Shown: positions 1 to 64,000 of the stretch, in pieces
How the letters are laid out: every line of letters begins with the position of its first letter
How positions within the stretch are numbered: the first letter of the stretch is position 1
Source: an uncultured Candidatus Saccharibacteria bacterium
Lineage (GTDB): Bacteria > Patescibacteriota > Minisyncoccia > Phycocordibacterales > CAYSCM01
Direction: 5' to 3'
Assembly: GCA_964429815.1 (NCBI GenBank)
Contig: CAYSCM010000001.1
Coordinates: 32,001-96,000, forward strand
DNA: 64,000 nt
Notes under the pieces: model-generated
Told to the model about the DNA's origin: nothing
Seen by the model: the letters and a program-made list of their open reading frames with translations, nothing else
The model's database searches: none
Made by a program: the position numbers and the translations under genes

Positions 1-268
1 TTCCCCGCGCGCGAGCGTACGTGAGTGGGACGTTGTTGGAGCCCGAACCGTTGCGGGCAATGGTTTTGAGGTTGACCATCCGTGCAAGCGCATCGACAGT
101 GAGAATCTCGTGCCCAAGAAGAAGGGCGACGACCCTCTCAGGCTCCGCAAGTGCGCCTGGATTTCTTTCGTGAAGAACTTCGAGACCCGCATCCTTGGCG
201 AGAGTCTGGAAATCCTTTTTGCCCGCATAGGTTCCGGGCGTTACGACAAGAACATTTTCTTTCTGCAT
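1..268 (-). CDS. D-isomer-specific 2-hydroxyacid dehydrogenase family protein, N-terminal part (gene runs off left edge)
   Basis: Own translation from ATG at 268 (open at the edge, so absent from the ORF track): MQKENVLVVTPGTYAGKKDF...LKTIARNGSGSNNVPL. SD AAGGAG lies 6 nt upstream. Confidence 0.5.
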   Translation of the reverse strand, partial: MQKENVLVVTPGTYAGKKDFQTLAKDAGLEVLHERNPGALAEPERVVALLLGHEILTVDALARMVNLKTIARNGSGSNNVPLTYARARG

Positions 269-346
269 GCCCTTCTCCTTCTTTCGTGGCCAACTCATGG
301 GGCCCCTCGCAGTTGTTCGGGTTTGAGACGTGCAAAATCCTGGGCC

Positions 347-375
347 ATACTACTTACCGCTTGTCAAATAGTCAA
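347..375 (-). promoter_or_regulatory. sigma70-like promoter for the gene starting at 268
   Basis: Minus-strand TTGACT (375-370), 17-nt spacer, TAGTAT (352-347). It shares the TTGACTATT -35 context with two other promoters in the window. Confidence 0.45.
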
Positions 376-385
376 CTCCCCGATC

Positions 386-419
386 TATAAAAAGTTAAGA
401 GCGGTCCGAAGACCGCTCT
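386..419 (-). terminator. rho-independent terminator after the KdsC-like gene
   Basis: 9-bp stem AGAGCGGTC/GACCGCTCT with a 4-nt loop (398-419), followed on the minus strand by TAACTTTTTAT. Confidence 0.6.
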
Positions 420-440
420 CGTAGGGCAGAAATCCGCAGG

Positions 441-1028
441 TTAGCCGTAGGGCAGCTCAAAGGGATCCTTCTTGTGGACGACTTCGACCAGGAAGTTCGC
501 GAGGTCGCGAATCGCACCCTCGCCGCCTGGCCGGATGCTCACGAAGTGGCAAATCCTCTTGATGGCCTCCTCGCCGGAGATCGGCGCTGCCGAAAAGTGC
601 ACGGCCTTGAGCATCGCGACATCGACAAGGTCGTCGCCCATGGCCCCGCATTGATTAAGTGTTCCCCCGTGTTTGGCGAGCCATTCCTTGAGCGTCTCGA
701 GCTTCTTGGGCCCGCCGCACCCTTCGAAAAGGTCGATGGGGGGCCAGGCACCGCTTTTGCAGGAAGGGAGATTGTTCAGCCGCTCTACGAGCGCGCGGAC
801 ACCGGCTGCGTTATCATCCTTCTCGTTGGTGATGACGCACAGGCGGATGCCGAGCGCCCGCATAAGAGAGAGCCCCTGGCCGTCGTAGTACGTGCGGATT
901 TTGGGTTTGAATTTCACGCCCCCGATCTCGACGCCTTCCCACACGGTGTTTGGAAAAAGGCATCCGTCGGAATCAAACGCGAAGAAAGAGACTTCGCGGG
1001 CACGTTCGAGTACTTCGGTGGACCACAT
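441..1028 (-). CDS. KdsC/YrbI-family HAD phosphatase (sugar-acid phosphate phosphatase)
   Basis: FAFDSDGCLF (HAD motif I), VITNEKD and GDDLVD motifs. SD AGGAGG precedes MWSTEV at 1028; the ORF-track start at 1082 is probably too long. Confidence 0.7.
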   Translation of the reverse strand: MWSTEVLERAREVSFFAFDSDGCLFPNTVWEGVEIGGVKFKPKIRTYYDGQGLSLMRALGIRLCVITNEKDDNAAGVRALVERLNNLPSCKSGAWPPIDLFEGCGGPKKLETLKEWLAKHGGTLNQCGAMGDDLVDVAMLKAVHFSAAPISGEEAIKRICHFVSIRPGGEGAIRDLANFLVEVVHKKDPFELPYG

Positions 1029-1160
1029 GGTCCCTCCTGTTTGTTTGTTGGCTACTGTTTGGCCGGACGCATTCTGACACATCCATTTTATTTGTCAATA
1101 TTCTTCCAGGCTGTCTGGCAATAGAAACCCGTGCTAAGCTTCGCGAGTAACAAACGCGCT

Positions 1161-1697
1161 ATGGACCACCTTAGTCCAGAACTTAGGAAGAAATTCTCGC
1201 AGGTACAGTTTCTCGCGCTCGACTTCGACGGCATTTTCACCACGGGCCACGTGTACGTGCGCCAAGATGGAGAAGAAAGCGTTAAGTGCGACCGGCGCGA
1301 CGGCTTTGGGATTGAGCTTCTGCGCCGAGCCGGAGCCGTTAAAGCTTGCATCATCTCGCGAGAGCCAAACCCCGTCGTGACGGCGCGCGCAAAAAAGCTC
1401 CAACTCCCGGTGTGGCAAGGGATCGAGCGCGGAGGAGGAAAGCTCGAGGTACTCAAAGCTCACGTGGCCGAGCTCGGCATTGCGCTTGAGAACGTCGCAT
1501 ACATGGGGGATGACCTCATCGACATTGCGGTGCTACGAAGCGTCGGACTCCCTATCAGCGTCCCGAACGCCCATCCGAAAGCGCAGAGAGAGGCCCTCTA
1601 CGTCACCAGAGCAGGCGGCGGGGACGGAGCGATCCGTGAGGTCGCCGAGCTTCTCTTGCTAAGCAAAGGTTTCGACCTCGAGGAGCTCTCCCGTTAG
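1161..1697 (+). CDS. KdsC/YrbI-family HAD phosphatase (second, divergent paralogue)
   Basis: LALDFDGIFT, IISREPN and YMGDDLIDIAVL motifs. Divergently oriented to the 441-1028 paralogue. Confidence 0.7.
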   Translation: MDHLSPELRKKFSQVQFLALDFDGIFTTGHVYVRQDGEESVKCDRRDGFGIELLRRAGAVKACIISREPNPVVTARAKKLQLPVWQGIERGGGKLEVLKAHVAELGIALENVAYMGDDLIDIAVLRSVGLPISVPNAHPKAQREALYVTRAGGGDGAIREVAELLLLSKGFDLEELSR

Positions 1698-1737
1698 CCC
1701 AGTGACCCTTTATATGCGTGGTATGGTTATCTCACCT

Positions 1738-2454
1738 ATGAAAAACGATGTCGTGCTAGTGATCCCGGCTCGCGGTGGAAGCAAGGGAGTGCCGCGGAAA
1801 AATATCCGCCCGCTCTATGGAAAGCCCTTGGTTGCCTACACCATTGAAGCGGCGCTTTCCTCAGGAGCCATTAGCCGCGTTATTGTCTCGACCGATGATC
1901 AAGAGATTGGAGCAGTGGCAGAAAAATTTGGTGCGGAGTATCTTGACCGACCGAAAGAAATTTCCGGTGATAAGGTGACACTCGAGCCGGTGATTAAACA
2001 CGCTCTTGCGGCGCTAAAAGAAAAGGAAAACTACGTACCCACCTACATTGCCTGCATTCAGCCGACTTCCCCACTCCTTAGTGGAGATGTTATACGACGT
2101 TGTGTGGAAAAACTTACAAAAGAAAATTTTGATTCATGCATTACTGCGTTTTTGCCTGACACCTACGAATGGAAGTGGAGTCCAATCGTCAAAGACGGTA
2201 AAGAAGTCGGCTTCGAACCTGAACGACCTGTTATGAAGCGCGTGGTGCGGCAAGATTTGCCCAAGGTTTACCACGAGAACGGCGCCTTTTACGTCACCAA
2301 GACCTCACTTTTTAACGAAATCGGCCATCGCTGGGGAGGCAAGATGGCGATCGTTGAGATGACGCAGTTGAATTCTATACAAGTCGATAGCGAAGACCAA
2401 TTCTGGTTTATTGAACAGATCCTCCGCAAGCGCGAAAAAGACAACAAATCGTAG
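1738..2454 (+). CDS. acylneuraminate cytidylyltransferase family (CMP-ulosonic/nonulosonic acid synthetase)
   Basis: N-terminal VLVIPARGGSKGVPRKNIRPLYGKPLVAYTI is the NeuA/KdsB-type CTP-transferase signature. Confidence 0.8.
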   Translation: MKNDVVLVIPARGGSKGVPRKNIRPLYGKPLVAYTIEAALSSGAISRVIVSTDDQEIGAVAEKFGAEYLDRPKEISGDKVTLEPVIKHALAALKEKENYVPTYIACIQPTSPLLSGDVIRRCVEKLTKENFDSCITAFLPDTYEWKWSPIVKDGKEVGFEPERPVMKRVVRQDLPKVYHENGAFYVTKTSLFNEIGHRWGGKMAIVEMTQLNSIQVDSEDQFWFIEQILRKREKDNKS

Positions 2455-2564
2455 CCGCAGTCACTAGACAAATCATCGATTTTCTGGTCTATTGACACCA
2501 GTAACAGATCGCCCTCTAAAAATGTTTAGAGGGTAGGCTCTTTTACAGTTTACAGGAGGAACCA

Positions 2565-4307
2565 ATGACTCTCGAGCTCAGGGACTTTGTCCCGAAGAAG
2601 GCCCTCGGGCTCCATCCCGCCGACGTTGTCGCTGGGATTCCCTGGGGAGGACTCTCCGGTATGCGGGTGTGTTTCATCAACATGCCACTGCGGGAGTCCG
2701 CGAAGCCAAATACCCCGCCGCAAGGTCCCGGCCTTATGGCGGCCCGTCTTATGCAGTATGGCGCTGACGTCTCGATTATCGACCTCAACGGCTACCGTAT
2801 CGATGACGAAGAAGCGCACAAGCGCGGACTCGTCAATGGCCGACACGTCTCCCACAATGAGGCGCGTCAGCTCATCGAGGCGACTTTCCACAAGTTCGGC
2901 GAACCGCACGTGATTGGCCTTTCGGGGAAAATCACGACGTTGCGCTGGCAGGAGTGGACCGCCAAGACGTGTCGTTCGCTCGCTCCAGAGGCGTTTCTCA
3001 TCTCCGGCGGTGGGCTCGCGACCGAGTTCAAAGAAGGACTCTTCAGCTGGGTGCCGCAGCTCGACGCGGTCGGCCACTCGGAAGGCGACGACATCATGGT
3101 CGCCTGCGTGAATGACGTTCGCAAGAGCGGAGGCAAGCGCGAGCGCATGACCGACTCGCCCTACTACGTGGGCGAAATCGGCGGACGCCACCGCTTCCTC
3201 TATGCGGGCGATCGACCAAGGGACCTCGATGCGCTACCGTTTGCTGCGCTCGAACTTCTCGAAGAAGACGTCTTTGGCAATCGCATACTCGACGAGTACA
3301 TCGCGACCCCCGTATGGGGACTCGCGGCGAACAACTCGTCGGCGGCACCTTTCGAGATGAGGAAGTCTCTCACGACCGTCTCCTCTCGCGGCTGTCCGTA
3401 TGCCTGCGCGTTCTGCTTCCGTGGAGCGCAAGGCGAGCAAAAGTGGGGGATCCGCTCCCCCGAGAACCTGCGAGCCGAAGCCGAGTGGATGATTCGGAAG
3501 TATGGCGTGGATTTCATCGGGTTTCCCGATGACAACTTTGCCGTAAGCGTCAAGCGCTGCCAATCGCTTCCGGAGGCCTTTGACGGGCTCTCGTTTCGTT
3601 GGGGCACGCATACGCGCCTTGACGAATGCACGCTCGATCGGATCGTGCCCATGGCGAAAGCTGGGTGCATCTATATCGGCGTCGGTGCCGAATCGGCCTC
3701 GAAACACACCCTCTACCGCATGAAAAAGGGCGGACACATCGTCCGCAAGGACGGCGTGGAGCGTCTCACGAAATGGAACGGGTTCGAATTTCCGACAACG
3801 ATGATCGAGGGGATTCGAAATTGCCGAGACGTGGGTATCCACGTGAACGCGACCTGGATCATGGGATACCCAGGGGAAACCTTGGAGGACCTCAAGACCT
3901 CGGTTGCTTTCATTTCCTGGCAACAGGAGCACTACACCAAGGGATTGGTGCCCGGCACGCCGGAGTATCAAAATGCCTCGGCGTCGGTGAATCGACGCAT
4001 GTTCACGGCGACGTGGTATCCGGGGACCACCATGGTGGAAGCCCCCGAAGCCACGAAACCGCGGGAGCTCCTCGGCGAGCACTTCGGGATTCGTTTCGTC
4101 GAGAAAGGAAGCGGGCATGCACACAAGTTCGTCCCCGTTCCCGACGACGCAATGAAAGCCTATGTGCTGGAACTCGATGACGCGACTAAGATCCTCCACG
4201 GATCCGACGGAGCGCCCATCAACTACTCGGACATGCCGGAGGAGGTCTTCCTCGAGGCCCGTAGTCACATCGATTCGGGTCAAACGGAAAAGATCCTGTC
4301 GATGTAA
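2565..4307 (+). CDS. B12-binding-domain radical SAM enzyme
   Basis: N-terminal Rossmann-like B12-binding region (VCFINMPL...PPQGPGLMAARL) and CxxxCxxC cluster motif SSRGCPYACAFC. SD AGGAGG at 2554-2559. Confidence 0.8.
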   Translation: MTLELRDFVPKKALGLHPADVVAGIPWGGLSGMRVCFINMPLRESAKPNTPPQGPGLMAARLMQYGADVSIIDLNGYRIDDEEAHKRGLVNGRHVSHNEARQLIEATFHKFGEPHVIGLSGKITTLRWQEWTAKTCRSLAPEAFLISGGGLATEFKEGLFSWVPQLDAVGHSEGDDIMVACVNDVRKSGGKRERMTDSPYYVGEIGGRHRFLYAGDRPRDLDALPFAALELLEEDVFGNRILDEYIATPVWGLAANNSSAAPFEMRKSLTTVSSRGCPYACAFCFRGAQGEQKWGIRSPENLRAEAEWMIRKYGVDFIGFPDDNFAVSVKRCQSLPEAFDGLSFRWGTHTRLDECTLDRIVPMAKAGCIYIGVGAESASKHTLYRMKKGGHIVRKDGVERLTKWNGFEFPTTMIEGIRNCRDVGIHVNATWIMGYPGETLEDLKTSVAFISWQQEHYTKGLVPGTPEYQNASASVNRRMFTATWYPGTTMVEAPEATKPRELLGEHFGIRFVEKGSGHAHKFVPVPDDAMKAYVLELDDATKILHGSDGAPINYSDMPEEVFLEARSHIDSGQTEKILSM

Positions 4308-4325
4308 TCCAGTTCTCTCACTCAG

Positions 4326-4357
4326 GGACCGCAGCAATGCGGTCCTTTTTTATTTTT
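4326..4357 (+). terminator. rho-independent terminator
   Basis: GGACCGCA gcaa TGCGGTCC followed by TTTTTTATTTTT. Confidence 0.75.
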
Positions 4358-4431
4358 ATGGTCGTTCGCATCCTCATCCTGACCAATCATCGTGCTTTTT
4401 GATGTGAGCGTGCTTTAGGTATAGTGGAGCG

Positions 4432-5394
4432 ATGAAGATAGTACGGTGGTCCATACCCAAGCACCTCGATCTGTCGATTGAGATTTCCGGTAGAGAACAT
4501 ATGGCACAGGGAGAAAAGATGGGGTCTACGAAAGCCTTGGATGTCCTGCGCGGAATAACCTTCAGCGGCTCAGCGCCGGCGATACAGTTTGCCGATGTCG
4601 AGTCTTTATTTTCCTTTGTAGAAAAAAAATTTTTACATAAGACATTTGCGGGAGTCGGCATCGAAGTCGGCGCGGGGCCGATGATATTTAGCTCGCTCCT
4701 TACGCGCTCACGACCAAACATTCAACAGATGTATGGAATCGAACTAAGTGGCGGTATCGTAGAATTCATTGCCCCGGGAGTGGTTGATGAATTGCTGGGA
4801 CCCAAGAGTGAAAAGGTAGTCGGGGTCATCGGCAGTTTCGACGCGATGGAGCTTACAAGCGAGAGTGTCGATTTTGTTCTTGATTTTATGTCGCTTCACC
4901 ATGCGACCGACCTCGGAGAGGCGTTCGCCGAATGCTACCGGGTGCTAAAACCAGGCGGCTTCGTTGTTCTTTTTGACAAGGCTCGCCCCGATTCCTTCAC
5001 CTCTCAAGACCTGGAGGGATTGCTCAATACCGAGTACAGCGATGAAGAGAAAAAACGCTTTGGGGTGCCTTCCGGCGAACACTTTACACGCCGGATGAAC
5101 GGGGAAAAAGAATACCGGCTTAAAGATTGGTCGGCGGGGGCCTTAGAGGCCGGTTTCCCGACCCTTATGCATTGGCGACTCGCGCGCACCAACGTGCCGG
5201 GTATCTCAGGATTGTACCGACGTTTGCTTTCTCATGTGCCGCTACGCACCCAGATGGCTACTACCGCTATTGCACAAAGCGTACTGGGCAGCGGCTCAAG
5301 AGTGAAGTTTTCACAAAAAAATTTGGTGTACTCGCGGTACGTGAACCCCTTCCCCCGCGAGATCTCGCTCATGATCGCGCACAAGGCTTACTAA
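4432..5394 (+). CDS. class I SAM-dependent methyltransferase
   Basis: Motif I GIEVGAGPM and post-I VLKPGGFVVLFD. Confidence 0.65.
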   Translation: MKIVRWSIPKHLDLSIEISGREHMAQGEKMGSTKALDVLRGITFSGSAPAIQFADVESLFSFVEKKFLHKTFAGVGIEVGAGPMIFSSLLTRSRPNIQQMYGIELSGGIVEFIAPGVVDELLGPKSEKVVGVIGSFDAMELTSESVDFVLDFMSLHHATDLGEAFAECYRVLKPGGFVVLFDKARPDSFTSQDLEGLLNTEYSDEEKKRFGVPSGEHFTRRMNGEKEYRLKDWSAGALEAGFPTLMHWRLARTNVPGISGLYRRLLSHVPLRTQMATTAIAQSVLGSGSRVKFSQKNLVYSRYVNPFPREISLMIAHKAY

Positions 5395-6299
5395 CTTCTC
5401 CACGCGCTCAGGTCGCGCCCGGTAAATGCCTCGAGTTTTTGCAGTTCGGGTTCATAGCGAGCGCGGAGGGCTTCTTTGAGCTTCGGGTCGAGCGTCCCGT
5501 AGCTAGCTTCCCCGGTCCCCGCCCTCGTGTCGATGGAGCGCACTACTTTTTGGTGGAGCGGCGTTTTGCGGAAGAGGGAGAGGAGGGGCTCTCCGAATGG
5601 CAGGGCTTTGAGTAGCTTCCGCGCCCTGAGCGCGTGTCTGCGCAAGAGTGTCGCTCCGGCGGAATTTATGGTCGTGGCGAGCGAGGGCGGCACGAACGAG
5701 GCATCGACGCCGATGAAAGAAAAGATATCTCTCATATATTTTTTTGGGTCGGCACGCATATCGTCATAGAACGTAATGAGTATCTGGTCGCGGGAAAATA
5801 CCTTGAGATAATTTTCGAGGTGCTTCATATAGAAGCTCTCCTCGATAAACGACGGTTTAGTTTTAATAATTTCCTCAAGGGTTGGGAGCTCATGTGCGCC
5901 CTTTAGCTTCGTGTACATGTAGTGGGAAAAAAAGCGCTCCGTAGGGTTTCGCAATACCGCAATGATCTTCGCTTTAGGAAAATGTGTACGGAGGCGCTCC
6001 GGCACCTCGGGTGCGTGAATATAGATAGGAGTGACTTCTCCGTATACCCTCTTCCCTACACAGTGACCAAAATGTTCAAAATACCCTTCGAGAGCGCCGT
6101 TGTATTTTGTTTTCCCCACCAAATCAGTGCGCCAGAAACTTTGCGTCGTGTTAAAAAAGTTGAGCTCTTTGGGTTCGGAAACACAGACCTCGGGGTGCTC
6201 TTTGAGACATTGGTGGAGCCAGGTGGTGCCCGTCCGCTCCGGACCAATCACGAAGAAATCAATGGAAAAAGGCTTTGCTGTAGATGAAATGGTACTCAT
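5391..6299 (-). CDS. sulfotransferase family protein
   Basis: 5'-PSB-like FFVIGPERTGTTWL and 3'-PB-like LRNPTERFFSHY PAPS-binding motifs. Confidence 0.75.
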   Translation of the reverse strand: MSTISSTAKPFSIDFFVIGPERTGTTWLHQCLKEHPEVCVSEPKELNFFNTTQSFWRTDLVGKTKYNGALEGYFEHFGHCVGKRVYGEVTPIYIHAPEVPERLRTHFPKAKIIAVLRNPTERFFSHYMYTKLKGAHELPTLEEIIKTKPSFIEESFYMKHLENYLKVFSRDQILITFYDDMRADPKKYMRDIFSFIGVDASFVPPSLATTINSAGATLLRRHALRARKLLKALPFGEPLLSLFRKTPLHQKVVRSIDTRAGTGEASYGTLDPKLKEALRARYEPELQKLEAFTGRDLSAWRS

Positions 6300-6931
6300 G
6301 AGGCCGTCGGGATGGATTCCTTGTCGCGGTTTGAGAAAAACAGGTAGTCGACGATGGCGTGGAAGAAAACCGCGTGAAGCGCCTCAACGGGACCGTAGGC
6401 ACCTTTTCCTGTCTCAATGATTATCTTGTGGTGACAGAGGCTCTTCGCTTTGCCTCCGTCAAAACCAAGAACGCCTATCGCCGTGCCGCCCTTAGCGCAT
6501 ATGTACTCGATCGCGCGAAGCACATTGGGGGAATTGCCACTTGCGGAAATGACGATGAGCACATCGTCGGGACGAAAAATGTGCTTAAGCTGGTCCGCAA
6601 AAACGTTCTCGTAGCCGACATCGTTCCCGAGCGCCGTCACGGCGGCGATATTGTTGAGCGCGTGAATACGAAACGGCTTTTCTTCCGTACCACCCCCGTT
6701 CGTGGTGAGATCGGCCGCAAAGTGAGCCGCCATGGCAGCGCTCCCCCCGTTGCCGGCGATGTAGATCGTAGAGCCCCTCTCCCGGGCCTTTTGAAGCACG
6801 TCGATAATCTCCTCGACCGCTTTGGAATCTACGGCGGAAGCAAGCTCGAAGGCATGCGCAAGATACCCTTCCATAAATTCGGGTACCGATCCTTTTGTCT
6901 TTTGATAGATGGTATCGACGTGTCCTCTCAT
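6296..6931 (-). CDS. gmhA: SIS-domain sedoheptulose-7-phosphate isomerase (GmhA-like)
   Basis: IYIAGNGGSAAMAAHFAADL and VISASGNSPNVLRAIEY motifs. 4-nt overlap with the next gene. Confidence 0.7.
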   Translation of the reverse strand: MRGHVDTIYQKTKGSVPEFMEGYLAHAFELASAVDSKAVEEIIDVLQKARERGSTIYIAGNGGSAAMAAHFAADLTTNGGGTEEKPFRIHALNNIAAVTALGNDVGYENVFADQLKHIFRPDDVLIVISASGNSPNVLRAIEYICAKGGTAIGVLGFDGGKAKSLCHHKIIIETGKGAYGPVEALHAVFFHAIVDYLFFSNRDKESIPTAS

Positions 6932-7932
6932 AGCGTTGTGAGCACCCCGCGGATGAGCTTCCCTTCCTCGAGGTCTTTGAGGGCGGCTCCTATCTCGTCG
7001 AAGGAATACTCTTTCGTAAGTAACTTATCCAAGCACATGACCTTCGGGTTTTCAACGTATTCACGCGCGTAGCGAGGAATGTCGCGGTCGAGCTCGCTCT
7101 CTCCGCCCCAGGTGCCGTAAAGCTTTTTGCCCTTGATGAGCCCGAAAGGGTTGATCGATATGGTTTCCCCGGGCGCAAGGTTTCCTGCAATAACGACGGT
7201 CCCGGCGTCCTTGACCGCGCGGTAGGCGCTCTCCATGGCGCCCTTGTTTCCCGAACACTCGACGGCCACATCGAAATCCTTTCCCTGAAACTCTTCGGCA
7301 GAGATCGCTTCATCGACGCCGAGCTCCTTTTTCGCATGCGCGAGCTTCCACGGAACGACGTCGATCGCGGTAACGTGAGCACCCTTCATGACGGCTCGAA
7401 TGAGTGCACTCGCTCCGATCCCCCCGATGCCGAATATAACCACTCGTTTGCCGTTGAGGTCTCCTAGGCGGTCGATGATACCCATGCCGGTCGGCACCGC
7501 GCACCCAAGAAGTGCCGCAATCGCGGGCTCCACCCCTTTTGACACCTTGGTGACACGATTCTCTGAGACGACCGCAAGCTCGGTAAACGTCGCCACGGAG
7601 CCACCGTTTACCTTCCCTTCTTTGCTTTGATACGTCGGCACCGGAGCGGATATACCCTCTCCAAGGATCCAACTTGCAACCACATAATCTCCGCTCCTTA
7701 CTTTCTGCACGCCTTCTCCGGCCGCGACCACCTCCGCTGCGGCTTCATGTCCCAATAAGTGGGGAATATATTCCGCTCCTTTCCTGCCGCGGATTTCATT
7801 GAGTTGGCTGTGGCAAAGTCCTGTCGCTAGCACTTTAATAAGTACCTGCCCCTTTTGAAGGGAGGGAACCTCAAGCTCCTCGATGGAGAGCGGTCCACCG
7901 ACGACGCGGAGTACTGCAGCGCGCGTTTTCAT
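6928..7932 (-). CDS. zinc-type (MDR) alcohol dehydrogenase family oxidoreductase
   Basis: GLCHSQLNE, GHEAAAEVVAAGEGV and GIGGIGASAL motifs. Start MKTRAAVL at 7932 is preferred over the track start at 7998. Confidence 0.75.
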   Translation of the reverse strand: MKTRAAVLRVVGGPLSIEELEVPSLQKGQVLIKVLATGLCHSQLNEIRGRKGAEYIPHLLGHEAAAEVVAAGEGVQKVRSGDYVVASWILGEGISAPVPTYQSKEGKVNGGSVATFTELAVVSENRVTKVSKGVEPAIAALLGCAVPTGMGIIDRLGDLNGKRVVIFGIGGIGASALIRAVMKGAHVTAIDVVPWKLAHAKKELGVDEAISAEEFQGKDFDVAVECSGNKGAMESAYRAVKDAGTVVIAGNLAPGETISINPFGLIKGKKLYGTWGGESELDRDIPRYAREYVENPKVMCLDKLLTKEYSFDEIGAALKDLEEGKLIRGVLTTL

Positions 7933-7933
7933 G

Positions 7934-8587
7934 CTAGGGGATAAACCAGTAGTAGTCACCCGTGTAGCCGACCTCGGCGAAGAGTTTTTTCCAATCATCG
8001 ACAGATAGGATGGTCTTTGCAGTAAGATTCCACTTCATCATGCGATCCTTCTCTTCTTCATGGTGGTAGGCGTCGACGGTAATGAACGAGTGTTTTCCTT
8101 TCACACGCTCAATCTCTCGAAGAGCCTCTTTACACTCAGGCAGTGGTAGGTTGTGAATGGTGTTAATCGAAATCACGAGATCGTAGGATTTATCCGCAAA
8201 TTGACTAAGATTTCTTGCATCTCCAACCGATACTGCGCCCGCAATTGAGGGCATGGCATTTTCGATAGCGTAGGAGGAAACATCAATACCGCGAACCACC
8301 ATGTGGGGAAGCCAATAGAGAAAATCATTAAGCATAAATCCCTTAGCACACCCGACATCAAGTACCGAAGAGTTGTTGTTGAGTCCGTAGTAATTTATGA
8401 AATCCCGAACCACCGGTACCCACCTCCCATCATAGCGGAAGCCGCCGTAGCCCTGATCCCTGGTGCCATCAAAAAACTCCCTGCCAAACTTTCGGGCAGT
8501 AGCAACATCCTCAGGAGACTTTTGTCCTCGAGCTTCAATGTTGCGTTTGGCTTTTGGATATTTCGAAAGAAGATCGATTTCTGCCAT
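7934..8587 (-). CDS. class I SAM-dependent methyltransferase
   Basis: VLDVGCAKGFMLNDF motif I. Confidence 0.7.
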   Translation of the reverse strand: MAEIDLLSKYPKAKRNIEARGQKSPEDVATARKFGREFFDGTRDQGYGGFRYDGRWVPVVRDFINYYGLNNNSSVLDVGCAKGFMLNDFLYWLPHMVVRGIDVSSYAIENAMPSIAGAVSVGDARNLSQFADKSYDLVISINTIHNLPLPECKEALREIERVKGKHSFITVDAYHHEEEKDRMMKWNLTAKTILSVDDWKKLFAEVGYTGDYYWFIP

Positions 8588-8596
8588 AGTGGTTGG

Positions 8597-10366
8597 TTAT
8601 TTTTTTTCGGGAAGAAGCTTAACCATCATGTTGTCATTGAACTCTTTTCTTGCAAGTAGCGGCTCGGGATCCTCGAGCGGCCGACCGAACTTTACCTGCG
8701 GGATTACGCGGTGCTTCGGGTTAATCTCGATGTTACAAAACACAGGCCCCCTCATCGCGAGCACCTTCTTAACTCCCCCGCTCAACTCGCGGTTCTTCTT
8801 GATCGTAATGGTTTTGAAGCCAAAGGAGGAAGCAATTTTGGCAAAGTCTGGGAACGCAAGTCCTCCCCCTTCCGAAGACGCAAGATACGCCGAATTAAAC
8901 CACTGATCTTGAGTCTGCTGTATCATACTGTAGCCGTGGTTATTCAATACAAAAATCTTGATCGGAAGTTTGTGCTTGAGAAGGGTACTTAACTCTTGCA
9001 AATTCATTTGGAGTGAACCATCTCCGGTTACACAAATAATTGATTTCTTGTTAAGCGCCAGGCTTACCCCAATGCTCGCCGGCAAAGCCCACCCCATCGC
9101 GGTGTTGTTCCAATCGTGGTAAAGACGCTGACCTTTCTTGAAGGAAAATCCCTGCATCATCCATGCGACCGTGCAGCCGGTATCAATGACCATTACTTCG
9201 TTCTGACGCGTGTAGCGAGAGAGCTCCTCAACAAATACATACGGATTGACCCCTTTCTCTTTGTAGTACGCGGGTGGGCACATGGGATATTTTTTCTTCC
9301 ATGCGGCAATACGTCTAAGCCAGGGTGAGATGTCGTTTTTTGGCAAACGTGCGGCGTGCTTTTGAAATGCCTTCAGCAGCTCTTTTGCGTCACCGGAGAT
9401 ACGCACATCGACTTTCAGGCCAAATTTTTTAAACTTCTTAAGTTCGTAGGGGTCAATATCGATGACTATCTTTTTTGCCTCTCGCGCAAACGTGTTGGGA
9501 GGACTACCCGTCGATTTGGTATCAAGACGGCTTCCGATTGAGAGGATCATGTCAGCGTTCTGGACGGCAAAATTGGCAAACCGCGTGCCGTGAGTGCCAA
9601 AGGTGCCGATGCGAAGTGGATGACTCTCTGGCAGGAGATCCCCTGCCCCCCATGTGAGTGCCGCAGGAAAGCCGAGTGTTTCCAAAAGTGAGATGGCCTC
9701 TTTTTCGGCCCCCGCGAGGTGGATTCCCCACCCAAACACAACGACGGGGCGCTTCGCCTGCCGTAGATAGTTTATGCTTCGAGCTACATCAACCGGCGCT
9801 TTCTTCTTCTCGACGGAGGGTGTAAACGAGGGAAGCTCTCCTGGATTAATTTCTCTGCGCTGAATGTCGTCGGGAATATCGAGCACTACGGGTCCTGGCC
9901 TACCACTTCGCGCCAGAAAGATCGCTTTCTCAAGCTCGTAGCGTATGCGCCTCTCATCGGTGATGAGTATCGCGTACTTAGTGATAGGACGATACATTTC
10001 GACCGTTGCCGTTTCTTGAAAACCCACTTGCCGCACGTTGGTATGACCTTTCATCCTAAAGGTGGCTACTTGGCCGGTAATAAATATGACGGGTACCGAA
10101 TCGTAGTAGGCGGAGCACACTCCCGTGATCATGTTCGTAGCACCTGGCCCTGAGGTGGACATCGCTACACCGAGGCCACCCGTGGCCCTCGCGTACCCGT
10201 CGGCAGCCATTGCCCCCGCTTGCTCGTGTCCTGGACAGATGACCTCCATTCCCCCCGTGCGCGCCACCGAATGAATAAGGTGAAGGGATGCTCCGCCGGA
10301 GATGGCAAAGACATGCTTCACCCCTTCTTTGCGGAGAACCTGTGCTACGTAGTCGGTGAGCTTCAT
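8597..10366 (-). CDS. thiamine-diphosphate enzyme of the acetolactate-synthase large-subunit family
   Basis: 589 aa with three-domain ALS architecture: N-terminal GVKHVFAISGGASL and C-terminal GDGSLQMNLQELST ThDP motif. Confidence 0.8.
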   Translation of the reverse strand: MKLTDYVAQVLRKEGVKHVFAISGGASLHLIHSVARTGGMEVICPGHEQAGAMAADGYARATGGLGVAMSTSGPGATNMITGVCSAYYDSVPVIFITGQVATFRMKGHTNVRQVGFQETATVEMYRPITKYAILITDERRIRYELEKAIFLARSGRPGPVVLDIPDDIQRREINPGELPSFTPSVEKKKAPVDVARSINYLRQAKRPVVVFGWGIHLAGAEKEAISLLETLGFPAALTWGAGDLLPESHPLRIGTFGTHGTRFANFAVQNADMILSIGSRLDTKSTGSPPNTFAREAKKIVIDIDPYELKKFKKFGLKVDVRISGDAKELLKAFQKHAARLPKNDISPWLRRIAAWKKKYPMCPPAYYKEKGVNPYVFVEELSRYTRQNEVMVIDTGCTVAWMMQGFSFKKGQRLYHDWNNTAMGWALPASIGVSLALNKKSIICVTGDGSLQMNLQELSTLLKHKLPIKIFVLNNHGYSMIQQTQDQWFNSAYLASSEGGGLAFPDFAKIASSFGFKTITIKKNRELSGGVKKVLAMRGPVFCNIEINPKHRVIPQVKFGRPLEDPEPLLARKEFNDNMMVKLLPEKK

Positions 10367-10370
10367 GGCG

Positions 10371-11228
10371 CTACCAGGGCATCTGCTCCTTAACGCTTAT
10401 AAAGAGTGTCCCGTCACGGTAGCTCTCGGGCATATCGCCGGCTTTTGTGACAAGTCCCCACCCTATCTTCTGCGAGAACAAATTGACGCCGGAGCCTGTA
10501 AAGTGCTTGAAAATGTGCTTGGCATTCTCCGCGGTCCCAACCTCGACCAGGCCGTCACAGCTCTCCCAATCGGAAGCTTCGGTCGAGAGGAGTACTTCCT
10601 TCTCGTGCCCTTCGACGTCCATTTTGATGAGATCAGCGCCGGCGAGAATCGGCCCGAACGCTTCGAGCTCCACGGAGAACATTTCCCGATCCCCGTAGAC
10701 GTCGTGCTTTGCTCCCGAGAGGTGACTCCCCGTAGTGTTGCCGAGCACTCGGGTAAAATCTGCTGAACCCGAGCGACTTGAGACGGCGCTGTTGTGAAGG
10801 CTGGCAGAATTACATCCGTTACGCGCAAGATTTTTTTTGAGGATATCGAAATGAACCGGATCGGGCTCGTAGGAGGAAACCTTAAAACCACAACGACAAA
10901 GGATAATCGAGTGAAGTCCAATATTTGCTCCGAGGTCTACAACGCTCGTATAGCGATTGCGATTGCGCCAGTAAAAACTGAAAATAACGAGTTCATTGAG
11001 GTCAAAGAGATTCCGCGAATCGACATTACCCATGTTGTGGTATGGAAACGAGATATCTCCAAATGGCGGAAAGTGGACCGACTCTTTTGAATCAACGGGA
11101 AAGAGCCTCTCCACTTCCTTCCGAGCTTTGGCGGCACGTTCTTTGAATGGCGCGCTTGTCGGAGTATGAGAGGGTAATTCCTGCGGGAGCGTGGCAAAGA
11201 TATTCTCCAAAAAAGCCGAGGATTCCAT
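10371..11228 (-). CDS. FkbM-family methyltransferase
   Basis: VVDLGANIGLHSIIL...YEPDPVHFDILKKNL is typical of FkbM. Confidence 0.7.
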   Translation of the reverse strand: MESSAFLENIFATLPQELPSHTPTSAPFKERAAKARKEVERLFPVDSKESVHFPPFGDISFPYHNMGNVDSRNLFDLNELVIFSFYWRNRNRYTSVVDLGANIGLHSIILCRCGFKVSSYEPDPVHFDILKKNLARNGCNSASLHNSAVSSRSGSADFTRVLGNTTGSHLSGAKHDVYGDREMFSVELEAFGPILAGADLIKMDVEGHEKEVLLSTEASDWESCDGLVEVGTAENAKHIFKHFTGSGVNLFSQKIGWGLVTKAGDMPESYRDGTLFISVKEQMPW

Positions 11229-11244
11229 GACGGGAGATACCCTA

Positions 11245-12042
11245 TCAGATTTTTCGTAATTTTAATAGCTCGGGGTCACGCGCGAGCGTTTTTGAAAAGC
11301 GCGCGCTCCCCCACGCGTCATAGACAACGTGTACATCTCTTCCCCCGACTACCTTTTTTGCTGACCCAATGACCCAGTCGAGACAGTCGAGAACTCGCTC
11401 CATGGGTATAAAGTCCCCGCGCGCTAGCTTTTTCCTTGTTCGAGCATACGTATCGCCCGCGCGCCTGCCGGCGGTGATAGTCTCCTGATGGATTTTGCTG
11501 CGCACCCAACCGGGGCCTATGGTGACGAAGCGAGCATCGTTCAGCTCCGCGTCGAGGATTTCAAACATTTTTATGGTCGCTATCTTTGAAACGGTATACG
11601 CCGAGAAATTGCGTGGTGCGTTGTTCGTCCCCCCACCAGAAAATGAAATTATGCAGGGTTTTTTGGATTTCGAACGTCTGGGCAGAAGTCCGTGGATGAT
11701 GCCCATGTGAGAAAGAAAATTGAGGCGAATTGATTTTTCCCAGTCTCCGAAAGAAACGCGTTGAAAAGCTCCTATGGGCGTAAGGGTCGCCGGAGCCAGT
11801 ACAAGAACGTCCCAGGCCACCGCGAGGCTCCGCAACGTACGTAGCGCCCTATGTACAGAGGCAGGTCGAGCGACGTCACAGTGTATAAGGTGTGCGCCAA
11901 GTTTTTGCAATCCTTCTGTGGTGTGGCTGCCGGTTCTATACGTGCCGAAAACCGCCCAGCCGCGGTTTAAGTATCTTCGAGCTATGGCGGTGCCGATATC
12001 GCTTGAAATGCCGACGATGATTATTGAGCCAGTTTTTTTCAT
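11245..12042 (-). CDS. short-chain dehydrogenase/reductase (SDR)
   Basis: GISSDIGTAIARRYL NAD(P)-binding motif and YTVSK catalytic motif. Confidence 0.75.
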   Translation of the reverse strand: MKKTGSIIIVGISSDIGTAIARRYLNRGWAVFGTYRTGSHTTEGLQKLGAHLIHCDVARPASVHRALRTLRSLAVAWDVLVLAPATLTPIGAFQRVSFGDWEKSIRLNFLSHMGIIHGLLPRRSKSKKPCIISFSGGGTNNAPRNFSAYTVSKIATIKMFEILDAELNDARFVTIGPGWVRSKIHQETITAGRRAGDTYARTRKKLARGDFIPMERVLDCLDWVIGSAKKVVGGRDVHVVYDAWGSARFSKTLARDPELLKLRKI

Positions 12043-12215
12043 GACGCGCTCTTTTGGTTGATGACGCTCGCGTTTTTCACGAATATGCCTATACTACACT
12101 ACTGCGCCACCGCAGGTTTCCAACCTACAAAACGCAGTGGAAAAGAAAAATTAATGGGTACGGTGAATTACAACGGGTCGAAACTTGACCCGTCTCTGGT
12201 AGAGTTGTACAGAAC

Positions 12216-13496
12216 ATGCGCCAAAAATTGAGCACCCTTGTCGAAAAACTGACGGTCGCGACCGGCATAAACTTTTCCTACCTCCTGCGCGGAGGGTCCT
12301 GGGCGTTTTCCGAGCAGGTGGTTACCAACGCCATCTCCCTCCTCCAGGCCATCGCGTTTGCCAACCTTATCTCTCCGCAGACGTATGGAGTGTTTAGTGT
12401 CGTGCAATCGTGGATAGGCATTCTCGTTACGTTCGCGCTCGGGAGCCTTCCAAACGCGCTTATAAAAAGCGTTGCGGAAGGCAACGACGGGGAGCTCAAA
12501 CGCGGATTTCTCCTCAAGCTTAAGTATGCTCCCCTTGCCTCTCTGCTCGGGCTCGGATTCTCCTTCTACTATCTATTTATAGGGAACAATACGACCCTCG
12601 CTTACTCGTTTCTCATTGCTTCGTTTTGCATGCCGCTTTACGTAGCGCTTCCGCAGGTCACGTTCTTCCTGTTCGCCAAGGGAGCATTTCTCGATAAGTT
12701 CATCGTGCAAGTGAGCGTTAGTCTTGCTTCGCTGGCAGGAATGACTATTTCAATGCTCTATTTCGGTTCTGTTCCATACCTGATGCTCGCCTACTTCATT
12801 CCACCGATCATCGTGAACGGCATCTTTTTTTGGCGCACGCTGCGCACCAAGGTTCATAATGCCAAGACCGGCGCGAACACGGAGCGGTTTGCGCTCCACC
12901 TTACGGGCATGAGTCTTCTTGGTTCGATAACCAAAAACATCGACCAACTCCTCATGTTCCACTTCAGCGGCGCAGTTCAGCTCGCGGTATATAAATTTGC
13001 CTTGATTCCCATACGAAAGCTGGAGACCTTTTTCCAGATCATCCTCGATCTGCTCCTCCCGCGATTTGCCAAGAGAGAGTACCGCGAGATTTACCAGGGG
13101 TTCGACAGAAAGCTCCTCCTTTCAGGCGCTTTTTCGTTGACGGTCGTGGCTGTTTATTTTTTCAGCATCCCCTACCTCTACAAGCTCTTTTTCCCGAAAT
13201 ACACCGACGCGGTGATATACTCGCGACTCCTTTCCCTGCTGTTTTTGTTTGGCCCTCTCTCATACGTTCAGCAGCTTTGGCTTGCGAAGGCGGAAACTAA
13301 ACGTCTCTATTTTTTAAAAATTCTCGGTGATTCCACCCGGATCTCACTTCATGTCGCGCTTATTCCCGTATTTGGGATCGCCGGTGCAGTGGGAAGCCGG
13401 ATGGTCGCATCCTCCTTTGTCAGCACCGCGGCATTCATTTTATTTTTGAAGGATAGGAGACGGTACGGTAAAGGCTCGAAGCGCCAATCGCAGTAA
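12216..13496 (+). CDS. Wzx-like polysaccharide/oligosaccharide flippase (MOP superfamily)
   Basis: 426 aa, polytopic and hydrophobic throughout, in a glycan-locus context. Confidence 0.65.
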   Translation: MRQKLSTLVEKLTVATGINFSYLLRGGSWAFSEQVVTNAISLLQAIAFANLISPQTYGVFSVVQSWIGILVTFALGSLPNALIKSVAEGNDGELKRGFLLKLKYAPLASLLGLGFSFYYLFIGNNTTLAYSFLIASFCMPLYVALPQVTFFLFAKGAFLDKFIVQVSVSLASLAGMTISMLYFGSVPYLMLAYFIPPIIVNGIFFWRTLRTKVHNAKTGANTERFALHLTGMSLLGSITKNIDQLLMFHFSGAVQLAVYKFALIPIRKLETFFQIILDLLLPRFAKREYREIYQGFDRKLLLSGAFSLTVVAVYFFSIPYLYKLFFPKYTDAVIYSRLLSLLFLFGPLSYVQQLWLAKAETKRLYFLKILGDSTRISLHVALIPVFGIAGAVGSRMVASSFVSTAAFILFLKDRRRYGKGSKRQSQ

Positions 13497-13508
13497 AAAA
13501 CCTTACTA

Positions 13509-14732
13509 TCACGCGCTCCCGCGGGGAGCGAGGGTGTGCGGCCAGGTAAGTACGCCAAGATCTGCCTCCTCGATGTTCTCTTTCCATTTTCGCATATCCG
13601 AAACCGAGATAAGATGTGCAAATTCCTTTTTCAGGGTTTCGAGTGTTTCCTGTTCCCAGGAAACTTTCTGAAATGCTTGTCGTTGCCACGGAAACGAGTC
13701 ACCTTCCTTGAGCCAGCTGTAGTTGTTGGCGACGTCGGGCATCACGAAACTGGACGCAAAGTACGCTATATCATCCCGCAAAAAGGCCCACGAGAGAGGG
13801 CCACTCGAGACGCACAGGTAAAAGAGCGCGCGCTGTACTAGGGCTAGATCCTGCTCGCTGTTCGTCCCATAGTCTTTGGTAAAGATAACGTTTGGCCCGC
13901 GCAGCGCTTCATTGATCTCGGCTCCCCTGCCTAAAATAATGAAGGTGCACTCGGGATACTGCTTCGAACAGTACCTAAAAAATTCTCGCCAGACTTTCGG
14001 TTTAGCGTTTCGGTGCGAGGCAAAAAAGGGATTGCTGCGCAGGCTGACCGCTACGGCGTATCCAGGCGCATGTTTTTTGATAAATGCTCGTGCCCACGCA
14101 TCAGTGAGGGCGGGTATCTTCAGCTTCGGTAGAGATCCGTACCGCTCGTAGAATTCCTTGAAAAACAAGTAGCCACGACGGTAGGGAGAATTGCTATTTA
14201 CGTAGTCAAAAAGAGATGGGGTGAGGATATACTTTCCCCGGCGCTCAGCGAGAAAAGACTCGAATTCATCCCTGGAATCGAAAATGTGGACCGACCCCAA
14301 CTTTGGATTGGTACGCAAAACAGGAAAAATCTCAATGAAGTGGAGCGGGACATTTTCTTTGGTGATCCAACCCGCATATTTAGAATGTCGACTAGGTCTT
14401 TCTCTGTCGTATACAAAAGCGTAGTCGATCTTTTCAACTTCATGGATGTGGGCCTCGCATAGCGTCCTGATCTGGTGCTCGATCAGTATCCCAAATGAGA
14501 CATCGGTGGTGAGAAAATCATTAATGCCCAGAATCCTTCGATCATTTCGCTCGTGGCGACGCAGAACGTAGCGGGCATAGCGCATCGAACCAACAATGCC
14601 TCGACGATACCAACGTTCATACACGCGATACGTCAAAAAATTGACTGCGACATCAAAGGCGGGTACCAAAAAGGGGGGCAGCATTTTTCGAAAATGCACA
14701 ACCGCAGGTTTCTTGTTGAGTGCGCGCAACAT
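13509..14732 (-). CDS. hypothetical protein, possibly a GT9-like (heptosyltransferase-like) GT-B enzyme
   Basis: Long intact ORF inside the operon. The C-terminal half (AVAVSLRS...KVWREFFRYCSKQYPECTFIILGRGAE) only loosely recalls GT9; the function is a guess. Confidence 0.4.
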   Translation of the reverse strand: MLRALNKKPAVVHFRKMLPPFLVPAFDVAVNFLTYRVYERWYRRGIVGSMRYARYVLRRHERNDRRILGINDFLTTDVSFGILIEHQIRTLCEAHIHEVEKIDYAFVYDRERPSRHSKYAGWITKENVPLHFIEIFPVLRTNPKLGSVHIFDSRDEFESFLAERRGKYILTPSLFDYVNSNSPYRRGYLFFKEFYERYGSLPKLKIPALTDAWARAFIKKHAPGYAVAVSLRSNPFFASHRNAKPKVWREFFRYCSKQYPECTFIILGRGAEINEALRGPNVIFTKDYGTNSEQDLALVQRALFYLCVSSGPLSWAFLRDDIAYFASSFVMPDVANNYSWLKEGDSFPWQRQAFQKVSWEQETLETLKKEFAHLISVSDMRKWKENIEEADLGVLTWPHTLAPRGSA

Positions 14733-14733
14733 G

Positions 14734-15231
14734 TTAGCGTCGGTAGGTTGAATTTTTTTTGATTGCCGTAATGATATCGCGTGTGCTTAATTTTTTGTCT
14801 TTCGTAAAGGTAATCCTGCAACCCACCTTCTGAGCGCTTTGTATTTCCTCTGCGAAATCTTTATTCGGCGGGATACCGCGGTAATCGGGACCGCGCACAT
14901 ACAGGTCCGGCTTGAGAGCACGTATGAATCTTGATCCATTGTTAGCATCATTAATGAACACGAAATCAACCGGGCGAAGCTGCGAGAGCATGTAGGCCCG
15001 CATATGCTCGGTGAACACCGGGCGGCCGATACCTTTTTGTCTTCGTACCTGTTTATCACTTGCGATCGCAACCACGAGCACATCACAGAGGCGCTTTGCG
15101 GATTCAAAATGCATCGCATGCCCGGGGTGGAGCAGATCATAGTTGCCGTTACAAAAACCGATGATCTTCCCCTCCTTTTTACGTCGAGCAAGTATGGGAC
15201 GAAGCTGCTGAAAGGAGATGATGCGTGCCAT
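14734..15231 (-). CDS. cytidylyltransferase-fold nucleotidyltransferase (HldC/RfaE domain II or TagD-like)
   Basis: GFCNGNYDLLHPGHAMHFESAK carries the HxGH motif. Confidence 0.7.
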   Translation of the reverse strand: MARIISFQQLRPILARRKKEGKIIGFCNGNYDLLHPGHAMHFESAKRLCDVLVVAIASDKQVRRQKGIGRPVFTEHMRAYMLSQLRPVDFVFINDANNGSRFIRALKPDLYVRGPDYRGIPPNKDFAEEIQSAQKVGCRITFTKDKKLSTRDIITAIKKNSTYRR

Positions 15232-15233
15232 AG

Positions 15234-16238
15234 CTACGGCTGATGGATATACTCGCGTGGATACTTTTTAAGTACATCCCACGACTCAGTGAGCCAAGAG
15301 ATAACTTCCTCAACCCCTCGCTCGAGCGGAATGCGCGGTTTCCACCCAAGAGCCTTCGCGGTCCCTCCAAACGAAAGCGCATAGACCTTATCCTGTCCAG
15401 GACGACCTTCACTCACTTTGGCGACTTCATTGAAACGAACCCCCATCTTGCGACACACGAGCTCAACGACGCCTCGAATGGAGCTCTGAGTGTGTGTCGA
15501 AAAATGATACACGCCACCAGACTTCCCTTTCTGGATCACGAGCTCAATACCGCGACATACATCCTCGATGTGTATGAAGCTACGCTTGATGGTGCCCCCT
15601 TGGTGAAGCGAGAGTTTAGTACCAACAAGGACCGAGAGGACCGTTTTTGGGATTACTTTGAAGAGCTGCTGATGCGCTCCATAGACATTCGCCGAGCGCA
15701 CAAAGCACACCGGAAAACCCTTGGTCTTATGGAGCGCGATGAGGAAGAGATCCCCTGCTCCCTTTGAGGCGGCGTAGGGCGTCGTCGGATTAAAGTAGGT
15801 AAGCGTCTCGGGGCCGCTGTATGAACCGTAAATTTCCGGCGTCGATATTTGTATGTACTTTTTTAAATAGGCCGTGTCTTTGAGGTGATCCGCGAGAGCA
15901 ACAATACCCAAGCAGTTGGTTCTAAACCAATCAAGCGGTTTTTTCCAACTAGCCTCAACGATGCCTTGGGCCGCGAAATTCACGACTATGTCAGGACGCT
16001 CGCTATCAAGGAGAGCGGCAAGTTTTTTTACATCTTTGTTTACGTCGAGCTTATGGAAACGATAGCGGCGCGCGGAGGGTTTTTTCCCTTTGTAGAGGTA
16101 GGGCAAAAATTCAGGCTCCTTCTCAGATGAGCGACTAATACCGATGACTATGTAATTTGTTTTCCGAAGCAGGTAATCGACGAGGTGTCCTCCCGAAAAA
16201 GAATTACTCCCGATGATAGCTATTTTTTTCAGAGCCAT
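15234..16238 (-). CDS. NAD-dependent epimerase/dehydratase (NDP-sugar 4,6-dehydratase-like)
   Basis: IAIIGSNSFSGGHLVDYLL and YAASKGAGD motifs. Confidence 0.8.
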   Translation of the reverse strand: MALKKIAIIGSNSFSGGHLVDYLLRKTNYIVIGISRSSEKEPEFLPYLYKGKKPSARRYRFHKLDVNKDVKKLAALLDSERPDIVVNFAAQGIVEASWKKPLDWFRTNCLGIVALADHLKDTAYLKKYIQISTPEIYGSYSGPETLTYFNPTTPYAASKGAGDLFLIALHKTKGFPVCFVRSANVYGAHQQLFKVIPKTVLSVLVGTKLSLHQGGTIKRSFIHIEDVCRGIELVIQKGKSGGVYHFSTHTQSSIRGVVELVCRKMGVRFNEVAKVSEGRPGQDKVYALSFGGTAKALGWKPRIPLERGVEEVISWLTESWDVLKKYPREYIHQP

Positions 16239-16249
16239 GTGAGCAAAGT

Positions 16250-17317
16250 TTAAAACGGACCGGTAAAACGCTTATCGGGCACATCGAGCGGCGTCGTGCG
16301 TTTCTTCTCTTCCGCTGCGACGAGCGACTCTAATTTTTTTGTATCCCCCTCAACCATAGAGACCACCATTCTGGCCATATCGATATAGCGCGGGTAGTAC
16401 TCATTGGCAAGCGCAGGCGTTGATGGGCTTGGCAGATCCGGCGCGGTAAGCCGGCGAGGGTTGGTCCGTAGACTGATTGTCGAATCCTCCGCGACTTGTG
16501 TGATTATCTCTCCCGCGACCCCGAAGCTGCGATGCCCGAGATCGGCCACAAGCAGCCGTCCTGTTTTTTTGACTGAGCGTGCTATTGTCTCGGTATCAAG
16601 AGGTTTAAGACTTCGCACATCGACGACCTCGGCGCTCACGCCAACCTTTTGGAGTAACTCCTGCGCACGCAGAGCCTCGTAGGTGAAGTAGGACGTTGTT
16701 ACAAGGGAAACATCGCTTCCCCGGCGCATTATACGAGCCTTGCCGATGGGCACCCTATAGTGACCCTCGGGAACATCTTCAGCAAGATCATGGAGCCATC
16801 GATGATCGATATATATGACCGGATTATCGTCCTCAATCGCGGCGAGCATCAGTCCCTTGGCATCGGAGGGGGTCGCGGGCATCACTACCTTGAGCCCGGG
16901 GATGTGCGCATAGAGGGCTTGGAGATTTTGTGAATGCTGCGGGCCCTGCCCCCATCCCATGCCGATGGTCATTTTCACCGTAAGGGGTACCGATTGCGCT
17001 CCGTTGTACATGTACGACCATTTCGCCGCATTGTTGATCACCTGCTCGATCGCAAGAAGGCTGAAGTCAACTCTCTGGTGCGTTAGGACTGGGCGCATCC
17101 CATTTACCGCCGCACCGATGCAGATCCCGGTTACCGCGAGCTCAGAAGTTGGCATATCAAGTACTCGTTTTGCGCCATGTTTTTTCTGAAGTCCCGTCGT
17201 CGTGCCAAAAATTCCCTTTGGATCAGGGACACCCAATCCTATAAGGAACACCGACTTGTCTTTAGCCAGAGCAAGATCAAATGCTTCTCGTATTGCTTGC
17301 GAATATGTTTTACGCAT
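16250..17317 (-). CDS. 2-oxoacid dehydrogenase E1 component, beta subunit-like (transketolase-like)
   Basis: Pyrimidine-binding and C-terminal transketolase domains (IGLGVPDPKGIFGTT...). Start MRKTYSQAIREAF overlaps the alpha-subunit stop by 8 nt. Confidence 0.8.
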   Translation of the reverse strand: MRKTYSQAIREAFDLALAKDKSVFLIGLGVPDPKGIFGTTTGLQKKHGAKRVLDMPTSELAVTGICIGAAVNGMRPVLTHQRVDFSLLAIEQVINNAAKWSYMYNGAQSVPLTVKMTIGMGWGQGPQHSQNLQALYAHIPGLKVVMPATPSDAKGLMLAAIEDDNPVIYIDHRWLHDLAEDVPEGHYRVPIGKARIMRRGSDVSLVTTSYFTYEALRAQELLQKVGVSAEVVDVRSLKPLDTETIARSVKKTGRLLVADLGHRSFGVAGEIITQVAEDSTISLRTNPRRLTAPDLPSPSTPALANEYYPRYIDMARMVVSMVEGDTKKLESLVAAEEKKRTTPLDVPDKRFTGPF

Positions 17318-18269
17318 AGAGGTGTTCGGCAAGAGCTTCCCTCTTTGGAAACGGGCTCTTTTCGGCAAAACGGAATGCTCCATCAACCTGTCGAATCGCA
17401 TCGTTTCGGATTTTTTCGATGAGGTCGCTAGAAAGCACCTCTTTCTTCAGGAGCTCACGCTCGAACATCGCGACAGGATCCTTCTTCTTCCACACGGCAA
17501 CCTCCTTCGGATCACGGTACCCAAGCTCGTCATCAAAATTTGGGCCGCAGTGCTCACGGTAGCGGTAGGTCGAAAATTCCAAAAAAACTGGACCCGAACG
17601 GACGGCTTTTCTGGCTTTTGTTGCGGCAGCGAGAACGGTCGAAACATCGTTACCATCGTGGCGCGACGCAGGAATGCCGTGCCCTTTGGCAAGCGCGTAG
17701 ATGGGGCGTTTAGGTTGGCGCTCAGAGAGATGTGTGTACACCGAGAAGCGGTTATCTTCGCACACAAATACAATGGGTAGTTTGTGGAGCGCCGCAAAAT
17801 TGAGACTTTCATGGAAAGCCCCCTCCTCGACGGTACCATCCCCAAAAAACGAAACGATGACGCGGTTTTCCTTCCGGAGCTTCGCTGCAAACGCCGCTCC
17901 CGTTGCAATCGGAATGCTGTTGCCGACGATGGGTGTGGCCCCGCCAAAACCGGCCTTGAGATCAATGAGGTGCATGGAGCCGCCCTTGCCACCGCAGCAG
18001 CCCGTAGCTTTGCCATAGAGCTCAGCCATCATCGCATTGAGGTTGCCGCCTTTAGCGAGGTAATGAGCGTGACAGCGATGGGTACTATACACGAGATCCT
18101 CTGCCGTGAGCGCCGCGCACACCCCAACCGCAACGGCCTCTTGGCCGATCGAGAGGTGGACGGGACAGCGCATCTTTCCTTCGCTATAGCGACGAGCTAT
18201 CGTCTCTTCCGTCGTGCGTATGAGAATGAGCTTGCGGTAGAGCGATAGGAGTGCTTCATTTTTCTTCAT
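17310..18269 (-). CDS. 2-oxoacid dehydrogenase E1 component, alpha subunit-like (ThDP-binding)
   Basis: GKGGSMH and the ThDP motif region FFGDGTVEEGAFHESLNFA. Confidence 0.8.
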   Translation of the reverse strand: MKKNEALLSLYRKLILIRTTEETIARRYSEGKMRCPVHLSIGQEAVAVGVCAALTAEDLVYSTHRCHAHYLAKGGNLNAMMAELYGKATGCCGGKGGSMHLIDLKAGFGGATPIVGNSIPIATGAAFAAKLRKENRVIVSFFGDGTVEEGAFHESLNFAALHKLPIVFVCEDNRFSVYTHLSERQPKRPIYALAKGHGIPASRHDGNDVSTVLAAATKARKAVRSGPVFLEFSTYRYREHCGPNFDDELGYRDPKEVAVWKKKDPVAMFERELLKKEVLSSDLIEKIRNDAIRQVDGAFRFAEKSPFPKREALAEHLYA

Positions 18270-18270
18270 G

Positions 18271-19248
18271 CTACGTAAGCCCTAGCTTCTGCATCATCTT
18301 GACGTTGTGGTAGAGAGGATTGTTGAGACCGTCTGTTATGTCGCCCCGTTCGTATGCTGCCTTTATAGAGCGCACTGCCTCGGGGATATCAAACTGGGCC
18401 TTAAAGCCGAGTACACGCTCTATCTTGTCGGCATTGAGCTTGTAGGAGCGGTTATCGACGATCGAAGCCGATACCTTGATCGAAACTGCGGGGTCGTTGA
18501 GAACATCCTTGATGAGTTTCCCCGTATCGAGCACCGAAATATTCCAGAACCCGGTATTGAAGACTTCGCGATGAATTTTCTCCTGCGGAGCTGCGAGGAG
18601 CGTCTCGTAAATACGCACCATGTCGCGGATATTTATATGGGGTCGCAACTGGCTCCCGCCGAAGATGGTTATTTTCTTGTTTACGAGCGCATGCATGGTA
18701 AGTAAGTTCACGGTGAGGTCAAGTCGCAAACGCGTCGCGTAACCACACACCGTGCCCGGACGCACCGTCACGTAGTTGAGGTTGGTACCCTCAAGAACCT
18801 TTTCACACTCGAGCTTGTACTTGCCGTAATCCGTGATCGGCCTTCCCACCCTCTCCTCGGTCACTTCCCCCTCTTGGATACCATAGGTGCTCGCGGAGCT
18901 TGCGTAGATAAACCGACCGATGTCGTTTTCCTTCGCCGCATCGATGACGTTGAAGAACGCGTCGTAGTTGATCGATTTCCCGAGCGTTGGGTCGAGCTCG
19001 AAGCTCGGGTCGTTCGACACGCACGCAAGGTGAATGAGGGAATCGCAGCCTTTGGCCGACTCGATTAACTTTTTTCGGTCACGGATATCTCCCCGGATCT
19101 CAGTGAGGTTTTTCTGCTTGATGCCGGAAAAAACATCGCCGTAGAGATAGAGGTCGTACACAACGACGCTATGGCCCGCTTCGAGAAGTTTCGGAACGAG
19201 AGCGCTGCCGACGTATCCCGCTCCGCCTGTGATGAAGATCTTGGTCAT
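18271..19248 (-). CDS. NAD-dependent epimerase/dehydratase
   Basis: ITGGAGYVGSALVPKLL and YGKYK motifs. Confidence 0.8.
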   Translation of the reverse strand: MTKIFITGGAGYVGSALVPKLLEAGHSVVVYDLYLYGDVFSGIKQKNLTEIRGDIRDRKKLIESAKGCDSLIHLACVSNDPSFELDPTLGKSINYDAFFNVIDAAKENDIGRFIYASSASTYGIQEGEVTEERVGRPITDYGKYKLECEKVLEGTNLNYVTVRPGTVCGYATRLRLDLTVNLLTMHALVNKKITIFGGSQLRPHINIRDMVRIYETLLAAPQEKIHREVFNTGFWNISVLDTGKLIKDVLNDPAVSIKVSASIVDNRSYKLNADKIERVLGFKAQFDIPEAVRSIKAAYERGDITDGLNNPLYHNVKMMQKLGLT

Positions 19249-19250
19249 AG

Positions 19251-20309
19251 TTATGCGAGAAGTTCGCTTATAAAATCTTTGAGTTCCGCTTTCTTGATAG
19301 GTCTCTTATTGCCCACTATGCCTATCGCAAGTGCTCCGACTGCATTGCCGATAAAGCCGACCACGTCGAGCGGCACCCGGTTATGTACCAACGGGGCCGT
19401 CAGGGCCAGGAAAGCATCTCCCGCCCCCATTCGGTCGGTAAACGAGCTCCTCATCGTGGGGGCGTTCGTGATCTTCCCCCGATTATATAGGTAACAACCC
19501 ATGGGCCCTCCGGTCACAATGAAGTTTTTGTACCGGAGCTTGGTGGCGACGTTTCGCATGACGCTTATTAGGTCGTGATTGCGCTCGCGCGCCTCGAGCC
19601 GGAGCTCTCGCTCATCGGCGCAAACATAGTCGGCTTTTGGAAATACCGAAAGGGTATGAAACCCCATATTACCCGCGTTCGCCTGGGCCGTAAGGGCCAA
19701 AAAGGGTGAACGCTGCATAAGCTCCTTACGGCTCGCCCGGTCGAGCATGCCGTGCCCGAAATCACCGCAGATGACCAGATCGTGGGACTTGAAGAGCTTG
19801 CGAAGTGTCCGGACGACCTCCGCGCTCTCGCTTGCGCTCGGAGACTTGTCGCTCATAACGTAAAACTCGAGGAGTTTCTGAAGCGGTACCTCTTCCATAA
19901 ACCGCTTCTTCATGATGGTGGGAGCGCTCTTTTTGTAGAAAAAGACTGGCTTGACGTTTTTCGGGAGCGAGCGGCGAACGAATGCTTCTTGGGAATTTTC
20001 CTCGCCGAGCATGGCAAAAAGCGTCACCTCCTTGCAAAAGCTCGCGAGATGGTTGGCGATGGCGATGGACCCTCCGGCGTAGAGCTCTTTTTTTATTTCT
20101 TTGAGCGCGACGATGGGTTCCTTAGCGGACTTTCCAATGGACCTTCCGAACGTATATTCGTCGAGAATAGCCTCGCCCACCACGAGGACTCGCGTGTCTT
20201 TCATCGCTTCGAGCACATCAAAAAGGTACTCTTTCGAATACCTCTTCTTGAAACGCATCAGGTACGAATTCCAGTCGGTGCTAAGATTCTCTTTCATGGA
20301 TTCCGACAT
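19251..20309 (-). CDS. PfkB-family sugar kinase (HldA/RfaE domain I-like heptose-7-phosphate kinase candidate)
   Basis: VLVVGEAILDEY... and C-terminal DRMGAGDAFLA motifs. Start MSESMKEN at 20309; the track's 100-aa N-terminal extension overlaps the upstream gene. Confidence 0.7.
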   Translation of the reverse strand: MSESMKENLSTDWNSYLMRFKKRYSKEYLFDVLEAMKDTRVLVVGEAILDEYTFGRSIGKSAKEPIVALKEIKKELYAGGSIAIANHLASFCKEVTLFAMLGEENSQEAFVRRSLPKNVKPVFFYKKSAPTIMKKRFMEEVPLQKLLEFYVMSDKSPSASESAEVVRTLRKLFKSHDLVICGDFGHGMLDRASRKELMQRSPFLALTAQANAGNMGFHTLSVFPKADYVCADERELRLEARERNHDLISVMRNVATKLRYKNFIVTGGPMGCYLYNRGKITNAPTMRSSFTDRMGAGDAFLALTAPLVHNRVPLDVVGFIGNAVGALAIGIVGNKRPIKKAELKDFISELLA

Positions 20310-20353
20310 GGTACCTGATGGGTGGGAAAAGAAAAGCCGCGAAAAGCTTCCTC

Positions 20354-21724
20354 CTAGGAAATAAAACTGAGCACAGCGGAAGCGATGTGAGAGGCCGACA
20401 TTCCGTCGAATTTCCAGCAGTAGCGATCTTTGAAAACTTTGCGCCGGTCGCTGTGAATCTCGGGGTGCGCAAGGTAGATGTTGATCCATTTCGCAAGTTC
20501 TCCCTTGGAGCCCACGAGAGCGGTCGAGCCGATGGAGAGCCAGGAAACTTGATTTTCCTCCAATCTCCAGCGCCTCACGAGGCTGCGCAGGAACGGTACC
20601 TTTGTTTCCCACCCGTCGAAATTGATGGTGATGAGCGGTTTATCGAAAATAGAAGAATCGATGATGATGGAAGAGATGGTATTGATGACCAGCGAGCTCC
20701 AGTAGAGTGAATCGTAAATGTGTTGAAAGAAGCTCATGTCGAGTTCCCCCTCTCGCTTGTCACGCTCAAGGTCATTGAGCTTGGCGGGGCCTGGAATATC
20801 AATAATAAAGTGCTCGTCTGGTGTGAATTTGGAGAGGTCGACGGGGAGGAACGGGTGGAGCCGAACCAAAATTTGCAAATCGTCGGGGATTTTCTTCTCC
20901 GCAAAGAGGTCTTTGAGGATCTGGCAGGTCTGCCAGTCGGTGTCGATGAAAAAATGTCCGGCGGGCGCGAAGAGGACGAGGCGTTTCTTCGGGTCAGCGC
21001 CGATTTTCTTAAAAAATTCTTCACGCGGGGTCGGCTGCATGGTGAGGTACTTTTCAAACTGCGGGACACCTGATAGCACGATCGTGGTCTCTTTGATGTG
21101 GTGGTAGCGCACCATATCCTCTTTCATGACCTCGTTATGGACGATGAGCCGATCCGGCACGAAGCGAGCATAGCTACGGGACGTCGTATTGTCCCACGAA
21201 CGCACCATCGCGACCGTTCTCACCCCGCGTGCTTTGGCATTTTTGAGAAGGAAGAGGTCCGAGTGATTAAAAAGGTCGGTCGCGAACACGACGCTGGGCC
21301 GATATGTCTCAACATATCGATTGAACGTGTCCTGATTATTGAGCCTATAGTCGAGAAAACGCAGGAATTTCTTGACTGGCGTGATCGGAGCGAACAGGGC
21401 CGTGAAGAGAAGCGACGTATAGTACTTCGGCCAGTTACCCGTCTTCGTCCGCGCCTCGAGTTTATGGATCCACATGACGTTCGTGTCGAGGAGCCACTCG
21501 GCCAGTCTTTGGAACAGCCGGTTGCGGAAACTGGTTACGTTCTTTCCAAGTTCCACCCCCTCGACAATGACGCCCGGGTAGCGTATTTTAAAATATTCCT
21601 CCTGGGGTTTTGCAACAAAAAGGACGACCCGCGCCTCCTTGGTGAGAAGATCGAGCACTCCCGTGTTGAGGATATTTTTTGTTATAAACGGATGAAAATC
21701 CGTAATGAAAACCGTCGGCTTCAT
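20354..21724 (-). CDS. hypothetical protein, probable GT-B-fold transferase of unknown specificity
   Basis: 456-aa intact ORF translationally coupled in the operon. Two-Rossmann-like layout is suggested by VVLFVAKP... and RLVLFAPAGH...LVRLHP. No family confidently recognised. Confidence 0.4.
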   Translation of the reverse strand: MKPTVFITDFHPFITKNILNTGVLDLLTKEARVVLFVAKPQEEYFKIRYPGVIVEGVELGKNVTSFRNRLFQRLAEWLLDTNVMWIHKLEARTKTGNWPKYYTSLLFTALFAPITPVKKFLRFLDYRLNNQDTFNRYVETYRPSVVFATDLFNHSDLFLLKNAKARGVRTVAMVRSWDNTTSRSYARFVPDRLIVHNEVMKEDMVRYHHIKETTIVLSGVPQFEKYLTMQPTPREEFFKKIGADPKKRLVLFAPAGHFFIDTDWQTCQILKDLFAEKKIPDDLQILVRLHPFLPVDLSKFTPDEHFIIDIPGPAKLNDLERDKREGELDMSFFQHIYDSLYWSSLVINTISSIIIDSSIFDKPLITINFDGWETKVPFLRSLVRRWRLEENQVSWLSIGSTALVGSKGELAKWINIYLAHPEIHSDRRKVFKDRYCWKFDGMSASHIASAVLSFIS

Positions 21725-22821
21725 TGAAATAGAGACTTCACCGAGGCAATCACGTGGTCCGACTCAGTTTTCGTAAGTGACGGATAGAGCGGTAGTGCGA
21801 TCATGCCGAAGCCACGCCGCTCGGCGTTGGGGAAGTCCCCTTTTTTGTACGCATATTTTTCCACGTAGTAAGGTTCGAGTGGGATGGGATCGTGATTGAC
21901 TCCGGTCTCCACTCCTAAGGCAGAAAGTTTTTTGCGCAGCTCATCCCGATCGTTCGGATCGACATACATCGCAAAGACATCGTACGCGTGCCGAACATTC
22001 TTATTTCGTCTTGGAAAGGAGACGCCTTGGATGCCGACAAACGCCCTCTCATAGACCTCATACCACTTTTTGCGCTTTTTCCACTGGGCCTCAATACGCG
22101 CGAGTTGGGGAATAAGCATGGCGGCCTGGAATGAGGTCAGAGGGTAACGATAGCCCAGGTAGAGCATACGACGATTACCCTCTCTTTTTTCCATCCCACT
22201 GTCACAAAAAACCCGTACCTTGCGGCACAGCTCAGCGTCGTTGGAGACCATAGCCCCCCCTTGCCCGCTCGTGATGTTTTTTGCCGCATGGAAACTGAAG
22301 AAGGCCGCCGCGGTGAGCTGTCCAGGGCGGATCCCCTCAAAATCACTCTCGAGTGCATGCGCGGCGTCCTCGATGACAAGAAGATTGTGCTTTTTTGCGA
22401 TCTGTGCGAGCCGCTTGATATCGACCATGTTGCCGTAGTAGTGGACCGGTACGATAGCCTTTGTTTTTACGGTTACAGCTGCCTCAATTTTGGCGAGGTC
22501 GATGAGCGATGTGTCTGGATCGACATCAACAAATACTGGTTTCGCACCGGTGTATTCGATGGCGTTTGCAGTCTGGACCGCAGAGAGGGCCGACGTGATA
22601 ACTTCATCTCCTGATCCGACACCAAGGGATGCCAGGGTCGCATGGAGCGCCGCAGTGCCACTTCCCACGACCGCGGTGTCTTTCGCCCCAAGGTATGCCG
22701 CCAAGTCTCCTTCAAGCTCCTTGGAAACCGGCCCGTATGTAAGCCATCCCGATTTCATCGCTTCGGTGGCTCGTTGTATGTCAGCCTTCTTAATTTCGGG
22801 TTTTAGAAATTCTACCTTCAT
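21721..22821 (-). CDS. DegT/DnrJ/EryC1/StrS-family PLP-dependent sugar aminotransferase
   Basis: GPVSKELEGDLAAYLG, VGSGTAALH and FSFHAAKNITSGQGG (PLP lysine) motifs. Confidence 0.85.
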   Translation of the reverse strand: MKVEFLKPEIKKADIQRATEAMKSGWLTYGPVSKELEGDLAAYLGAKDTAVVGSGTAALHATLASLGVGSGDEVITSALSAVQTANAIEYTGAKPVFVDVDPDTSLIDLAKIEAAVTVKTKAIVPVHYYGNMVDIKRLAQIAKKHNLLVIEDAAHALESDFEGIRPGQLTAAAFFSFHAAKNITSGQGGAMVSNDAELCRKVRVFCDSGMEKREGNRRMLYLGYRYPLTSFQAAMLIPQLARIEAQWKKRKKWYEVYERAFVGIQGVSFPRRNKNVRHAYDVFAMYVDPNDRDELRKKLSALGVETGVNHDPIPLEPYYVEKYAYKKGDFPNAERRGFGMIALPLYPSLTKTESDHVIASVKSLFQ

Positions 22822-23537
22822 CTCGTGAAGACAAGCATTTTGTATTTCGACTTCGTGGCGCCGACCATGCGATACAGCGAATCCAAAAACAAGGTGAGCG
22901 TGTATACAAACCAGTTTTTACCTAAATGAAAGAAAAGAAAACTATCGATGAAGTTGACATGGCGCAGTTCTGAGAGCGTGGCACCCACAGCCTCAAACTT
23001 AGCCTTAATCTCCGGCAGGGTTTCGACCTCCTTGTAAGACAACCCTTTCTGGAACGAAGGTACGCTCTCAGGTATGTACTCAAGCAATAGAATTTTGCTC
23101 CCCTTTTTCATGCCAGCTATTCCTTCAAAAAAGGCCAGCCTGGCTTCCGCCGAGAGGTGGACATATACGGTCGTAGTGTATACCACGTCGGCCTTCTTGA
23201 TAGCCTCGACAACTTCCGGTCGTGGTAATGGTTTTGGAACGAAGGATGTTTGCGGCAGGGTTCCGCGTATCCTCTGCACAATTTCGATATTGAACGGGAA
23301 ATCAAAACCCGTGAAGTGCGCGTTTGGCGCCAGTCTGTGAATCGCCTCAAGGTACTCGCCTACGCCGCACCCGACATCTACAACTTCCCTTGCTCCGGCA
23401 AAGTCACGGCGAGAGAAGGCGCCCGTGCGAATGTGGTAGGCGTACCGGTCTTGCCAAACATTATGATAGTGGCAGGGATTGTGGCCTTTTTTTGTTTGTT
23501 CGAGCCAATAGTCTTCTGTGCCGTTCGTATCAAGCAT
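22818..23537 (-). CDS. class I SAM-dependent methyltransferase
   Basis: VVDVGCGVGEYLEAI motif I. Confidence 0.7.
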   Translation of the reverse strand: MLDTNGTEDYWLEQTKKGHNPCHYHNVWQDRYAYHIRTGAFSRRDFAGAREVVDVGCGVGEYLEAIHRLAPNAHFTGFDFPFNIEIVQRIRGTLPQTSFVPKPLPRPEVVEAIKKADVVYTTTVYVHLSAEARLAFFEGIAGMKKGSKILLLEYIPESVPSFQKGLSYKEVETLPEIKAKFEAVGATLSELRHVNFIDSFLFFHLGKNWFVYTLTLFLDSLYRMVGATKSKYKMLVFTR

Positions 23538-24669
23538 GGGTGAGTATCGATTCGTATGCGCCTATGTACAGCTCCCCAATTCTATCCCAGCTGTGTTTTT
23601 TCGCTTCCTCTTTTCCATGCCGTGACATTTCCTCGCGAAGCGCGGGGTTCCCTACGATCTTTCGAATGGCGTCCGCGAGTTCTTTCACTGAATCCTGCGG
23701 CACCAAAAATCCATTGTAGCCGTTTTTTATCACATACTCAGAACCAAACCCGTTGGTACTCACGATAGGAGCCCCCAGTGAATGGGCTTCGTAGTAGACC
23801 ATGGGGAATCCTTCGAATGATCCTTCGATCGTCTGTGCCGCCAGCACGAAAAGAGTACAAGTGCTGTAAAGCTCAAGGAGCTTCTCGTCACTCACGCGCC
23901 CGAGAATATGGACCTGGTCTTCAAGCTTGAGCTCTTTCACAAGGGCCTTCAGCTCTTGTGCAAAAACATCGGTATCATGATAACTTCCCGCGATCTTATA
24001 TTCGAGCTCAGGAAATTCATCGCGAAGCAAATTGAGCGCGCGGACCACATAATTAGTACCCTTGCGCGGTTTGAGGCCTCCGACGGTCAGGAGAAATGGT
24101 TTCTTGGAAGCGGGGTAGCTTTTGATACCAATGAATTTGGATGGATCGACACCGAAGGGCACAAAGTGCCATCGATTGCCGAGCTTTACTGCTCGCTCGA
24201 TGCGCTCAATATTTTGCTTTGACCCGGTCGCGATGTAAGCGGCGTGGTCGTACATAAAGCGCATTACGATGCGCTTAATTCGCTGCCGCATGGTGTTTCC
24301 CGTCGGAACCACGCAGTAGGTCCCAGCAAGGGTGATAATGAATGGCTTACCTAGCACCCATGCCGCAAACGCCGCGCCTGGGCCGAGCGGCTCTATAAGC
24401 GCATGGATCACATCGCAATCTCGTAAATAACGAAAACACATAAAGGCGGTGTGGATCTGGTTCTTGAGTCCGAAACTCAAGTGATTCTTGGACAGGACGT
24501 TTTTTATTTCGTAGTTGACCAGATCATTTTCTGCCTTCTTCGAGGAAAGTACCACCACATTGTGGTAGCGCGCGACCCCACCAACAATGCCCTTCGAAAG
24601 CGTGTCCCAGCCGCCGTGGTAGGAAATCGAGGAGGTCACGTAGCCGATTTTGAGCCGCTTCATTGCCAT
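23530..24669 (-). CDS. GT4-family glycosyltransferase
   Basis: C-terminal EGFPMVYYEAHSLGAPIVSTN (EX7E-type) motif. Confidence 0.8.
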   Translation of the reverse strand: MAMKRLKIGYVTSSISYHGGWDTLSKGIVGGVARYHNVVVLSSKKAENDLVNYEIKNVLSKNHLSFGLKNQIHTAFMCFRYLRDCDVIHALIEPLGPGAAFAAWVLGKPFIITLAGTYCVVPTGNTMRQRIKRIVMRFMYDHAAYIATGSKQNIERIERAVKLGNRWHFVPFGVDPSKFIGIKSYPASKKPFLLTVGGLKPRKGTNYVVRALNLLRDEFPELEYKIAGSYHDTDVFAQELKALVKELKLEDQVHILGRVSDEKLLELYSTCTLFVLAAQTIEGSFEGFPMVYYEAHSLGAPIVSTNGFGSEYVIKNGYNGFLVPQDSVKELADAIRKIVGNPALREEMSRHGKEEAKKHSWDRIGELYIGAYESILTHA

Positions 24670-24713
24670 ACGCTAGCAGATAAGCCAATAAATACGAACT
24701 GGATGATGGATAG

Positions 24714-24742
24714 TTGACTATTGCAGATAATCGTGCTACAAT
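24714..24742 (+). promoter_or_regulatory. near-consensus sigma70 promoter with extended -10
   Basis: TTGACT (24714-24719), 17-nt spacer, TGcTACAAT (24734-24742). Lies 32 nt upstream of the Nudix ATG. Confidence 0.55.
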
Positions 24743-24774
24743 TTTGCCCGGTCTACAAAGCCGAGGAGGCACAC

Positions 24775-25362
24775 ATGCCGAAGTTCTTTCCTGCCCGCCC
24801 CGACCCGGAGCCGCCGGTCTTTTTCGAAGGCGGCGATGGCGTCCGCAAGGGATGGAGCCGGCCGTTCCTTGATGACGCTGAATACCTCACTGCCCTCAAC
24901 AAGCTCCTGATCGTCTGTTCGGACGTCTTATGGGTGAGGCCGGAATCGCAAGAGCTCTGGCTCACCTGGCGCAAGGTGCACAGCACGAAAGGCCCGTGGA
25001 TGTTCGGCGGGCGTCAGCTGCGCGGGGAAACGCCGCGCGAAGCGGCCGTGAGGAAACTCTCACGGGAGGTCGGTACCGACGTCGGGCCGGATGAACTCTC
25101 GTACCTGGCGACGCTCGTGTGGCTCTCCGAATTTCGTCAACAAGAACCCCAGGGCGCCGGCTGCCATTTCATCCTGTTCCACTACTGCTGGCAGCCACAG
25201 GACGAGCTGGTCGCTTCGAAGCAGGCAAAGCTCGACCCGGCCGAGTACGATCTCGAGCACGGCATCAAAGCCTACGGCTTGGCCGACATCGAAGCGCTCG
25301 ACGGGAAACTCTGGCCGCAACGCCAGCTTCTCATCGATCACTGGCGTCGCTGCTTCGGCTAG
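24775..25362 (+). CDS. Nudix-hydrolase-like protein
   Basis: Degenerate Nudix box GGRQLRGETPREAAVRKLSREVG. SD GAGGAGG precedes the ATG at 24775; the track start at 24721 is a TTG extension. Confidence 0.55.
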   Translation: MPKFFPARPDPEPPVFFEGGDGVRKGWSRPFLDDAEYLTALNKLLIVCSDVLWVRPESQELWLTWRKVHSTKGPWMFGGRQLRGETPREAAVRKLSREVGTDVGPDELSYLATLVWLSEFRQQEPQGAGCHFILFHYCWQPQDELVASKQAKLDPAEYDLEHGIKAYGLADIEALDGKLWPQRQLLIDHWRRCFG

Positions 25363-25391
25363 TAGACGTCCGCTCTCGTTCTTAACACTTT

Positions 25392-25422
25392 CGGCCGCAC
25401 CCACAGGGTGCGGCTGATTTTT
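25392..25422 (+). terminator. rho-independent terminator (copy 1 of twin hairpin)
   Basis: CGGCCGCACCC aca GGGTGCGGCTG followed by ATTTTT. Confidence 0.7.
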
Positions 25423-25423
25423 C

Positions 25424-25451
25424 TTGACTATTTAAAATAGTGTGATATTAT
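25424..25451 (+). promoter_or_regulatory. sigma70-like promoter
   Basis: TTGACT (25424-25429), 16-nt spacer, TATTAT (25446-25451). SD AGGAGAGG precedes the ATG at 25483. Confidence 0.5.
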
Positions 25452-25482
25452 CTTCCTAGACTAGAAATTTCAGGAGAGGAAC

Positions 25483-25977
25483 ATGAGCGTGGATAGACTA
25501 CTAATCTCCAAAGAAACAAAAACCCATGAATGGTATCTTCAAAAAAAAGCCCGCGCCGCAGGCGAAACGGGCTATGATCTCTTCTTCAGCAGACTGCAGC
25601 CGTCGGACTTCAGTTTTGTCCTAGAGAAAGAGGCGGGCCGAGTCCTAATTGTAGGGACGAATTCTCAAATTCGCAATTTTTTTGCGGACCAAGAAAAAAT
25701 CCTTCGCGAGGTCTGCACAAGACGTGCCATAGCAAATCCGACGTTCATGGCCGCTGCCTCAACCAACTGGTTCTGGCAAAAATTCTTCAACTATGGAAAT
25801 TTTTTGGACAACCATCCCGAGGGAGCGACCCTTCCCGCGTTGGTTATTGCCTCGGGCGACATCCGCCACTACGACGACTGGGGTCGCGGCACCACTATCG
25901 ACAAGATCGATACGTGGCTCTCTGGCCATTGCGAGCGCTTCGGTGTACCGATTGAGTACATCAAAAGCGCCAATTAA
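25483..25977 (+). CDS. hypothetical protein (no family recognised)
   Basis: 164-aa ORF with its own promoter, SD and terminator. Confidence 0.6.
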   Translation: MSVDRLLISKETKTHEWYLQKKARAAGETGYDLFFSRLQPSDFSFVLEKEAGRVLIVGTNSQIRNFFADQEKILREVCTRRAIANPTFMAAASTNWFWQKFFNYGNFLDNHPEGATLPALVIASGDIRHYDDWGRGTTIDKIDTWLSGHCERFGVPIEYIKSAN

Positions 25978-25985
25978 TTAAGACT

Positions 25986-26017
25986 TCGGCCGCACCCATA
26001 GGGTGCGGCCGATTTTT
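25986..26017. terminator. rho-independent terminator (copy 2 of twin hairpin), between convergent genes
   Basis: TCGGCCGCACCC ata GGGTGCGGCCGA followed by TTTTT. Near-identical to the 25392-25422 hairpin. Confidence 0.7.
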
Positions 26018-26996
26018 ACTTTCCGGGATTTTTTTCGTACCAGGCGATTGTTTTTTTGAGGCCATCTCGTAGTGCCGTCACCGCTTCCCAGCCGGTATCG
26101 CGTTTTATTTTTGAGACGTCCGGAACACGTCGCTTCACGCTTCCCGTGGGACCTGGTTTGCGTTCAATAACGTTCGGCCTCCATCCGGCACGTTCGAACA
26201 AGACTTCGACGAGTTCCCCGATGTTAGTCTCGACGCTCGTACCGATATGATACGTCTCCCCGTCCGTTTTAGAACTTTCCATTACCGCCTGCATCGCCTC
26301 GACCGCATCATCAATGTAGCAAAATGAGCGCGTCTCATCGGCGCCGTAGAGGGCGAACGGATCTTCGCGTCGCTCGATGCGCCCCAACACATCGGGAATC
26401 ACGTGGTGGCCGGAGCGGGGTCCGTAGAAATTATGGGGGCGTACAACGACCGTGCGAAGTCCATACTGTTTTGCATAACTGTTGAAGAGTAGTTCTCCTA
26501 TCAACTTAGTACCGGCATACGACCACCGGGGATTACGAGGGTCAGCGATGACAAGCGGGACATTTTCAAGCGTAGGCAGCGGCAAGATGCCGAAGGCTTC
26601 AAGGGCACCGGCATATGCCTCGTTCGACGAGGTAAAAAGTATTTTTGACCCCTTCTTGTTCTTCTTAAACCACTCGAGCGCATGGACATTAAGAAGAAGG
26701 GCGGAGCGGAGAATTTCCGCAGGTATCTCATAAAAAAGCTTGGTCGAGTTAATGGCGGCTAGATGGTAGACGTCGTCAAAATCGAAGCCGAGCTTCTCCC
26801 AAGCTCTTGCTTGCGTGAGGTCGCACTGTAGGAACACAACTCCCCTCTCCTTAGTGAGAGCCCGGAACTCTTCGTCATGCTGCCCGAGCGCAAAGTTATC
26901 TACCAGGGTGAGCTCGTACCCAGCACCCTGTAATCGCTTAGCTAGGTGGTAGCCGACAAATCCTGCTGCCCCGGTTATCAAAACTCTTTTTGCCAT
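26016..26996 (-). CDS. NAD-dependent epimerase/dehydratase
   Basis: VLITGAAGFVGYHLAKRL and YAGTK motifs. Start MAKRV at 26996. Confidence 0.8.
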   Translation of the reverse strand: MAKRVLITGAAGFVGYHLAKRLQGAGYELTLVDNFALGQHDEEFRALTKERGVVFLQCDLTQARAWEKLGFDFDDVYHLAAINSTKLFYEIPAEILRSALLLNVHALEWFKKNKKGSKILFTSSNEAYAGALEAFGILPLPTLENVPLVIADPRNPRWSYAGTKLIGELLFNSYAKQYGLRTVVVRPHNFYGPRSGHHVIPDVLGRIERREDPFALYGADETRSFCYIDDAVEAMQAVMESSKTDGETYHIGTSVETNIGELVEVLFERAGWRPNVIERKPGPTGSVKRRVPDVSKIKRDTGWEAVTALRDGLKKTIAWYEKNPGK

Positions 26997-27907
26997 GATA
27001 GTCTTCGCTTTATCGCGATCCGAAGAGCCTTGAGCGCTTCCCGACCGGAAACGATCGGCCTTGGCCACTCCGAGAACCATTCAGGAAGGATAGGGAACCG
27101 CTTCTCCGCTCTGAGTTGCACGTTATTTGCCTTGATGGCTCCGCCGAGAAGTTCCATGCTCTTCCCCGCTCGGCCGTGCGCATAGAAAAAGGCGCGCATA
27201 TCTTTCGGCAGACAATGCCCGCCGAAGGCTTTGCCATAGCGGAGGTACGGCTTTCGTTCGAACAAAAAATTGACGACGTTCTCTATTTTGGAGAGCTCCT
27301 TTTGGCTGGTCGGGGTTCCCATCGCGTTACCGAATTCATTCACGAATGCGATACGCATGGCATTCCAGACATTCGACAAATATTTTATGTACGATGCTTC
27401 TTCGGGGGTGCCTGCGAAAGATTTCACCGAACGTTTACGCCACTCATCGAGAAAGCTCGGTTTCTTTTTCCCGGTGCGTGCGCCAACGACGAAGTAGTAC
27501 GGATTGAGGCATTCCTCTACCGCCTTCTTTTCGTGCAAAAATTCAGGAACATAGAAATCAAATGCGAGTTTATCCAGTGATTGTGGTATGACGGTAGAGC
27601 GTAGTATGACCGTCCCCTTCGCTCCCTTCAGGGTCTCAAGGGCTTTTTCTATCGGGGAAACATCCTGAATGCCTTCTTCGGATACGCGATCGCCCACACA
27701 GACCACGTACACGGTGTTCGGGCCATCGTGTTCACGTGCGTGCGAGAGAGAAGCGATTTCCGAGCATTCTTTCTGATATTTTGGGACGTATTTGAGCGAA
27801 GTCTCTGCCACGTCATAGCAAAAAACCGGATATCTCATGATCCGCAGCGAGATGGCATTTGCTTGGCCGACCCAACCGTATCCAACGATGACAATCGTCT
27901 CCTTCAT
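26978..27907 (-). CDS. nucleotide-sugar dehydrogenase-like protein (UDP-glucose/GDP-mannose dehydrogenase family), short form
   Basis: N-terminal IVIVGYGWVG NAD motif and catalytic-Cys motif GGHCLPKD at about residue 232. Only about 77 aa follow it. Confidence 0.6.
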   Translation of the reverse strand: MKETIVIVGYGWVGQANAISLRIMRYPVFCYDVAETSLKYVPKYQKECSEIASLSHAREHDGPNTVYVVCVGDRVSEEGIQDVSPIEKALETLKGAKGTVILRSTVIPQSLDKLAFDFYVPEFLHEKKAVEECLNPYYFVVGARTGKKKPSFLDEWRKRSVKSFAGTPEEASYIKYLSNVWNAMRIAFVNEFGNAMGTPTSQKELSKIENVVNFLFERKPYLRYGKAFGGHCLPKDMRAFFYAHGRAGKSMELLGGAIKANNVQLRAEKRFPILPEWFSEWPRPIVSGREALKALRIAIKRRLSWQKEF

Positions 27908-27936
27908 GGCGAAAAACTATAACATAAAAATGGCCT

Positions 27937-29073
27937 TTAGGTAACGGCCCGAAGGGACTCGAGAATGAGGCGCGCCCGCGCTTCCCAGCTGTAGCGTTTC
28001 GCGAGTTCGCGAGCGACCCGACCTCGATCCACAAATTTGCCCCGAAGTCCTTCGAGCACCGTTTTCAAAAGAATTTCCCCATCGCCAGCGGGAACGAATG
28101 CCGCCTCCCGGTCGGAGAGAATTTCCCGCACCGAGGGAAGATCCGTCGTGACAATAGGAATTCCGCTCGCCATGTAGCTGAACATTTTAAGCGGTGACAT
28201 AAACTTGGCGTAGTGTTCCGTGTTTGGATAGTTCATGACGTGCACGTTGGCGGCTCGGAAATAACCGACCATGTCCTTTTGTGATGGAGTAGCATTAATA
28301 TGAAATTGACTATCTCGAAGACCGGCAGAGTGTGCCATATCGATCGCACGAGCCCTATCGACCTGCGACATACCAGCAAGAAGTAAATACGCGTTTGGTT
28401 CCTCATGGAGTAGTTTCGGAAACAGACGTATAAGCTCCTCGACGCCCTTGCCCCTTCCCATGGTGTGGAGTGCCCCTACATACCCGACCACCTTCGCTTC
28501 GGAGGGGATGCCGTTGCCCCGACGCCACACTCCTACATCAAACGGCTCACGGTAGGGTCGCACATCGACTCCATCGTGAGCTACCACGATCTTCCCAGGA
28601 TCCACCCCTTCGCTCTTCAGAAGCTCTGCGTGTGCTCCCGTGATGGCAACAATGAGCCGAGCACGTTGAAATAGAATTCGAGCGAATCGATTCAGTTTTT
28701 TGGTGTGAACTTCCCACACTACCCTCCCCGTTTTTGCGACAAGAGAAAGCGCCACCTCATCACGACCGTAGATGATATCCGCTCTCGAACTGCGAGCGTA
28801 GAGGTACGAAGCGAAAGCAAACGTTACCACCTGTACGAAAAAGCCAGCGCTCCCGAATCGCACGAGGTCGAGCGAGAAAAGCCTTACGATGCGAAACTGC
28901 GTGCGCACATCATAAAACTCAAACGGATCGACAGCAAGCCGACCGAAGCGCCACGGTACTGCGAGAATCACCTCATGGCCTTCACGGGCAAAGGCCTCGC
29001 ACATCTTCACGACCTGGAGGCCATGCGCCTTCTCGGTCGGCAGTCGGATGTTGGCGACGTAGAGGATTTTCAT
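27937..29073 (-). CDS. GT4-family glycosyltransferase
   Basis: ANIRLPTEKAHGLQV at the N-terminus and the typical GT-B C-terminal domain. Confidence 0.8.
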   Translation of the reverse strand: MKILYVANIRLPTEKAHGLQVVKMCEAFAREGHEVILAVPWRFGRLAVDPFEFYDVRTQFRIVRLFSLDLVRFGSAGFFVQVVTFAFASYLYARSSRADIIYGRDEVALSLVAKTGRVVWEVHTKKLNRFARILFQRARLIVAITGAHAELLKSEGVDPGKIVVAHDGVDVRPYREPFDVGVWRRGNGIPSEAKVVGYVGALHTMGRGKGVEELIRLFPKLLHEEPNAYLLLAGMSQVDRARAIDMAHSAGLRDSQFHINATPSQKDMVGYFRAANVHVMNYPNTEHYAKFMSPLKMFSYMASGIPIVTTDLPSVREILSDREAAFVPAGDGEILLKTVLEGLRGKFVDRGRVARELAKRYSWEARARLILESLRAVT

Positions 29074-29876
29074 AGACTCCTGCGACGCTTATAGAGAAAA
29101 TTGAGCCAGCCGAACGCTAGGTTAAATGCGAGCTGCCGTGTCCACGAAAGATTCTCCTTCCAGGACTCATCGAGCTCTATTTTCTCACTCGCTTCCCCCT
29201 TCATACGGTTGCCACTTATTTGATGATGCGGAAAGGCCCGAAAAGAGAGCATGGCGGGTTCGTAGGAGAGGCCGACCGCTTCCAAGATGCGGGCGAGGGA
29301 TTCCTGCGGATGCGCAACAAGCTCCTCATAGCGCAAGAACAGGTAGCGCGCTTTGACCCTCCTGCGCAGAAGCTCGACTTTGGCGTTCATGAAAAACCAG
29401 CGCGAGAGCGAGAACCACACATGGGCTCCATATTTACGCAGATAGGATGAAAATACCCCGCGCCCGTCTCGCACTACGTGCACGATTACGGGGTCGGGGA
29501 GCGCCCGGCACATGAGTTCGGTATAGTCAGCGTTCTTTGATGAGTCGACAACGACCGAGGCCCCCTTGGTAGCGGCAGCCTTGGTATAGATGGTACGGAC
29601 ACGTTCTCGGTACTGCGCGATGTCGACCGCCTTCCCTGTCTTGGCGTAACGATAATTTTTTGAGCCGAATAGAAAACCGCTTTTGCTTCGGGCTACGTCA
29701 AAGAGTTCCCCTTTCGGGAGAATGTCCCGCCAAAAAGGGTCACTGGTGGGGTCCGAATCCTCCGAGACGAGCTCGCCGATGCCGATGACTTTCGAATGTG
29801 AGTCGAGAAGAAGGTCCAGGAGTGTTGAGCCACTGTGCCCACTTCCGAGGATAAAGAGTACTTGGGGGATTCGCAT
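29070..29876 (-). CDS. sulfotransferase family protein
   Basis: LFILGSGHSGSTLL (5'-PSB) and HVVRDGRGVFSS (3'-PB) motifs. Start MRIPQ at 29876. Confidence 0.7.
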   Translation of the reverse strand: MRIPQVLFILGSGHSGSTLLDLLLDSHSKVIGIGELVSEDSDPTSDPFWRDILPKGELFDVARSKSGFLFGSKNYRYAKTGKAVDIAQYRERVRTIYTKAAATKGASVVVDSSKNADYTELMCRALPDPVIVHVVRDGRGVFSSYLRKYGAHVWFSLSRWFFMNAKVELLRRRVKARYLFLRYEELVAHPQESLARILEAVGLSYEPAMLSFRAFPHHQISGNRMKGEASEKIELDESWKENLSWTRQLAFNLAFGWLNFLYKRRRSL

Positions 29877-29974
29877 GAGAGTGAGTGTTACACGTAAACT
29901 AAATCGACATCGGGAAAGTTGCAATGAGGAGCCTGCGTTTTACTTGTGGCGCTGAGGGGATATAATCCTTACCT

Positions 29975-31243
29975 ATGGACGACCGGGAACGTAGGGTGTG
30001 CCGTATATCCGGCGAGCCTCTCACCGAACTTTTCACACTCGGCGAACTTTACATTTCCGATTTCATCCCGCGAGAGGGAAAGCCCCGTATGAAAAACAAG
30101 GTTGAACTTAAGCTTATGCTTGCACCAAAATCCGGTTTGGTACAGCTCGCGCACACCGCCCCTTTCGATGAGATGTACGGCGAGTATTGGTACCGCTCGG
30201 GCACCAATGAGACCATGCGTCGGGAGCTTAAGGACATCGCAGATTCCGCTTCAAGACTTATGCGACTTGCGAAGGGAGACGTGGTAATTGACATCGGCTG
30301 TAATGACGGGACGCTTTTGAGTTTCCTGGGCACCGAGGTCGTCCGCATAGGCTTTGACCCCGCACGCGGAGACTATCCCGAGCTTGCAAAAAAACATGCA
30401 GACCTTGTCGTGACCGACTACTTCACCTGCGCTGCGTTCAAAAAATCGAGCTTTGGCAAGCAAAGGGCTAAGGTTATCACATCGATCGCGATGTTTTATG
30501 ACCTCGAGAAGCCCGATGAGTTCGTTGCGGATATTGCCGAGGCTCTCGACGATGAAGGACTTTGGATAATACAGATGAGCTACACTCCGCTCATGCTCAA
30601 GCAGTTGGCCTTTGACAACATCTGCCACGAGCACCTTGAGTACTATACGCTCCATTCGCTCCAGTACCTCCTCGCGAAGCATGGGCTCAAGGTCGTTGAC
30701 TGTCAGCTCAATGACGTCAATGGAGGGAGTTTCAGGATCTATATCCGCAAGGAGAAAGCTACTCCCGCCACATTTGCGACCGCGCCATACCGTTATGTAG
30801 CGCAATTCCGGGTCGATTCCATACTCGCGTATGAGAAAACCCTCAACCTAACCGACCCGAAGACCTACCTCGACTTTTTCGAACACGCGAAACGATTGAA
30901 AAAAGAAACCGTCGACTTTATCGTATCCGAAAAGAAAAAGGGTAAGAAGATCTGGGCGTATGGGGCCTCCACCAAGGGCAATACACTCCTGCAGTGGTTC
31001 GGTCTCAATGAGACCCACATCGACGGCATAGCGGAGCGCTCTCCGGCAAAGTTCGGGCTCAAGACAGTGGGCAGTAATATCCCAATTTATTCAGAAGAGG
31101 AGATGCGGGCCGCAAAGCCCGATTACCTTTTGGTCCTGCCGTGGCACTTTATCGAAGAGTTCGTGCGGCGAGAACAGGCGTTCCTCAACGGCGGCGGGAA
31201 ATTCATAGTTCCCTGCCCGAAGTTCGAAATAGTTGGCGCCTAG
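29975..31243 (+). CDS. NDP-sugar C-methyltransferase (TylCIII-like: Zn-ribbon, SAM MTase and C-methyltransferase C-terminal domain)
   Basis: N-terminal CRISGEPLTELFTLGELYISDF, then VIDIGCNDGTLL; length 422 aa. Confidence 0.7.
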   Translation: MDDRERRVCRISGEPLTELFTLGELYISDFIPREGKPRMKNKVELKLMLAPKSGLVQLAHTAPFDEMYGEYWYRSGTNETMRRELKDIADSASRLMRLAKGDVVIDIGCNDGTLLSFLGTEVVRIGFDPARGDYPELAKKHADLVVTDYFTCAAFKKSSFGKQRAKVITSIAMFYDLEKPDEFVADIAEALDDEGLWIIQMSYTPLMLKQLAFDNICHEHLEYYTLHSLQYLLAKHGLKVVDCQLNDVNGGSFRIYIRKEKATPATFATAPYRYVAQFRVDSILAYEKTLNLTDPKTYLDFFEHAKRLKKETVDFIVSEKKKGKKIWAYGASTKGNTLLQWFGLNETHIDGIAERSPAKFGLKTVGSNIPIYSEEEMRAAKPDYLLVLPWHFIEEFVRREQAFLNGGGKFIVPCPKFEIVGA

Positions 31244-31246
31244 TCG

Positions 31247-32251
31247 TTATTCCCTCCTCTGAGCCGCCTCTACCATTTCTTCGACTAGTTCCTTGAAGGA
31301 AATCTTTGGCTCCCATTCGAGCTCCTCAGCAATTTTTGCGTTGTCTCCACGGCGCGGATACATTTCCGCAGGGCGATAGAACTCGCTCGCCACGCGCACA
31401 CGCACAGTACCGGACGGGTCCACTCCGACCTCATATTGCCCTTCCGCTTTCCACGCGATATCCATACCAAGACGTTTCGCAGCTATTTCGATAAACTCCC
31501 GTACGGTATGGGCCCTGCCAGAGGCTATGACGTAGGACTCCGCCCTATCGTGCTGCAGGGTCTTCCAAACGGCTTGGACGACGTCTCTGGCGTGTGACCA
31601 ATCGCGCCTCACATCGAGATTCCCTATCCGCAACTCCTGCTCTTTCCCCAGAGAAATGCGCGCGAGCGTCGTCGCTATTTTTTGGGTCACGAATTCCCTT
31701 CCACGACGAGGACTCTCGTGATTAAAAAGAATTCCAGACACGGAAAAAATATGGTGGTCACGCCGATATGCCTCGATAAGGTTATGCGCAGCTGTTTTTC
31801 CGACGCCGTAGGGGTTGCAGGGCCGAAAGGGCGTATTCTCATTTTGCGGGCTTTCTGACGCTTCGCCGTACATTTCTGCCGATGATGCTTGGAACAGTCT
31901 CGATCCAGGCAAAAATTCTCGCATCGCCTCGAGGATAGTGAGGGGAACGAACGCAGTGCTCTCAAGGGTTTTGCGCGGGTTCTCCCAGGGGTTTGCCACC
32001 GTGCTCACCGAGGCAAGATTATATATTTCATCGGGACAGACGACTTTGAGCTGTTCGCGTAAAAAGTGAGAGTCGGTCACATCCCCTGCGGAGAGCGCGA
32101 CCCCGGTAACGTCTTTAAGATTTTCCTTCGTCGAACCTGCGCGTTCAATGCCGAACACCCGATATCCCTTTTGAAGCAAAAGTTCGGCCAAGTAGGAACC
32201 GTCTTGGCCGCCGATCCCCGTGATAAGGGCTGTTGTTGCCTTCTCTCTCAT
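31247..32251 (-). CDS. GDP-mannose 4,6-dehydratase paralogue (divergent catalytic motifs)
   Basis: ALITGIGGQDGSYLAELLL and GILFNHESPRRG motifs, but SSAEMYG and NPYGVGK replace the canonical TSE and Y-AxAK contexts. Confidence 0.7.
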   Translation of the reverse strand: MREKATTALITGIGGQDGSYLAELLLQKGYRVFGIERAGSTKENLKDVTGVALSAGDVTDSHFLREQLKVVCPDEIYNLASVSTVANPWENPRKTLESTAFVPLTILEAMREFLPGSRLFQASSAEMYGEASESPQNENTPFRPCNPYGVGKTAAHNLIEAYRRDHHIFSVSGILFNHESPRRGREFVTQKIATTLARISLGKEQELRIGNLDVRRDWSHARDVVQAVWKTLQHDRAESYVIASGRAHTVREFIEIAAKRLGMDIAWKAEGQYEVGVDPSGTVRVRVASEFYRPAEMYPRRGDNAKIAEELEWEPKISFKELVEEMVEAAQRRE

Positions 32252-33283
32252 CTATTCATCTCCCCCCTTCTTATGGCCCGCGATAAGTCGTAGGTCCGAT
32301 TCAACCATCATCTCTACGAGATCTTGAAACGATACCTTCGGCTTCCACCCCAATTCCCGCAGGGCTTTGGTGGAATCGCCCTCAAGAGCCTCAACCTCCT
32401 GTGGTCGGAAGAAGCGCGAATTGACTTCGATGATACATTTTCCGTGCTGATCGTATCCCTTTTCTTCGAGTCCCTTCCCCCTCCACGTAATGTCGATCCC
32501 AAGCGCATGACACACCGCTGCGACAAGATCTCTCACGGTGTGGGACTTTCCTGTGGCGATAACATAATTCGAGGGTCGCGCAGGCTGGAGCATCATCCAC
32601 ATCGCCTCGACGTAATCTCCCGCAAAGCCCCAATCGCGTTTGGCCCCAAGGTTCCCTAGCCTTACTTTTTCCTGAAGTCCAAGTTTGATTTTCACCAATG
32701 AGTGGGTAAGTTTGCGTGTCACGAAGTGCTTGCCGCGGCGAGGACTTTCATGGTTGAACAATATTCCGGAGACAGCGTACTTACCTTCTTTTTGCCAGGC
32801 ACTCACAAGCTCATGTGAATGCAGTTTCGAGACCGCATACGGGCTTACTGGCTGAAATGGGCTCGCCTCGCTCTGCGGTGGCGGGGTGCTGCCGAACATT
32901 TCGCTAGTCGAAGCCTGATACACTTTCACTTTCGGGTTGCGACGGAATGCTTCAGTGCCAAGGCGTTCGAGGCCTTTGAAGTTTATATCGTCGGTCTCAT
33001 CGGGACAGAGAAACGAAACACCGACATGCGATTGTGCCGCAAGATTGTAGATCTCATCAGGTTTGGCTTCCTCAAGCGCTCGCACGATGGTCGGCATGTC
33101 GCGCATATTCCCATACATGAGATCGATCTCACCCTTGATATAGAGATCCTCTATCCGCACGAAAGGGTCCGTGCTGGTGCGGCGCATAAATCCGAATACT
33201 CGGTACCCTTTTCGTATCAGAAGCTCAGCCAGGTAGGAACCGTCCTGCCCCGTGATGCCTGTTATAAGAGCCCGTTTTTGCAT
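32252..33283 (-). CDS. gmd: GDP-mannose 4,6-dehydratase
   Basis: ALITGITGQDGSYLAELLI, QASTSEMFG, SPYAVSKL and GILFNHESPRRG motifs. Confidence 0.85.
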   Translation of the reverse strand: MQKRALITGITGQDGSYLAELLIRKGYRVFGFMRRTSTDPFVRIEDLYIKGEIDLMYGNMRDMPTIVRALEEAKPDEIYNLAAQSHVGVSFLCPDETDDINFKGLERLGTEAFRRNPKVKVYQASTSEMFGSTPPPQSEASPFQPVSPYAVSKLHSHELVSAWQKEGKYAVSGILFNHESPRRGKHFVTRKLTHSLVKIKLGLQEKVRLGNLGAKRDWGFAGDYVEAMWMMLQPARPSNYVIATGKSHTVRDLVAAVCHALGIDITWRGKGLEEKGYDQHGKCIIEVNSRFFRPQEVEALEGDSTKALRELGWKPKVSFQDLVEMMVESDLRLIAGHKKGGDE

Positions 33284-33291
33284 AGGGAAAA

Positions 33292-34515
33292 CTATACACT
33301 AGCGAGCGCCTCCCTGATAACTTCCTCCACCCGTTCACGGGAAAACAAGCTCTGCGAACACGCAACCGCCGCACGGGACATGGCCGCACGGACGGCGACA
33401 TTGCGTAGCGTTGAAAGCGCGGAGAGATACTCCTTAGCCGTCTCGGCATAGAACACTTCCTTCCCGTTTTCGAAGGGATAACCGACCGTACTGTACTTGG
33501 ACGTTATGAGCGGGACGCCACGCACCAGGGGTTCGAACACTTTTCCCTGCATGCCGACGCGCTTCGGGGATGGGACTAGGGCGATATCCATCGAACGCAC
33601 GTAGGTCGGAAATTCTTCGGAGGGGATGAAGCCGTCGTGGATGATCGTTTTTCCGTCGATATATTTCCGAAAATAATCGGGGAGTCGTGTGCCGGAGATA
33701 TGGAGCTCGTAGGCACCTGGAGAAGATCTTGCAAGTTCTGGCATGATGCGCCCCAGAATGAACTGAAGTGCCTTGCGGTTGTGGGATATGGCGTAGGAAG
33801 ATCCCAAAAAGAGCACCCGCAGCGGTTTCATCTCGCGAATAGGGTGAGATTCCCCTATGAGAGCGGGAAGCCATCGAAGCGGCAGCACTTCGACTTTCCG
33901 TGCTCCTAGACGCGCGTAGGCGGCTGCGTCGTTGGGATTGAGCGCTAGGATAAGTGTACTTTTTTTAGAGACCAGCCACTCGCTCATGAGTTTTATGAGA
34001 TAGCGTGGAATAGTTAGAAGCGAACGTTCGTGTTCCTCGAGGAAATGACGTGCTTCGAAATTTATCGATCGCGTTATTATCGGGATTCCGCGCGAACGAA
34101 CTTCTCCATAGAGTGGCCACAGATAGGTGTAGTCGAACCAAACAACGTCCGGCTGAAATGTGTTGAGTTCTTCCGCCAGTACCCTCCTCGTCAGCGGGTC
34201 ACTATACTCAAACGCCGCCCCGTCCCAAAGCCGCGGATCGATGAGACGCCGCAGGAAGCGCCCGAGACGCTCCTGGGTCGACCTCTCTCGGGCGAACGAG
34301 TAGGTGACTGGCCGTATTGGAATTCCCCACGTCCTCTGCGCTTCCTCCACCGCGCTCCTATCCGAAGGGACGACCATGACGATGACCCGCACCCTGCAGC
34401 CAAGCTTTTGGAGAAGCTTGATGCCCATGCCCCGATCAAGTTCATCGGCTCCCTGCATGGAAAAGGGGGTGCGAGGCGTTACCACCAGCACTTTCTTGCC
34501 GCGGATCCCTTCCAT
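33292..34515 (-). CDS. GT4-like glycosyltransferase
   Basis: GT-B layout with C-terminal MQGKVFEPLVRGVPLITS. Confidence 0.65.
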   Translation of the reverse strand: MEGIRGKKVLVVTPRTPFSMQGADELDRGMGIKLLQKLGCRVRVIVMVVPSDRSAVEEAQRTWGIPIRPVTYSFARERSTQERLGRFLRRLIDPRLWDGAAFEYSDPLTRRVLAEELNTFQPDVVWFDYTYLWPLYGEVRSRGIPIITRSINFEARHFLEEHERSLLTIPRYLIKLMSEWLVSKKSTLILALNPNDAAAYARLGARKVEVLPLRWLPALIGESHPIREMKPLRVLFLGSSYAISHNRKALQFILGRIMPELARSSPGAYELHISGTRLPDYFRKYIDGKTIIHDGFIPSEEFPTYVRSMDIALVPSPKRVGMQGKVFEPLVRGVPLITSKYSTVGYPFENGKEVFYAETAKEYLSALSTLRNVAVRAAMSRAAVACSQSLFSRERVEEVIREALASV

Positions 34516-34516
34516 G

Positions 34517-36331
34517 TTAGGTTTTTATGGAAAATGCTTTCGCCCACAGCTGGAACACCAGGAGACTCCACAGGCTTTGGAGATGATATCCGCCTTGCTG
34601 GTGGTCCTTGCGAAGCCGTTCTATCTCATGCCAGTTAAAAAGGCTTTTTGTTTCGACGTAAAATGATGGAGAAAGTACCTCCCTGGCAAATGCTGCGACG
34701 TCGGGACGACGCAGCCACTTTGCGGCTGGAGAAAACCACCCCCTTTTTTCCTGGCTGAGGAGAAACTCCGGCACATGACCGCGGAGCGCCTCTTTGTAGA
34801 GTATTTTTTTATCAAACGACGAAATGAGATCGCTCTGGGATAATCGATCCGCGAAGGAAAGAAGCTCCAGGTCGAGGAGCGGCACGCGCACCTCAAGCCC
34901 CGCGGCCATCCCCATCTTATCGGTACGCAGTAGCGCCTCATCGACAAGCCAATTCTTTCTGTCGACGGCCATGAACTGTTTTTCAAATGACTTCTCTACC
35001 GTCGGGAATCTGTTGCTCAGATATTCGAGGACGGGCTCACTATTGTTGTCACCTTTTTCAAGAATCGCTTGCACAGTATCCTCCGTTTGCAACATGAACC
35101 ACGCGAAACGCTCTCCTCCCTCTTCTGTCGACAGGGGTTTTAGTTTTTTATTGAGCAACCCGAGCTTTGAAAATAGCGGAATGCGACGAAGTAAACTTAG
35201 CTGATGTGATTTGCGATAACGCTCATATCCACCAAAGAGTTCATCGCCCCCGTCACCTGCGAGAGCTACTGCAACCTGCGGTTTTGTGAATTCCGCAAGT
35301 TTGAGCATAGAAAGCGACGTCGGATTCCAGTTTGGATCATCGAGATGCCAAACCGCCTTTTCGAGATAGGGGATAACCTCTGTGGCGGAAAAGAGGACAC
35401 TATGATGTTCAACACCAAACTGTGCCGCAGCGCGCTTGGCAAGTTCAAGATCTGCATTGAATTTTTCTTTTTGCTCTCCCTCCTCAAGTTCAAACCCTAC
35501 GCTAAACGTTTTCAGTTTGTGTCCCGTCTCAAAGAGAGCTGCCAGGATAGCATTTGAATCTAGGCCTCCCGAAAGATAGAGCCCTACTGGGCGATCAGAA
35601 ACAAGTTGGCGACTTACGCCCCCCTTCAACACTTCCCATAGCTTGTGCGCGCGGTCTGTTCGGTCCGCTGGCAGGAAAATCTCTCTCTCATACGCTTGGT
35701 ATGTGCTAAGTGATATTTCGCCACGACGGTACTTGAGCACCTGACCTGGTTGAATACGAGATATGCTCTCAAACATTGTCGTGGGTCCTGGCGTATAGAG
35801 AAATCGGAAATAGAGATTGAGCGAATCGCGATTAAGTTTTCGAGTAATTCCCGTTTCGAGGAGCGCCTTGATCTCCGAAGAAAAAAAGAGCTCGTTATCC
35901 TTTTCTAGATAGTAAAGAGGCTTGATGCCGACCGGGTCGCGCACGAGATAGAGAGTTTCTTCTCTCTCGTCCCAGAGCGCAAAAGCAAACATGCCATTGA
36001 AACGTGAGAGGCAGTCAACTCCCCATCTCTCCCACGCCGCCAAGATAACTTCGGTATCGCTCTCGCTCCGAAAGGGGTAGGCCGGCAATTCTTTCTTGAT
36101 ATCGCGGTAGTTGTAGAGTTCTCCGTTGTAGGTAATGGTGAATCGCCCGTCGTGGCTTGCCATCGGCTGTTTGCCACCCTCGGAGAGGTCAATGATAGCG
36201 AGGCGATTGTGCCCCAAGGTTACTTTCCCAGCCCAAAGCCCCGTGCCGTCGGGGCCCCGGTGGTTGGTTTCTTTATTCATCCGCTCAACAAGAGCGGAGT
36301 GACTTCCCGTACATCCGTTAATGCCGCACAT
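34517..36331 (-). CDS. asnB: asparagine synthase (glutamine-hydrolysing) family amidotransferase
   Basis: MCGI N-terminal nucleophile Cys and the SGGLDS PP-loop motif. Confidence 0.85.
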   Translation of the reverse strand: MCGINGCTGSHSALVERMNKETNHRGPDGTGLWAGKVTLGHNRLAIIDLSEGGKQPMASHDGRFTITYNGELYNYRDIKKELPAYPFRSESDTEVILAAWERWGVDCLSRFNGMFAFALWDEREETLYLVRDPVGIKPLYYLEKDNELFFSSEIKALLETGITRKLNRDSLNLYFRFLYTPGPTTMFESISRIQPGQVLKYRRGEISLSTYQAYEREIFLPADRTDRAHKLWEVLKGGVSRQLVSDRPVGLYLSGGLDSNAILAALFETGHKLKTFSVGFELEEGEQKEKFNADLELAKRAAAQFGVEHHSVLFSATEVIPYLEKAVWHLDDPNWNPTSLSMLKLAEFTKPQVAVALAGDGGDELFGGYERYRKSHQLSLLRRIPLFSKLGLLNKKLKPLSTEEGGERFAWFMLQTEDTVQAILEKGDNNSEPVLEYLSNRFPTVEKSFEKQFMAVDRKNWLVDEALLRTDKMGMAAGLEVRVPLLDLELLSFADRLSQSDLISSFDKKILYKEALRGHVPEFLLSQEKRGWFSPAAKWLRRPDVAAFAREVLSPSFYVETKSLFNWHEIERLRKDHQQGGYHLQSLWSLLVFQLWAKAFSIKT

Positions 36332-37373
36332 GTTCGATAAGTATAGTCGAAATCGTTTTTACGATGGCTTTGGTGCTGAAGCGCTCTCCCGCCACACGCG
36401 AGAGGTACGCTCCGATCTGGGGGCGGTCGACCGACTCGACGAGCGCACGTATTCGCTCCGCGAGCGCTATGGGGTCGCGTTCGGGAAAGGTGAGACGCGA
36501 GGCGTACTGCCCAAAGTATCCGCTAAACGCGACATTGCTCACGATGGGAGGTGTTCCCGCGGCCATGGATTCGATGACGGCTTTATCGAGGCCGCCGGGC
36601 GGGGTCATATTGACGGAAACGCTCGCCCGACAGTACCACACGGGAAGTCCCTCGTTGGGAATGGAGCCTATAAAACGGACGGTCTTCCCTAGTCCGCGTT
36701 CTTCGACGAGCCTGAGAAGCTTTTTTTCATATGCGCGATCGCTTTCGTGGACCGGAGCTCCAATGAACGTGACGCTGAACCTCTCCTTCCAGTGACGCTT
36801 TAAGATCTCTGCCGCCTCGATGAGCGTATCGCAGTTCTTGATGGGCGTGATACGCCCGACGCTTATGACGGCACGCTCCTCACGCGCAGAGCTCTCGCAG
36901 GCAAAGCGCCCCACCTCGATGCCATGCCCGAGAATGTGAAGTTTCCGCGACGGCAACCGAAAGCTGTAGCGCGATGCGGTTAAGACCGCGTGGCTGAAAA
37001 GATGCGCTACGTAGAGCTTGAGGTTCACCTGCCGATGCGTATACCATAATCCGACCCGCTTTCCCATAAGGCGCCAGGGTATGCCGCCCAAGACGACATA
37101 CTCGGGATTCATGTGAACGAGTACGACGTCGTACGGACGACGGATGGAAAAAATATATTGATAGAAACGCCACAGGTACGTGAGCCTCCCGGCACCTTCC
37201 TCCTTCCCCAGCGAGCGCACATGGACGTTCTCGGGTAGTGTAGCTCCTCCGCGTTCAAGACAGATGACCTCGACGGCCGTAAAGTGCCGTGCGAATTCCT
37301 GCAACCACGATATGACGTACGCTAGAAGATCGTCGTCTTCGTCAATTTTCTGGGTAATAAAGAGGAGTCGCAT
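36318..37373 (-). CDS. GT4-family glycosyltransferase
   Basis: GT-B C-terminal domain GGLDKAVIESMAAGTPPIVSN. Confidence 0.75.
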   Translation of the reverse strand: MRLLFITQKIDEDDDLLAYVISWLQEFARHFTAVEVICLERGGATLPENVHVRSLGKEEGAGRLTYLWRFYQYIFSIRRPYDVVLVHMNPEYVVLGGIPWRLMGKRVGLWYTHRQVNLKLYVAHLFSHAVLTASRYSFRLPSRKLHILGHGIEVGRFACESSAREERAVISVGRITPIKNCDTLIEAAEILKRHWKERFSVTFIGAPVHESDRAYEKKLLRLVEERGLGKTVRFIGSIPNEGLPVWYCRASVSVNMTPPGGLDKAVIESMAAGTPPIVSNVAFSGYFGQYASRLTFPERDPIALAERIRALVESVDRPQIGAYLSRVAGERFSTKAIVKTISTILIEHVRH

Positions 37374-37374
37374 G

Positions 37375-38478
37375 TCAGTTCGTGAGAAGGTCGATATAGC
37401 GCTTCAGGTATTCCTTCTTGGTTGCCGCAAAGCCGGTGAGGCCGAGAACGAAATCCCCTGCCGTCGCCCTGCCATCTTTAATGGTCTCTCGCAGTGCGTC
37501 AGCGAACTCATTTATTGAGCGGCCTGCGACGATGGCGGAGCGTGCGCCGAGATTGTAGAGCTCCCGGGCTACGCCTACATCGGTCGACACGAAAGGGCAC
37601 CCGAGTGCCGCGGCTTCGACAAGCGCGAGTCCGTAGCCGTCATAAGCGCTGGTGAAAAGGAGGGCATCCGCGCTTTTATAGAGGCCGCCGAGATTCTCTC
37701 TCCAGCCCATGAATACAACTCTGTCGGAAATACCGAGGTTTTTTGCCCGAAACTCCAAATGTGCCCGGTCACTTCCATCTCCGGCAATACAAAGCCCTAC
37801 CCCTTTCGGCTGCAAGGCTATAACATCAATGGCCAGAGCGATGCCTTTTTCTTTCTCAAGCCGAGCCGCAACAAGCACGTGCTTGCGAAATTGCGGGTAC
37901 ATTTTCTTGAGATCACTACCTTCTTCTTCCCAGAGTTTTTTGAGATCCGTAAATATCGGCAGTACGTGGACGGGAGCTTTCAGGCGGAGGGGCCGTAGCG
38001 AGTCGACTATGCGTTTGCTGACGACGCGTATTGAGTTGGTTTTGGGTAAAAGTATCGTGCCGATGAACACTCGCAGGCGATTGAGCATCGAGAGCGAAGC
38101 AAAATAGGGGCTCAAAAAATCAGTATGGATCTGCGCCTGGAAGCGTGCGCGATGATACCGAGCCAGCCGCCAACCGACGAGCCCCGTCTCGAAGGGGTCT
38201 TGCGTGCTCACGACCGAGACACCCTTGATTTTTTTGCCGATGCGGTAGGCGCCCAACAGGTACAAGAGTCTGTGGCATGCACTCGTCGGATACAGGAAGA
38301 GATTTTCCTCTGCCACAGCAGCAAACCCGTGTCTTTTTGTCGAAAACACGATGACGTGAAGCTCGCTTCCTTTGTGCCTATGTGTTTCGAGCGCGTGAGC
38401 ATACTCCCGCAGGCGCTGCCGCACGGCGGAGCGCTCGTCGAATGCCTTTCGGTCTGTTGATACCATGAGCACCTTCAT
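37375..38478 (-). CDS. GT4-family glycosyltransferase
   Basis: YDGYGLALVEAAALGCPFVSTDVG. Confidence 0.75.
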   Translation of the reverse strand: MKVLMVSTDRKAFDERSAVRQRLREYAHALETHRHKGSELHVIVFSTKRHGFAAVAEENLFLYPTSACHRLLYLLGAYRIGKKIKGVSVVSTQDPFETGLVGWRLARYHRARFQAQIHTDFLSPYFASLSMLNRLRVFIGTILLPKTNSIRVVSKRIVDSLRPLRLKAPVHVLPIFTDLKKLWEEEGSDLKKMYPQFRKHVLVAARLEKEKGIALAIDVIALQPKGVGLCIAGDGSDRAHLEFRAKNLGISDRVVFMGWRENLGGLYKSADALLFTSAYDGYGLALVEAAALGCPFVSTDVGVARELYNLGARSAIVAGRSINEFADALRETIKDGRATAGDFVLGLTGFAATKKEYLKRYIDLLTN

Positions 38479-39587
38479 ACGTTTTTCTTCAAGAATTCCT
38501 CCACAGCCTCAACCATCTTCGCTTCAGAAAATTTGGCAAGCGAGCGCCTCCCTGCCGCGGAAAGTTTCCCCGCAAGTGAGCGCTCCCCGAGCACCCGGAG
38601 CATCGCGGTCTCCAGGGCTTTCCGATTGTTGTAGGGCACAAGAAGTCCGTTTTTGCCATCCTCGATGACTTCCGGGTTACCACCAACTTTGGTCGTCACG
38701 ATCGGAGTGCCGACGGCAAGGACTTCGAGAAGTTGGTGCGAGAGCCCTTCGTAGCCGGTATTGAGAACAAAAAGGTCCGCCGCTTTGATGTAGCGCAGGA
38801 GAACGTCGCGCTCGAGATTTCCTGCCAGAACGACATTCTCCTCGAGGCCTTTCGTTTCAATGAGCGTCTCAAGAGCTCCTCGCTGTGGCCCGTCCCCGGC
38901 AATCATGAGCTTCACGTTGGGGAATTTTTTACGTAGCGTCGGCACGGCCGAGATGAGGGTCTCAAAACCCTTCCAGGGTACGAGGCGCCCTGCGGACATG
39001 ACAAAAACCCCGTCGAACTGGAGTATCCCGCGCAGTACGTCGCGCCTCCCGGAGACCGCAATATCTTCAACGGCGCTTAAAATGACCTCGATTTTTTTTG
39101 CTTCGATCCCCCACTTCCCTATGACTTTCTTGAAATAGGCGCTCGGCACGATGATGCGCCGCGCCTTGCGGGCGACGTAGCGCTCGACGAAGACGAAGAG
39201 ACGGACAAGCGGGTGCGTTTGTCCCTGCTTTACGAAATCGTCGAGAAGTTCGGTGACACCGAATCGGTTCATGCCCTGCTCCCACGCGAAATCCCCCGCG
39301 ACGCGTAAGAGGAAGGTCTTTTTTCGAAACGAGGCGACGAGTGCAGCCGGGAACCCCACGGAAACGGGGTCGAGGGCGAGAATGGCGTCACAGCTCTCCG
39401 AGAGCTTCCACAGGAGGGCTAGGTACACGAGGTGGCGTACTCCGGGCGGAAACTTCCGGACCTTCCCAAAGTAGGCGACGGAAATTTCGATGCCGCGGCC
39501 GGGGAGGTGTGTGATGAGGCTTTTGGCAAAAGTAGCCGGCCCGCCGACATCAGGGGGGAGAAGCGGGGTCGCTAGCAAGAGCCGCAT
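38475..39587 (-). CDS. GT4-family glycosyltransferase
   Basis: YEGLSHQLLEVLAVGTPIVTTKVGG. Start MRLLLATP preferred. Confidence 0.75.
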   Translation of the reverse strand: MRLLLATPLLPPDVGGPATFAKSLITHLPGRGIEISVAYFGKVRKFPPGVRHLVYLALLWKLSESCDAILALDPVSVGFPAALVASFRKKTFLLRVAGDFAWEQGMNRFGVTELLDDFVKQGQTHPLVRLFVFVERYVARKARRIIVPSAYFKKVIGKWGIEAKKIEVILSAVEDIAVSGRRDVLRGILQFDGVFVMSAGRLVPWKGFETLISAVPTLRKKFPNVKLMIAGDGPQRGALETLIETKGLEENVVLAGNLERDVLLRYIKAADLFVLNTGYEGLSHQLLEVLAVGTPIVTTKVGGNPEVIEDGKNGLLVPYNNRKALETAMLRVLGERSLAGKLSAAGRRSLAKFSEAKMVEAVEEFLKKNV

Positions 39588-39620
39588 AGGAGTAGTATAA
39601 CGGCAAACCATGGCTCTCGG

Positions 39621-40829
39621 TCAGCGCGAAAGGAGCGGCATAAATACCCTTTCGCGCATACCGGCAGCGACGAGGCTCCAGTCATATTTTTCAAACACGA
39701 GCTTGCGAGCATACTTGACGACTCCCGAGACCTTCTCGGGACCGGCAAGAATATCTTCGACCGCCGCGACGATATCGCTCGGAGAGTCTTTATCGACGGC
39801 CCACCCGGTGGTCGGTTTGTCGGGGTTTCGTTTCGCATCAAACAGGAAGTCCGCAATGCCCCCTTCCTGGGTCCCAATGACGGGAATTCCTGCTGCCATA
39901 GCTTCGATGAATGAATTTCCCATGCCCTCCGAGCGGCTCGGGCGGATGAAAATATCGCACGCTTTGAGATACTTCGGCATCTCGTCATGAGAGAGCTGGC
40001 CGAGGAATTTCACCCGCCTCTCGACCCCAAGCTCCCGCGCAAGGGCCTTTAGTTTTATCTCGTCGGGCCCGACGCCAAAGACGACGAAATGGACACTCTG
40101 TGGAAGGCCGCGCTGTGCGCGTATGACGTCGTCGACAGCGTTTTTGTGGACAAGCCGGGAAGTCGTCACCAGAAAAACATCGCCCTCTTTCTTGCCGAGG
40201 AGCGTCTTCACCGTTTCCATCTCCTCGGGCGGATAGGAGGCCGAGAAACGTTTGGTATCAACGGCGTTCGGGATGATTTCAAGGCGCCCCTTGAAACCTC
40301 GTCGGCGCGCCCAGGAGCCTAAGAACGTGGAGATCGCTTGGATAGTGTCGGCCGTCGTGAAGGCGCGAGAAAAAAGTGGCCATACCGGGCGAGCCAGGCG
40401 TTCGATATGCTCCGGTGGATCACCTTCTTGGAGGGTGAGAATAAACGGGACCTTGGGGTGGAACCACTTGAAAAGCGCCGCGGGGATGCCACATGAGTGC
40501 GCCATCATTGCCCAGATAGCATCGAAGTGATACCTCCGGTGAAGCGAGAGGGCCTTCCAGGCCGCAAGAAACTGAAAGAGATGCTTATTGTAGTGGAGGG
40601 GAAATCGCTTAAGGTCTGCCATCGTGGGGTTCGGACGCGCAGGCCCAATGCGATGGACATACACATTTCCTATTTTTTCTTCCTTGGGAAGGGAGGAGTC
40701 GAATCTCAGGCACACCATGTGAAGTTCAATTTCAGATGTAGCAATGCGATCAGTAATTTCTTTGATAGCCACCTCTGCCCCGCCCACGTGCGGGTAATAG
40801 GTCAGGGAAAAAATGAGTATTCGTTTCAT
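39621..40829 (-). CDS. GT4-family glycosyltransferase
   Basis: SEGMGNSFIEAMAAGIPVIGTQEGG. Start MKRILIF at 40829 forms an ATGA overlap with the upstream gene. Confidence 0.8.
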   Translation of the reverse strand: MKRILIFSLTYYPHVGGAEVAIKEITDRIATSEIELHMVCLRFDSSLPKEEKIGNVYVHRIGPARPNPTMADLKRFPLHYNKHLFQFLAAWKALSLHRRYHFDAIWAMMAHSCGIPAALFKWFHPKVPFILTLQEGDPPEHIERLARPVWPLFSRAFTTADTIQAISTFLGSWARRRGFKGRLEIIPNAVDTKRFSASYPPEEMETVKTLLGKKEGDVFLVTTSRLVHKNAVDDVIRAQRGLPQSVHFVVFGVGPDEIKLKALARELGVERRVKFLGQLSHDEMPKYLKACDIFIRPSRSEGMGNSFIEAMAAGIPVIGTQEGGIADFLFDAKRNPDKPTTGWAVDKDSPSDIVAAVEDILAGPEKVSGVVKYARKLVFEKYDWSLVAAGMRERVFMPLLSR

Positions 40830-41689
40830 GTGCGCCGCGCTTCCTTGATGTATTCCTCGACGGACTTGGTTATCTTCCACCCGATGGATTCCGACCTACT
40901 GGTATCGATCGCGGAGCTCATACGATTCCCTGCACGCTCGGGAAGCATTTTAATTTCAGTGCCAAACAGTTTCGCAATGTCGAGGATGGAATATTCACGC
41001 ACATCCCCCAAACCATAGTCATCGCCCTCCCCCCTTTCCCCAACAATCACAAGTCCCTCGACAATGTCGTGCACGTGGGTAAAGTTGCGTTTTTGGGTGC
41101 CGGGAGACACGACCGTAAGGGGTTCCCCCGCAAGATATTTTTGTCGGAAGATTTCTATGACCGTACCGTACGCCCCCGCACGTTCACGCGGCCCATACAC
41201 GTTGTAAAAATAGGTGATCGCGTACGGGACGCCAAACCACACGCCGTAGTTATGAACCAGGTCCGTATTGCTTGCCTTACACCACGCATAGGGGCTCTGG
41301 TGCCTCCCAAGCCCATCATCAGCAAATTTTGTGGACGATCCGGCGTAGACGAGTTTTGATCCACGGTTTCGACAGAACTCCACCACCCCAAATGTTCCAA
41401 GTACATTGAGGTCCCATACCAGTGAAGGCTCGTCAAAGCTCTTTTCGACACGGGAATACTCCCCGAGGTGATATACAACATCAGGTTTCTCCGGTATGTG
41501 CGTGTCGATATCTTTGGTATGCCCCTCGCGATAGGTGACTCCAGGGACGTGATTTTCCCTCGAGCCGGTGAAATAGTTATCGAGGGATATGACCTTATGC
41601 CCATCTTTCGCGAGACGTTCACATAAGTGTGAGCCTATGAAACCGGCTCCGCCGGTCACTAGGATGAGTTTTTGTATAGCCAAAGCCAT
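40826..41689 (-). CDS. NAD-dependent epimerase/dehydratase (UDP-glucuronate decarboxylase-like)
   Basis: LVTGGAGFIGSHLCERL, LDNYFTGSRENH and YAWCK motifs. Confidence 0.75.
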   Translation of the reverse strand: MALAIQKLILVTGGAGFIGSHLCERLAKDGHKVISLDNYFTGSRENHVPGVTYREGHTKDIDTHIPEKPDVVYHLGEYSRVEKSFDEPSLVWDLNVLGTFGVVEFCRNRGSKLVYAGSSTKFADDGLGRHQSPYAWCKASNTDLVHNYGVWFGVPYAITYFYNVYGPRERAGAYGTVIEIFRQKYLAGEPLTVVSPGTQKRNFTHVHDIVEGLVIVGERGEGDDYGLGDVREYSILDIAKLFGTEIKMLPERAGNRMSSAIDTSRSESIGWKITKSVEEYIKEARRT

Positions 41690-41718
41690 GGAAGTTAAGC
41701 CTACGGTAGCGATTCTCT

Positions 41719-42498
41719 TTATTCAATGATCTCGTACTCGGCCGCTTCGGCTGACACTGAAATGCTCGAGTCGTGTTTTCGGCGCGCAAGGTATACAGCG
41801 CCTGCGCCGAGCGCTAGCACGGTGCCGAGCGCGAGCCACCACAGGTACGGGGAGTGTTGTTCCTCCCCAGTAGCCACGAACCCCGGCTTCGGGGTCAGTG
41901 CGCTCTCTACAACGCCCGGGGGTGGCTCGAGGTTGGCGGGCTTTCGCGACGCTTTTTGTGTAATCACATTTGGGGAAGAAGGAGCGGTTTTTGCTGTCGG
42001 GATATCGGCTTGCGCGAGTGCCCGACCTGGAGAAGGTTTCGCGGCGATGAAGCCTCCGAGGGTGCGTGAGAGCGAAAGTCCGTCCCCTGCCGCGCCAAGC
42101 GCGTGTGTGTACGTGACCGAATCGAGCGTCGAGCTTCCGCTCAAAAGCGCGATTGTTTCGCCGGTATTCGAGAGCGAAAACGAGCTATCAAAAAGCGCCC
42201 CGGTGTAAGATGGGTTGTCGGCCAAAAATTTCGCCGGATCGGCGGCGATGACCGCATACACCCCCGAAGCCAGAACAGACGTACCGGACGCTTTGAGAGT
42301 GTGTCTGACTCCACCCTCGAGCAGCCTGAGGGTCGTAAGGTCGACGGGTCCGCCTCCCCCGTTGTATACCTCGATCCACTCGCGGCCATCATCGGCACCA
42401 GGGAGGTCATAGAGCACCTCGCTGATAGAGACCTGCGCGAAAAGCGGTAGTGGAGCGACGAGGAGCCCGATAAGCGCGCTAGTTCGAGTCATCAGCAA
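41719..42498 (-). CDS. lamin-tail-domain (LTD) protein with signal peptide and C-terminal membrane anchor
   Basis: ISEVLYDLPGADDGREWIEVYNGG is the LTD signature. N-terminal hydrophobic leader and C-terminal YLWWLALGTVLALGAGAVYL helix. Confidence 0.7.
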   Translation of the reverse strand: MLMTRTSALIGLLVAPLPLFAQVSISEVLYDLPGADDGREWIEVYNGGGGPVDLTTLRLLEGGVRHTLKASGTSVLASGVYAVIAADPAKFLADNPSYTGALFDSSFSLSNTGETIALLSGSSTLDSVTYTHALGAAGDGLSLSRTLGGFIAAKPSPGRALAQADIPTAKTAPSSPNVITQKASRKPANLEPPPGVVESALTPKPGFVATGEEQHSPYLWWLALGTVLALGAGAVYLARRKHDSSISVSAEAAEYEIIE

Positions 42499-44260
42499 GC
42501 ATTTTTCGAAGCTCTTCGGGTGAGGGTTCGCCCGTATGCTGTTGTGTCGGAGTCGCTTCGTTGGTCAATTCTTTCGATGATTCCCCCTTTCGTTCCTCCT
42601 GGGCTCGAGCGCGCTCAGCCATAGCCTTTGCGAGTGCATCGCGCAGTGCATTGTTTTGTTTCGGAGTCTCCGGCTGCGCCTGCTCCCTTTTATCTTTCTT
42701 TTCGAGCTCTTTCCCGGCCACCTGGCGTAGCGTCTCGCGAAGTTTCGCAAGATGGTCTCCTGTCGACTGCTGCGGGCGAGAAGATATCTGTGAAGGAACT
42801 CCCGTGGAAGGAGGAGGTGCTCTTCTCTCCTCACGGCGGGTATCAGCTCCGCGCTCAGGGCGCGCTTCAGCATTACGATGTTCGCGGGGACGAGATCCCC
42901 CGTTGCGGTCTCGGGAGGAAACGCCCGCTCCGGCAGGAGCCGTCGATGGTCGCAGGGGTTCCACCGGTTCATGCCACTTGGCAATATCCCGCTCGACATC
43001 AGCACGTGGGCGAGCAAATTGCTGGCGCGACATCGCAAGGATTTCTTGCTTAAAGGAGCGCGTGGGTGCCTCAATTGGCGGAAGAGTTACGGCAGAAAAG
43101 GGCGGCGAGCCGACGCCGTCGATCATGAGTGAGAGGTATATCTGGCGAAGACCAAGGTTGACGATATCCTCTGCAGTAAATTTTGGCGCAAAAACTTTCT
43201 CCAGGAGCTCCGCATCGAGTGGACCCACTCGAAAGGCGATAGTGGTGCCAACGTTGCCAAACACCGCATCGCGCACCTCCTCTTCCATTTGTTCCACATA
43301 TTGATGTGCGATGGTGAGGGAGAGCCTATATTTGCGGGCCTCGGCAAGAATATCCGCAAAGGATGCATTCGCAAACGACTGAAACTCGTCTACGTAAAAA
43401 TAGAGACTGGGGAGTTTGGCCTGTGTTGCGGCGGAAGTATCTGCGCGGCTCATGGCGGCCAAATAGATGCGCGTGGTGAGCATAGAACCAAGAAGTGCTG
43501 TGTTTGTCTCCCCCACTAAGCCCTTGGAGAGATTCATGATGATGATTTTTTTCTCATCCATCAATTTACGCAAGTCAAAAGAAGATTTGGACTGTCCGAT
43601 GATGTTGCGAATAAGGGGGTTGGAGCTGTACTGCCCCACCTTGTTCTGAATTGCAGGGGTTGCTTCTGCTGCGAAGCGCTCAGTGTACTTGGCAAATTCA
43701 TTGACCCAAAACGCTTTCACTGATGGGTCGGAAATGTTAGCGACAACTCGATCTCGATAGGGTTTATCCGAGAGCATGCGGTTCACCGCAAGGAGCGTTG
43801 TGTCTGGATATTCCAAAAGTGCCAAGAGTGTATTGGTAAGGATGTATTCCATGCGGGCGCTCCAGGTGTCTGGGCCCCACACTTTTTTAAAGGCACTCAT
43901 AAGTCCCGAGGCGACGAAGTGTCTTCGCGCTGGACCCACATCTTCCATCACGTTGAAGGCCACCGGGTAGTCGGTATCAAACGGCGCGAAATAGAGCACG
44001 TCTTTCACACGCTCGGCCGGAATATAGTCGAGAAGTTTTTCAGCCGTGCCACCGTGCGGATCGATAAAGGCAAGTCCCTCACCATTCATAATGTCCTGGA
44101 TGGCCATGTTCTCGAGAAGAGTCGACTTACCCATGCCCGTTTTACCGATGACATAGACGTGCCGTGAGCGGTCTTTGGCTTTGATGCCAAAGGGGGTGCG
44201 CTTGCCGCGTGAGTCGGTAACAGCAAAATACGTTATCCTCTCGTCGGGATTCATCTTCAT
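42479..44260 (-). CDS. soluble VirD4/TraG/TraD-like (type IV coupling protein-like) P-loop ATPase with a disordered R/E/P-rich tail
   Basis: Walker A VIGKTGMGKST and Walker B-like FYVDEFQSF. The last roughly 170 aa are low-complexity. No N-terminal TM segments. Confidence 0.55.
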   Translation of the reverse strand: MKMNPDERITYFAVTDSRGKRTPFGIKAKDRSRHVYVIGKTGMGKSTLLENMAIQDIMNGEGLAFIDPHGGTAEKLLDYIPAERVKDVLYFAPFDTDYPVAFNVMEDVGPARRHFVASGLMSAFKKVWGPDTWSARMEYILTNTLLALLEYPDTTLLAVNRMLSDKPYRDRVVANISDPSVKAFWVNEFAKYTERFAAEATPAIQNKVGQYSSNPLIRNIIGQSKSSFDLRKLMDEKKIIIMNLSKGLVGETNTALLGSMLTTRIYLAAMSRADTSAATQAKLPSLYFYVDEFQSFANASFADILAEARKYRLSLTIAHQYVEQMEEEVRDAVFGNVGTTIAFRVGPLDAELLEKVFAPKFTAEDIVNLGLRQIYLSLMIDGVGSPPFSAVTLPPIEAPTRSFKQEILAMSRQQFARPRADVERDIAKWHEPVEPLRPSTAPAGAGVSSRDRNGGSRPREHRNAEARPERGADTRREERRAPPPSTGVPSQISSRPQQSTGDHLAKLRETLRQVAGKELEKKDKREQAQPETPKQNNALRDALAKAMAERARAQEERKGESSKELTNEATPTQQHTGEPSPEELRKMLADDSN

Positions 44261-44338
44261 GAGTATAGCAATTTTGCCGCCATCGCGATGCAAAAAGCCC
44301 CGCACTCTTTTGCGGGGCTTCCAGGTGTACGGCTTCGA

Positions 44339-44554
44339 TCAATGAACGCTGACCGGCTCGAGATCGTGGCTTTTCACGGCCTGGAACGCTGTGTCACGGT
44401 CGCTGATGATCGCGAGTTGGGTCCCGTCTGCCGCGTGGACGGAGAATGCGCGCTCACCATTTTCAACGACCGGCTTGATGTAGGCCACCCTATTTAGCAT
44501 CCACACCTGCCACTCAGCCTGCGTCAGGGGCCTGTAGATGGTGTCGGTTTTCAT
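44339..44554 (-). CDS. DUF1150-family small protein
   Basis: VAYIKPV...FSVHAADGTQLAIISDRDTAFQAVKSHDLEPVSVH matches the DUF1150 pattern from memory. SD GAGGTG at 44559-44564. Confidence 0.6.
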   Translation of the reverse strand: MKTDTIYRPLTQAEWQVWMLNRVAYIKPVVENGERAFSVHAADGTQLAIISDRDTAFQAVKSHDLEPVSVH

Positions 44555-44619
44555 GGCACACCTCGTCGTCGCTACCTTCAGTAGACCAGATATCCGATTT
44601 CACGCAATTGCGTTACGCA

Positions 44620-45975
44620 CTACTGTGCCGCTGTCGTCGAAGCCGCTGGTTCACGCGCCAACACCGTGCGCAAGCTCGTGTACTTGTTCGCGGCATCCCA
44701 GATGAGGTACGAGTTCAGGCCGGAGTCGAGGTTTGCTTGTATCTGCTCCTTCACCATGTCAGGCGTGTAGGTGACGGGGTAGTCAAACGATTGGAGCCAG
44801 GGGCGAATGATGGAAGCGGGATAGGCCGGCTTTGAGTACAGACCGCTCGCCAATTCCCTGGTCGTCGTGGGAGTCGTCGTCCCCGCCACTTCCACGGTTT
44901 TCATGATGGGCGTGTAGGCCATCGAAAAGAGCTCGGTGGTGGTCGCCATCGCCCGTGCGACTGCCGAGTCGAGAGAGACTCTAACCACCTTGTACGGGTC
45001 CGAGTTGACGTTTTTAAGTCCAACAAAGCCGCTGTTGTAGTGGGAAGGGTAGACCATTGGGTCTATGAAGTCGAAGTAGGGCATCGCGCGCTCGAGAACC
45101 TGTCCGATACCGAGGTCGTCGACGTGGACCGTCACATAGCCGAAGAGATCGGCGGACATAACGGCGCCGATCTGCTTTACGTGAGCGTGCAAATATTGGA
45201 AAAACTCCTCGAGCGCCTGCGCCTTGGTCTTCCCCTCGTCGAGCATATAAACCGCATCCGCCATAGGACCATCCGAGGGGAAGCGAATGTAATCGAAGTT
45301 AAGCTCGTCGAAGCCCATCTCCTCGTACGAGACTTTGCTCAGTTCGACGATGTAGTCCCAAAACGGTTTCGCGCCGACGTCGACAAACGAGAGTCCTCCA
45401 TAGTTTTTCCAAATCCCTCCCTTTTTGCTTTGCACCGCGAGATCGGGATGCTCCTTCGTGTAGGTGGGGTCTTGGAAGACAGTAATGCGGCCGATGACGT
45501 AAATGCCCTTGTCGTGCAGGTTTTTAACGAACGACTTCATGTCGGCCGCACCGCACGCTTTCGAGACATTATCCCGGAGGAGTGAGCTATCGGTCGGAAA
45601 GGCGATGCCGCCGGAGTAGTCCTTTATGTCAATGACGATTGCGTTGAGTTCGGTCCTGTCGATGAGCCCCAGAAGGTCTTTGCGGAACGAGGGCGTACCC
45701 GCCGCGCACTGGCTCATGTAGATGGCCTTCACGGGGTCCGGGGTCGGCACATGGGTGATCGAGGGGTGTTGCACGATGGTGGTCGTGGCCGCCGAGGTCG
45801 AGCTGGCGAGCGTGGCATTGTGATAAGACGTTTCAATAGCGGCCGGAATGCCGAAAAAGGCCGCCGCGGCCACGCCGGAGAGAAGAAGCCCAAGATAGGC
45901 TCCCCGGATAAGCCCCAAGGGCTGTTTTTTAGGAGCGCGCATCGACGCCAGGGCGTTCACGCATCGCGCTGTCAC
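44620..45975 (-). CDS. membrane-anchored putative glycoside hydrolase (DUF4015/GHL-type TIM barrel)
   Basis: NAIVIDIKDYSGGIAFP, GRITVFQDP and GFDELNFDYIRFPSDG motifs, with an N-terminal TM helix. Confidence 0.55.
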   Translation of the reverse strand: MTARCVNALASMRAPKKQPLGLIRGAYLGLLLSGVAAAAFFGIPAAIETSYHNATLASSTSAATTTIVQHPSITHVPTPDPVKAIYMSQCAAGTPSFRKDLLGLIDRTELNAIVIDIKDYSGGIAFPTDSSLLRDNVSKACGAADMKSFVKNLHDKGIYVIGRITVFQDPTYTKEHPDLAVQSKKGGIWKNYGGLSFVDVGAKPFWDYIVELSKVSYEEMGFDELNFDYIRFPSDGPMADAVYMLDEGKTKAQALEEFFQYLHAHVKQIGAVMSADLFGYVTVHVDDLGIGQVLERAMPYFDFIDPMVYPSHYNSGFVGLKNVNSDPYKVVRVSLDSAVARAMATTTELFSMAYTPIMKTVEVAGTTTPTTTRELASGLYSKPAYPASIIRPWLQSFDYPVTYTPDMVKEQIQANLDSGLNSYLIWDAANKYTSLRTVLAREPAASTTAAQ

Positions 45976-46129
45976 GACTGCGTCCCTCCTGCCGCAAGGC
46001 GAACGCGAGGGCGGCTACCAGTAATCCGAAGAGCACGTAGAGCGGGGTCTTCCAGGGGGTCGGAACGCCCACGAACGGCAAGAGAGCGACGAGGAGAGCG
46101 AACAGAATGATGGTGGCATGTTTGGACAT
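45929..46129 (-). CDS. small membrane protein (hypothetical)
   Basis: 66 aa from MSKHATIILFALLVALLPFVG, with two hydrophobic helices. Overlaps the start of the next gene. Confidence 0.4.
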   Translation of the reverse strand: MSKHATIILFALLVALLPFVGVPTPWKTPLYVLFGLLVAALAFALRQEGRSRDSAMRERPGVDARS

Positions 46130-46243
46130 GCGCACAGTATACCCTATAAGCACTGACCTAAGCGGGAACGAAGGTTCATTCCTGCATTTCACCCAAACCA
46201 GAGGGTCTTGAAGGGTCTGGAGGGGTTAGTGCTTGGGTATACC

Positions 46244-46927
46244 CTATGTACCTTCGACCATGACGACGAATTCACCCCGCACCGTATCGGGATTTTCCGC
46301 AAAGTGGGATTCGATCTCCGAAACGGTGCCCACCAGCGTCTCCTCGTACACCTTGGTGAGCTCGCGCGCGACCGCAATGCGCCGGGTTGGCGGGAGATGC
46401 GCCCTGAGCGACGCGAGGGTTTTCATAATGCGGTGCGGGGATTCATAGAAGACAACGACGCGAGATGAAGCGGCTATTTCCCTAAAGAGGGTTTCTCTCC
46501 CTTTTTTGTGGGGCAAAAAACCCAAGAAAGTAAATTCAGATACCGGAAATCCAGACGTTGAGAGAGCCGCAATCGCCGCGTTTGGTCCCGGAATGGCAAT
46601 AATTTTTACCTCAGGGAGCTTTTCGCGGATAAGAGCAACGAGACGAGAGCCTGGATCTGAAATTCCTGGAGTTCCTGCATCCGAAACAAGTGCCGCGCTC
46701 TTTTCCTCCGTGAGGGCGTCGAGAATTTCTCCGTGGCGTTTATCGGAGGCATGCGCGTTATAAGAAAGCATAGGCTTTTTGAGACCATATTCGTGGAGAA
46801 GCTTGCCGGTCACTCGTGTGTCTTCGCATACGACAATATCGACCTCAGAGAGTACTCGCAGCGCCCGCGAGGTAATATCCTCGAGATTACCGATGGGGGT
46901 CGCGACGATGTAGAGCATGACGGCCAT
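46244..46927 (-). CDS. rsmI: 16S rRNA (cytidine1402-2'-O)-methyltransferase
   Basis: LYIVATPIGNLEDITSRALRVL...VVCEDTR tetrapyrrole-methylase-fold signature. Confidence 0.85.
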   Translation of the reverse strand: MAVMLYIVATPIGNLEDITSRALRVLSEVDIVVCEDTRVTGKLLHEYGLKKPMLSYNAHASDKRHGEILDALTEEKSAALVSDAGTPGISDPGSRLVALIREKLPEVKIIAIPGPNAAIAALSTSGFPVSEFTFLGFLPHKKGRETLFREIAASSRVVVFYESPHRIMKTLASLRAHLPPTRRIAVARELTKVYEETLVGTVSEIESHFAENPDTVRGEFVVMVEGT

Positions 46928-47006
46928 GGCATGAACCTACCACAATTTGCCGAAGCTCGGAAAAGGGGTTTAATGGGTAACGGAACGGTGCAAAAAGGAG
47001 TTCGCA

Positions 47007-47231
47007 ATGCCGAGAAAAAAGCTCGAGGACATGCTTAATGCCACTGCGGAAGATTGGGCGAAGATCCCCCCCGATCCGGATGGACGCCGTATGGTATCCG
47101 TATCCGGCCCTCTCGAGGGGGATCTTCTCAGCGCCGCTCATGCCGCGCTTCATCACGGCGTCGGTCTCAAAGCCAGGACGAAAGAGGCAAAACTCTCTAT
47201 GCATGAGAACGTGTCCGAGCAGGACAAATAA
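47007..47231 (+). CDS. hypothetical small protein
   Basis: 74 aa. SD AAGGAG lies 7 nt upstream, and a terminator follows directly. Confidence 0.45.
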   Translation: MPRKKLEDMLNATAEDWAKIPPDPDGRRMVSVSGPLEGDLLSAAHAALHHGVGLKARTKEAKLSMHENVSEQDK

Positions 47232-47245
47232 CGCCTGCGCCCCAG

Positions 47246-47277
47246 GACGCCCGCCACAAACGGGCGTCTATTTTTTT
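47246..47277. terminator. bidirectional terminator between convergent genes
   Basis: GACGCCCG ccacaaa CGGGCGTC followed by TATTTTTTT. Confidence 0.65.
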
Positions 47278-47810
47278 GGAAAAATCGCCATACGGCGCCA
47301 GTCCAGAAAGAATGCCGGGAGAGGAACAAAATAGTTTTTGAGAGCATCCTTCTCCGAACCGGCGGGGTCGTGATAGAAAAAACCTGCGATTTCCCCGCCC
47401 TCACCCTCTCGAACCCCCACTAAAAGTACCTGATGGAATTTACGTTGATCCCAGAGGCGTAGTTGTGTCGAAATTATAACAGGATTCCCTATCTTAATGG
47501 CATTGCGAATCTGTGTGATATCGCGCTCGGACATCTGCTCTTTTCGCTCACATCCAAAACCAAATCTTTGTATAAGCGAGACCGAATAGTCATGTATCCA
47601 CCCCGAATCGCCGTAGCCTCCTTCCCTCATACCCCGTGCAATGAGTTCATCGAGACTCGGCAATTTTGCACCAAAGTACGCAAGCGCCATGTATACACAG
47701 GTCATCCCGCAGGAAAAAATACGTGAGTCAGGATTTTTGACGTCACGATACTGGGAATAGTAGGGAACTTCGAGAATCGTATCCGTGAAGGTTATCTGTC
47801 GGGTCATCAT
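47268..47810 (-). CDS. peptidase C39-like (papain-fold) domain protein
   Basis: VPYYSQYRD...SCGMTCVYMALAYFG with a downstream His region, typical of the C39_2 family. Confidence 0.6.
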   Translation of the reverse strand: MMTRQITFTDTILEVPYYSQYRDVKNPDSRIFSCGMTCVYMALAYFGAKLPSLDELIARGMREGGYGDSGWIHDYSVSLIQRFGFGCERKEQMSERDITQIRNAIKIGNPVIISTQLRLWDQRKFHQVLLVGVREGEGGEIAGFFYHDPAGSEKDALKNYFVPLPAFFLDWRRMAIFPKK

Positions 47811-47817
47811 GGTTGTA

Positions 47818-48282
47818 TTACGAAGTTAGAAATGGGTGGATATAAATAGCTGCCACCTTACGAACAGGATTACCCTCCGCCTGTGCCGCGTAATGTAGAG
47901 GATGTTCAATCGGGATGCGATATTCGAAACGGCTGCTGACGGCGGTCTTTTCGTTGAGCACAAAACCGTTGTGCTCATGCATTTCCTCATCTCTCTGTTT
48001 TATTTTTTCCCAAAGAACGACAGCTCCAGGGACTGGTTTATCCGTTGTGGTCCATCCTGATGCTTCCATATCCCGTGTCGTGCCCGAGACTGTGGCATGA
48101 ACTTCCTTAAGCAACTTGAAGTGGTACAGGATTGAAGAAACAAAATAAGCGCAAGAAACATCACCGTCGCGCAAGATGTCCTCCTTCTTGCCATCCACCT
48201 CCGCATAAAGAGTGCGAAAAAGGTTCGAACCGACCGAGTTGCGGATCATCGCGAGGTAGGTGTCCTTCAATAAAAATTTCAT
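47818..48282 (-). CDS. hypothetical protein with possible Cys/His papain-like (NlpC/P60- or CHAP-like) motifs
   Basis: SCAYFVSSILY and HEHNGFVL motifs; the function is a guess. Confidence 0.45.
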   Translation of the reverse strand: MKFLLKDTYLAMIRNSVGSNLFRTLYAEVDGKKEDILRDGDVSCAYFVSSILYHFKLLKEVHATVSGTTRDMEASGWTTTDKPVPGAVVLWEKIKQRDEEMHEHNGFVLNEKTAVSSRFEYRIPIEHPLHYAAQAEGNPVRKVAAIYIHPFLTS

Positions 48283-48310
48283 TTCCCGATACTACTTTAT
48301 TTTACTGAGG

Positions 48311-48392
48311 TGGGCGAGGGGAGAGTTGAACTCCCAATCCTTGCGGAATACGCTTCTGAGGCGTACGTGTATACCAATTCCACCACTCGCCC
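48311..48392 (-). tRNA. tRNA-Leu (anticodon CAG), class II with long variable arm
   Basis: Hand-folded. Acceptor GGGCGAG/CTCGCCC. Anticodon stem TACGC/GCGTA with loop CTCAGAA. Variable arm TCC-GCAA-GGA. T arm GGGAG-TTCAACT-CTCCC. No encoded CCA. Confidence 0.9.
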
Positions 48393-48544
48393 GTCTGTTC
48401 CATCCTACTCAAATATGAAAACGGGTCTAGCCGACATCAGACCGCGTGGGTCTCATTTAAAGGCGCCATCAATCCGATTTAAGCCTTCGACACACTGTTC
48501 TGTCAGCCGACTGGCGAGGGGCGGAAAAGCTGTACCGTCCTGTG

Positions 48545-48616
48545 TGCGAGTGGAAGGAATCGAACCTTCGACCTCTGTCTTATCAGGACAGCGTTCTACC
48601 ACTGAACTACACTCGC
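48545..48616 (-). tRNA. tRNA-Ile (anticodon GAU)
   Basis: Hand-folded. Acceptor GCGAGTG/CACTCGC. D arm GTTC/GAAC. Anticodon stem CTGTC/GACAG with loop CTGATAA. T arm GAAGG-TTCGATT-CCTTC. No encoded CCA. Confidence 0.9.
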
Positions 48617-48923
48617 AATGAGGTGGATACTAGCAAGAGAGCGCCTCCCTATCAACAGCTCCCCCTTCATGCGGGGTGCGTTTGGTCGGTACAATGATGG
48701 TGGTTCCAGTAGAAAGGAGAGAACCTTTGTGCGGTTGGTCACGACGTACACTCAAACGGGATCGCGGTCGTAGCCGAGAAATTCGGTCAAAGCCCATCCA
48801 GGAGGAGCTTTCCCTGCTCACCCCGAATGTCTCACGTGTCCTTCCCGAAGCCACAGTCGCTCCACCGGCGAGTCGCTCCGCGCGGCTCCCCTCACAGCAG
48901 CGACTCGCTGAGCTCTATGCCGC

Positions 48924-48973
48924 AAGGAGGTGATCCAGTCGCGTAAGAGCCCTACCAAGGCGCTTACGACTAC
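48924..48973 (-). rRNA. orphan 16S rRNA 3'-terminal segment (AGTCGTAA, hairpin, CTGGATCACCTCCTT)
   Basis: Minus-strand sequence GTAGTCGTAAGCGCCTTGGTAGGGCTCTTACGCGACTGGATCACCTCCTT. 15-nt identity to the universal 16S end, followed by the ITS and tRNA-Ile. Confidence 0.7.
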
Positions 48974-49028
48974 CGTTTTCGAACGTTCTTTCTTTCAAGC
49001 GCGCCGCGTTAGCGGCGCGCTTTCTATT

Positions 49029-49057
49029 CAAAAAAAGACCCGCTCTCAGAGCGGGTC
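49029..49057 (-). terminator. rho-independent terminator of the small-membrane-protein operon
   Basis: GACCCGCT ctgag AGCGGGTC followed by TTTTTTT on the minus strand. A second 11-bp GC hairpin lies at 48997-49022. Confidence 0.7.
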
Positions 49058-49069
49058 AGGTACGGGGGG

Positions 49070-49477
49070 TTATGCATCGTCGCGGTGACATAGCCGCAGG
49101 AGCGCACTAACGATGAGGACAGCTCCGAGGACGACCGGGGTGAACGCGGCGTTGAGTTCCCTATGGATGCCTAACCGGAGACCAATGAAGGTGACGACGA
49201 GGCCACCGAAGAACAGGATCGCGCTTTTCTCCACGTACGGGCTCCAGATTCGACAGAGGATGCCGCGCCATCCTCCCGTCATGAGAGCGGAAGCTACCAC
49301 CCCCAAGCTGTAGGAGGGAAAAGAATCCGTTTCCCGAACGAGGGCGTGGACGAAAAGCATGAGCCCGAGGAGAAAGACAAACGTGCCGAGTCCGATGATA
49401 AGCCGAGCCACGATGGACTCGCGAAGAACGCGAGGACGACTCCAATCGTGAAAAAGCTTGGTGGAGCGTTGAGACAT
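49070..49477 (-). CDS. small integral membrane protein (hypothetical), about 135 aa
   Basis: Starts at MSQRSTKL with SD AGAAGGAGGG 7 nt upstream. Three to four TM-length hydrophobic segments. Confidence 0.55.
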   Translation of the reverse strand: MSQRSTKLFHDWSRPRVLRESIVARLIIGLGTFVFLLGLMLFVHALVRETDSFPSYSLGVVASALMTGGWRGILCRIWSPYVEKSAILFFGGLVVTFIGLRLGIHRELNAAFTPVVLGAVLIVSALLRLCHRDDA

Positions 49478-49561
49478 GGATGGACCCTCCTTCTTTCGTC
49501 GTGATACCACTCTTCCTGAGCCGCCGCAACCTGTGGAAAACCGTTACGCAAGAAGGCCGCC

Positions 49562-49771
49562 CTACGGGCGGCCTTGCGGCTTTTTCTCGGCGCGACAGAT
49601 AAAGACGCACAGTATCATAAGCGCGATCGCGATGATGATAAAGAGCGTCCCCGCCGGCAGCGCATGAACAGGTTTTCCGCGTTGGATGATGCCGCCGATG
49701 AGCGCGGCAAAGCCGGCACCGGCAAGAACGAGCGCGAAGAAAGCCGTTGTGAGATTCGCTGCCTTTTTCAT
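49562..49771 (-). CDS. small membrane protein (hypothetical), 69 aa
   Basis: MKKAANLTTAFFALVLAGAGFAALIGG... with two TM-length segments. ATGA overlap with the upstream mini-ORF. Confidence 0.5.
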   Translation of the reverse strand: MKKAANLTTAFFALVLAGAGFAALIGGIIQRGKPVHALPAGTLFIIIAIALMILCVFICRAEKKPQGRP

Positions 49772-49893
49772 GGGAGCCTCACGAGCGGTCCGTGGAAGTA
49801 GAGAAACACGTCGAGCGCCAAACTGAAAAAGAACAGGCTTAGCAGGATACGTTTCTTCCCGCTTGGGCCCGAGAACGCCTTGATGGGATGCAT
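49768..49893 (-). CDS. mini-ORF, 41 aa hydrophobic peptide (hypothetical)
   Basis: Own translation: MHPIKAFSGPSGKKRILLSLFFFSLALDVFLYFHGPLVRLP. SD GGGAGGG lies 6 nt upstream. Below the ORF-track cutoff. Confidence 0.4.
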   Translation of the reverse strand: MHPIKAFSGPSGKKRILLSLFFFSLALDVFLYFHGPLVRLP

Positions 49894-49996
49894 GCTAGCC
49901 CTCCCTGGTACCTTGGCACATCCTAGCTAAAGAGGCATGCCGGCGCAATCTAAGAAGAGCGCCGCCGGTGGTGCCGGCGGCGTCGTGTCCCCACGA

Positions 49997-50251
49997 TCAA
50001 GGGAAGGTTCGGTCGATGAACGAGCCGAAGTAGCCGACGCCGAAGCCGAGTCCGAGGTACTGGAGCGGTCGGAGCGGTGCCTCGAGCATGTTGACGGCAG
50101 CGTAGGCGCCGAGCATCCAGGCTATACCTACCGTGAGCGCCCCGGCGGCCACGCCGGTCGCAACGTCACGGTACCAAGAGGCCTGAGCGTCCCACATGTG
50201 GTCGAGGCGCTCGAGTCCAGTGCGATAGTTCCGTAGGGTTCCGTCGGGCAT
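49997..50251 (-). CDS. small membrane protein (hypothetical), 84 aa
   Basis: SD AAGGAGGTT at 50255-50263. Hydrophobic core VATGVAAGALTVGIAWMLGAYAAV and a second segment LGLGFGVGYFGSF. Confidence 0.55.
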   Translation of the reverse strand: MPDGTLRNYRTGLERLDHMWDAQASWYRDVATGVAAGALTVGIAWMLGAYAAVNMLEAPLRPLQYLGLGFGVGYFGSFIDRTFP

Positions 50252-50322
50252 AGGAACCTCCTTTCCTTTCCCGTCCCTGTTCTACCGAAGTTTTGCGCTC
50301 TACACAATGGCTTCCTCCCCAT

Positions 50323-50357
50323 GCGCAAAAAAGCCCCTTATAAGGGGCTTTTTTGCG
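50323..50357. terminator. strong bidirectional hairpin with A/T runs immediately after the 16S trailer stem
   Basis: CGCAAAAAAGCCCC ttataa GGGGCTTTTTTGCG. Confidence 0.6.
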
Positions 50358-50359
50358 TT

Positions 50360-50388
50360 GGTACCAGAGTCTCTTTTGTTCCGTTCAA
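50360..50388 (-). promoter_or_regulatory. 3' arm of the pre-16S processing stem (RNase III-type)
   Basis: Complementary to 51987-52015: 8 bp, a 2x2 internal loop, then 19 bp. Confidence 0.7.
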
Positions 50389-50516
50389 TATACCAGTACG
50401 CATTTCTGGAAAGCGAGCAGACTTTAAAGACATACTGCTATGGTCTACTTCCGTACTCGATCGAGATACAGAATATCGACCGGATAAGTCTTACCTTCCG
50501 AAGAAGGAGACAGTTC

Positions 50517-51981
<1,465 letters not shown>

Positions 51982-51986
51982 ATTCG

Positions 51987-52015
51987 TTGAACGGAACAAA
52001 AGAGAGGCTGGTACC
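51987..52015 (-). promoter_or_regulatory. 5' arm of the pre-16S processing stem
   Basis: GGTACCAGCCTCTCTTTTGTTCCGTTCAA on the minus strand, pairing with 50360-50388. Preceded in the leader by the SD-like AGAAGGAGGT. Confidence 0.7.
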
Positions 52016-52230
52016 TCCTTCTTGATTCCTTTTACCCGTCCGAGCCGCAAAGCGGTTAGGATTAGGGTTTTTTGATCAGACTACACCGCCCTGGTTGGCG
52101 GCTAATCTAGTTGAACAGATTTTGTCTGCTCGCACATAACGTTCTTTGATTATCAATGATCACTACCTCATTGGCCGTTCGCCTCAAGCGGATTAGGCCG
52201 AAACAAAAACCTGCCCAAGGCAGTGCAGAC

Positions 52231-52258
52231 AGTATACGCAGAATTTGATGGGTGTCAA
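52231..52258 (-). promoter_or_regulatory. candidate 16S promoter
   Basis: Minus-strand TTGACA (52258-52253), 16-nt spacer, TATACT (52236-52231). About 250 nt upstream of the 16S 5' end. Confidence 0.5.
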
Positions 52259-52386
52259 ATGAAGGTCGCTCGCACACATCTTTTTGGAAACACGCATAAA
52301 ATAGGGCTTATTTTTGCTCCGCTCGCGCCGTCGCTCTGTGCGAGGTTTCCAAAAAGAGAATGCTCGCTCAAACAGGAAATGTAAAA

Positions 52387-52989
52387 TCAGATTGCGCCAC
52401 TCTGTGGAGGTTTTTTATTGAGATGTTGCCCAAAGAACGCCAGAGCTGTGATCGTTGTGTTGGCAAAAATCAAATAAATCGGATAAATCAGGTTAGCAAT
52501 ATCGAATTTTGTAGTCGAGACGGCAGCTAGAATTGCAGCGACGGCAATCATTGCCCACCCGAGAACGTTTTCTGAATAGGGCTCTCGATATGTCTTGGCT
52601 ATTGTCGGAATAGTCGAAATCAGGTCAGCCAGTACCGCTAGAATGAGCGCTACGAGAGGTTGTTTTGTAATTTGCCACAAACCTATAGCGATTATTGCTA
52701 GAGCAAAACAAGTATAATCAAGTGCCCCGTATTTTCTGTACCCATAACCAGACAAAGCAACAACAAGAATAAGCGCAGTGTTAAAAGTTGTTGTTATCAA
52801 GATTATGATGGACCACGATGCGCCGGCACTGAACTGAGCGGCTATGGCAATAATTTGTAGCGTGGTCCAAAGAACAAATGAAATTATATTTGGCCGAGTC
52901 GTACCCTTTATCATGCTTCTGACATAGGGGAAAACAGAGGCAATCTGGATTATTCCAGCAATAATTCCAACTACCGCATGCCAATCCAT
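52387..52989 (-). CDS. polytopic integral membrane protein (hypothetical; faint PQ-loop-like flavour)
   Basis: 200 aa from MDWHAVVGIIAGIIQIASVF, hydrophobic throughout. The track's N-terminal extension overlaps secF and is rejected. Confidence 0.5.
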   Translation of the reverse strand: MDWHAVVGIIAGIIQIASVFPYVRSMIKGTTRPNIISFVLWTTLQIIAIAAQFSAGASWSIIILITTTFNTALILVVALSGYGYRKYGALDYTCFALAIIAIGLWQITKQPLVALILAVLADLISTIPTIAKTYREPYSENVLGWAMIAVAAILAAVSTTKFDIANLIYPIYLIFANTTITALAFFGQHLNKKPPQSGAI

Positions 52990-52990
52990 C

Positions 52991-53893
52991 TTATTTCTTC
53001 TGCCAGCGCTCGATGGTGACGAGAAGTGGCGAGCCGAGGAAAATTGAGGAGTAGGTACCAGCGGCAATACCAATGAGAAGGGCAAGGGCGAAATTTTTGG
53101 TCGCCTCCGCGCCGAAAAAGTAAAGCGCGAGGAGCGAGAGGAGCACGGAGAGCGAGGTGTTGATCGAGCGATTAAAGGTCTGCGCAATACTCTTCCCAAC
53201 CGTAGTCCCAAACTCTTCCCGAATTCCCTGCTGGTGATTCACGCGGAGATTTTCACGCACGCGGTCGAAGACGACGATGGTATCGTGGACCGAAAAACCG
53301 AGCACCACGAGAAGCGCAGTGACAAAGAGCGTATCCACCTCAAACCCGGCATAGTGTCCGAGTATCGCAAATACCCCCGTTGGAATGATGACGTTATGGA
53401 TAAGCCCCACAATGGCGACCAATCCATACTTCCACGATGAAACAGGCTGCGACACCTTGCGAAACGCGAACGCGATGAAGAGGAGGATGGCCACGATGAC
53501 GAGCGCGACCGCGATCGTCGACTTGGTGCGAAGTTCCGAGCCGATCGTGGGGCCGATAGAGTTGTGCTGCTCACTCGTGATCTTCGCCGTCCCCCCGAGA
53601 GAAAGGGCGTTGAGAACTGCCACACGCTCTGGCTCTTGGAGATCTCGCGAACGAAGGATGTAACCATCGACTCCTGTGGGGCGCAGCGAGTAGGTTCCGA
53701 GCGTGAGAGTATTTAATTTACCCTCAGCCGCGGTTTTATCGGGCACTTGTCCCGCGTAGTGGACCTCTGTGAGAGCCCCGCCGGTAAAATCAATGCCGAG
53801 CTGAAGTCCAAAGAAAACAATCGCAAGGAGAGAGAGCCCCACCAGGACGGCGGAGAGGGCGTAGAAGAGTTTTCGATAAGTGATGACGAACAT
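52991..53893 (-). CDS. secF: protein translocase subunit SecF
   Basis: LGIDFTGGALTEV and the C-terminal RND-like TM bundle. Confidence 0.85.
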   Translation of the reverse strand: MFVITYRKLFYALSAVLVGLSLLAIVFFGLQLGIDFTGGALTEVHYAGQVPDKTAAEGKLNTLTLGTYSLRPTGVDGYILRSRDLQEPERVAVLNALSLGGTAKITSEQHNSIGPTIGSELRTKSTIAVALVIVAILLFIAFAFRKVSQPVSSWKYGLVAIVGLIHNVIIPTGVFAILGHYAGFEVDTLFVTALLVVLGFSVHDTIVVFDRVRENLRVNHQQGIREEFGTTVGKSIAQTFNRSINTSLSVLLSLLALYFFGAEATKNFALALLIGIAAGTYSSIFLGSPLLVTIERWQKK

Positions 53894-53895
53894 AG

Positions 53896-55281
53896 CTAGA
53901 ATTTGAACCCGTTACCAAAGAGTGCTCGCACTGCGCCCTTGTTTTCCCGGTGAAGAAGGCCGAGCGCATAAAGGAAGGTACGGCTTATAGAGACCGCGGT
54001 AAACATCGAGACGAGGACCCCGACCCCGAAGACAAGCGCAAAACCTTTAATAACCGCTGTGCCGCCAAGCCAGTAGAGGATAAAGGCGGTAATGATGGAA
54101 GAAATATTTGAGTCGCGGATTGAAGGCCACGCACGCGCAAAGCCTTCACGGATGGCTTCACCGAGCTTGTGTCCACGATTGAGCTCCTCTTTCATACGCT
54201 CGAATATGAGAATGTTCGCGTCAACCGCCATACCGACAGAGAGAATGAATCCTGCGATGCCGGCCGCAGTGAGCGTCACCGGGATGATCTTAAAGAGCGC
54301 GAGCATCATGACGACGTACATTCCGAGCGCCAGAATAGAGATGAGGCCGGGGAGGCGGTACCACAGGAGCATGAAGAGGGCGACGGCAAGGAAGCCGAGT
54401 TCGCCCGCATAGACACTCTTAGCTGCTGCCGCTTCTCCGAGCGAGGCACCGATCGTTTGAGTCCCGATAAGGGAAATGGGTACAGGGAGCGCGCCGAAAT
54501 TGAGGCTCTGCACAAGATCGCGCGCCTCGGTCGGCGTAAAGTTCCCGGAAATCGTCGCTTTACCACCAGTGATGGCCTCGCGGATGACTGGGGTCGATAT
54601 CGGTACGCCGTCGAGGAAAATGCCCAGTACGCCGCCTACATGCTCGCGCGTAATCTTTTCAAAAAGCGCCGAACCTTCCGCATTGAATTCGATCGACACG
54701 ATCGGTTGATTAATGTTCGCGCCACCCTGCCCTGTCCCGAAATTGAGCGTTGCGCGGGAGAAGAGGCGCCCGGTGAGGCCGGTGTCCGTGAAGGCCGAGT
54801 TGACGTCGAAAGTTTTGGCCTCTGAGGAGCCCGGCTCCGGTATCTTCGCGTCCGGCTTCATGAGCTTGAACTCAAGGAGAGGCGTCTTGCCGATGGCGAA
54901 AATCGCGGCGTTTACGTCCGTGACGCCAGGAAGCTCGACGATGAGGCGGTTCTCGGAGACGCCGGAGAGCGCGCTTGCGCGCTCCACCTGCACGAGAGGC
55001 TCCGAGACACCGAAAGCATTTACACGGCTCTCAATGACGGTGCGCAGCACTTCCATCGATGGTCCAATGTCGCCGGAAGCAACCTTTTTGGTGTCGGCTT
55101 TGTAGACGAGATGCGACCCGCCCGAGAGGTCGAGGCCGAGCTTAAAGGCGAAGCGCCCCGGGGAAAGCTGGGAGTGATAGACGAAGTAGCCGACCGCAAT
55201 CCCTGCGATGAGTATTAAAATGGCACTGACGCGCTGCCATACCATGGGGGTGAGCTTAGCAGAAAACCCTACCGTATGCAC
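53896..55281 (-). CDS. secD: protein translocase subunit SecD
   Basis: LGLDLSGGSHLVYKAD and the C-terminal TM bundle. The start may instead be at 55245. Confidence 0.85.
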   Translation of the reverse strand: MHTVGFSAKLTPMVWQRVSAILILIAGIAVGYFVYHSQLSPGRFAFKLGLDLSGGSHLVYKADTKKVASGDIGPSMEVLRTVIESRVNAFGVSEPLVQVERASALSGVSENRLIVELPGVTDVNAAIFAIGKTPLLEFKLMKPDAKIPEPGSSEAKTFDVNSAFTDTGLTGRLFSRATLNFGTGQGGANINQPIVSIEFNAEGSALFEKITREHVGGVLGIFLDGVPISTPVIREAITGGKATISGNFTPTEARDLVQSLNFGALPVPISLIGTQTIGASLGEAAAAKSVYAGELGFLAVALFMLLWYRLPGLISILALGMYVVMMLALFKIIPVTLTAAGIAGFILSVGMAVDANILIFERMKEELNRGHKLGEAIREGFARAWPSIRDSNISSIITAFILYWLGGTAVIKGFALVFGVGVLVSMFTAVSISRTFLYALGLLHRENKGAVRALFGNGFKF

Positions 55282-55286
55282 TACTG

Positions 55287-56231
55287 CTACAGGAGCTCCT
55301 GGGTTTGTGTGAGACCTTCGATAAGCGTATGTCGAGGCACGTATCCGAGAATCTTTTTTGCCTTAGATATATCGGCAAAGCTGTGTGGGATATCTCCAGG
55401 GCGAGAGGGCGCAAAATGAGGCTCGATAGAGGTTCCAAGCACGGTGTTGATGGTCGCCACAAGTTCGCGAAGGTTCGTCCGCTCCAGCCCCCCCACATTG
55501 AAAACCTCGCCCGCGATACCCTCTTTCTCTGCCGCCAAGATATTTGCAGCCACGGCGTCGGAGACGTAGGTGAACGAGCGGGAAGCTGACCCATCGCCAT
55601 AAATAGTCGGCCGTTCCCCGGCCTTCATAAGTTTAATGAATTTGGGAATTACCGCGGAATACTCTGAATTCGGATCCTGCCGCGGCCCATAGATATTAAA
55701 ATAGCGTAGGGAGACAGTTTCGAGCCCGAAAAGCGAATAAAATTGTTTTGCGTACACCTCCCCGAGATATTTCTGCGCAGCATAGGGAGAAAGAGGATTG
55801 GGAGGCAAATCTTCGACCTGCGGTAGCACGGGCGTGTCGCCATAGTAGGAACTTGATGCGGCATACACCACTCGCTGGACGCCCGTGTCGCGGGCCGCGA
55901 GAAGTACCTGGAGCGTTCCCGTCGCATTCGCCTCATGCGAGGTAAGCGGGTCCCGTACGCTCTTGGGAACGGACGGTACCGCTGCCTGGTGGAACACAAC
56001 ATTAGCGCCCGAGAAAACGCGGGCGAGAGCGCCGAGGTCGAGAATGCTCGCCGGTATGAATTCGATACGGTCGGCAACACCTTTAAGATTTTCTGCACTA
56101 CCTGTTGATACGTCATCGACCACTCTGACGGTATACCCGCGCAACAGAAGCTCTTCAACGAGATGCGAACCAATGAATCCCGCACCTCCTGTTACCACAG
56201 CTCTTTTCATGGTAGGTGTAACGACCTTCAT
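55287..56231 (-). CDS. NAD-dependent epimerase/dehydratase (UDP-hexose 4-epimerase-like)
   Basis: VVTGGAGFIGSHLVEELL and YAAQK motifs. Confidence 0.8.
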   Translation of the reverse strand: MKVVTPTMKRAVVTGGAGFIGSHLVEELLLRGYTVRVVDDVSTGSAENLKGVADRIEFIPASILDLGALARVFSGANVVFHQAAVPSVPKSVRDPLTSHEANATGTLQVLLAARDTGVQRVVYAASSSYYGDTPVLPQVEDLPPNPLSPYAAQKYLGEVYAKQFYSLFGLETVSLRYFNIYGPRQDPNSEYSAVIPKFIKLMKAGERPTIYGDGSASRSFTYVSDAVAANILAAEKEGIAGEVFNVGGLERTNLRELVATINTVLGTSIEPHFAPSRPGDIPHSFADISKAKKILGYVPRHTLIEGLTQTQELL

Positions 56232-56236
56232 GCGGC

Positions 56237-57586
56237 CTACGTTCCACTTCTCGAGAGAAGTGCGCGTACGGTCTTAAGGGCAATGTGGAAATCAAGCACG
56301 AGTGAGCGGTGTTTTACGTAGTACAAGTCGTAGGAGAGTTTCCGCGCTGTTTTTTCAACGTCAACGACACCCCGGGGGGCATCGTAGTCATTGATCTGTG
56401 CCCAGCCGGAGAGACCTGGCTTCACCAGGTGTCGGGCGTTGTAGAGAGGTAATTCTTTTTCGTAGGCCCTAACCAACGTGGGGATCTCCGGACGAGGCCC
56501 GATGAGAGAGAGCTCACCCCGTAAGACATTCAAGAGCTGGGGAAACTCGTCGATACGTGATTTGCGCAGTACTTTTCCCGCCTCCGTGATACGGTTTTTC
56601 TTGTGAAGCTCAGGATCGCCGTGATCATCAAAGAGCCAAGAGCGGAATTTCATGAGCTCAAAAGAGCGGTTATTCTGTCCGACCCTCTCCTGAGATATAA
56701 AAAGCGGCCCCGAGGAAGTTACTCTCAGTGCGATCGCGCCTCCAAAGCAAAATGGGAGCGCGATGACACCCGCAATGAGTGCCACCACGATGTCCATCGC
56801 ACGCTTGAGCGCGTCATACGCACTATGCCGATCGCGAATTTCTTCAGTGAGAAGCTTGGTTTCGTCGATGAGTGTAAGCGGCACACGCTGAAAGAGGTCC
56901 TCAAAGAGCGTCGCAGTATCGATAAAACGCGTACCCTCGAACACTAACGCGGAAAAATCGCGCGCGTACGGGGAAAGTTTCTCGTGGTGCGCATCGAATA
57001 CAATGACCCGAGGCCTTTCTTGGCGCGCACGCGCGAGAATTTTTTTTGCATCGAAGGCGCTCGCGGAGATTTTGTCTTTAAGGATGATGCCGTGTCGTGG
57101 ATTATGTGTGAGCTCATGCGCTATCGCATCTATCTCCTTTCCCTCCCCAATGAGATACGCTGTCACAGGTACCCGAGGTCGAAGCTTCGGGACAATGAGA
57201 AGTCGCCAGAAAAGAATACTCCCCACAGATACACCGAGGTAGATGAGAAGTGTCGTCTTCGGAGCAATACCAAACCAAGGAGCAAAGAAAAAGAACAAGG
57301 CGGCAATGATGACATTCGCGACTTGGGCCTGGACAATCGCTAGCGGCATGCGCTCAACCACCGCGAGAGTGCGACGCTCGTAGAGCTCAAGAATGAAAAA
57401 AACCCCTATCCAAACGAGAAAGAGGAACGAAAACGGCACAAGATGTTGCAGGAAAACGGCTCCGGTCGGAAACGAAAAGGTCCTCAAATAGAGGGATAGC
57501 CATAGGGACGCGACAAAACAAAAAACGTCTCCGAGGAGGAGCACGAAGGTGCCGGTGTGCCGAAGCCGCATGGTCACACCATACAA
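56237..57586 (-). CDS. polyprenyl-phosphate sugar-phosphate transferase (WbaP/exopolysaccharide priming transferase family)
   Basis: N-terminal TM helices and the C-terminal bacterial sugar transferase domain (KFRSW...DEFPQLLNVLRGELSLIGPRP). Confidence 0.8.
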   Translation of the reverse strand: MYGVTMRLRHTGTFVLLLGDVFCFVASLWLSLYLRTFSFPTGAVFLQHLVPFSFLFLVWIGVFFILELYERRTLAVVERMPLAIVQAQVANVIIAALFFFFAPWFGIAPKTTLLIYLGVSVGSILFWRLLIVPKLRPRVPVTAYLIGEGKEIDAIAHELTHNPRHGIILKDKISASAFDAKKILARARQERPRVIVFDAHHEKLSPYARDFSALVFEGTRFIDTATLFEDLFQRVPLTLIDETKLLTEEIRDRHSAYDALKRAMDIVVALIAGVIALPFCFGGAIALRVTSSGPLFISQERVGQNNRSFELMKFRSWLFDDHGDPELHKKNRITEAGKVLRKSRIDEFPQLLNVLRGELSLIGPRPEIPTLVRAYEKELPLYNARHLVKPGLSGWAQINDYDAPRGVVDVEKTARKLSYDLYYVKHRSLVLDFHIALKTVRALLSRSGT

Positions 57587-57649
57587 CGATTTAGCTCTTA
57601 CACAAGTTACCTATGTGGAGCGCTACCTCGTGGTAGCCTTTTATAAACT

Positions 57650-58762
57650 ATGAAGGTTCTCTATGTCATCACAAAAGGTAATTTTGGAGGCGCCCAGCGC
57701 TACGTGTTTGAGTTGGCGGTTGAAGCAAAACGTCGAGGGCATGATGTGACTGTCGTTTACGGGGAGCCCGGCGTATTGATCAAGAAGCTAGCAGGGGCCT
57801 ACATACGGACAATTTCCCTTTCTACTCTTCAGAGAAACATCAATCCCCTCAAAGAGATCGGGAGTTTCATTCGCCTTGTGTCCCTCATACATTCATTACA
57901 TCCTGATGTGGTCCATCTCAATAGCGCCAAAGCCGGAGGACTCGGCGCCCTCGCCGCTCGCGTGATGGCAGTACCACGAATTGTTTTCACTGTTCATGGC
58001 TGGCCCTTTAACGAAGAACGGCTATGGGTTGACAACATGGTCCGGGCTTTGTTGCAGTGGCTTACGGTGATGCTAACGCATGTAAGCATTGTCGTTGCAG
58101 AGAGCGACAAAAAGCAGGTCGCTCACTGGCCCTTTGTGCAGAAGAAAATAGTGTGCATTCATAATGGCGTTGGCACCATAGATTTTCTTGAAAGGAGCAC
58201 CTCGCGCGCAAACCTTTTATCTACGCACGTCGAGAAATTCTGGATCGGAGCACATACCGAAAACAAAAATAAGGGCATCGACTTTCTTTTGAAAGCCTAT
58301 GCGCGCGCCCGGGAAAAACTTTCTTCCGCGATCATCGTACTTTTCGGCACAGGGCCGGAAGAGTCCAATCTTAAACGCCTCACACGGGAGTTAGGGATCG
58401 AGGATAAGGTTTTTTTTCTTGGATTTTTAGATAATGCACGAGCGTACCTTAAAGCTTTCGATGTTTACACCATTCCCTCCCGTAAAGAAGGATTGCCGTA
58501 TTCACTCCTCGAGGCCGGCGCGGCGGGACTCCCGGTCGTTGCGAGCCGGGTGGGAGGCATCCCCGAAGCAGTAACCGACACGCAAAGTGGTTTTCTCACA
58601 GCCCCTGGCGATGTAGTACTTCTTTCAGCCAGGCTCGCAGAGCTCATAGAAAGCGAACCGCTGCGCGAAAAATTTGGACAGGCCTTGCGAGCGAAAGTTG
58701 AAAAAGAATTCTCTCTTTCTCACGTGTTTGAAAAAACATTTGCTCTCTACTCACACCCCTAG
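57650..58762 (+). CDS. GT4-family glycosyltransferase
   Basis: KEGLPYSLLEAGAAGLPVVASRVGG. Confidence 0.8.
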   Translation: MKVLYVITKGNFGGAQRYVFELAVEAKRRGHDVTVVYGEPGVLIKKLAGAYIRTISLSTLQRNINPLKEIGSFIRLVSLIHSLHPDVVHLNSAKAGGLGALAARVMAVPRIVFTVHGWPFNEERLWVDNMVRALLQWLTVMLTHVSIVVAESDKKQVAHWPFVQKKIVCIHNGVGTIDFLERSTSRANLLSTHVEKFWIGAHTENKNKGIDFLLKAYARAREKLSSAIIVLFGTGPEESNLKRLTRELGIEDKVFFLGFLDNARAYLKAFDVYTIPSRKEGLPYSLLEAGAAGLPVVASRVGGIPEAVTDTQSGFLTAPGDVVLLSARLAELIESEPLREKFGQALRAKVEKEFSLSHVFEKTFALYSHP

Positions 58763-59902
58763 AAACTCTTTCCCGATATCGTCGCGGTGGAAGGCCCTGC
58801 TGTAGGCTCGCTGTCCCATCAAAATGCCGAGCCCCATATACTCGGTGAGGAGGTGTGAGCCGCCGTAGCTCATGAAGGGAATGGTGATGCCGGTCACCGG
58901 CAAGAGCCCGATGTTGAAACCGATGTGAATGATGAGGTGACTCAAGAAGTACACCGCAAGGCCAGCTGCAAATAAGGTCTCAAAATTACTCTCCCCGTGC
59001 ATAGCGGTCGCGATGATACGCCACAAAATAATCCCGTAGAGGATAAAGAGCAGAAGAACGCCAACAAATCCCCACTCTTCGGCGAACGCTGCGAAGATAA
59101 AGTCCGTTTGATACTCAGGGAGAAACTGCAGCCGGCTCTGGGTTCCGTAACCAACCCCCTTCCCCACAAGCCGTCCCGAGCCGACCGCGATCGTGGACTG
59201 GTAGGCATTGTAGCCGGCGCCGCGAATGTCGGTGAGGGGGTGAATGAACGTGAGGACGCGCTGCTTCTGGTATGGCCGGAGTGCAAAGAGCCACATGCCC
59301 GCCGCTATCACGGCCGCGACCAGAAAGACCGTGAGAAGATGACGAAGCGATATCCCCGCAACGAGGACCATCCCGAGCCATATGGTGCCGATGATGATGG
59401 CCGAACCGAGATCAGGCTGGAGAAAGATGAGGACGAAAGGAACGAGCGTATACGCGCCAGAGAGGAGGATGTGCCGGATGTGTGCTATTTCCACATGCCG
59501 ACGCGAAAAATACTTGGCGAGGACTATGATGAGCACGAGCTTCATCGGGTCGGCGGGTTGCAGCGCGAATGAACCGAAGTTGAAGCGAGCCTGAGCGCCC
59601 TTAGCGATGGAGCCGAACACGAAAATGAGGAAGAGCAGCGCGATGGCCGCGACGTAGAGCGACGCGATAACGGAGGTGCGCCGCAGGAAGTGATAGTCGA
59701 AGAGTGCGAAAATGAAAAAGCTCGCAAGCGCGAGCGCTATCCAGACAAGCTGTTTGTTGAAGAAGTAATTCTCCGCCCCGAAGGAATTCATCGTAAAGAG
59801 GCCTGCCGCGAGGATGGGGAGCGTCGAGAGGAGGAGCACCCAGTCGATACTCTGCCGTATGTTCGTGAAAAAACGGCGTCCTCGGGCGATGGTAGCGGCC
59901 AT
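58751..59902 (-). CDS. rodA: FtsW/RodA/SpoVE-family peptidoglycan glycosyltransferase
   Basis: QSTIAVGSGRLVGKG...LPEYQTDFIFAAFAEEWGF. Start MAATIARG at 59902, just after the upstream stop. Confidence 0.8.
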   Translation of the reverse strand: MAATIARGRRFFTNIRQSIDWVLLLSTLPILAAGLFTMNSFGAENYFFNKQLVWIALALASFFIFALFDYHFLRRTSVIASLYVAAIALLFLIFVFGSIAKGAQARFNFGSFALQPADPMKLVLIIVLAKYFSRRHVEIAHIRHILLSGAYTLVPFVLIFLQPDLGSAIIIGTIWLGMVLVAGISLRHLLTVFLVAAVIAAGMWLFALRPYQKQRVLTFIHPLTDIRGAGYNAYQSTIAVGSGRLVGKGVGYGTQSRLQFLPEYQTDFIFAAFAEEWGFVGVLLLFILYGIILWRIIATAMHGESNFETLFAAGLAVYFLSHLIIHIGFNIGLLPVTGITIPFMSYGGSHLLTEYMGLGILMGQRAYSRAFHRDDIGKEFLGV

Positions 59903-59904
59903 GA

Positions 59905-60666
59905 TCAGAGAGGCCTGACCCGGACCTTCACATCGACCGTAGTCGAGGTCGCTGTAAACGGACGAGGCCACGTGAAGGTGAGCGTGTTACTCCCCTGCGC
60001 AGGGAGCTCTCTCACGACCGTGCGGGACGCCGCCATTGCATTGCCGTTTTCGTTGAAGATAACCGCGGTCGCCTCGATGCTTTGTATCGGCCGAAGTGAG
60101 GTGTTGCTGATGGTCACCGTGAGCTTGGGAGAGGCGCCCGCCTCGGAAAGTCCTCGCTCCCCTATCAAAATACTTTTAGCAGGATCGTCGGCTAGGGTGA
60201 AATTTTGTACGGGCGAAAATTCGAAGAAGGTGCGCGAGGGGGTTCGATTCCCCGTCGTTATGCCCGGTTCAACGATGACGTTAACCTGGCCTGGCGAGAG
60301 GAATGTGGTCCCCTTACGCTCCACGACGAGGATGTTTCCCTCATCGTAGAGCTTGAAATCGTAGGGAAAGGAGAGAACAGCACCGCTCTCATTGGGATTG
60401 TTGACGTAGGCGATCGCCGTCCACACCCCCGGCGTTACCTCGACGGAGCGTGCCCACATGACCGTGGCTGGGGATGTTTTGAAGGGGCAGATTTTCTTGC
60501 AAGCGCCACCGCAGTCAATTCCCTCTTCCCTGCCATCTTGTCTGCCGTCGGAGCAGGTCGGCGCCGTGGAGAGGAGTGAGTACGCGATACCCCCAAAAAG
60601 AAGCAGAAGAACGAGTAGTATGCCGCTTACGTAGAGGCCCTTGCGGCGATTAGCCCAGGCTGACAT
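59905..60666 (-). CDS. membrane-anchored extracytoplasmic protein (hypothetical)
   Basis: Start MSAWANRRKG at 60666, one N-terminal TM helix and a Cys-rich segment CSDGRQDGREEGIDCGGACKKIC. The track start at 60699 lies inside the terminator. Confidence 0.55.
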   Translation of the reverse strand: MSAWANRRKGLYVSGILLVLLLLFGGIAYSLLSTAPTCSDGRQDGREEGIDCGGACKKICPFKTSPATVMWARSVEVTPGVWTAIAYVNNPNESGAVLSFPYDFKLYDEGNILVVERKGTTFLSPGQVNVIVEPGITTGNRTPSRTFFEFSPVQNFTLADDPAKSILIGERGLSEAGASPKLTVTISNTSLRPIQSIEATAVIFNENGNAMAASRTVVRELPAQGSNTLTFTWPRPFTATSTTVDVKVRVRPL

Positions 60667-60684
60667 GGGAAGAATAGTAACACG

Positions 60685-60715
60685 AAAAAAACACCTCACT
60701 TTGAGGTGTTTTTTT
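60685..60715. terminator. terminator of the 23S-5S unit (bidirectional hairpin)
   Basis: AAAAAAACACCTCA ctt TGAGGTGTTTTTTT. Confidence 0.7.
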
Positions 60716-60730
60716 GACTTTTAAATCCCC

Positions 60731-60840
60731 TAACCTGGCGGCTACCTACTCTCCCCTTGCGAGTACCTAGCGGCGTAGCGGGCTGAAAGCGAGGGTTCGC
60801 AGCTTTCAGAGCCGCAGGCCTGTTCGAGGCCGAGGCGGGG
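60731..60840 (-). pseudogene. 5S rRNA-like element lacking the 5' ~25 nt and carrying an extra internal hairpin
   Basis: 37 nt identical to the 5S 3' end (60731-60767 equals 60914-60950). It then diverges but stays alignable (GCCCGCTACGCCGCTAGGTAC versus GCCCGCTAGCGCCGATGGTAC). Inserted hairpin CTGAAAGC...GCTTTCAG. Confidence 0.5.
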
Positions 60841-60875
60841 TCACGCATAAAATGCAGCAGCATTTTATGCGTGAC
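60840..60875. repeat. perfect 16-bp palindromic hairpin
   Basis: GTCACGCATAAAATGC agca GCATTTTATGCGTGAC. Confidence 0.85.
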
Positions 60876-60914
60876 TAACGGCATGTCCCGTCCAAAATGT
60901 TAGTTAGAAACTAT

Positions 60915-61022
60915 AACCTGGCGGCTACCTACTCTCCCCTTGCGAGTACCATCGGCGCTAGCGGGCTTAACGGCCGTGTTCGGAATGAGAACGGGTGTTT
61001 CCCCGCCGCCAAACCACCAGAT
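60915..61022 (-). rRNA. rrf: 5S rRNA
   Basis: Minus strand: CTGGTGGTTTGGCGGCGGGGAAACACCCGTTCTCATTCCGAACACGGCCGTTAAGCCCGCTAGCGCCGATGGTACTCGCAAGGGGAGAGTAGGTAGCCGCCAGGTT. Helix I closes with G-U pairs. Flanked by the 12-bp inverted repeat 60889-60900 / 61057-61068. Confidence 0.85.
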
Positions 61023-61073
61023 TATAAATTCCAACTATTTTCGATCTCTAAGTGTGACATTTTGGACGGATTC

Positions 61074-61119
61074 TCGGAATGAGAACGGGTGTTTCCCCGC
61101 CGCCAAACCACCAGATTAT
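61074..61119 (-). repeat. orphan duplicate of the 5S 5' half
   Basis: 46-nt perfect direct repeat of 60980-61025. Confidence 0.85.
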
Positions 61120-62388
61120 GAGATTCAAAAAGTCGGGTTCGGCAGCCGACTTCCTCGATAGGATGAGGAAGATCGGCTGCCGCCCGCGCAAGGACGTGAG
61201 CAGTTGAGCGGGGCGCTCCTCCCGAGCGGCCACCATTCCCATCGCAGTGCTAAAGCGCTTCTTAGAATGGTCGCGGAGGGCGACACCATTCCAGCTCCGC
61301 AAAGGGTCCGTGCACGCTTCTTTCCCACGTCCGAAAAGCGAAAACAAAGAACTTAACGTTTCGAAGCGTCCGAAATCCGGGTAGATTTCGGCCACCAGTA
61401 AAACGTCAAGCGGGTTAAAAAAGTAACGAAAATCATATTCAATCAATTGCGACATGCAGATTCCCTGACAGGAAACTCGACGTATTAGTACGCCTCGGCT
61501 CAATCCGTTGCCGGACTTCCACCTGGCGCCTATCAACGTAATAGTCTCTTACGGGTCTCAACGAGTCCTCATCTCAGAGTTGGCTTCTTGCTTAGATGCT
61601 TTCAGCAATTATCCATGCCGAACTTAGCTACGCAGCGTGCTTCTGGCGAAACAGCTGCCACACCAGAGGTTCGTCCATTCCGGTCCTCTCGTACTAGGAA
61701 CAGATCTCTTCAAGACTCAACGCCCATGGTAGATAGGAGACCAACCTGTCTCACGACGGTTTGAACCCAGCTCGCGTATCTTTTTAATTGGCGAACAGCC
61801 AAACCCTTGGGACCTTCTCCAGCCCCAGGATAAGATGAGCCGACATCGAGGTGCCGAACGGTACCGTCGCTATGGACGCTTGGGTACCACTAGCCTGTTA
61901 TCCCCAGAGTAGCTTTTGTCCGATAATCTTCCCCCGCATCTAATGCGTAAGGTCGGTTCACTTTGCTCCGCTTTCGCGCCTGCTCGGCATGTACGCCTTA
62001 CAGTCAAGCTCCCTTTTGCCAATACACTATCGGCACGGTTTCCATTCGCGCCTAGGGAACCTTAATAGACTCCTCCGTTACTCTTTAGGAGGATAGCGCC
62101 CCACTAAAACTGCCTGCCATGCAGTGTCCCTCATCGTTTTTGCCGACGAGGTTAGAGACTATATGTTGTCAGGATGGTATTTCACTGGCGAGTCCACACT
62201 CCCCGGAAGGAATGCTTCAACCTCTCCCATCTATGCTGCGCAGAAAAAACATAGCCCCACTACAAAGCTACAGTAAAGCTTCTGGGGTCTTTTCGTCTAA
62301 CCACGGGTAACCGGCATCTTCACCGGTATTGTATTTTCACCAGGCTGATCCTCGAGACAGTCCCCCAGTCGTTACACCATTCGTGCAC

Positions 62389-62428
<40 letters not shown>

Positions 62429-63158
62429 GATTATAGTTATCGCCGACATTCACCAGGGCTTGCATAGCCCAGCACTACACATAAATGCATAGCACCATCC
62501 ATGCTTGACCTTCTGGCATTGGTCAGGTGTCACCCCCTATACATCCTCTTACGAGTTCGCAGGGAGCTGTGTTTTTGGTAAACAGTCGCCAGGAGTACTT
62601 TCGCTGCGGCCCCGCCGACTTGCGTCGAAAGGGCAGGCCTTATTGCTAACGTACGGCCGCTTTTTTGCCGAGTTCCTTGAGGATCAATCACCTGTTCGCC
62701 TTGGTCTACTCGACCTGACCACCTGTGTCGGATTACGGTACGGTCTCGTGTTTGTTATGCTTAGAGATTTTTCTTGGAAGCGTGCTCCCATGCGTAAATC
62801 CTCCGTAGAGGATCTCCCCGTGATGCTCGGACTTGCGACTCCCGGATTTTCCTAGAAGTCATCCTCACACCCCAGACACCAATCCAATAAGATGCGCATA
62901 GTACAACCCTTCGTCCTCTCATCGCACAAACACAAGGTCATGGAATATTAACCATGCATCCATTAGGTACGGCTTTCGCCATCCCCTTAGGACCGACTAA
63001 CCCTTGGCTGATCTTCATCGCCAAGGAAACCTTGGTCTTTCGGCGTGGGGGAGTCTCACCCCCATTGTGGTTACTCGTGCCGGCATTCTCACTTCGCAAC
63101 GCTCCACGCTCAGTTACCCTCGCGCTTCATGGCGGATGCGAACGCTCTCCTACCGCGT

Positions 63159-63336
63159 TATGTGTTTCGTTGAGGAGCCGAGGATGGCTCCTCGGCTATT
63201 AGTCTTCTTCGTCGTTATAGATGAACGGTATAGGTCCAAACATTGACCAGACCGCGACCGCAATGACGTAGATTGCAAACCAGTCGTCTTCCAACATGGC
63301 TTCACCTCTTTTGTACTTTCCTCAACGAAACACACA
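63159..63336 (-). other. intervening sequence (IVS) replacing 23S helix 45
   Basis: The E. coli hairpin GCAGCGACGCTTATGCGTTGTTG is replaced by about 175 nt. The insert is closed by a 16+2 bp stem (63159-63176 / 63319-63336) between CCGAAACTGAGGG and GGTAGGAGAGCGTTC. Confidence 0.7.
63199..63297 (-). CDS. candidate 32-codon mini-ORF inside the 23S IVS
   Basis: Own translation: MLEDDWFAIYVIAVAVWSMFGPIPFIYNDEED. SD GAGGTG lies 5 nt upstream. Stop TAA is followed by the 9-bp hairpin 63176-63197. Confidence 0.3.
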   Translation of the reverse strand: MLEDDWFAIYVIAVAVWSMFGPIPFIYNDEED

Positions 63337-63417
63337 ACACCCTCAGTTTCGGTACAACGCTTAAGCCCCGATTATTTCCGGCGCAAGATCTCTCGATGAG
63401 TGAGCTGTTACGCTTTC

Positions 63418-63449
<32 letters not shown>

Positions 63450-64000
63450 TCATTGTCAGAGAAATTTCACCTCCTTAAGATGCACTGAGCGTTGATTTTG
63501 GGACCTTAACTTGAGATCTAGGCTCTTCCCTTTTTGACCACCGGAGCTTAGCCCCCGGAGTCTAACTGCGTGGTAGTGGAGAACGGTATTTGGAGTTTGA
63601 TAGGATTGACGAGCTTTCGCCCTATTCAATCCTTCCAGTGCTCTACCCCCGTTCTATAAACCACACGCCAGCCCAAAAGCTGTTTCGGAGAGAACCAGCT
63701 ATTACCAGGTTCGATAAGCTTTTCACTCCAACCCACAAGTCATCCGAATGCGTTGAACGACATACCGGTTCGGGCCTCCCCACTCCTTTCGGAGTGGTTC
63801 ACCCTGCTCATGGGTAGCTCACCTGGCTTCGGGTCGTATACGCGCTACTTAGTCGCGCTATTCACACTCGCTTTCGCTACGGCTTCGTCCGACAAAGGAC
63901 TTAGCCTCGCAACGCGCATACACTCGCCGGCTCATTCTTCAATAGGCACGCGGTCACCCGGAAGGATAGAAGCACCCAAGACTAGCCGATGGGTCGTTGC

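Follow-up and report, generated by a model that had tools for sequence, protein, structure and literature searches.

A soluble coupling-protein-type ATPase and an anchored lamin-tail protein as a possible DNA-handling pair in Patescibacteria

Patescibacteria cannot make nucleotides, which makes the route by which they acquire them an important matter. In one genetically tractable species ComEC is dispensable and the T4SS is essential, and the phylum contains thousands of orphan coupling-protein homologs (PMC12102498, PMC10633639). We analyzed a 64-kb stretch of Patescibacteria DNA (hereafter, the window) in which a gene for such a coupling-type ATPase lies between a DUF1150 gene and a gene for an exported protein with a lamin-tail domain (LTD), and asked which of these genes, if any, act together and on what. 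If the ATPase cooperates with a receptor for DNA on the cell surface, the phylum's largest class would offer a concrete, testable protein pair for DNA capture and translocation; if it serves a T4SS instead, its conserved tail motifs would be candidate docking sites.

Locus layout and the LarA-like gene

All three open reading frames are carried co-oriented on the minus strand (Table 1), as the original prediction had it. That prediction also described a 71-aa DUF1150-like protein with the SD GAGGTG, a VirD4/TraG/TraD-like P-loop ATPase of about 590 aa without transmembrane (TM) helices, with an R/E/P/S/A-rich low-complexity end and a stop overlapping the next gene by 14-20 nt, and a secreted LTD protein with a C-terminal anchor; every one of these descriptions held. 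So did the statement that T4SS, pilus and relaxase genes are absent from the window: Pfam annotation detected no T4SS, pilus, ComEC, relaxase or competence families in the annotated parts of the 64 kb. Around the trio it identified a glycan-biosynthesis cluster, SecDF and FtsW. The window also contains rRNA and tRNA genes (Rfam), and the genome size is roughly 0.5 Mb.

Table 1. Coordinates of the genes, domains and RNA element of the locus within the window
Feature	Position	Strand	Basis
DUF1150 / LarA-like gene, 71 aa	44339..44554	(-)	Pfam PF06620
Intrinsic-terminator-like hairpin and U-run in the DUF1150/ATPase gap	44292..44322	(-)	RNA fold
ATPase gene, 593 aa	42479..44260	(-)	Three T4CP Pfam families
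ATPase core, residues 1-430, VirD4/TrwB type	42971..44260	(-)	
ATPase C-terminal tail, residues 431-593 and stop, disordered	42479..42970	(-)	Composition, low pLDDT, motifs
Exported LTD protein with C-terminal anchor	41719..42492	(-)	Pfam LTD, hydropathy, orthologs
Lamin-tail domain, residues 21-131 of the 259-aa form, predicted extracellular head	42106..42438	(-)	PF00932
C-terminal transmembrane helix YLWWLALGTVLALGAGAVYLA, motif P-Y just before	41785..41847	(-)	
Predicted cytoplasmic tail RRKHDSSISVSAEAAEYEIIE, ending in [DE]E[FY]xI[IVE]E	41722..41784	(-)	

The DUF1150 protein matches Pfam PF06620 (E=1.4e-14, 54.4 bits, cutoff 25), and GAGGTG precedes its ATG by 6 nt. LarA (CCNA_03707), a Lon-activating heat-shock protein of Caulobacter crescentus, is a member of this family; the family function reported is Lon regulation, with a C-terminal V-x-V-H degron whose critical residues in LarA are V86, V88, and H89 (PMC10665427). 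The window protein resembles LarA in its Pfam domain, its small size, its C-terminus (...EPVSVH, which fits V-x-V-H-COOH) and the position of close homologs after hsp20, whereas it differs in lying on a Patescibacteria chromosome, in having no hsp20 beside it, and in scoring only 30 bits against NCBIfam BQ00720, under the cutoff of 80. Its nearest homologs are 73-83% identical. The two close ones whose context was inspected both follow hsp20, which suggests a heat-shock role; their gene context is of alphaproteobacterial type (one is named Alphaproteobacteria by NCBI), and their C-terminal end is identical to that of the window protein.

The 3' side of the gene carries the sequence GGAAGCCCCGC-AAAAGA-GTGCGGGGCTTTTTG, which direct RNA folding identified as a hairpin of -20.9 kcal/mol (z=-2.9; none of 200 shuffled sequences folds as stably) and which a consensus terminator scan omitted because part of its T-run pairs into the stem. 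This hairpin and U-run had been overlooked in the first reading of the locus. Adjacency and shared orientation in the window would suit a single functional unit of DUF1150, ATPase, and LTD protein, which by the original prediction's own criterion should show conserved linkage in relatives; the neighborhood survey contradicts this for DUF1150. At none of the 80 related loci does it adjoin the ATPase, even with the threshold relaxed to E<=50, nor does the closest relative have it there. These absences and the intervening terminator led us to discard DUF1150 as a module member, and with its homologs after hsp20 and its family's function in Lon regulation they make a three-gene unit scarcely credible. 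From the 80/80 absence, the terminator, the homologs in alphaproteobacterial-type context and the PVSVH end, we conclude that the gene is a lineage-specific insertion, own terminator included, between DUF4015 and the ATPase, functionally unrelated to the ATPase/LTD pair. It belongs to the LarA family (Lon-activator-like) and came in by horizontal transfer, the donor probably being an alphaproteobacterium. Such gene flow into an ultra-small bacterium would extend a Lon regulator described as alphaproteobacteria-conserved to a Patescibacteria chromosome.

The ATPase and its relatives

The ATPase measures 593 aa from its ATG, like its database twin (P0001), or 608 aa when counted from the GTG upstream of it, at 44305. 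It scores above the curated cutoffs of three Pfam families of type IV coupling proteins (T4CPs), namely TrwB_AAD_bind (30.3 bits, cutoff 20.5, covering profile positions 12 to 311 of 387), T4SS-DNA_transf (29.5, cutoff 20.1) and TraG-D_C (27.1, cutoff 22). Its core consists of a RecA-like nucleotide-binding domain, an FtsK/HerA-superfamily P-loop domain with both Walker A (G39KTGMGKS) and Walker B (YFYVDE, 287-292), and an inserted all-alpha domain of eight helices (113-235) between strands 88-91 and 239-243 of the structure model, helical inserts being also found in VirB4 and HerA and therefore not exclusive to T4CPs. T4CPs are its best fold matches, with only 13-15% identity to the solved ones. 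The N-terminal TM segment of T4CPs is absent, only ~38 residues precede Walker A, and the best 19-residue Kyte-Doolittle window reaches 1.09. Judged by its sequence, the protein is a soluble motor, probably of the type IV coupling-protein (VirD4/TrwB) family. The last 163 residues (13% E, 13% R, 12% A, 10% P, 8% S) have AlphaFold confidence mostly <50, with helices at 501-521, 536-559, and 581-589, and homolog alignment revealed conserved motifs in this tail (L..LR..L, LK.ALA.VL and a C-terminal L[RE].M[LM]), the last helix corresponding to the extreme C-terminal motif EELRKMLADD. The ATPase thus shares with the T4CPs TrwB of R388, VirD4/Cag-beta, DotL, and TraD not only the core architecture and Walker motifs but also a flexible C-terminal tail with a conserved terminal motif. 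It differs from them in the missing N-terminal TM domain and in the missing link to a T4SS or relaxase: neither these nor VirB4 were found within the annotated parts of the 64 kb or beside its homologs in the contexts inspected at 80 related loci.

The family is widespread in Patescibacteria, in agreement with the original prediction of a distribution typical of small-genome bacteria (our homolog searches; PMC12102498). All 8000 scored candidates were significant, the best 120 of these 8000 sharing 56-76% identity with the window ATPase; matches at E<=1e-30 extend to 5,846 cluster representatives, and all 80 genome loci with a related ATPase come from Patescibacteria. Core identity across Paceibacteria is 58-78%, far above what we would expect of plasmid-borne T4CPs within a lineage, and an alignment of 50 homologs has ~170 invariant columns; by these measures the ATPase is a core gene under strong constraint. 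Orphan coupling-protein homologs in this phylum are already known since 2025, when Quinonero-Coronel et al. reported 5,713 T4CP homologs in 2,918 Patescibacteria genomes, only 148 of them near virB4, and suggested exaptation (PMC12102498). These orphan VirD4-type proteins, including a DUF8128-T4CP long form, belong to the same broad family as the window ATPase (PMC12102498). Long-form relatives are 47-54% identical to it in the ATPase domain and carry an N-terminal TM segment and DUF8128 (~400 residues), both missing from the short form of the window; some of these TM-anchored relatives also have an S1 nucleic-acid-binding domain at the C-terminus. No stand-alone DUF8128 or TM module was found near the short form in the window or in the 80 loci. 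Unlike long forms, the short-form clade frequently has an anchored LTD/HhH protein next in line.

The anchored partner and its linkage to the ATPase

The start codon of the LTD gene is ATG 42492 (257 aa) or TTG 42498 (259 aa), and the gene accordingly overlaps the ATPase gene, whose stop codon occupies 42479-42481, by 14 or 20 nt. The protein has an N-terminal signal-like hydrophobic segment, a match to PF00932 over residues 21-131 (E=4.9e-13, 49.8 bits, cutoff 34.3) and, near the C-terminus, a TM helix with a tail of 21 residues behind it. Among 46 orthologous partners, Pfam detects LTD in 42, PKD in 34, and HHH_3 in 10. In these ten, a ComEA-type helix-hairpin-helix (HhH) DNA-binding domain, HHH_3 (E down to 3.5e-21), takes the place of the LTD head; the PKD-LTD2 region of HhH-headed and LTD-headed partners remains homologous (32% identity, E=3e-21), only the head being swapped. 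Pfam finds no HhH or PKD in the window protein itself, and its resemblance to ComEA is a functional one, by orthology, with no membership for the window copy. We know of no proven DNA-binding activity of an LTD, and the LTD-to-HhH swap, if the two proteins do act on DNA, would rank among the clearer genomic hints of bacterial LTDs engaging it. LTDs occur in extracellular nucleases such as ExeM, which still degrades DNA without its LTD (PMC6085458). Like ExeM of Shewanella and Xds of Vibrio, the partner combines a signal peptide, then an LTD, and a C-terminal hydrophobic anchor, although those enzymes act on extracellular DNA and the window partner has no nuclease domain (PMC6085458).

An anchored LTD(-PKD-LTD) protein lies directly 3' of the ATPase, often overlapping its stop, in 46 of 75 evaluable loci; at ~40% of loci an epimerase or glycosyltransferase gene comes right after the ATPase. 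This adjacency is no better conserved than background synteny, with rsmI conserved in 48/56 loci, the epimerase in 40/67, and the LTD partner beside the ATPase in 38/67. Since the whole rsmI-DUF4015-ATPase-LTD-epimerase stretch is syntenic, we rejected neighborhood conservation as proof of coupling between ATPase and partner, which we can therefore only infer. Stop/start overlap was likewise set aside, because the window is rich in overlaps of 4-14 nt and, in so compact a genome, one of 14 nt says little. No LTD/HhH neighbor accompanies the divergent relatives (35-53% identity) or the TM-anchored DUF8128 long forms examined, and none was found beside ATPase relatives from plasmids or the viral catalog. 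The literature passages searched contain no link between a short-form ATPase and an anchored LTD/HhH protein. The C-termini of the two proteins do co-vary: the tail motif [DE]E[FY]xI[IVE]E, present in about 28 of the 46 partners, accompanies an ATPase ending in LRxMLxVD at 22/27 loci versus 4/49 for other ATPase types, a comparison confounded by phylogeny. Both C-terminal peptides are acidic, which argues against a simple direct pairing.

Possible roles of the pair

We propose, with a probability of roughly 40%, that the two genes encode a module of the cell envelope that captures and translocates DNA. The proposal builds on the family membership, solubility, extreme conservation, and tail anatomy of the ATPase and on the topology, head swap, and C-terminal co-variation of its partner. 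By analogy with the VirD4/TrwB family, the ATPase would assemble into a hexameric ring and act as a translocase. The partner is predicted to be exported by Sec, to expose its LTD head outside the cell, and to cross the membrane with one helix near its C-terminus, which leaves a short, conserved tail in the cytoplasm. On the cell surface it would catch double-stranded DNA from outside, and its cytoplasmic tail, together with the short helices of the disordered ATPase tail, would recruit the soluble motor to the membrane. The motor would then drive nucleic acid through a channel whose genes lie elsewhere (ComEC or the T4SS translocon of Patescibacteria). Import is likelier than export, given that these bacteria are unable to synthesize nucleotides. 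The original idea of an orphan DNA-handling module survives in part: the ATPase is an orphan in the window and a DNA-handling role gains support from the HhH head that replaces the LTD in 10/46 partners, whereas DUF1150 had to be dropped from it. A more specific scenario, which we regard as unlikely, is that one large Paceibacteria clade redeployed a coupling-type hexameric motor, bereft of the membrane anchor it once had, for competence-like DNA import, tethering it by short motifs of its disordered tail to a C-terminally anchored LTD/HhH surface receptor. If so, it would be an inward-running T4SS part and a possible way for nucleotide auxotrophs to feed on foreign DNA.

Known systems offer partial parallels. 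Recruitment to the membrane would resemble that in pIP501, where a separately encoded membrane protein, TraI, is the proposed anchor of the TM-less T4CP TraJ; TraI is small, has two predicted TM segments and belongs to a conjugation operon, whereas the candidate anchor of the window is single-pass, has a large extracellular region (LTD, HhH, and PKD in the family) and lies outside any conjugation operon (PMC12857230). Monoderm competence, with its ComEA receptor, ComEC channel, and ComFA motor, shares with the proposed pair a surface DNA receptor and a cytoplasmic ATP-driven motor, the HHH_3 of the ComEA family being the very head of the 10 swapped partners; the window copy, in contrast, has an LTD head and is anchored at the C-terminus, and no ComEC gene is nearby. 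The motors also differ, ComFA being a DEAD-box helicase and the window ATPase being of the FtsK/HerA/VirD4 class. ComEC is reported in most Patescibacteria and ComEA in only some (PMC13293708). T4SS-type components take part in DNA import in the archaeal Ced system and in Helicobacter pylori ComB (via PMC12102498). Homology of these systems to the ATPase is confined to the P-loop region, where NCBIfam CedD gives a weak match (E=1.2e-4). To our knowledge, both have VirB4-like ATPases and no VirD4.

The main rival to the two-gene module, possible although doubtful, is that a Patescibacteria T4SS encoded elsewhere, typically near dnaA/dnaN, has its true coupling protein in this ATPase, which would recruit protein or DNA substrates to it, the LTD protein being an unrelated surface adhesin or glycoprotein and a chance neighbor of the glycan-biosynthesis cluster. 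Membership in the T4CP family fits this reading, T4CPs can couple protein substrates too, and a disordered tail with short conserved motifs suits substrate or partner docking. TraD, for example, binds TraM via a C-terminal docking tail. The ATPase does without an LTD partner in ~40% of loci and in all more distant relatives examined, and the epimerase and glycosyltransferase genes that come after the partner could mean that the latter belongs functionally with glycan biosynthesis. Moreover, the Paceibacteria T4SS adjoins replication genes and T4CP genes often lie far from virB4 (PMC12102498). The same source, however, places only 148 of 5,713 homologs near virB4 and reports that the S. epibionticum homolog is dispensable whereas the T4SS is essential (PMC12102498), and that T4SS is reported by Wang et al. 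to have no recognizable coupling protein or relaxase (PMC10633639). At 58-78% identity across orders, the core is also, in our judgement, conserved to an unusual degree for a conjugative coupling protein, and the HhH/LTD head swap and co-varying C-termini would be left unexplained.

It is improbable that the ATPase is instead a housekeeping cytoplasmic DNA translocase or helicase of HerA or FtsK type, engaged in segregation, repair, or resolution and lacking an envelope role. It shares the P-loop superfamily of these enzymes, and its match to Pfam DUF87 (22.3 bits) stays under the cutoff of 23.2. In the structure model only three short strands, and no HerA HAS-barrel, lie ahead of Walker A, and no NurA or nuclease gene neighbors it in the window locus or in the contexts of related loci inspected; we consider the HerA classification weaker than the T4CP one, with both HAS domain and NurA partner missing. 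A part in a defense or mobile-element system seems very improbable: its resemblance to mad8, DptH, and HerA-type ATPases, together with its relatives on plasmids and phages, would speak for it, yet no methylase, nuclease, or Sir2 partner is found nearby. Defense genes are typically patchy and fast-evolving, whereas this extremely conserved core gene occupies the same syntenic place in the chromosome in many lineages of Paceibacteria.

The ATPase and its relatives

The three open reading frames of the original prediction are real and, as described, co-oriented; they lie on the minus strand (see table). The middle one, announced as a TraG/TraD/VirD4-like ATPase of roughly 590 aa, encodes a 593-aa protein scoring above the curated cutoffs of three coupling-protein Pfam families (TrwB_AAD_bind, T4SS-DNA_transf, and TraG-D_C), with intact Walker A (G39KTGMGKS) and Walker B (YFYVDE, residues 287-292) motifs. 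Its reported lack of N-terminal transmembrane (TM) helices was borne out, the highest hydropathy of any 19-residue window being 1.09, so that a TM helix is absent; so was its low-complexity tail (residues 431-593, E/R/A/P/S-rich, pLDDT mostly <50). The family is very large: at least 8000 candidates were scored, all significant, the best 120 of them sharing 56-76% identity with the query, and the cluster representatives at 50% identity, searched exhaustively, gave 22,052 matches at E ≤ 0.001, of which 5,846 reach E ≤ 1e-30. An alignment of 50 homologues contains ~170 invariant columns in residues 1 to ~440, whereas in the tail only three short motifs can be aligned (L..LR..L, LK.ALA.VL, and, at the C-terminus, L[RE].M[LM]), which form isolated helices at residues 501-521, 536-559, and 581-589 in the AlphaFold model.

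Foldseek comparison with the PDB ranked, in order, Cag-beta/VirD4 (4e-10), DotL, HerA (4e-9), TrwB, and VirB4, placing the protein in the VirD4/VirB4/HerA clade. Type IV coupling proteins (T4CPs), to which the protein had been likened from the outset, head this ranking and are favoured by the sequence profiles, although in fold they lead VirB4 only narrowly. The segment at residues ~359-388 (window ~43097-43186, minus strand; FAPKFTAEDIVNLGLRQIYLSLMIDGVGSPPFSAVTLPP) is near-invariant, has a pLDDT of only 33-42, and may belong to an interface or a pore, beyond the reach of a monomer model.

In relatives at 47-54% identity, the ATPase is preceded by an N-terminal TM segment and a ~400-residue DUF8128 (PF26449), and in some it is followed by an S1 (nucleic-acid-binding) domain at the C-terminus; around the short-form ATPase, no DUF8128 is encoded. 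Other Patescibacteria, Berkelbacteria among them, commonly have this long form (homologues P0250, P0257, P0268, P0280, and P0344; loci L090 and L091), sometimes as a tandem pair of paralogues (L091). In the long-form contexts examined, the neighbours are housekeeping genes, and neither T4SS nor LTD genes are present.

The anchored partner protein

In 46 of the 75 loci whose sequence runs on for 1 kb or more past the ATPase, the product of the gene directly 3′ of it has a signal peptide and a C-terminal TM helix, and this gene often overlaps the ATPase stop codon. The window's copy has two candidate start codons (see table) and therefore overlaps the stop by 14-20 nt, the value first reported. 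Its product, rightly described as secreted and C-terminally anchored, begins with a signal-like N-terminus, carries a lamin-tail domain (LTD) at residues 21-131 (PF00932, E = 4.9e-13), and closes with a C-terminal TM helix followed by a tail of 21 residues.

Pfam found LTD in 42 of the 46 partners, PKD in 34, and HHH_3, the DNA-binding module of ComEA, in 10. According to the per-protein Pfam tables there are two layouts, LTD-PKD-LTD-TM and HhH-PKD-LTD-TM, and the PKD-LTD2 region of an LTD-headed protein aligns with that of an HhH-headed one at 32% identity (E = 3e-21). On these sequence grounds, it is one orthologous protein in which only the N-terminal head is swapped. The window's partner is a short version, in which a low-complexity linker joins the LTD to the TM helix. 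A P-[YW] motif recurs just ahead of the C-terminal helix (e.g., ...WP|Y and ...SP|W in A1, the alignment of anchored partners; window 41785-41853), basic residues follow it, and several members stop right past it. This layout resembles C-terminal sorting signals, for instance the GlyGly-CTERM that ExeM carries. ExeM is also one of the extracellular nucleases in which LTDs are found, and it keeps degrading DNA when its LTD is missing (PMC6085458). Among Patescibacteria, ComEA is reported in only some and ComEC in most (PMC13293708). The ATPase family and the orphan status of Patescibacteria coupling-protein homologues are already published (PMC12102498); the literature passages searched mention neither the short form without a TM segment, nor that it is frequently paired with an anchored LTD/HhH/PKD protein, nor the exchange of head domains. 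The S. epibionticum homologue is reported as dispensable (PMC12102498; PMC10633639).

Possible coupling of the two genes and possible roles

Features on the minus strand around the ATPase gene
Feature	Position	Strand	Remarks
LTD gene	start ATG 42492 or TTG 42498	-	overlaps ATPase stop
ATPase, 593 aa	ATG 44260 to stop 42479	-	database twin P0001, 100% identical, same length
Hairpin + U-run after DUF1150 stop	44292-44322	-	fold -20.9 kcal/mol, z = -2.9
DUF1150 / LarA-like gene, 71 aa	44339-44554	-	Pfam PF06620, E = 1.4e-14
DUF4015 putative glycoside hydrolase, N-terminal TM segment	44620-45975	-	PF13200, E = 5e-86
16S gene	50519-51980	-	Rfam
5S and 23S genes	60916-61021, 61464-64000 (overall 60916-64000)	-	

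The window is chromosomal, and the precomputed annotation of the flanks includes a large glycan-biosynthesis cluster, SecDF, and FtsW but, in agreement with the original prediction, no T4SS, pilus, or relaxase genes, nor ComEC. The cell-surface glycan cluster extends over ~40 kb (window ~1-41700) directly after the LTD gene, with many epimerases/dehydratases, GT4 glycosyltransferases, two sulfotransferases, a radical-SAM enzyme, TPP enzymes, a CDP-glycerol glycerophosphotransferase (Glyphos_transf), a Polysacc_synt flippase, and a cytidylyltransferase. Among the rRNA genes, 16S is unlinked from 5S/23S, with ~9 kb of protein-coding genes (SecD, SecF, a sugar transferase, an epimerase, a glycosyltransferase, and FtsW) in between; tRNA-Ile and tRNA-Leu lie at 48309-48616, a further 2 kb downstream of 16S.

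Of the 67 loci that extend 3 kb or more past the ATPase, 38 have the partner next to it, an adjacency no better conserved than that of rsmI upstream (48/56) or the epimerase downstream (40/67). The DUF4015 gene is upstream in 27 of 56 loci and so belongs to a conserved rsmI-DUF4015-ATPase-LTD-epimerase synteny. Overlapping genes are commonplace in this genome, and the partner was not found beside the more distant ATPase relatives examined. About 28 of 46 partners end, on the cytoplasmic side, in [DE]E[FY]xI[IVE]E (AEYEIIE in the window). This motif accompanies ATPases ending LRxMLxVD in 22 of 27 loci (the window's ends LRKMLADD), against only 4 of 49 for those ending FEVPEExLRxIFK or LERMMRVTTxDKxP; the pairing occurs in more than one branch of the core-sequence clustering, a signal confounded by phylogeny. 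Both C-terminal peptides are acidic and may therefore dock on a third component instead of each other. Functional coupling is suggested by these data, not decisively.

The most likely reading, with a probability of about 0.4, is a two-gene module for DNA, in which the anchored LTD/HhH protein would bind extracellular DNA and the soluble ring ATPase, brought to the membrane through its short tail motifs, would drive nucleic acid through a channel whose genes lie elsewhere; import would be the favoured direction because these organisms are nucleotide auxotrophs. The pair can be likened to the coupling protein TraJ of pIP501, for which attachment via a separate membrane protein, TraI, has been proposed (PMC12857230). 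The main rival of the two-gene module, rather doubtful but not far behind, is that the ATPase serves the T4SS close to oriC, the LTD protein being an unrelated surface protein that belongs with the glycan cluster.

An unlikely role is that of a cytoplasmic housekeeping translocase. A function in defence or mobile elements is very improbable for this chromosomal gene, even with a PADLOC mad8 match (E = 1.4e-14), a match of phrog_5156 (824 profile positions) to its C-terminal half (E = 1.2e-52), and distant copies, 24-28% identical, in some Bacillus phages (phage G gp156 and SPO1-like). The best plasmid relatives outside the phylum (28-37% identical) are also orphans, mostly on non-mobilizable plasmids; one is near CHAT-domain genes.

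The LarA-like gene

The DUF1150 gene, whose 71-aa product and ribosome-binding motif (GAGGTG, 6 nt ahead of the ATG) were correctly predicted, had been grouped into one trio with the ATPase and LTD genes. A conserved linkage, by which that grouping was to be judged, was not found for it: tblastn with the DUF1150 protein, even at E ≤ 50, placed it next to the ATPase in none of 80 related loci from 80 Patescibacteria genomes, Kaiser-, Adler-, Nomura-, and Zambryskibacteria included. Nor was it found at the locus of the closest ATPase relative (P0003, 73-78% identical), where the order is DUF4015, 28 nt, ATPase, LTD, epimerase, and against which, in a DNA alignment, the window has a ~330-nt insertion at the DUF1150 site. 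Directly 3′ of its stop codon, a GC-rich hairpin precedes a U-run. As an identical protein is present on three contigs from two sources, including a 501,704-nt contig that also carries the ATPase, the insertion is real and no assembly artefact.

The protein is 73-83% identical to its nearest homologues, and in the two contexts examined (P0122 and P0150, the latter from Alphaproteobacteria by its NCBI name) an hsp20 gene directly precedes the homologue. Both end in PVSVH, like the window's protein, which retains the V-x-V-H Lon-activating C-terminus; LarA, a Caulobacter heat-shock protein of the DUF1150 family, is described as activating Lon via its last five residues, V86, V88, and H89 being critical (PMC10665427). 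Judged by sequence and context, a LarA-like gene with a terminator of its own was acquired horizontally here and stands outside the ATPase unit, and the insertion looks like the inter-phylum transfer of a regulator. The LarA family had been described as conserved in alphaproteobacteria, and its presence in a Patescibacteria chromosome is a separate, minor curiosity.

Follow-up and report, generated by a model that had tools for sequence, protein, structure and literature searches.

A probably intact 16S rRNA gene with a mutated anti-Shine-Dalgarno tail, and an orphan copy of the canonical 16S 3′ terminus downstream in the spacer to tRNA-Ile

A 16S rRNA gene (rrs) whose own 3′ end lacks the anti-Shine-Dalgarno (anti-SD) tail, and which is followed at a distance by a copy of that tail beside tRNA-Ile, raises the question of whether the gene is interrupted or whether the distal copy is a separate element. 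The window analysed here is a stretch of 64,000 nt in which rrs, the spacer, tRNA-Ile and tRNA-Leu all lie on the minus strand, and positions are given in window coordinates (Table 1). A first-pass annotation had offered three explanations: an intervening sequence at 48933-50528 that is removed or bypassed, an insertion or duplication that displaced the native tail, and a chimeric contig. The observation of a tail-less 16S with a distal tail copy is real, the evidence does not bear out an interrupted 16S, and there is good reason for confidence that the gene is intact and uninterrupted and that it is not joined to the distal tail. The mature 16S 3′ end, the use of the terminators and the transcript of the distal module are all predictions from sequence. 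Labels L022, L063, L085, L095, L101, L109 and L242 denote loci of relatives, and L001, L243 and L244 are Logan contigs.

Table 1. Features of the rrs to tRNA-Leu region, in window coordinates
Feature	Position	Strand	Remark
Promoter-like site upstream of rrs, TTGACA-16-TATACT (11/12)	52231..52258	−	Consensus scan; putative function
5′ leader arm of rrs processing stem, GGTACCAGCCTCTCTTTTGTTCCGTTCAA	51987..52015	−	Longest inverted repeat of the region
16S rRNA body through helix 45 and GGAU	50529..51980	−	RF00177; Paceibacteria type, without anti-SD
Degenerate former anti-SD tail, UAAUUCC replacing CACCUCC	50514..50528	−	Rfam alignment and relatives
3′ trailer with conserved architecture	50389..50513	−	BLAST alignments to relatives reach into the trailer
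3′ trailer arm of rrs processing stem, TTGAACGGAACAAAAGAGACTCTGGTACC	50360..50388	−	Pairs with leader arm
Intrinsic terminator, perfect 17+17 palindrome, bidirectional, closing the rrs unit	50324..50357	−	
Spacer ORF A, 84 aa, membrane-like, SD AAGGAGGT	49997..50251	−	
Spacer ORF B, 41 aa, hydrophobic, SD GGGAGGG	49768..49893	−	
Spacer ORF C, 69 aa, two hydrophobic segments, GTGAGGC upstream	49562..49771	−	Overlaps end of ORF B
Spacer ORF D, 135 aa, multi-pass membrane-like, SD AAGGAGGG	49070..49477	−	ORFan
Intrinsic terminator after ORF D, GACCCGCTCTGAGAGCGGGTC then T7	49037..49057	−	
GC hairpin, GCGCGCCGC TAAC GCGGCGCGC	48999..49020		U-rich tail on plus strand only
Orphan 16S-3′-terminus-like module: pseudo-helix-45 hairpin closed by AGUCG/CGACU, then GGAUCACCUCCUU	48924..48971	−	
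ITS-like spacer from orphan tail to tRNA-Ile, with 10-bp hairpin	48617..48923	−	
Promoter-like site for tRNA-Ile, TTGATA-17-TAGTAT	48655-48627	−	
tRNA-Ile(GAT)	48544..48616	−	
tRNA-Leu(CAG)	48309..48392	−	Order conserved in relatives

The Rfam bacterial SSU model RF00177 matches positions 51980-50519 of the minus strand with 1376.8 bits, and the 3′ end of the gene is canonical through helix 45, as had been described: CACGGGTAGC (50555-50546) and GCTGCTCGTG (50541-50532) enclose a GGAA loop (50545-50542) and are followed by GGAT ending at 50529. The earlier statement that the canonical anti-SD is missing also holds, with GGAT followed by TAATTCCAATCGGAAC in place of CACCTCCTT and no CCTCC in the window sequence between 50528 and the stem arm at 50388. 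The best 16S matches and the shared helix-45 and 1400-region signatures are those of Paceibacterota/Parcubacteria MAGs, and the nearest GTDB species have 16S identities of 85-86.5%. A pattern blind to the tail (CTCACCGCCCGTCAA, a gap of 75-105 nt, GTAGCGGAAGCTGC) retrieved 119 GTDB species, 115 of which carry TCGTGGA(A/T)..TTC(C)AA..TTG(G)AA, a variable hairpin and then GTCGAT, and only three of which have GGATCACCTCC directly 3′ of helix 45. Tails of intermediate form occur in L101 (GGATCACTTCCAAATGGAA) and L085 (CTCCTTTTAAGGAG) and a canonical tail in L109 (CACCTCCTTTCTGGAG); because of these forms and of the Rfam alignment, which places the proximal tail on the anti-SD columns (cACCUCCUUu), this tail can be taken as the positional homologue of the anti-SD. 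By alignment it is the old anti-SD, native to the gene and mutated in place throughout the clade. The ancestral GAUCACCUCC after helix 45 and GGAU would have become GAUUAAUUCC, which would now form the 5′ arm of a small conserved hairpin (hairpin 1, UUCC AAUC GGAA, 50525-50514), of which UUCA/UGAA and UUCC/GGAA are compensatory variants. As the non-canonical tail is common to relatives down to about 77% 16S identity, it is ancient and was not caused by the ORF block downstream.

The sequences flanking the gene are consistent with rrs forming a unit complete in itself, of the Paceibacteria (Parcubacteria) type that lacks the anti-SD, in the order promoter, leader, 16S, trailer of about 170 nt and terminator. 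Leader and trailer arms are 93% complementary over 29 nt, and a leader/trailer complement of 17-31 nt, located 115-260 nt after helix 45, is present in 41 of 43 relatives. Its core is conserved (TGAACGGAACAAAA, at equal offset in L022, L095 and L063) and its flanking bases differ among relatives and stay complementary, which is the behaviour of an RNase III-type duplex; RNase III (rnc) is retained in CPR bacteria (PMC12641178). Between helix 45 and the trailer arm lie hairpin 1, a variable hairpin 2 with a UUCG loop (50511-50488), then GTCGAT (50480-50475) and additional structure. The pre-16S would be closed by the long leader/trailer duplex as a putative RNase III substrate, and transcription would stop at the perfect terminator 3 nt past the stem arm, so that the predicted unit ends about 1.4 kb upstream of the distal tail (48938-48924). 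Because an intrinsic terminator directly follows the stem, tRNA-Ile is probably not co-transcribed with rrs, and would be driven by its own promoter.

Ribosomes built from this rrs would have no anti-SD, and initiation, to judge from upstream-sequence statistics, would for the most part use leaderless or SD-independent mRNAs; the window covers 64 kb of a contig of at least 502 kb, and another rrs, canonical in its tail, may lie outside it. On crude start calls, SD-like cores are found at 9% of 58 putative starts versus 11% of internal control codons, and −10-like hexamers ending 4-12 nt upstream of starts at 22% versus 7% of controls; the genes of the window thus show no SD enrichment, and leaderless-type −10 boxes are present. 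The first-pass annotation had argued that SDs extending into GGAGGT or GAGGTG match the canonical tail and not the proximal one. Among its examples, 44559-44564 does read GAGGTG, upstream of a 71-aa gene, and 50255-50263 is the SD site of ORF A, the first spacer ORF, but 2554-2559 reads GGAGGA rather than GGAGGT, and 63303-63308 falls within the 23S gene, ahead of an ORF of 32 aa that sits in a 23S insertion. With SD-like motifs at background level, the argument from SDs fails. SD-like cores do precede all four spacer ORFs (Table 1) and the 23S-insertion ORF (AAGAGGTG), and pooled anti-SD-less relatives show a weak peak at the SD position (3.8% versus 0.8-1.7%), both of which are unexpected if the cell has no anti-SD.

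The 1.6 kb that had been taken for an insert sits in a conserved spacer of the order 16S, tRNA-Ile, tRNA-Leu, which measures 0.2-2.3 kb in relatives; tRNA-Ile is the first tRNA downstream of the 16S in 55 loci, and tRNA-Leu is often next. The 1.4 kb beyond the rrs unit would be a portion of this length-variable intergenic spacer that gained, in this lineage, four small ORFan membrane-protein genes with their own terminators. The four ORFs have native codon usage, the log-likelihood of ORF A being +0.35 per codon where the mean of true genes is 0.25. ORF A has no family match, ORF C has a weak, sub-threshold match to DUF202, and searches of 5.8 billion and of 1.84 billion proteins gave no homologue of ORF D. 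In 13 of the 55 tRNA-Ile spacers (12 relatives and the window) there are ORFs on the same strand that have both an SD and a membrane segment; such ORFs number 14 on this strand and none on the opposite one.

The distal CTGGATCACCTCCTT (48938-48924, minus strand) is the sole exact copy in the window, and a search allowing two mismatches gives two matches where shuffles give 0.08, in agreement with the earlier view that it is not expected by chance. An imperfect hairpin precedes it (AGTCG TAAG ... CTTA CG CGACT, 48971-48937), and AGTCGTAA, this hairpin and the tail together form a collinear likeness to the 16S 3′ minor domain with no gene body attached. The distance from the tail to tRNA-Ile, put earlier at roughly 300 nt, is 307-309 nt in the window, 325 nt in L022 and 397 nt in L095. 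The 18-mer CGCGACTGGATCACCTCC (48943-48926) recurs unchanged and at an equivalent position in two other species, of which one has two assemblies (L095 = L242), and all 18 bases agree between the window and L095 though their 16S genes are 84.7% identical and the remaining spacer is unalignable. In L022 and L095, ACAAGGTAGCCGTAG, equivalent to canonical 16S positions 1499-1513, lies 70 nt upstream of CTGGATCACCTCC and collinear with it, and nowhere is the L022/L095 spacer better conserved than in these two blocks. The hairpins of L022 and L095 show seven compensatory changes and none broken on either strand, the same 49 pairs giving −60 kcal/mol on the sense strand and −69.5 on the opposite strand; in single- and two-sequence folds the tail is unpaired between hairpins, and the opposite strand folds equally well or better. 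The module was found in 3 of about 116 sampled species, two of them congeners. The distal tail is neither a chance match nor an assembly artefact, and its description as a real, diverged partial copy of the 16S 3′ terminus is borne out. By its collinear blocks the module is an orphan fragment from the 16S 3′ end, and it appears constrained; it would be a separate unit of pseudo-helix-45 hairpin and canonical tail, derived from the canonical 16S 3′ end by partial duplication or as a remnant. Since its core is unchanged in at least two deeply diverged lineages, it is probably functional, although a relic kept by some unrelated constraint is possible. A decaying relic without conservation, which the first-pass annotation had considered, does not fit an 18-mer identical in relatives and hairpins kept by compensation.

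Several explanations of the locus would leave the 16S interrupted, displaced or misassembled. If 48933-50528 were an intervening sequence or intron, the distal CACCUCCUU would be joined to or held by helix 45 and the mature 16S would end canonically in GAUCACCUCCUU; TGGAT at both borders, the perfect preservation of the canonical tail, strong SDs ahead of ORFs associated with rRNA genes and the insertions often carried by CPR rRNA genes (PMC9297842) speak in favour. The shared TGGAT, however, is the conserved end of helix 45 and not a border sign, and the supposed 5′ end of the insert is the trailer of 115 relatives, with its stem arm and perfect terminator placed before the ORF block and three further terminator-like hairpins following ORFs within it. 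Even at E ≤ 10, positions 48600-50750 gave no match to group I introns, group II introns or any other RNA family. In group I introns the 5′ exon must end in U and the intron itself in G, and no splice point in TGGAT gives both. The one long duplex is that of leader with trailer, and no pairing joins the two ends of the 1.6 kb; complementarity between the proximal trailer and the distal region is at the shuffled level (z ~0), and nothing would hold a free 13-nt single-stranded tail on the 30S. The comparison with related genomes, in which the trailer was conserved in 115 of 119 species, gave no canonical tail before tRNA-Ile that could serve as a 3′ exon: short spacers of 213-293 nt to tRNA-Ile contain no CCTCC, and, apart from the three species with a tail directly after helix 45, CACCTCCT was found within up to 7.8 kb downstream in six loci besides the window, as two spacer sites (+192, +241) and four distant matches 2-5 kb away. 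The 1.6 kb neither interrupts conserved rRNA nor, on joining, restores the form of uninterrupted relatives, and its removal from a pre-16S is very hard to credit. A recent insertion of a 1.6-kb element after GGAU, into a 16S in which helix 45 and GGATCACCTCCTT had been contiguous, would suit the ORFan spacer genes, their SDs, atypical for this genome, and a block GC of 59.2% versus 53.5% for the window (top 1% of equal-size windows). It is highly improbable given that the relatives share the non-canonical tail, that the ORF block starts only past trailer, stem and terminator, that in L022 and L095 the intervening stretch before the distal module is only some 130 nt long and contains no ORF, that the ORFs have native codon usage, and that no flanking repeats, integrase or transposase were found; of the corresponding earlier alternative, a non-canonical end and a duplication fit, whereas displacement gives way to a tail mutated in place. 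There is likewise very little to commend a chimera in which the segment from terminator to tRNA-Ile came from another, SD-using organism and was joined through the palindrome and the conserved tRNA-Ile. The segment has its higher GC and its SDs, Logan k=31 contigs end precisely at the palindrome (50355) and within tRNA-Ile (48583), and the trailer/spacer junction crosses the palindrome and is spanned by no independent contig; yet a 34-nt perfect palindrome alone breaks k=31 graphs, the ORFs have the codon usage of this genome, the order 16S, tRNA-Ile, tRNA-Leu is conserved in the clade, and the architecture of rrs terminator, orphan tail and tRNA-Ile recurs in L022 and L095, the latter assembled independently by JGI as L242. 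The segment is assembled in three Logan contigs, of which the one examined, L001 (50355→48583), starts inside the terminator palindrome and has no mismatch to the window; L243 (60760→51922) and L244 (55829→51945), which contain the leader arm, also match without mismatch, and leader and trailer arms are complementary including window-specific bases.

With the 16S read as intact, the role of the distal module is a matter of much less certainty. The leading guess is a structured RNA that exposes CACCUCC, or complements it on the other strand, and may act by SD/anti-SD-type pairing, with the adjacent SD-bearing small genes as a possible target; such an RNA would not be part of the ribosome. A bolder proposal has the pseudo-helix-45 and GAUCACCUCC module under selection as a free-standing RNA of its own, which would serve either as a split-off anti-SD and riboregulator, binding the SD-like leaders of a few genes such as the SD-led genes for small membrane proteins in the rrs→tRNA-Ile spacer, or even as a ribosomal tail supplied in trans. 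It is doubtful, in spite of the conservation of a CACCUCC-containing 18-mer across lineages this distant, a tail predicted to be single-stranded between two conserved hairpins, the perfect 8-nt complement of the tail in AAGGAGGU of ORF A, the SD-like core on every spacer ORF and the weak SD-position signal in relatives. The module lies directly behind terminators and has no U-tract terminator after it, a consensus scan, which is weak evidence, gave no sense-strand promoter-like site near 48975-49030, SD-led spacer ORFs occur in many species without the module, the opposite strand has the lower fold energy, no pairing to the 16S trailer was detected, and there is no known mechanism by which such an RNA would be held on the 30S subunit. 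In a wilder variant, host ribosomes would be the target of an opposite-strand RNA, complementary to a universal 16S 3′ end that is missing from the symbiont itself. The conservation might instead originate on the opposite strand, the module being the 3′ end of a small plus-strand unit (SD, small ORF, structured RNA, intrinsic terminator) and its 16S likeness a historical relic, an explanation that is unlikely but deserves some weight. In L022 and L095 an ORF of 84-85 aa, called as a gene by JGI, reads through the module and aligns without gaps at 72% nucleotide identity (20/18/33 differences by codon position), strong terminators with U-tracts follow the module on that strand, and a plus-strand ORF of the window (48676/48727-48933) stops at the TGA in AAGGAGGTGATCC with U-rich-tailed hairpins next. 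However, the codon usage of the window ORF is non-coding (−0.05 to −0.08 per codon), its protein is not significantly similar to the L022 protein (16% identity), the reading frame through a CACCTCC at comparable offset in L063 is another one, the ORF of L022 and L095 does not cover their best-conserved 5′ block, and the identity of 18 of 18 bases includes synonymous sites, unlike what a weakly conserved small protein would show.

The locus shares features with several known systems. Bacterial rrn operons have RNase III leader/trailer stems, as in the E. coli 17S precursor, and here too a long duplex of 5′ leader and 3′ trailer with flanks covarying across species encloses the 16S. The trailer arm lies 115-260 nt after helix 45, as against within about 33 nt in E. 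coli, the sequence of the core (UUUUGUUCCGUUC / GAACGGAACAAAA) is conserved, an intrinsic terminator comes directly after the stem, and cleavage is predicted. In Bacteroidetes the 16S keeps its anti-SD, which is masked by bS21, bS18 and bS6, and such sequestration in their ribosomes has reportedly been described. Both there and here SDs are largely ignored by the organism while a few genes keep strong SDs, but the anti-SD is present and masked in the one case and mutated away in the other, the latter judged from sequence.

The C-rich sRNAs RsaE/RoxS and CcsR target SD sequences, and the distal module is like them in carrying, between hairpins, a C-rich motif that is predicted to be single-stranded and could pair with GGAGG leaders; it differs in that the motif is the literal 16S terminus and that no promoter and terminator define an sRNA, and Rfam gave no match to a C-rich sRNA, RF02791 being only at chance level. 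With orphan or partial rRNA fragments it shares collinear 16S 3′ matches without a gene body. It is unlike decaying pseudo-rRNA remnants because its core is 100% conserved across lineages separated at order level or deeper and its hairpins are kept by compensatory changes. Insertions and introns are known from CPR rRNA genes (Brown et al. 2015, as cited in PMC9297842), and the window resembles them in lineage and in extra DNA beside or inside its rRNA genes, the 23S carrying a 165-nt insertion; the 1.6 kb, by contrast, lies outside the rrs unit, leaves the conserved rRNA uninterrupted and has neither an intron core nor a homing endonuclease. The closest likeness in the 16S itself is to the Parcubacteria subgroup without an anti-SD motif (Tsurumaki et al. 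2022, RNA 28:1041; PMC9297842), where CCUCCU is likewise absent from the 16S 3′ end of Parcubacteria/Paceibacteria and SD helices are thought not to form. That study gives only the frequency of motif detection (48%), and beyond it the present analysis describes the replacement of the tail by a mutated anti-SD in a conserved hairpin, the 115-260-nt trailer with its leader/trailer stem, leaderless-type upstream signals and, in a few lineages, an orphan canonical tail downstream.

Helix 45 (h45) of the 16S gene is canonical (CACGGGTAGC, GGAA, GCTGCTCGTG) and its GGAT ends at 50529, where it is followed by TAATTCCAATCGGAAC; the Rfam SSU model is forced to align this proximal tail, GAUUAAUUCCAAU, against GAUcACCUCCUUu. 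The first-pass annotation was therefore right that the gene lacks the canonical tail at its own 3′ end. A tail-blind scan of one genome per GTDB species for CTCACCGCCCGTCAA and GTAGCGGAAGCTGC separated by a gap of 75-105 nt returned at least 119 loci, nearly all in Paceibacteria/Parcubacteria MAGs. After h45, 115 of the 119 matches listed have TCGTGGA(A/T)..TTC(C)AA..TTG(G)AA, a variable hairpin and GTCGAT, an architecture identical to that of the window, and the canonical GGATCACCTCCTTTCT(A)GGAG occurs in only three of these 119 (L009, L054, L109). Intermediate forms run from a canonical end that is itself able to fold as CUCC/GGAG (CACCUCCUUUCUGGAG, L109) through CUCCUUUUAAGGAG (L085) and GGAUCACUUCCAAAUGGAA (L101) to GGAUUAAUUCCAAUCGGAA in the window and GGAUUAAUUCAAUUGAAAA at many loci. 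The arms of the proximal hairpin vary compensatorily, from UUCA/UGAA to UUCC/GGAA, a statistic that is only modest because short hairpins arise by chance in AT-rich tails too. The species nearest to the window have 85-86.5% 16S identity, and the non-canonical tail type is common to relatives down to approximately 77% identity and must therefore be old. The proximal tail is most probably the former anti-Shine-Dalgarno (anti-SD) sequence, converted in place into a hairpin throughout the clade. A CUCCUU at 50507-50502, considered as an alternative anti-SD, was rejected because it falls in variable hairpin 2 and relatives do not share it.

Features of the window around the 16S gene, in minus-strand order
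Feature	Position	Strand
23S (truncated by window end)	64000-61464	minus
5S	61021-60916	minus
Protein genes, ~9 kb, including FtsW-like, glycosyltransferases, SecD/SecF	between 5S and 16S	minus-strand order
16S	51980 to ~50529	minus
1.6 kb with four small ORFs	downstream of 16S	minus
Distal tail CTGGATCACCTCCTT	48938-48924	minus
Spacer, 307 nt	between distal tail and tRNA-Ile	minus-strand order
tRNA-Ile(GAT)	48616-48544	minus
tRNA-Leu(CAG)	48392-48309	minus

The 16S gene is enclosed by signals of its own. The 5′ leader (51987-52015) and the trailer (50360-50388) form the region's longest inverted repeat, 93% complementary over 29 nt; three bases beyond the trailer arm comes a terminator built as a perfect 17+17 palindrome (50324-50357), and a strong promoter-like site, TTGACA-16-TATACT, is located at 52258-52231. 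Of the 43 relatives whose flanking sequence suffices for the comparison, 41 have a leader that can pair with the trailer along 17-31 nt, at 115-260 nt after h45. The core of the stem is conserved across the class (TTTTGTTCCGTTC / GAACGGAACAAAA; also written UUUUGUUCCGUUC / GAACGGAACAAAA), and its flanks differ between species yet stay complementary. At 115-260 nt, the trailer from h45 to the stem is of unusual length; it carries a conserved GUCGAU motif in some 43 Paceibacteria loci and the window. What follows 50529 is thus in all likelihood the conserved 16S trailer and not the start of an insert. The mature 16S would be expected to end in the proximal hairpin (hairpin 1) or shortly beyond it, at roughly 50514-50500, or else at the putative RNase III stem. 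The rrs leader also contains an SD-like AAGGAGGT (52017-52024) directly 5′ of the processing-stem leader arm, and no start codon follows it at SD spacing; the equivalent place holds AGGAGGAAG in the related locus L007 and no such sequence in L242, the JGI assembly of L095.

Gene order is conserved in the clade: at 55 loci the 16S gene is succeeded by tRNA-Ile(GAT), and often then by tRNA-Leu(CAG), across a spacer of 0.2-2.3 kb. The four spacer ORFs of the window (84, 41, 69 and 135 aa) are all hydrophobic, and scans of them for families in Pfam, PHROGs and NCBIfam gave only low-complexity or sub-threshold matches; a search for homologues of the 135-aa protein likewise found none beyond such matches. 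Their codon usage is native (+0.21 to +0.35 per codon, versus a true-gene mean of 0.25 and -0.15 for spurious ORFs), and the GC content of the spacer block is 59.2%, higher than the 53.5% of the window. Of the 55 spacers analysed, 13 contain same-strand ORFs that combine a strong SD with a membrane segment: those of the window, where the ORFs span 49070-50251, and of 12 relatives (L019, L028, L031, L038, L044, L059, L061, L094, L096, L103, L110 and L111), with 14 such ORFs in total and none on the opposite strand. The membrane-protein cluster behind rrs therefore recurs in the clade and is not specific to this contig, and small membrane or secreted proteins led by an SD seem to turn up repeatedly downstream of an anti-SD-less rrs. 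The apparent 1.6-kb interruption is, as far as sequence comparison can tell, an intergenic spacer carrying lineage-specific small genes.

The second 16S-terminus-like copy, an orphan module on the minus strand (48924-48971), consists of a hairpin and GAUCACCUCC, with the orphan-tail motif GATCACCTCC. Its canonical-tail 15-mer (48938-48924) is unique in the window and, as had been claimed for it, beyond chance, with 2 matches at two or fewer mismatches versus 0.08 expected. From the matches listed among about 116 Paceibacteria loci, the module occurs only in the window, L022 and L095, the last of which was also assembled independently by JGI (L242), adding the full 16S and leader. In both relatives the module again follows the rrs stem, at approximately 390 nt from h45, and is separated from tRNA-Ile by 325 nt (L022) and 397 nt (L095), with 309 nt in the window. 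Two blocks 70 nt apart in both relatives, ACAAGGTAGCCGTAG (positions 1499-1513) and CTGGATCACCTCC, are collinear with canonical 16S, which bears out the description of the module as a second, diverged copy of the terminus, and conservation between L022 and L095 is highest in these blocks. An identical 18-mer is present in the window and in L095 (CGCGACTGGATCACCTCC, in which an A replaces a G of the usual GCGGCUGG); 16S identity between the two is only 84.7%, and their spacers are otherwise unalignable apart from the stem core. The L022 and L095 module hairpins show seven compensatory changes and none broken. Together, the shared 18-mer, the conserved blocks and the compensatory hairpins point to constraint rather than a decaying relic, and the module appears to be constrained. 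A metagenome scan for the distal 18-mer CSCGACTGGATCACCTCC gave 119 matches, all of them chance occurrences in coding DNA of high-GC bacteria. Across the 55 spacers, ACCTCC is found 10 times versus 7.3 expected, which is not significant, and ACCTCCT 6 times versus 2.0 expected (P = 0.003); a general enrichment of the anti-SD core was rejected. The occurrence in L029 extends the processing stem of that locus, and the one in L007 serves as SD to an opposite-strand ORF.

The first-pass annotation had also raised the possibility that 48933-50528 is an intervening sequence, with the distal copy as the 3′ end of the 16S and TGGAT shared by the two borders. The distal copy is real, but the 5′ border of the proposed element is conserved trailer, rrs is closed before it, and relatives lack a 3′ exon; the conserved trailer, stem arm and terminator together argue against any intron beginning at 50528. 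A hidden 3′ exon was sought downstream in relatives over up to 7.8 kb of sequence and not found. Among the matches listed, canonical-tail species aside, CACCTCCT occurs downstream in only six loci besides the window, at two spacer sites (+192 and +241) and four distant ones 2-5 kb away, and in several species h45 is followed by tRNA-Ile after only 213-293 nt without any CCTCC. Intron and other RNA families gave no match to 48600-50750 even at E ≤ 10, and no splice point within the shared TGGAT leaves a 5′ exon ending in U together with an intron ending in G, as the group I rule has it. Pairing of the 16S trailer with the distal region is no better than for shuffled sequence (RNAduplex z ~0 in the window, L022 and L095), and a leader AAGGAGGU (~52024-52017), tried as partner of the distal tail, forms only an 8-bp pairing and is missing from the L242 leader. 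A chimeric contig, another explanation offered for two separated termini, is also unlikely. Logan contigs assembled from two runs agree with the window at every aligned base (L001, 50355→48583; L243, 60760→51922; L244, 55829→51945) and break at the palindrome, tRNA-Ile and conserved 16S, places at which k=31 graphs must break. No junction-spanning or flanking ORFs are on record in the public gene index, so the trailer/palindrome junction is without an independent contig; window-specific flanks of the stem arms (GGTACCAG... and ...CTGGTACC) link trailer to leader, and the conserved rrs-to-tRNA spacer, the native codon usage of its ORFs and the module in L022 and L095 all speak against a chimera. 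The 16S gene is most reasonably regarded as intact and of the known anti-SD-less kind.

Either strand may carry the constraint on the orphan module. A search for a sense-strand promoter found none, and the module sits behind terminators. The opposite strand folds as well or better (-69.5 vs -60 kcal/mol) and carries terminator hairpins with U-tracts directly after the module; both strands have 49 pairs with 7 compensatory changes, and neither G·U pairs nor alignment folds separate them. An opposite-strand ORF of 84-85 aa, rich in Arg/Lys, runs through the orphan tail (..AARREVIQS..) in L022 (spacer 362-617) and in L095/L242 (L242 346-600), where JGI called it as a gene. The two ORFs align without gaps at 72% nucleotide identity, with a mild third-position bias (differences by codon position 20/18/33), and no homologues of the protein were found elsewhere. 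An antisense small-protein family was rejected: the protein is an orphan, and the ORF of the window has non-coding codon usage. Also counting against an opposite-strand gene, the window protein shares no significant similarity with that of L022, and L063 has a CACCTCC at a similar offset that falls in a different reading frame. Small basic ORFs on the opposite strand are also found in L007, L014, L024, L029 and L112.

Initiation signals in the window fit the expectation for a 16S without an anti-SD. SD-like cores precede 9% of 58 putative gene starts versus 11% of internal control codons, and −10-like hexamers (TAnnnT-type) end 4-12 nt upstream of starts in 22% versus 7% of controls (9% versus 1% at a stricter threshold). 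Initiation thus looks largely leaderless or SD-independent, with widespread leaderless mRNAs. Four SD sites had been cited in favour of a canonical tail, a case that does not hold: one is GGAGGA, one lies inside 23S and one belongs to the spacer ORFs. In pooled anti-SD-less relatives, SD 5-mers form a weak peak at the SD position (3.8% vs 0.8-1.7%); the same noisy ORF calling on unrelated control contigs gives 7.4% versus 2.0-2.6%. SD-like cores do precede each of the four spacer ORFs as well as the ORF carried by the 23S insertion, and SD-like leaders on rRNA-gene-associated ORFs are an odd residue in a genome otherwise ignoring SDs. An invariant orphan terminus persists, beside SD-like-led genes, in deeply diverged lineages whose ribosomes dropped that tail, and if the module is expressed it would bear on the use of SD-like sequences in organisms without an anti-SD.

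The rRNA genes of the window are unlinked and in unusual order on one strand (50324-64000), with 23S-5S, approximately 9 kb of protein genes and then 16S, which has its own promoter-like site and terminator apart from 23S-5S. An insertion of about 165 nt in 23S (63163-63327, minus), closed by cguugagg/ccucaacg, extends the loop of a helix (Rfam LSU model positions 1209-1226) that is the classical helix-45 IVS site. It encodes a 32-aa hydrophobic ORF (63297-63199, MLEDDWFAIYVIAVAVWSMFGPIPFIYNDEED) with AAGAGGTGAAGCC upstream and a codon score of +0.38 per codon. By eye, the 530-loop region of 16S (~51515-51550; L242 ~1060-1090) reads GTGCCAGCAGAAGCGG in place of the universal CAGCCGCGG, with CTTC as the upstream partner, so that the 505-507/524-526 pseudoknot would go from GGC/GCC to UUC/GAA in the window and to CUC/GAG in L242; the change looks compensatory and mismatches the 515F primer site. 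In L091, the 16S measures approximately 3.5 kb from 5′ end to h45, i.e., it carries about 2 kb of insertions, consistent with reported introns and insertions in CPR rRNA genes.

For annotators and 16S pipelines, the practical consequence is that Paceibacteria 16S ends with h45-GGA(U/A) and then a hairpin, and a downstream CCUCC should be neither hunted for nor stitched on. Absence of the anti-SD motif is already known: its published detection rate in Parcubacteria is only 48%, a subgroup overlapping the uL1-lacking group is devoid of it, and that paper reports the motif loss alone (PMC9297842). Beyond this, the comparison of the 119 species among the matches listed adds the conversion of the anti-SD in place to a hairpin, leaderless-type signals at genes and, in the pre-16S, a trailer of unusual length that a conserved leader/trailer stem closes off. 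The rplA and era genes are mostly absent from Paceibacteria, and RNase III is kept in CPR bacteria (PMC12641178). The rrs stem would presumably be cleaved by RNase III, and its leader/trailer arrangement, known here from sequence, matches that of the classical rrn processing stem.

Follow-up and report, generated by a model that had tools for sequence, protein, structure and literature searches.

The window analysed here, a stretch of 64,000 nucleotides, appears to derive from a Parcubacteria-type CPR bacterium. Its minus strand carries a 16S rRNA gene, followed by a terminator, a block of approximately 1.66 kb (about 50322-48660) and a pair of tRNA genes (Table 1). The block would comprise three, probably four, lineage-specific genes of small integral membrane proteins and, 3' of them, a terminator, a 61-nt fragment of the canonical 16S 3'-end type and around 270 nt of GC-rich non-coding spacer. 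The sequence is 100% the same in independent Logan assemblies, on which ground an assembly chimera was rejected for the tail, the spacer and the tRNA side. The complementarity of the 16S leader and trailer, which links the trailer to the same genome, also argues against a chimera; the join across the 34-nt palindrome is supported by the deposited assembly only.

Table 1. Features of the region from the 16S promoter to tRNA-Leu, in window coordinates
Feature	Position	Strand	Description
Promoter-like site of the stand-alone 16S unit	52231..52258	-	TTGACA-16-TATACT, 11/12 matches
Pre-16S processing helix, leader strand	51987..52015	-	GGUACCAG..UCUCUUUUGUUCCGUUCAA
Complete 16S rRNA gene	50519..51980	-	Rfam model positions 1-1533, high posterior through final base
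Pre-16S processing helix, trailer strand	50360..50388	-	complementarity to leader strand
Bidirectional intrinsic terminator ending the 16S unit	50324..50357	.	perfect 17+17 nt palindrome, T-runs on both sides (repeat I3)
ORF1, 84 aa	49997..50251	-	one TM-like segment, Gly-rich C-terminal part; SD AAGGAGGT at 50263-50256
GC hairpin after ORF1	49960..49982	-	9 G-C pairs, weak T-run
ORF2, 41 aa	49768..49893	-	one TM-like segment; SD GGGAGGG at 49905-49899
ORF3, 69 aa	49562..49771	-	two TM segments, basic C-terminus; ATGA overlap with ORF2 stop
GC hairpin after ORF3	49553..49575	.	
ORF4, 135 aa from ATG	49070..49477	-	3-4 TM helices; SD AGAAGGAGGG at 49494-49485
Intrinsic terminator after ORF4	49030..49057	-	9 bp stem, T7
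GC hairpin without U-run	48999..49020	.	
Orphan element resembling a 16S 3' end	48924..48984	-	UCGAAAACGG, h45-like hairpin with foreign apex, exact CUGGAUCACCUCCUU
Structured non-coding spacer, orphan tail to tRNA-Ile promoter	48656..48923	-	GC-rich (0.59); z = -2.3
Promoter-like site for tRNA-Ile	48627..48655	-	TTGATA-17-TAGTAT with TG
tRNA-Ile(GAU) 48616-48544 and tRNA-Leu(CAG) 48392-48309	48309..48616	-	conserved far border of the slot

A closed 16S unit with a substituted tail

The sequence-only reading had placed the cassette between two 16S termini. This arrangement does not hold, as the 16S gene is complete by itself (model positions 1-1533 fall on 51980-50519) and the pre-16S processing helix is already closed at 50388-50360, before the cassette is reached. 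The last 13 positions of the Rfam model match GGAUUAAUUCCAAU base for base, and the gene ends in TGGATTAATTCCAAT (50533-50519), a tail with a substituted anti-SD; all nine relatives (9/9) have a tail of the same substituted type. Judged from these tails, the anti-SD of the host is lost through substitution. CCUCC, whose absence from the 13-nt tail after h45 marks anti-SD-less Parcubacteria, is lacking here, and the tails of the window and its relatives agree with the CCUCCU loss published for the 16S of a Parcubacteria subgroup without anti-SD (Tsurumaki et al. 2022, PMC9297842). Loss of the ribosomal protein uL1 has also been reported to overlap this group. Genomes without anti-SD have been described as also devoid of SDs (Amin et al. 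2018, PMC6107228, available text). The host resembles the anti-SD-less Parcubacteria of these two sources in its GGAUUAAUUCCAAU tail in place of GGAUCACCUCCUUU and in its SD-poor genes, a trait common to its relatives. An SD match of at least 5 nt precedes 18% of 51 host genes versus 6% in internal controls, and one of at least 6 nt precedes 6% versus 2%, even with a generous choice of starts. The cassette contrasts with this SD-poor host, with strong SDs before three of its four ORFs (at least 5 nt in 3/4, at least 6 nt in 2/4) at 4-8 nt from the ATG.

The 16S is a closed transcription and processing unit, with a promoter, a leader/trailer helix and a terminator. In the window the helix consists of 19 bp plus 8 bp with zero G-U pairs, and equivalent helices of 18-29 bp with compensatory changes occur in seven relatives, making eight genomes with the window. 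End pairing was scored by counts of contiguous helices; unrestricted duplex energies were dropped, as they permitted huge loops. The relatives carry a terminator hairpin at the equivalent place, and in every case the processing helix lies upstream of it. The cassette is positioned downstream of the 50357-50324 terminator and outside the leader/trailer helix. The earlier claim that it is cargo embedded in an rRNA operon is therefore correct as regards the site, which is the canonical position of the 16S-to-tRNA-Ile spacer, but not as regards the transcript or the gene, since the cassette lies outside both, past the processing helix and a strong intrinsic terminator.

The spacer of the canonical bacterial rRNA operon is organised as 16S - tRNA-Ile - tRNA-Ala - 23S. 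The locus shares with it tRNA-Ile(GAU) after 16S on the same strand, and the succession of the orphan tail, about 300 nt and tRNA-Ile mimics the layout of a 16S end, spacer and tRNA-Ile. It differs in that 23S-5S are 9 kb away on the upstream side, a separate terminator serves the 16S and a separate promoter the tRNAs, and protein genes fill the former spacer.

Coding signal and searches for the cassette ORFs

The four same-strand ORFs of the sequence-only reading, including the ATGA overlap, were recovered at the coordinates of Table 1, and all four were called by an independent gene caller on a Logan contig 100% identical to the window. The features described around them are equally present: the SD motifs before three of the ORFs (AAGGAGGT, GGGAGGG and AGAAGGAGGG), the bracketing hairpins (the 17+17 palindrome at 50357-50324, the terminator at 49057-49030 and the GC hairpin at 49020-48999) and the TM-length hydrophobic stretches, hydropathy giving 1, 1, 2 and 3-4 TM-like segments for ORF1 to ORF4. 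The longest ORF in the ORF4 frame begins at a GTG at 49510. The description of the cassette as a self-contained operon is doubtful: no promoter with at least 9/12 matches was found upstream of ORF1, and GC hairpins stand after ORF1 and ORF3.

The codon LLR is 0.21, 0.066, 0.187 and 0.161 per codon for ORF1 to ORF4, and for each of the four the proposed frame outscores the other five. The values of ORF1, ORF3 and ORF4 (0.16-0.21) equal the mean of real host genes, and GC3 > GC1 > GC2 in 4/4 cassette ORFs. In synonymous codon usage the cassette coincides exactly with the mean of the host (-1.149 versus -1.146 +/- 0.053); foreign codon usage was tested for and none was found. Codon usage had been proposed as a check on the ORFs, and it returned host-typical statistics and no non-coding signature for ORF1, ORF3 and ORF4. 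These statistics point to ORF1, ORF3 and ORF4 as real coding sequence; the coding status of ORF2 is uncertain, so that the genes number three and probably four.

We consider it unlikely that the ORFs are non-functional, i.e., that they are imported genes in decay, or ORFs arisen by chance in GC-rich spacer DNA, with poor transcription and no translation. Their lack of any homologue, the lack of a promoter upstream of ORF1, the terminators that flank the block on both sides and the weak score of ORF2 fit such a reading. So does the position of their SDs in a host that barely uses them and whose ribosomes have no anti-SD, and long ORFs do arise by chance at such GC, as is seen from one of 149 aa in a different frame (49161-49610). 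That chance ORF, however, has a codon LLR of -0.19, whereas ORF1, ORF3 and ORF4 score like host genes in their best frame. The GC3 > GC1 > GC2 order in all four ORFs, the clean TM segments, the ATG codons at SD-appropriate spacing, the coupling overlap and the host's own synonymous codon usage also speak against it.

The impression that the products belong to no recognised protein family and that the cassette contains no mobility gene was borne out, as Pfam, NCBIfam, PHROGs and PADLOC returned no significant family for the ORFs and none of the mobility type; a sub-threshold DUF202 match in Pfam was the only one for ORF3. In a set of 5.8 billion protein clusters, ORF1, ORF3 and ORF4 are each a singleton. 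When ORF4 was compared by full HMMER with 1.84 billion representatives, the only matches were biased, multi-stretch ones in very long proteins. Neither phages nor plasmids matched 48617-50360 in blastn, and the viral contigs contained neither a relative of ORF1 or ORF4 nor the tail in its context. The predicted structure of ORF4 is a four-helix bundle (pLDDT 66) with no match in the PDB at E < 0.5; ORF1 was predicted as a single long helix, which is uninformative. Exact-protein look-ups led only to the same population (runs SRR12313479 and SRR12313482). In SecF scans no closer relative exceeded 62% identity (72% in a partial match), and the 16S of the relatives is only 83-85% identical. A search for the same cassette in other genomes, also proposed earlier, thus gave a negative answer: ORF1, ORF3 and ORF4 found only themselves, and the relatives carry unrelated ORFs at this place.

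The variable slot and the orphan 16S tail

The order 16S, terminator, variable ORFs and tRNA-Ile (with tRNA-Leu where seen) is conserved, the tRNA-Ile and tRNA-Leu pair also following the slot in L004, L016 and L017. tRNA-Ile has a promoter-like site of its own, separate from the 16S unit. Every relative carries different small membrane ORFs in the slot, and these are mutually unrelated. Since the contents are unrelated in every relative, the comparison points to the 16S-to-tRNA-Ile region as a hypervariable, recombination-prone slot rather than an intron or a mobile element. The earlier suggestion of a selfish insertion exploiting a conserved site is contradicted by this turnover and by the absence of intron, IVS and transposon signatures. 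A transposon was rejected, there being no terminal inverted repeats or target duplication. No att-type repeats of at least 12 nt flank the block, TGGAT (5 nt) alone being common to both junctions, and no integrase or recombinase family occurs in it or in the neighbouring genes. Between 48000 and 52400, on both strands, no group I or group II intron family was detected at E <= 1, and wherever the junction is placed, a 5' exon with a final U and an intron with a final G are not obtained together. Searches of Pfam, NCBIfam, PHROGs and PADLOC found no ORF of a homing endonuclease (LAGLIDADG, GIY-YIG) or of 23S_rRNA_IVP. No stem of an RNase III-excised IVS was seen, the longest helix (50560-50300 x 49035-48937) having 9 bp with 4 G-U pairs. 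The rRNA models do not continue beyond the block, with no SSU match at E <= 10 and just the 61-nt duplicate-like fragment.

Insertions described in CPR rRNA genes interrupt the mature rRNA at recurrent sites (Tsurumaki et al. 2024, PMC11270868, and Brown et al. 2015 as cited therein). According to the available text of PMC11270868, more than half are group I or group II intron-like, mostly with LAGLIDADG or GIY-YIG endonucleases, and some have neither intron models nor annotated ORFs. The likeness to our locus consists in extra, sometimes protein-coding DNA associated with the CPR 16S gene (PMC11270868, available text). Here, in contrast, the 16S is uninterrupted, the block lies past the helix and the terminator, there is no intron model or endonuclease, and TM proteins are encoded.

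The second 16S terminus motif noted in the sequence-only reading is real, a perfect CTGGATCACCTCCTT at 48938-48924, of which about 1e-4 copies are expected by chance in the window. A AGTCGTAA match at h45 spacing has a post hoc p of ~6e-5, and the stability of the h45-like hairpin does not exceed that of shuffled sequence. When the pre-tail region was aligned to 16S without constraint, the result was not significant (112-180/2000 shuffles), so that the upstream extent of the 61-nt fragment is only putative. The perfect flanks of the element surround an unrelated h45 apex, a pattern that uniform decay would not give. The orphan tail is absent from all related loci. All six frames of the spacer that follows (48656..48923) are negative for coding. 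The non-coding DNA of the block has a GC of 0.56-0.65 versus 0.46-0.47 in the native leader and trailer; GC-rich non-coding DNA is present also at 44306-47267. Neither a separate perfect copy of the canonical tail in an anti-SD-less genome nor SD-led genes clustered beside 16S are described in the available text of PMC9297842 and PMC6107228.

The tail might be functional as an anti-SD mimic, its hairpin and single-stranded GGAUCACCUCCUU acting in cis on a read-through transcript or as a small RNA; we rate this as distinctly unlikely. It would pair with AAGGAGG(U/G) before ORF1, ORF2 and ORF4 and control their translation or stability, with possible further pairing to the 16S leader at 52020-52013. 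In its favour, conservation of the 15-mer is perfect beside a non-canonical hairpin, the complements at ORF1 (8 nt) and ORF4 (7 nt) are perfect and the surrounding spacer shows moderate structure (z = -2.3). A neutral relic would be ruled out, as the anti-SD was probably lost long ago in the ancestor of the clade, and the codon usage of the cassette, being host-like, would fit a long residence. However, no promoter was seen upstream of the element and a strong terminator stands just before it, comparative support is absent as all relatives lack it, and its hairpin does not exceed shuffled sequence in stability. The 4-8 nt spacing of SD and ATG suggests selection for ribosome binding, which a regulator would not need, and 3/6 of the other AAGGAGGT copies are ordinary in-frame Lys-Glu-Val codons.

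Origin of the block and its significance

The explanation that we favour, with our confidence evenly balanced for and against it, is that lineage-specific genes were lodged in the slot when it recombined with rRNA-locus DNA of an SD-using donor, an event that left the tail fragment as well. The block, or at least its 3' part, would have entered by illegitimate or homology-assisted recombination, a history that we infer, from an organism of similar base composition. The orphan tail would be a scar of this event, and the SDs of the cassette would be donor features that the host ribosome could not read through canonical pairing. The genes are predicted to be probably weakly expressed, via poor promoters or terminator read-through, and their putative products would be membrane-embedded proteins; the block would be neither a part of the ribosome nor an intron, and no longer mobile. 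Against an import, nothing compositional proves it, the codon usage being at the host mean. A long residence of the block would make intact SDs and an intact tail harder to explain as leftovers. The 3' end of a donor 16S should follow 16S sequence and not ORFs, and a single-event history is thus not natural. Searches of phages, plasmids and viral contigs found neither a donor nor a homologue of the block.

Genomic islets at the 3' ends of tRNA and tmRNA genes leave a displaced 3' gene fragment. The locus is similar in that a displaced 3' fragment of a stable RNA closes off a block of accessory genes on its far side. It differs in that there is no integrase and no direct repeat except TGGAT, and in that no element brought in the 'replacement' end: the host tail and trailer are ancestral throughout the clade.

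A holin/toxin-like or transporter-accessory role, raised in the sequence-only reading, is pure conjecture, as no family match is significant. A lysis, holin-like or small-toxin module, whose TM proteins permeabilise the membrane, maybe together with the CHAP-like and C39-like hydrolases past the tRNAs, appears improbable. ORF3, with its two TM segments and charged C-terminus, resembles a class II holin in layout, ORF1 contains a glycine-zipper-like stretch (GLGFGVGYFG), and ORF2 and ORF3 recall phage holins and type I toxins in size, TM content and charged termini. The downstream genes match Peptidase_C39_2 (5e-10) and, both below curated significance, CHAP (E = 0.0035) and a PHROG endolysin family (E = 0.0064). 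However, no holin, toxin or phage family matches significantly, phage genes are absent nearby, viral contigs gave no match and evidence of the antisense RNA of type I toxins is absent. No endolysin is encoded in the same unit: the hydrolase genes, with a GC of 0.475 versus 0.58 for the cassette, are cut off from it by two terminators, a promoter and two tRNAs.

We attach very little probability to the orphan element being a working translation part in an otherwise anti-SD-less bacterium. Rare read-through and processing may add or substitute it as an alternative 16S 3' end, or it may be a stand-alone anti-SD RNA. If so, there would be a genetically separate anti-SD module, and a few SD-led mRNAs, the cassette included, would be handled apart from the SD-less bulk.

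It is extremely improbable that the 16S is truly split, with the 1.58 kb from GGAU (50521) to CACCUCCUU removed so that h45 (…GCUCGUGGAU) joins CACCUCCUU and some ribosomes gain a canonical anti-SD, or with the tail as an alternative 3' end: although the tail lies on the same strand, 3' of 16S and 5' of tRNA-Ile, where a 16S end is expected, the junctions share TGGAT, long insertions absent from mature rRNA are frequent in CPR 16S genes (PMC11270868) and strong SDs precede a few host genes and the cassette, the host tail is collinear with the whole canonical tail with nothing missing at the junction, in eight genomes the processing helix is already closed upstream of the block, three terminator-like hairpins intervene, neither an intron model (group I/II, E <= 1) nor a U/G junction was found, no helix above 9 bp joins the ends of the insert, a free 9-13 nt 3' piece would have nothing to hold it to the ribosome, no relative has such a tail and the genome is SD-poor.

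The initial suggestion was of protein genes inside an rRNA gene without intron machinery, but what the evidence shows is simpler. The former spacer from 16S to tRNA-Ile has turned, in this CPR clade, into an insulated slot of fast turnover that collects small lineage-specific membrane-protein genes, a mild pointer to the sites of new-gene uptake in CPR genomes. The practical lesson for annotation is that a 16S-tail motif found 3' of a 16S gene should not be joined to that gene as an "insertion". What could carry more weight is the presence of a perfect canonical anti-SD tail and SD-led genes where the ribosome has lost its anti-SD. Should the tail be more than a scar of recombination, it would be relevant to the handling of SD-bearing messages in anti-SD-less bacteria.

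The 16S unit and the adjoining slot

The 16S gene is complete by itself (Rfam model positions 1-1533 map onto it), which does not bear out the claim of the sequence-only reading that the cassette, a set of four small ORFs, is nested between two 16S termini. The consensus tail GGAUcACCUCCUUu aligns base for base, with high posterior, to GGAUUAAUUCCAAU of the window (50519-50533; Rfam); thus, the anti-Shine-Dalgarno (anti-SD) sequence has been substituted (CCUCC to AUUCC) rather than split off from the gene. Loci of relatives fetched via SecF from genome and metagenome collections provided nine further 16S 3' ends. These relatives are labelled Nomurabacteria, Yonathbacteria, Paceibacteria and similar groups, and their 16S and SecF are 83-85% and at most 62% identical to those of the window, respectively. 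In all nine (L004, L008, L010, L016, L017, L019, L020 and L023 included) h45 is followed by GGA(A/U)nAUUUC..., without CCUCC, and the window and its relatives agree with passages of PMC9297842 that report one Parcubacteria subgroup without the anti-SD motif.

The leader and trailer of the 16S gene pair in two stretches (see table), and an equivalent helix of 18-29 bp is found in the seven relatives with a full 16S, with compensatory differences such as GGAAC/GUUCC versus GAGAC/GUCUC. In this helix we recognise the classical stem for pre-16S processing; its closing point lies 130-225 nt past h45, and the terminator hairpin always comes next. The cassette is therefore not part of the 16S precursor and sits beyond the terminator; as tRNA-Ile also has its own promoter-like site, the proposed embedding in an rRNA operon is not upheld. 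Short-read (Logan) contigs stop exactly at the terminator palindrome, so that the deposited long assembly is the sole source for how the 16S trailer connects to the cassette. The trailers also retain a (G)GUCGAU motif, ~50-60 nt past h45, and a CU-rich hairpin, and AAGGAGGU in the leader is complementary to trailer 50512-50501 (12 bp, two of them G-U) and to the second 16S-type terminus, the orphan tail downstream of the cassette. The rRNA genes are unlinked, and the order 23S-5S, envelope genes including SecDF, 16S is kept in relatives L003, L006, L009 and L010. The 16S of L004 (3621-5543) is ~1.9 kb long, so it carries an internal insertion of ~420 nt, which is typical of CPR rRNA and unrelated to the block, as we call the slot content in the window.

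Coordinates of features in the window
Feature	Position	Strand	Remarks
23S	64000-61464	minus	
5S	61021-60916	minus	short, 106 nt
Envelope genes between 5S and 16S		minus	~9 kb; last are SecD, SecF and a 200-aa membrane protein
Promoter-like site before 16S	52258-52231	minus	strong
AAGGAGGU in 16S leader	52013-52020	minus	adjoins processing helix
Leader/trailer helix	52015-52008 with 50367-50360		8 bp
Leader/trailer helix	52005-51987 with 50388-50370		19 bp, perfect
16S	51980-50519	minus	
CU-rich trailer hairpin	50511-50488		
Hairpin	50357-50324		16S terminator, perfect 34-nt palindrome
Block	~50322-48660		~1.66 kb
Candidate promoter TTGTGT-17-TAGAAC	50307-50279		7/12, by eye
SD AAGGAGGT	50263-50256		
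ORF1	50251-49997	minus	84 aa; codon score 0.21
Hairpin	49982-49960		
SD GGGAGGG	49905-49899		
ORF2	49893-49768	minus	41 aa; codon score 0.07
ORF3	49771-49562	minus	69 aa; codon score 0.19
Competing ORF	49161-49610		149 aa; codon score -0.19
Hairpin	49575-49553		
Candidate promoter TTGCGG-17-TATCAC	49529-49501		7/12, by eye
SD AGAAGGAGGG	49494-49485		
ORF4	49477-49070	minus	135 aa; codon score 0.16
Hairpin	49057-49030		
Hairpin	49020-48999		
Orphan tail CTGGATCACCTCCTT	48938-48924	minus	
Promoter-like site of tRNA-Ile	48655-48627	minus	
tRNA-Ile(GAU)	48616-48544	minus	
tRNA-Leu(CAG)	48392-48309	minus	
CHAP-like and Peptidase_C39_2-like genes	47268-48282	minus	
~605-aa gene	42479-44305	minus	

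The 16S unit is thus closed, the cassette is insulated by terminators, and the slot between the 16S terminator and tRNA-Ile is variable clade-wide. Its borders are kept, with the 16S unit on one side and tRNA-Ile (and tRNA-Leu where seen) on the other, and its content varies, which is the mark of a recombination-prone slot and not of the homing or transposing element implied by the suggestion of a selfish insertion. ORFs with one TM segment occupy it in L004 (72 aa), L016 (31 aa), L008, L019 and L020 (103 aa) and L010 (80 aa, together with an opposite-strand 502-aa gene), while L023 holds an 82-aa ORF with two TM segments and L017 a 160-aa transglycosylase-like gene; no kinship was found among these entries or to ORF1-4. 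The block of the window contains no mobility genes, as previously noted, and gave no intron model match and no flanking repeats.

The two genes directly 3' of the tRNAs, one Peptidase_C39_2-like and the other CHAP-like by a sub-threshold match, have the lowest GC of the neighbourhood (0.475); because they are not syntenic in relatives, the pair may be a further accessory patch. The ~605-aa gene shows weak VirD4/TraG-type coupling-protein domains and neighbours DUF1150 and DUF4015 genes and a lamin-tail-domain protein.

Coding potential and translation signals of the cassette

The four ORFs lie exactly where the sequence-only reading had placed them, and all were also called by an independent gene caller on a Logan contig 100% identical to window 50355-48583. 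The SDs, the ATGA overlap of ORF2 and ORF3 and the bracketing hairpins that it described are present as well. For each of the four ORFs, the codon log-likelihood, trained on 39 long window genes and scored per codon, was best in the proposed frame among the six; segments of real host genes cut to the same length score 0.17 +/- 0.07, and the score of ORF2 lies in the low tail of their distribution. Every ORF shows GC3 > GC1 > GC2. ORF1, ORF3 and ORF4 are taken as real coding sequence, and ORF2 is a probable gene, supported by its coupling overlap with ORF3.

Hydropathy gave one TM-like segment each for ORF1 and ORF2, two for ORF3 and three to four for ORF4, in line with the proposed membrane proteins. 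AlphaFold without alignment modelled ORF4 as a four-helix bundle (pLDDT 66) and ORF1 as a single, uninformative helix. No recognised protein family emerged, as anticipated, with Pfam, NCBIfam, PHROG and PADLOC matches all below significance, and a PDB fold search returned no significant match. ORF1, ORF3 and ORF4 matched only themselves among 5.8 billion protein clusters, and ORF4 had no relative among 1.84 billion representatives either when these were searched exhaustively with HMMER. The products would be inserted into the membrane, and the cassette would be weakly expressed, from poor promoters or by read-through. With such promoters, the ORFs might be dead or unexpressed, which their coding-like composition makes rather unlikely.

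Even when the best SD was picked from every possible start up to codon 30, only 18% of the 51 window genes reached a match of at least 5 nt and 6% one of at least 6 nt (internal controls 6% and 2%). The host is SD-poor, which fits the rule, as worded in part of PMC6107228, that genomes without an anti-SD are without SDs. In the cassette, matches of at least 5 nt precede three of the four ORFs, and two ORFs have 7-8 nt (binomial p ~0.02). Strong SDs are also found at three of seven slot genes of relatives; the spacing of 4-8 nt before the ATG is that selected by ribosome binding. The slot genes at L008 5728, L010 9629 and L017 15335 combine strong SDs (GAGGAGGGAG, UAAGGAGA and AAAGGAGGG) with good sigma-70-like promoters, which in SD-poor relatives suggests a tendency of the slot to house foreign-looking genes. 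The window contains seven copies of AAGGAGGT versus 1.7 expected; three are ordinary in-frame codons, the orphan tail accounts for one as its complement, and another falls within the 23S gene (63469-63476).

The orphan tail and the origin of the block

The second 16S-type terminus is real. CTGGATCACCTCCTT, with a chance expectation of ~1e-4 in the window, is present exactly, on the 16S strand and 308 nt upstream of tRNA-Ile. An 11-bp hairpin precedes it, with a base (GGUAGUCGUA / UACGCGACUGG) resembling that of h45 (GGUAGCCGUA / UGCGGCUGG) except for a C-G to U-A exchange and with an apex devoid of the GGAA loop; further upstream, UCGAAAACGG resembles UCGUAACAAGG. Similarity to 16S upstream of the tail was non-significant in an unconstrained test, so only the 15-mer is secure. 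The copy is unique, being found in none of the relatives examined, and the canonical tail is missing clade-wide, at 16S divergences of ~15%. Neutral survival from the clade ancestor can therefore not explain the orphan tail, which must either have arrived recently or be under selection.

We give roughly even chances to the reading of the block as a slot islet plus a recombination scar, imported from an SD-using donor through recombination involving a canonical rRNA locus. Import is favoured by the SDs, by the canonical tail, by the ORFs being singletons, and by a GC of 0.56-0.65 even in non-coding parts, where the native leader and trailer have 0.46-0.47. Against it, or neutral, are the exactly host-like synonymous codon usage of the cassette, GC-rich intergenic DNA elsewhere nearby and the lack of a traceable donor; moreover, in a donor the 16S end should come after the rest of a 16S gene, and a single event would not suffice. 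This balance of evidence keeps import at that level.

Selection on the orphan tail as a functional anti-SD mimic would suit its exact sequence and the SDs of the cassette, but with no copy in relatives we consider it improbable. Still less probable is a lysis or toxin module, to which small membrane proteins could belong; phage and plasmid records and viral contigs held no significant match to the cassette. A truly split 16S, despite the second terminus, is scarcely credible next to the end-to-end alignment of the gene. The observations of the sequence-only reading largely stand, and its headline interpretation gives way: the region is a lineage-specific islet of orphan genes in a variable slot adjoining a complete, anti-SD-less 16S gene.
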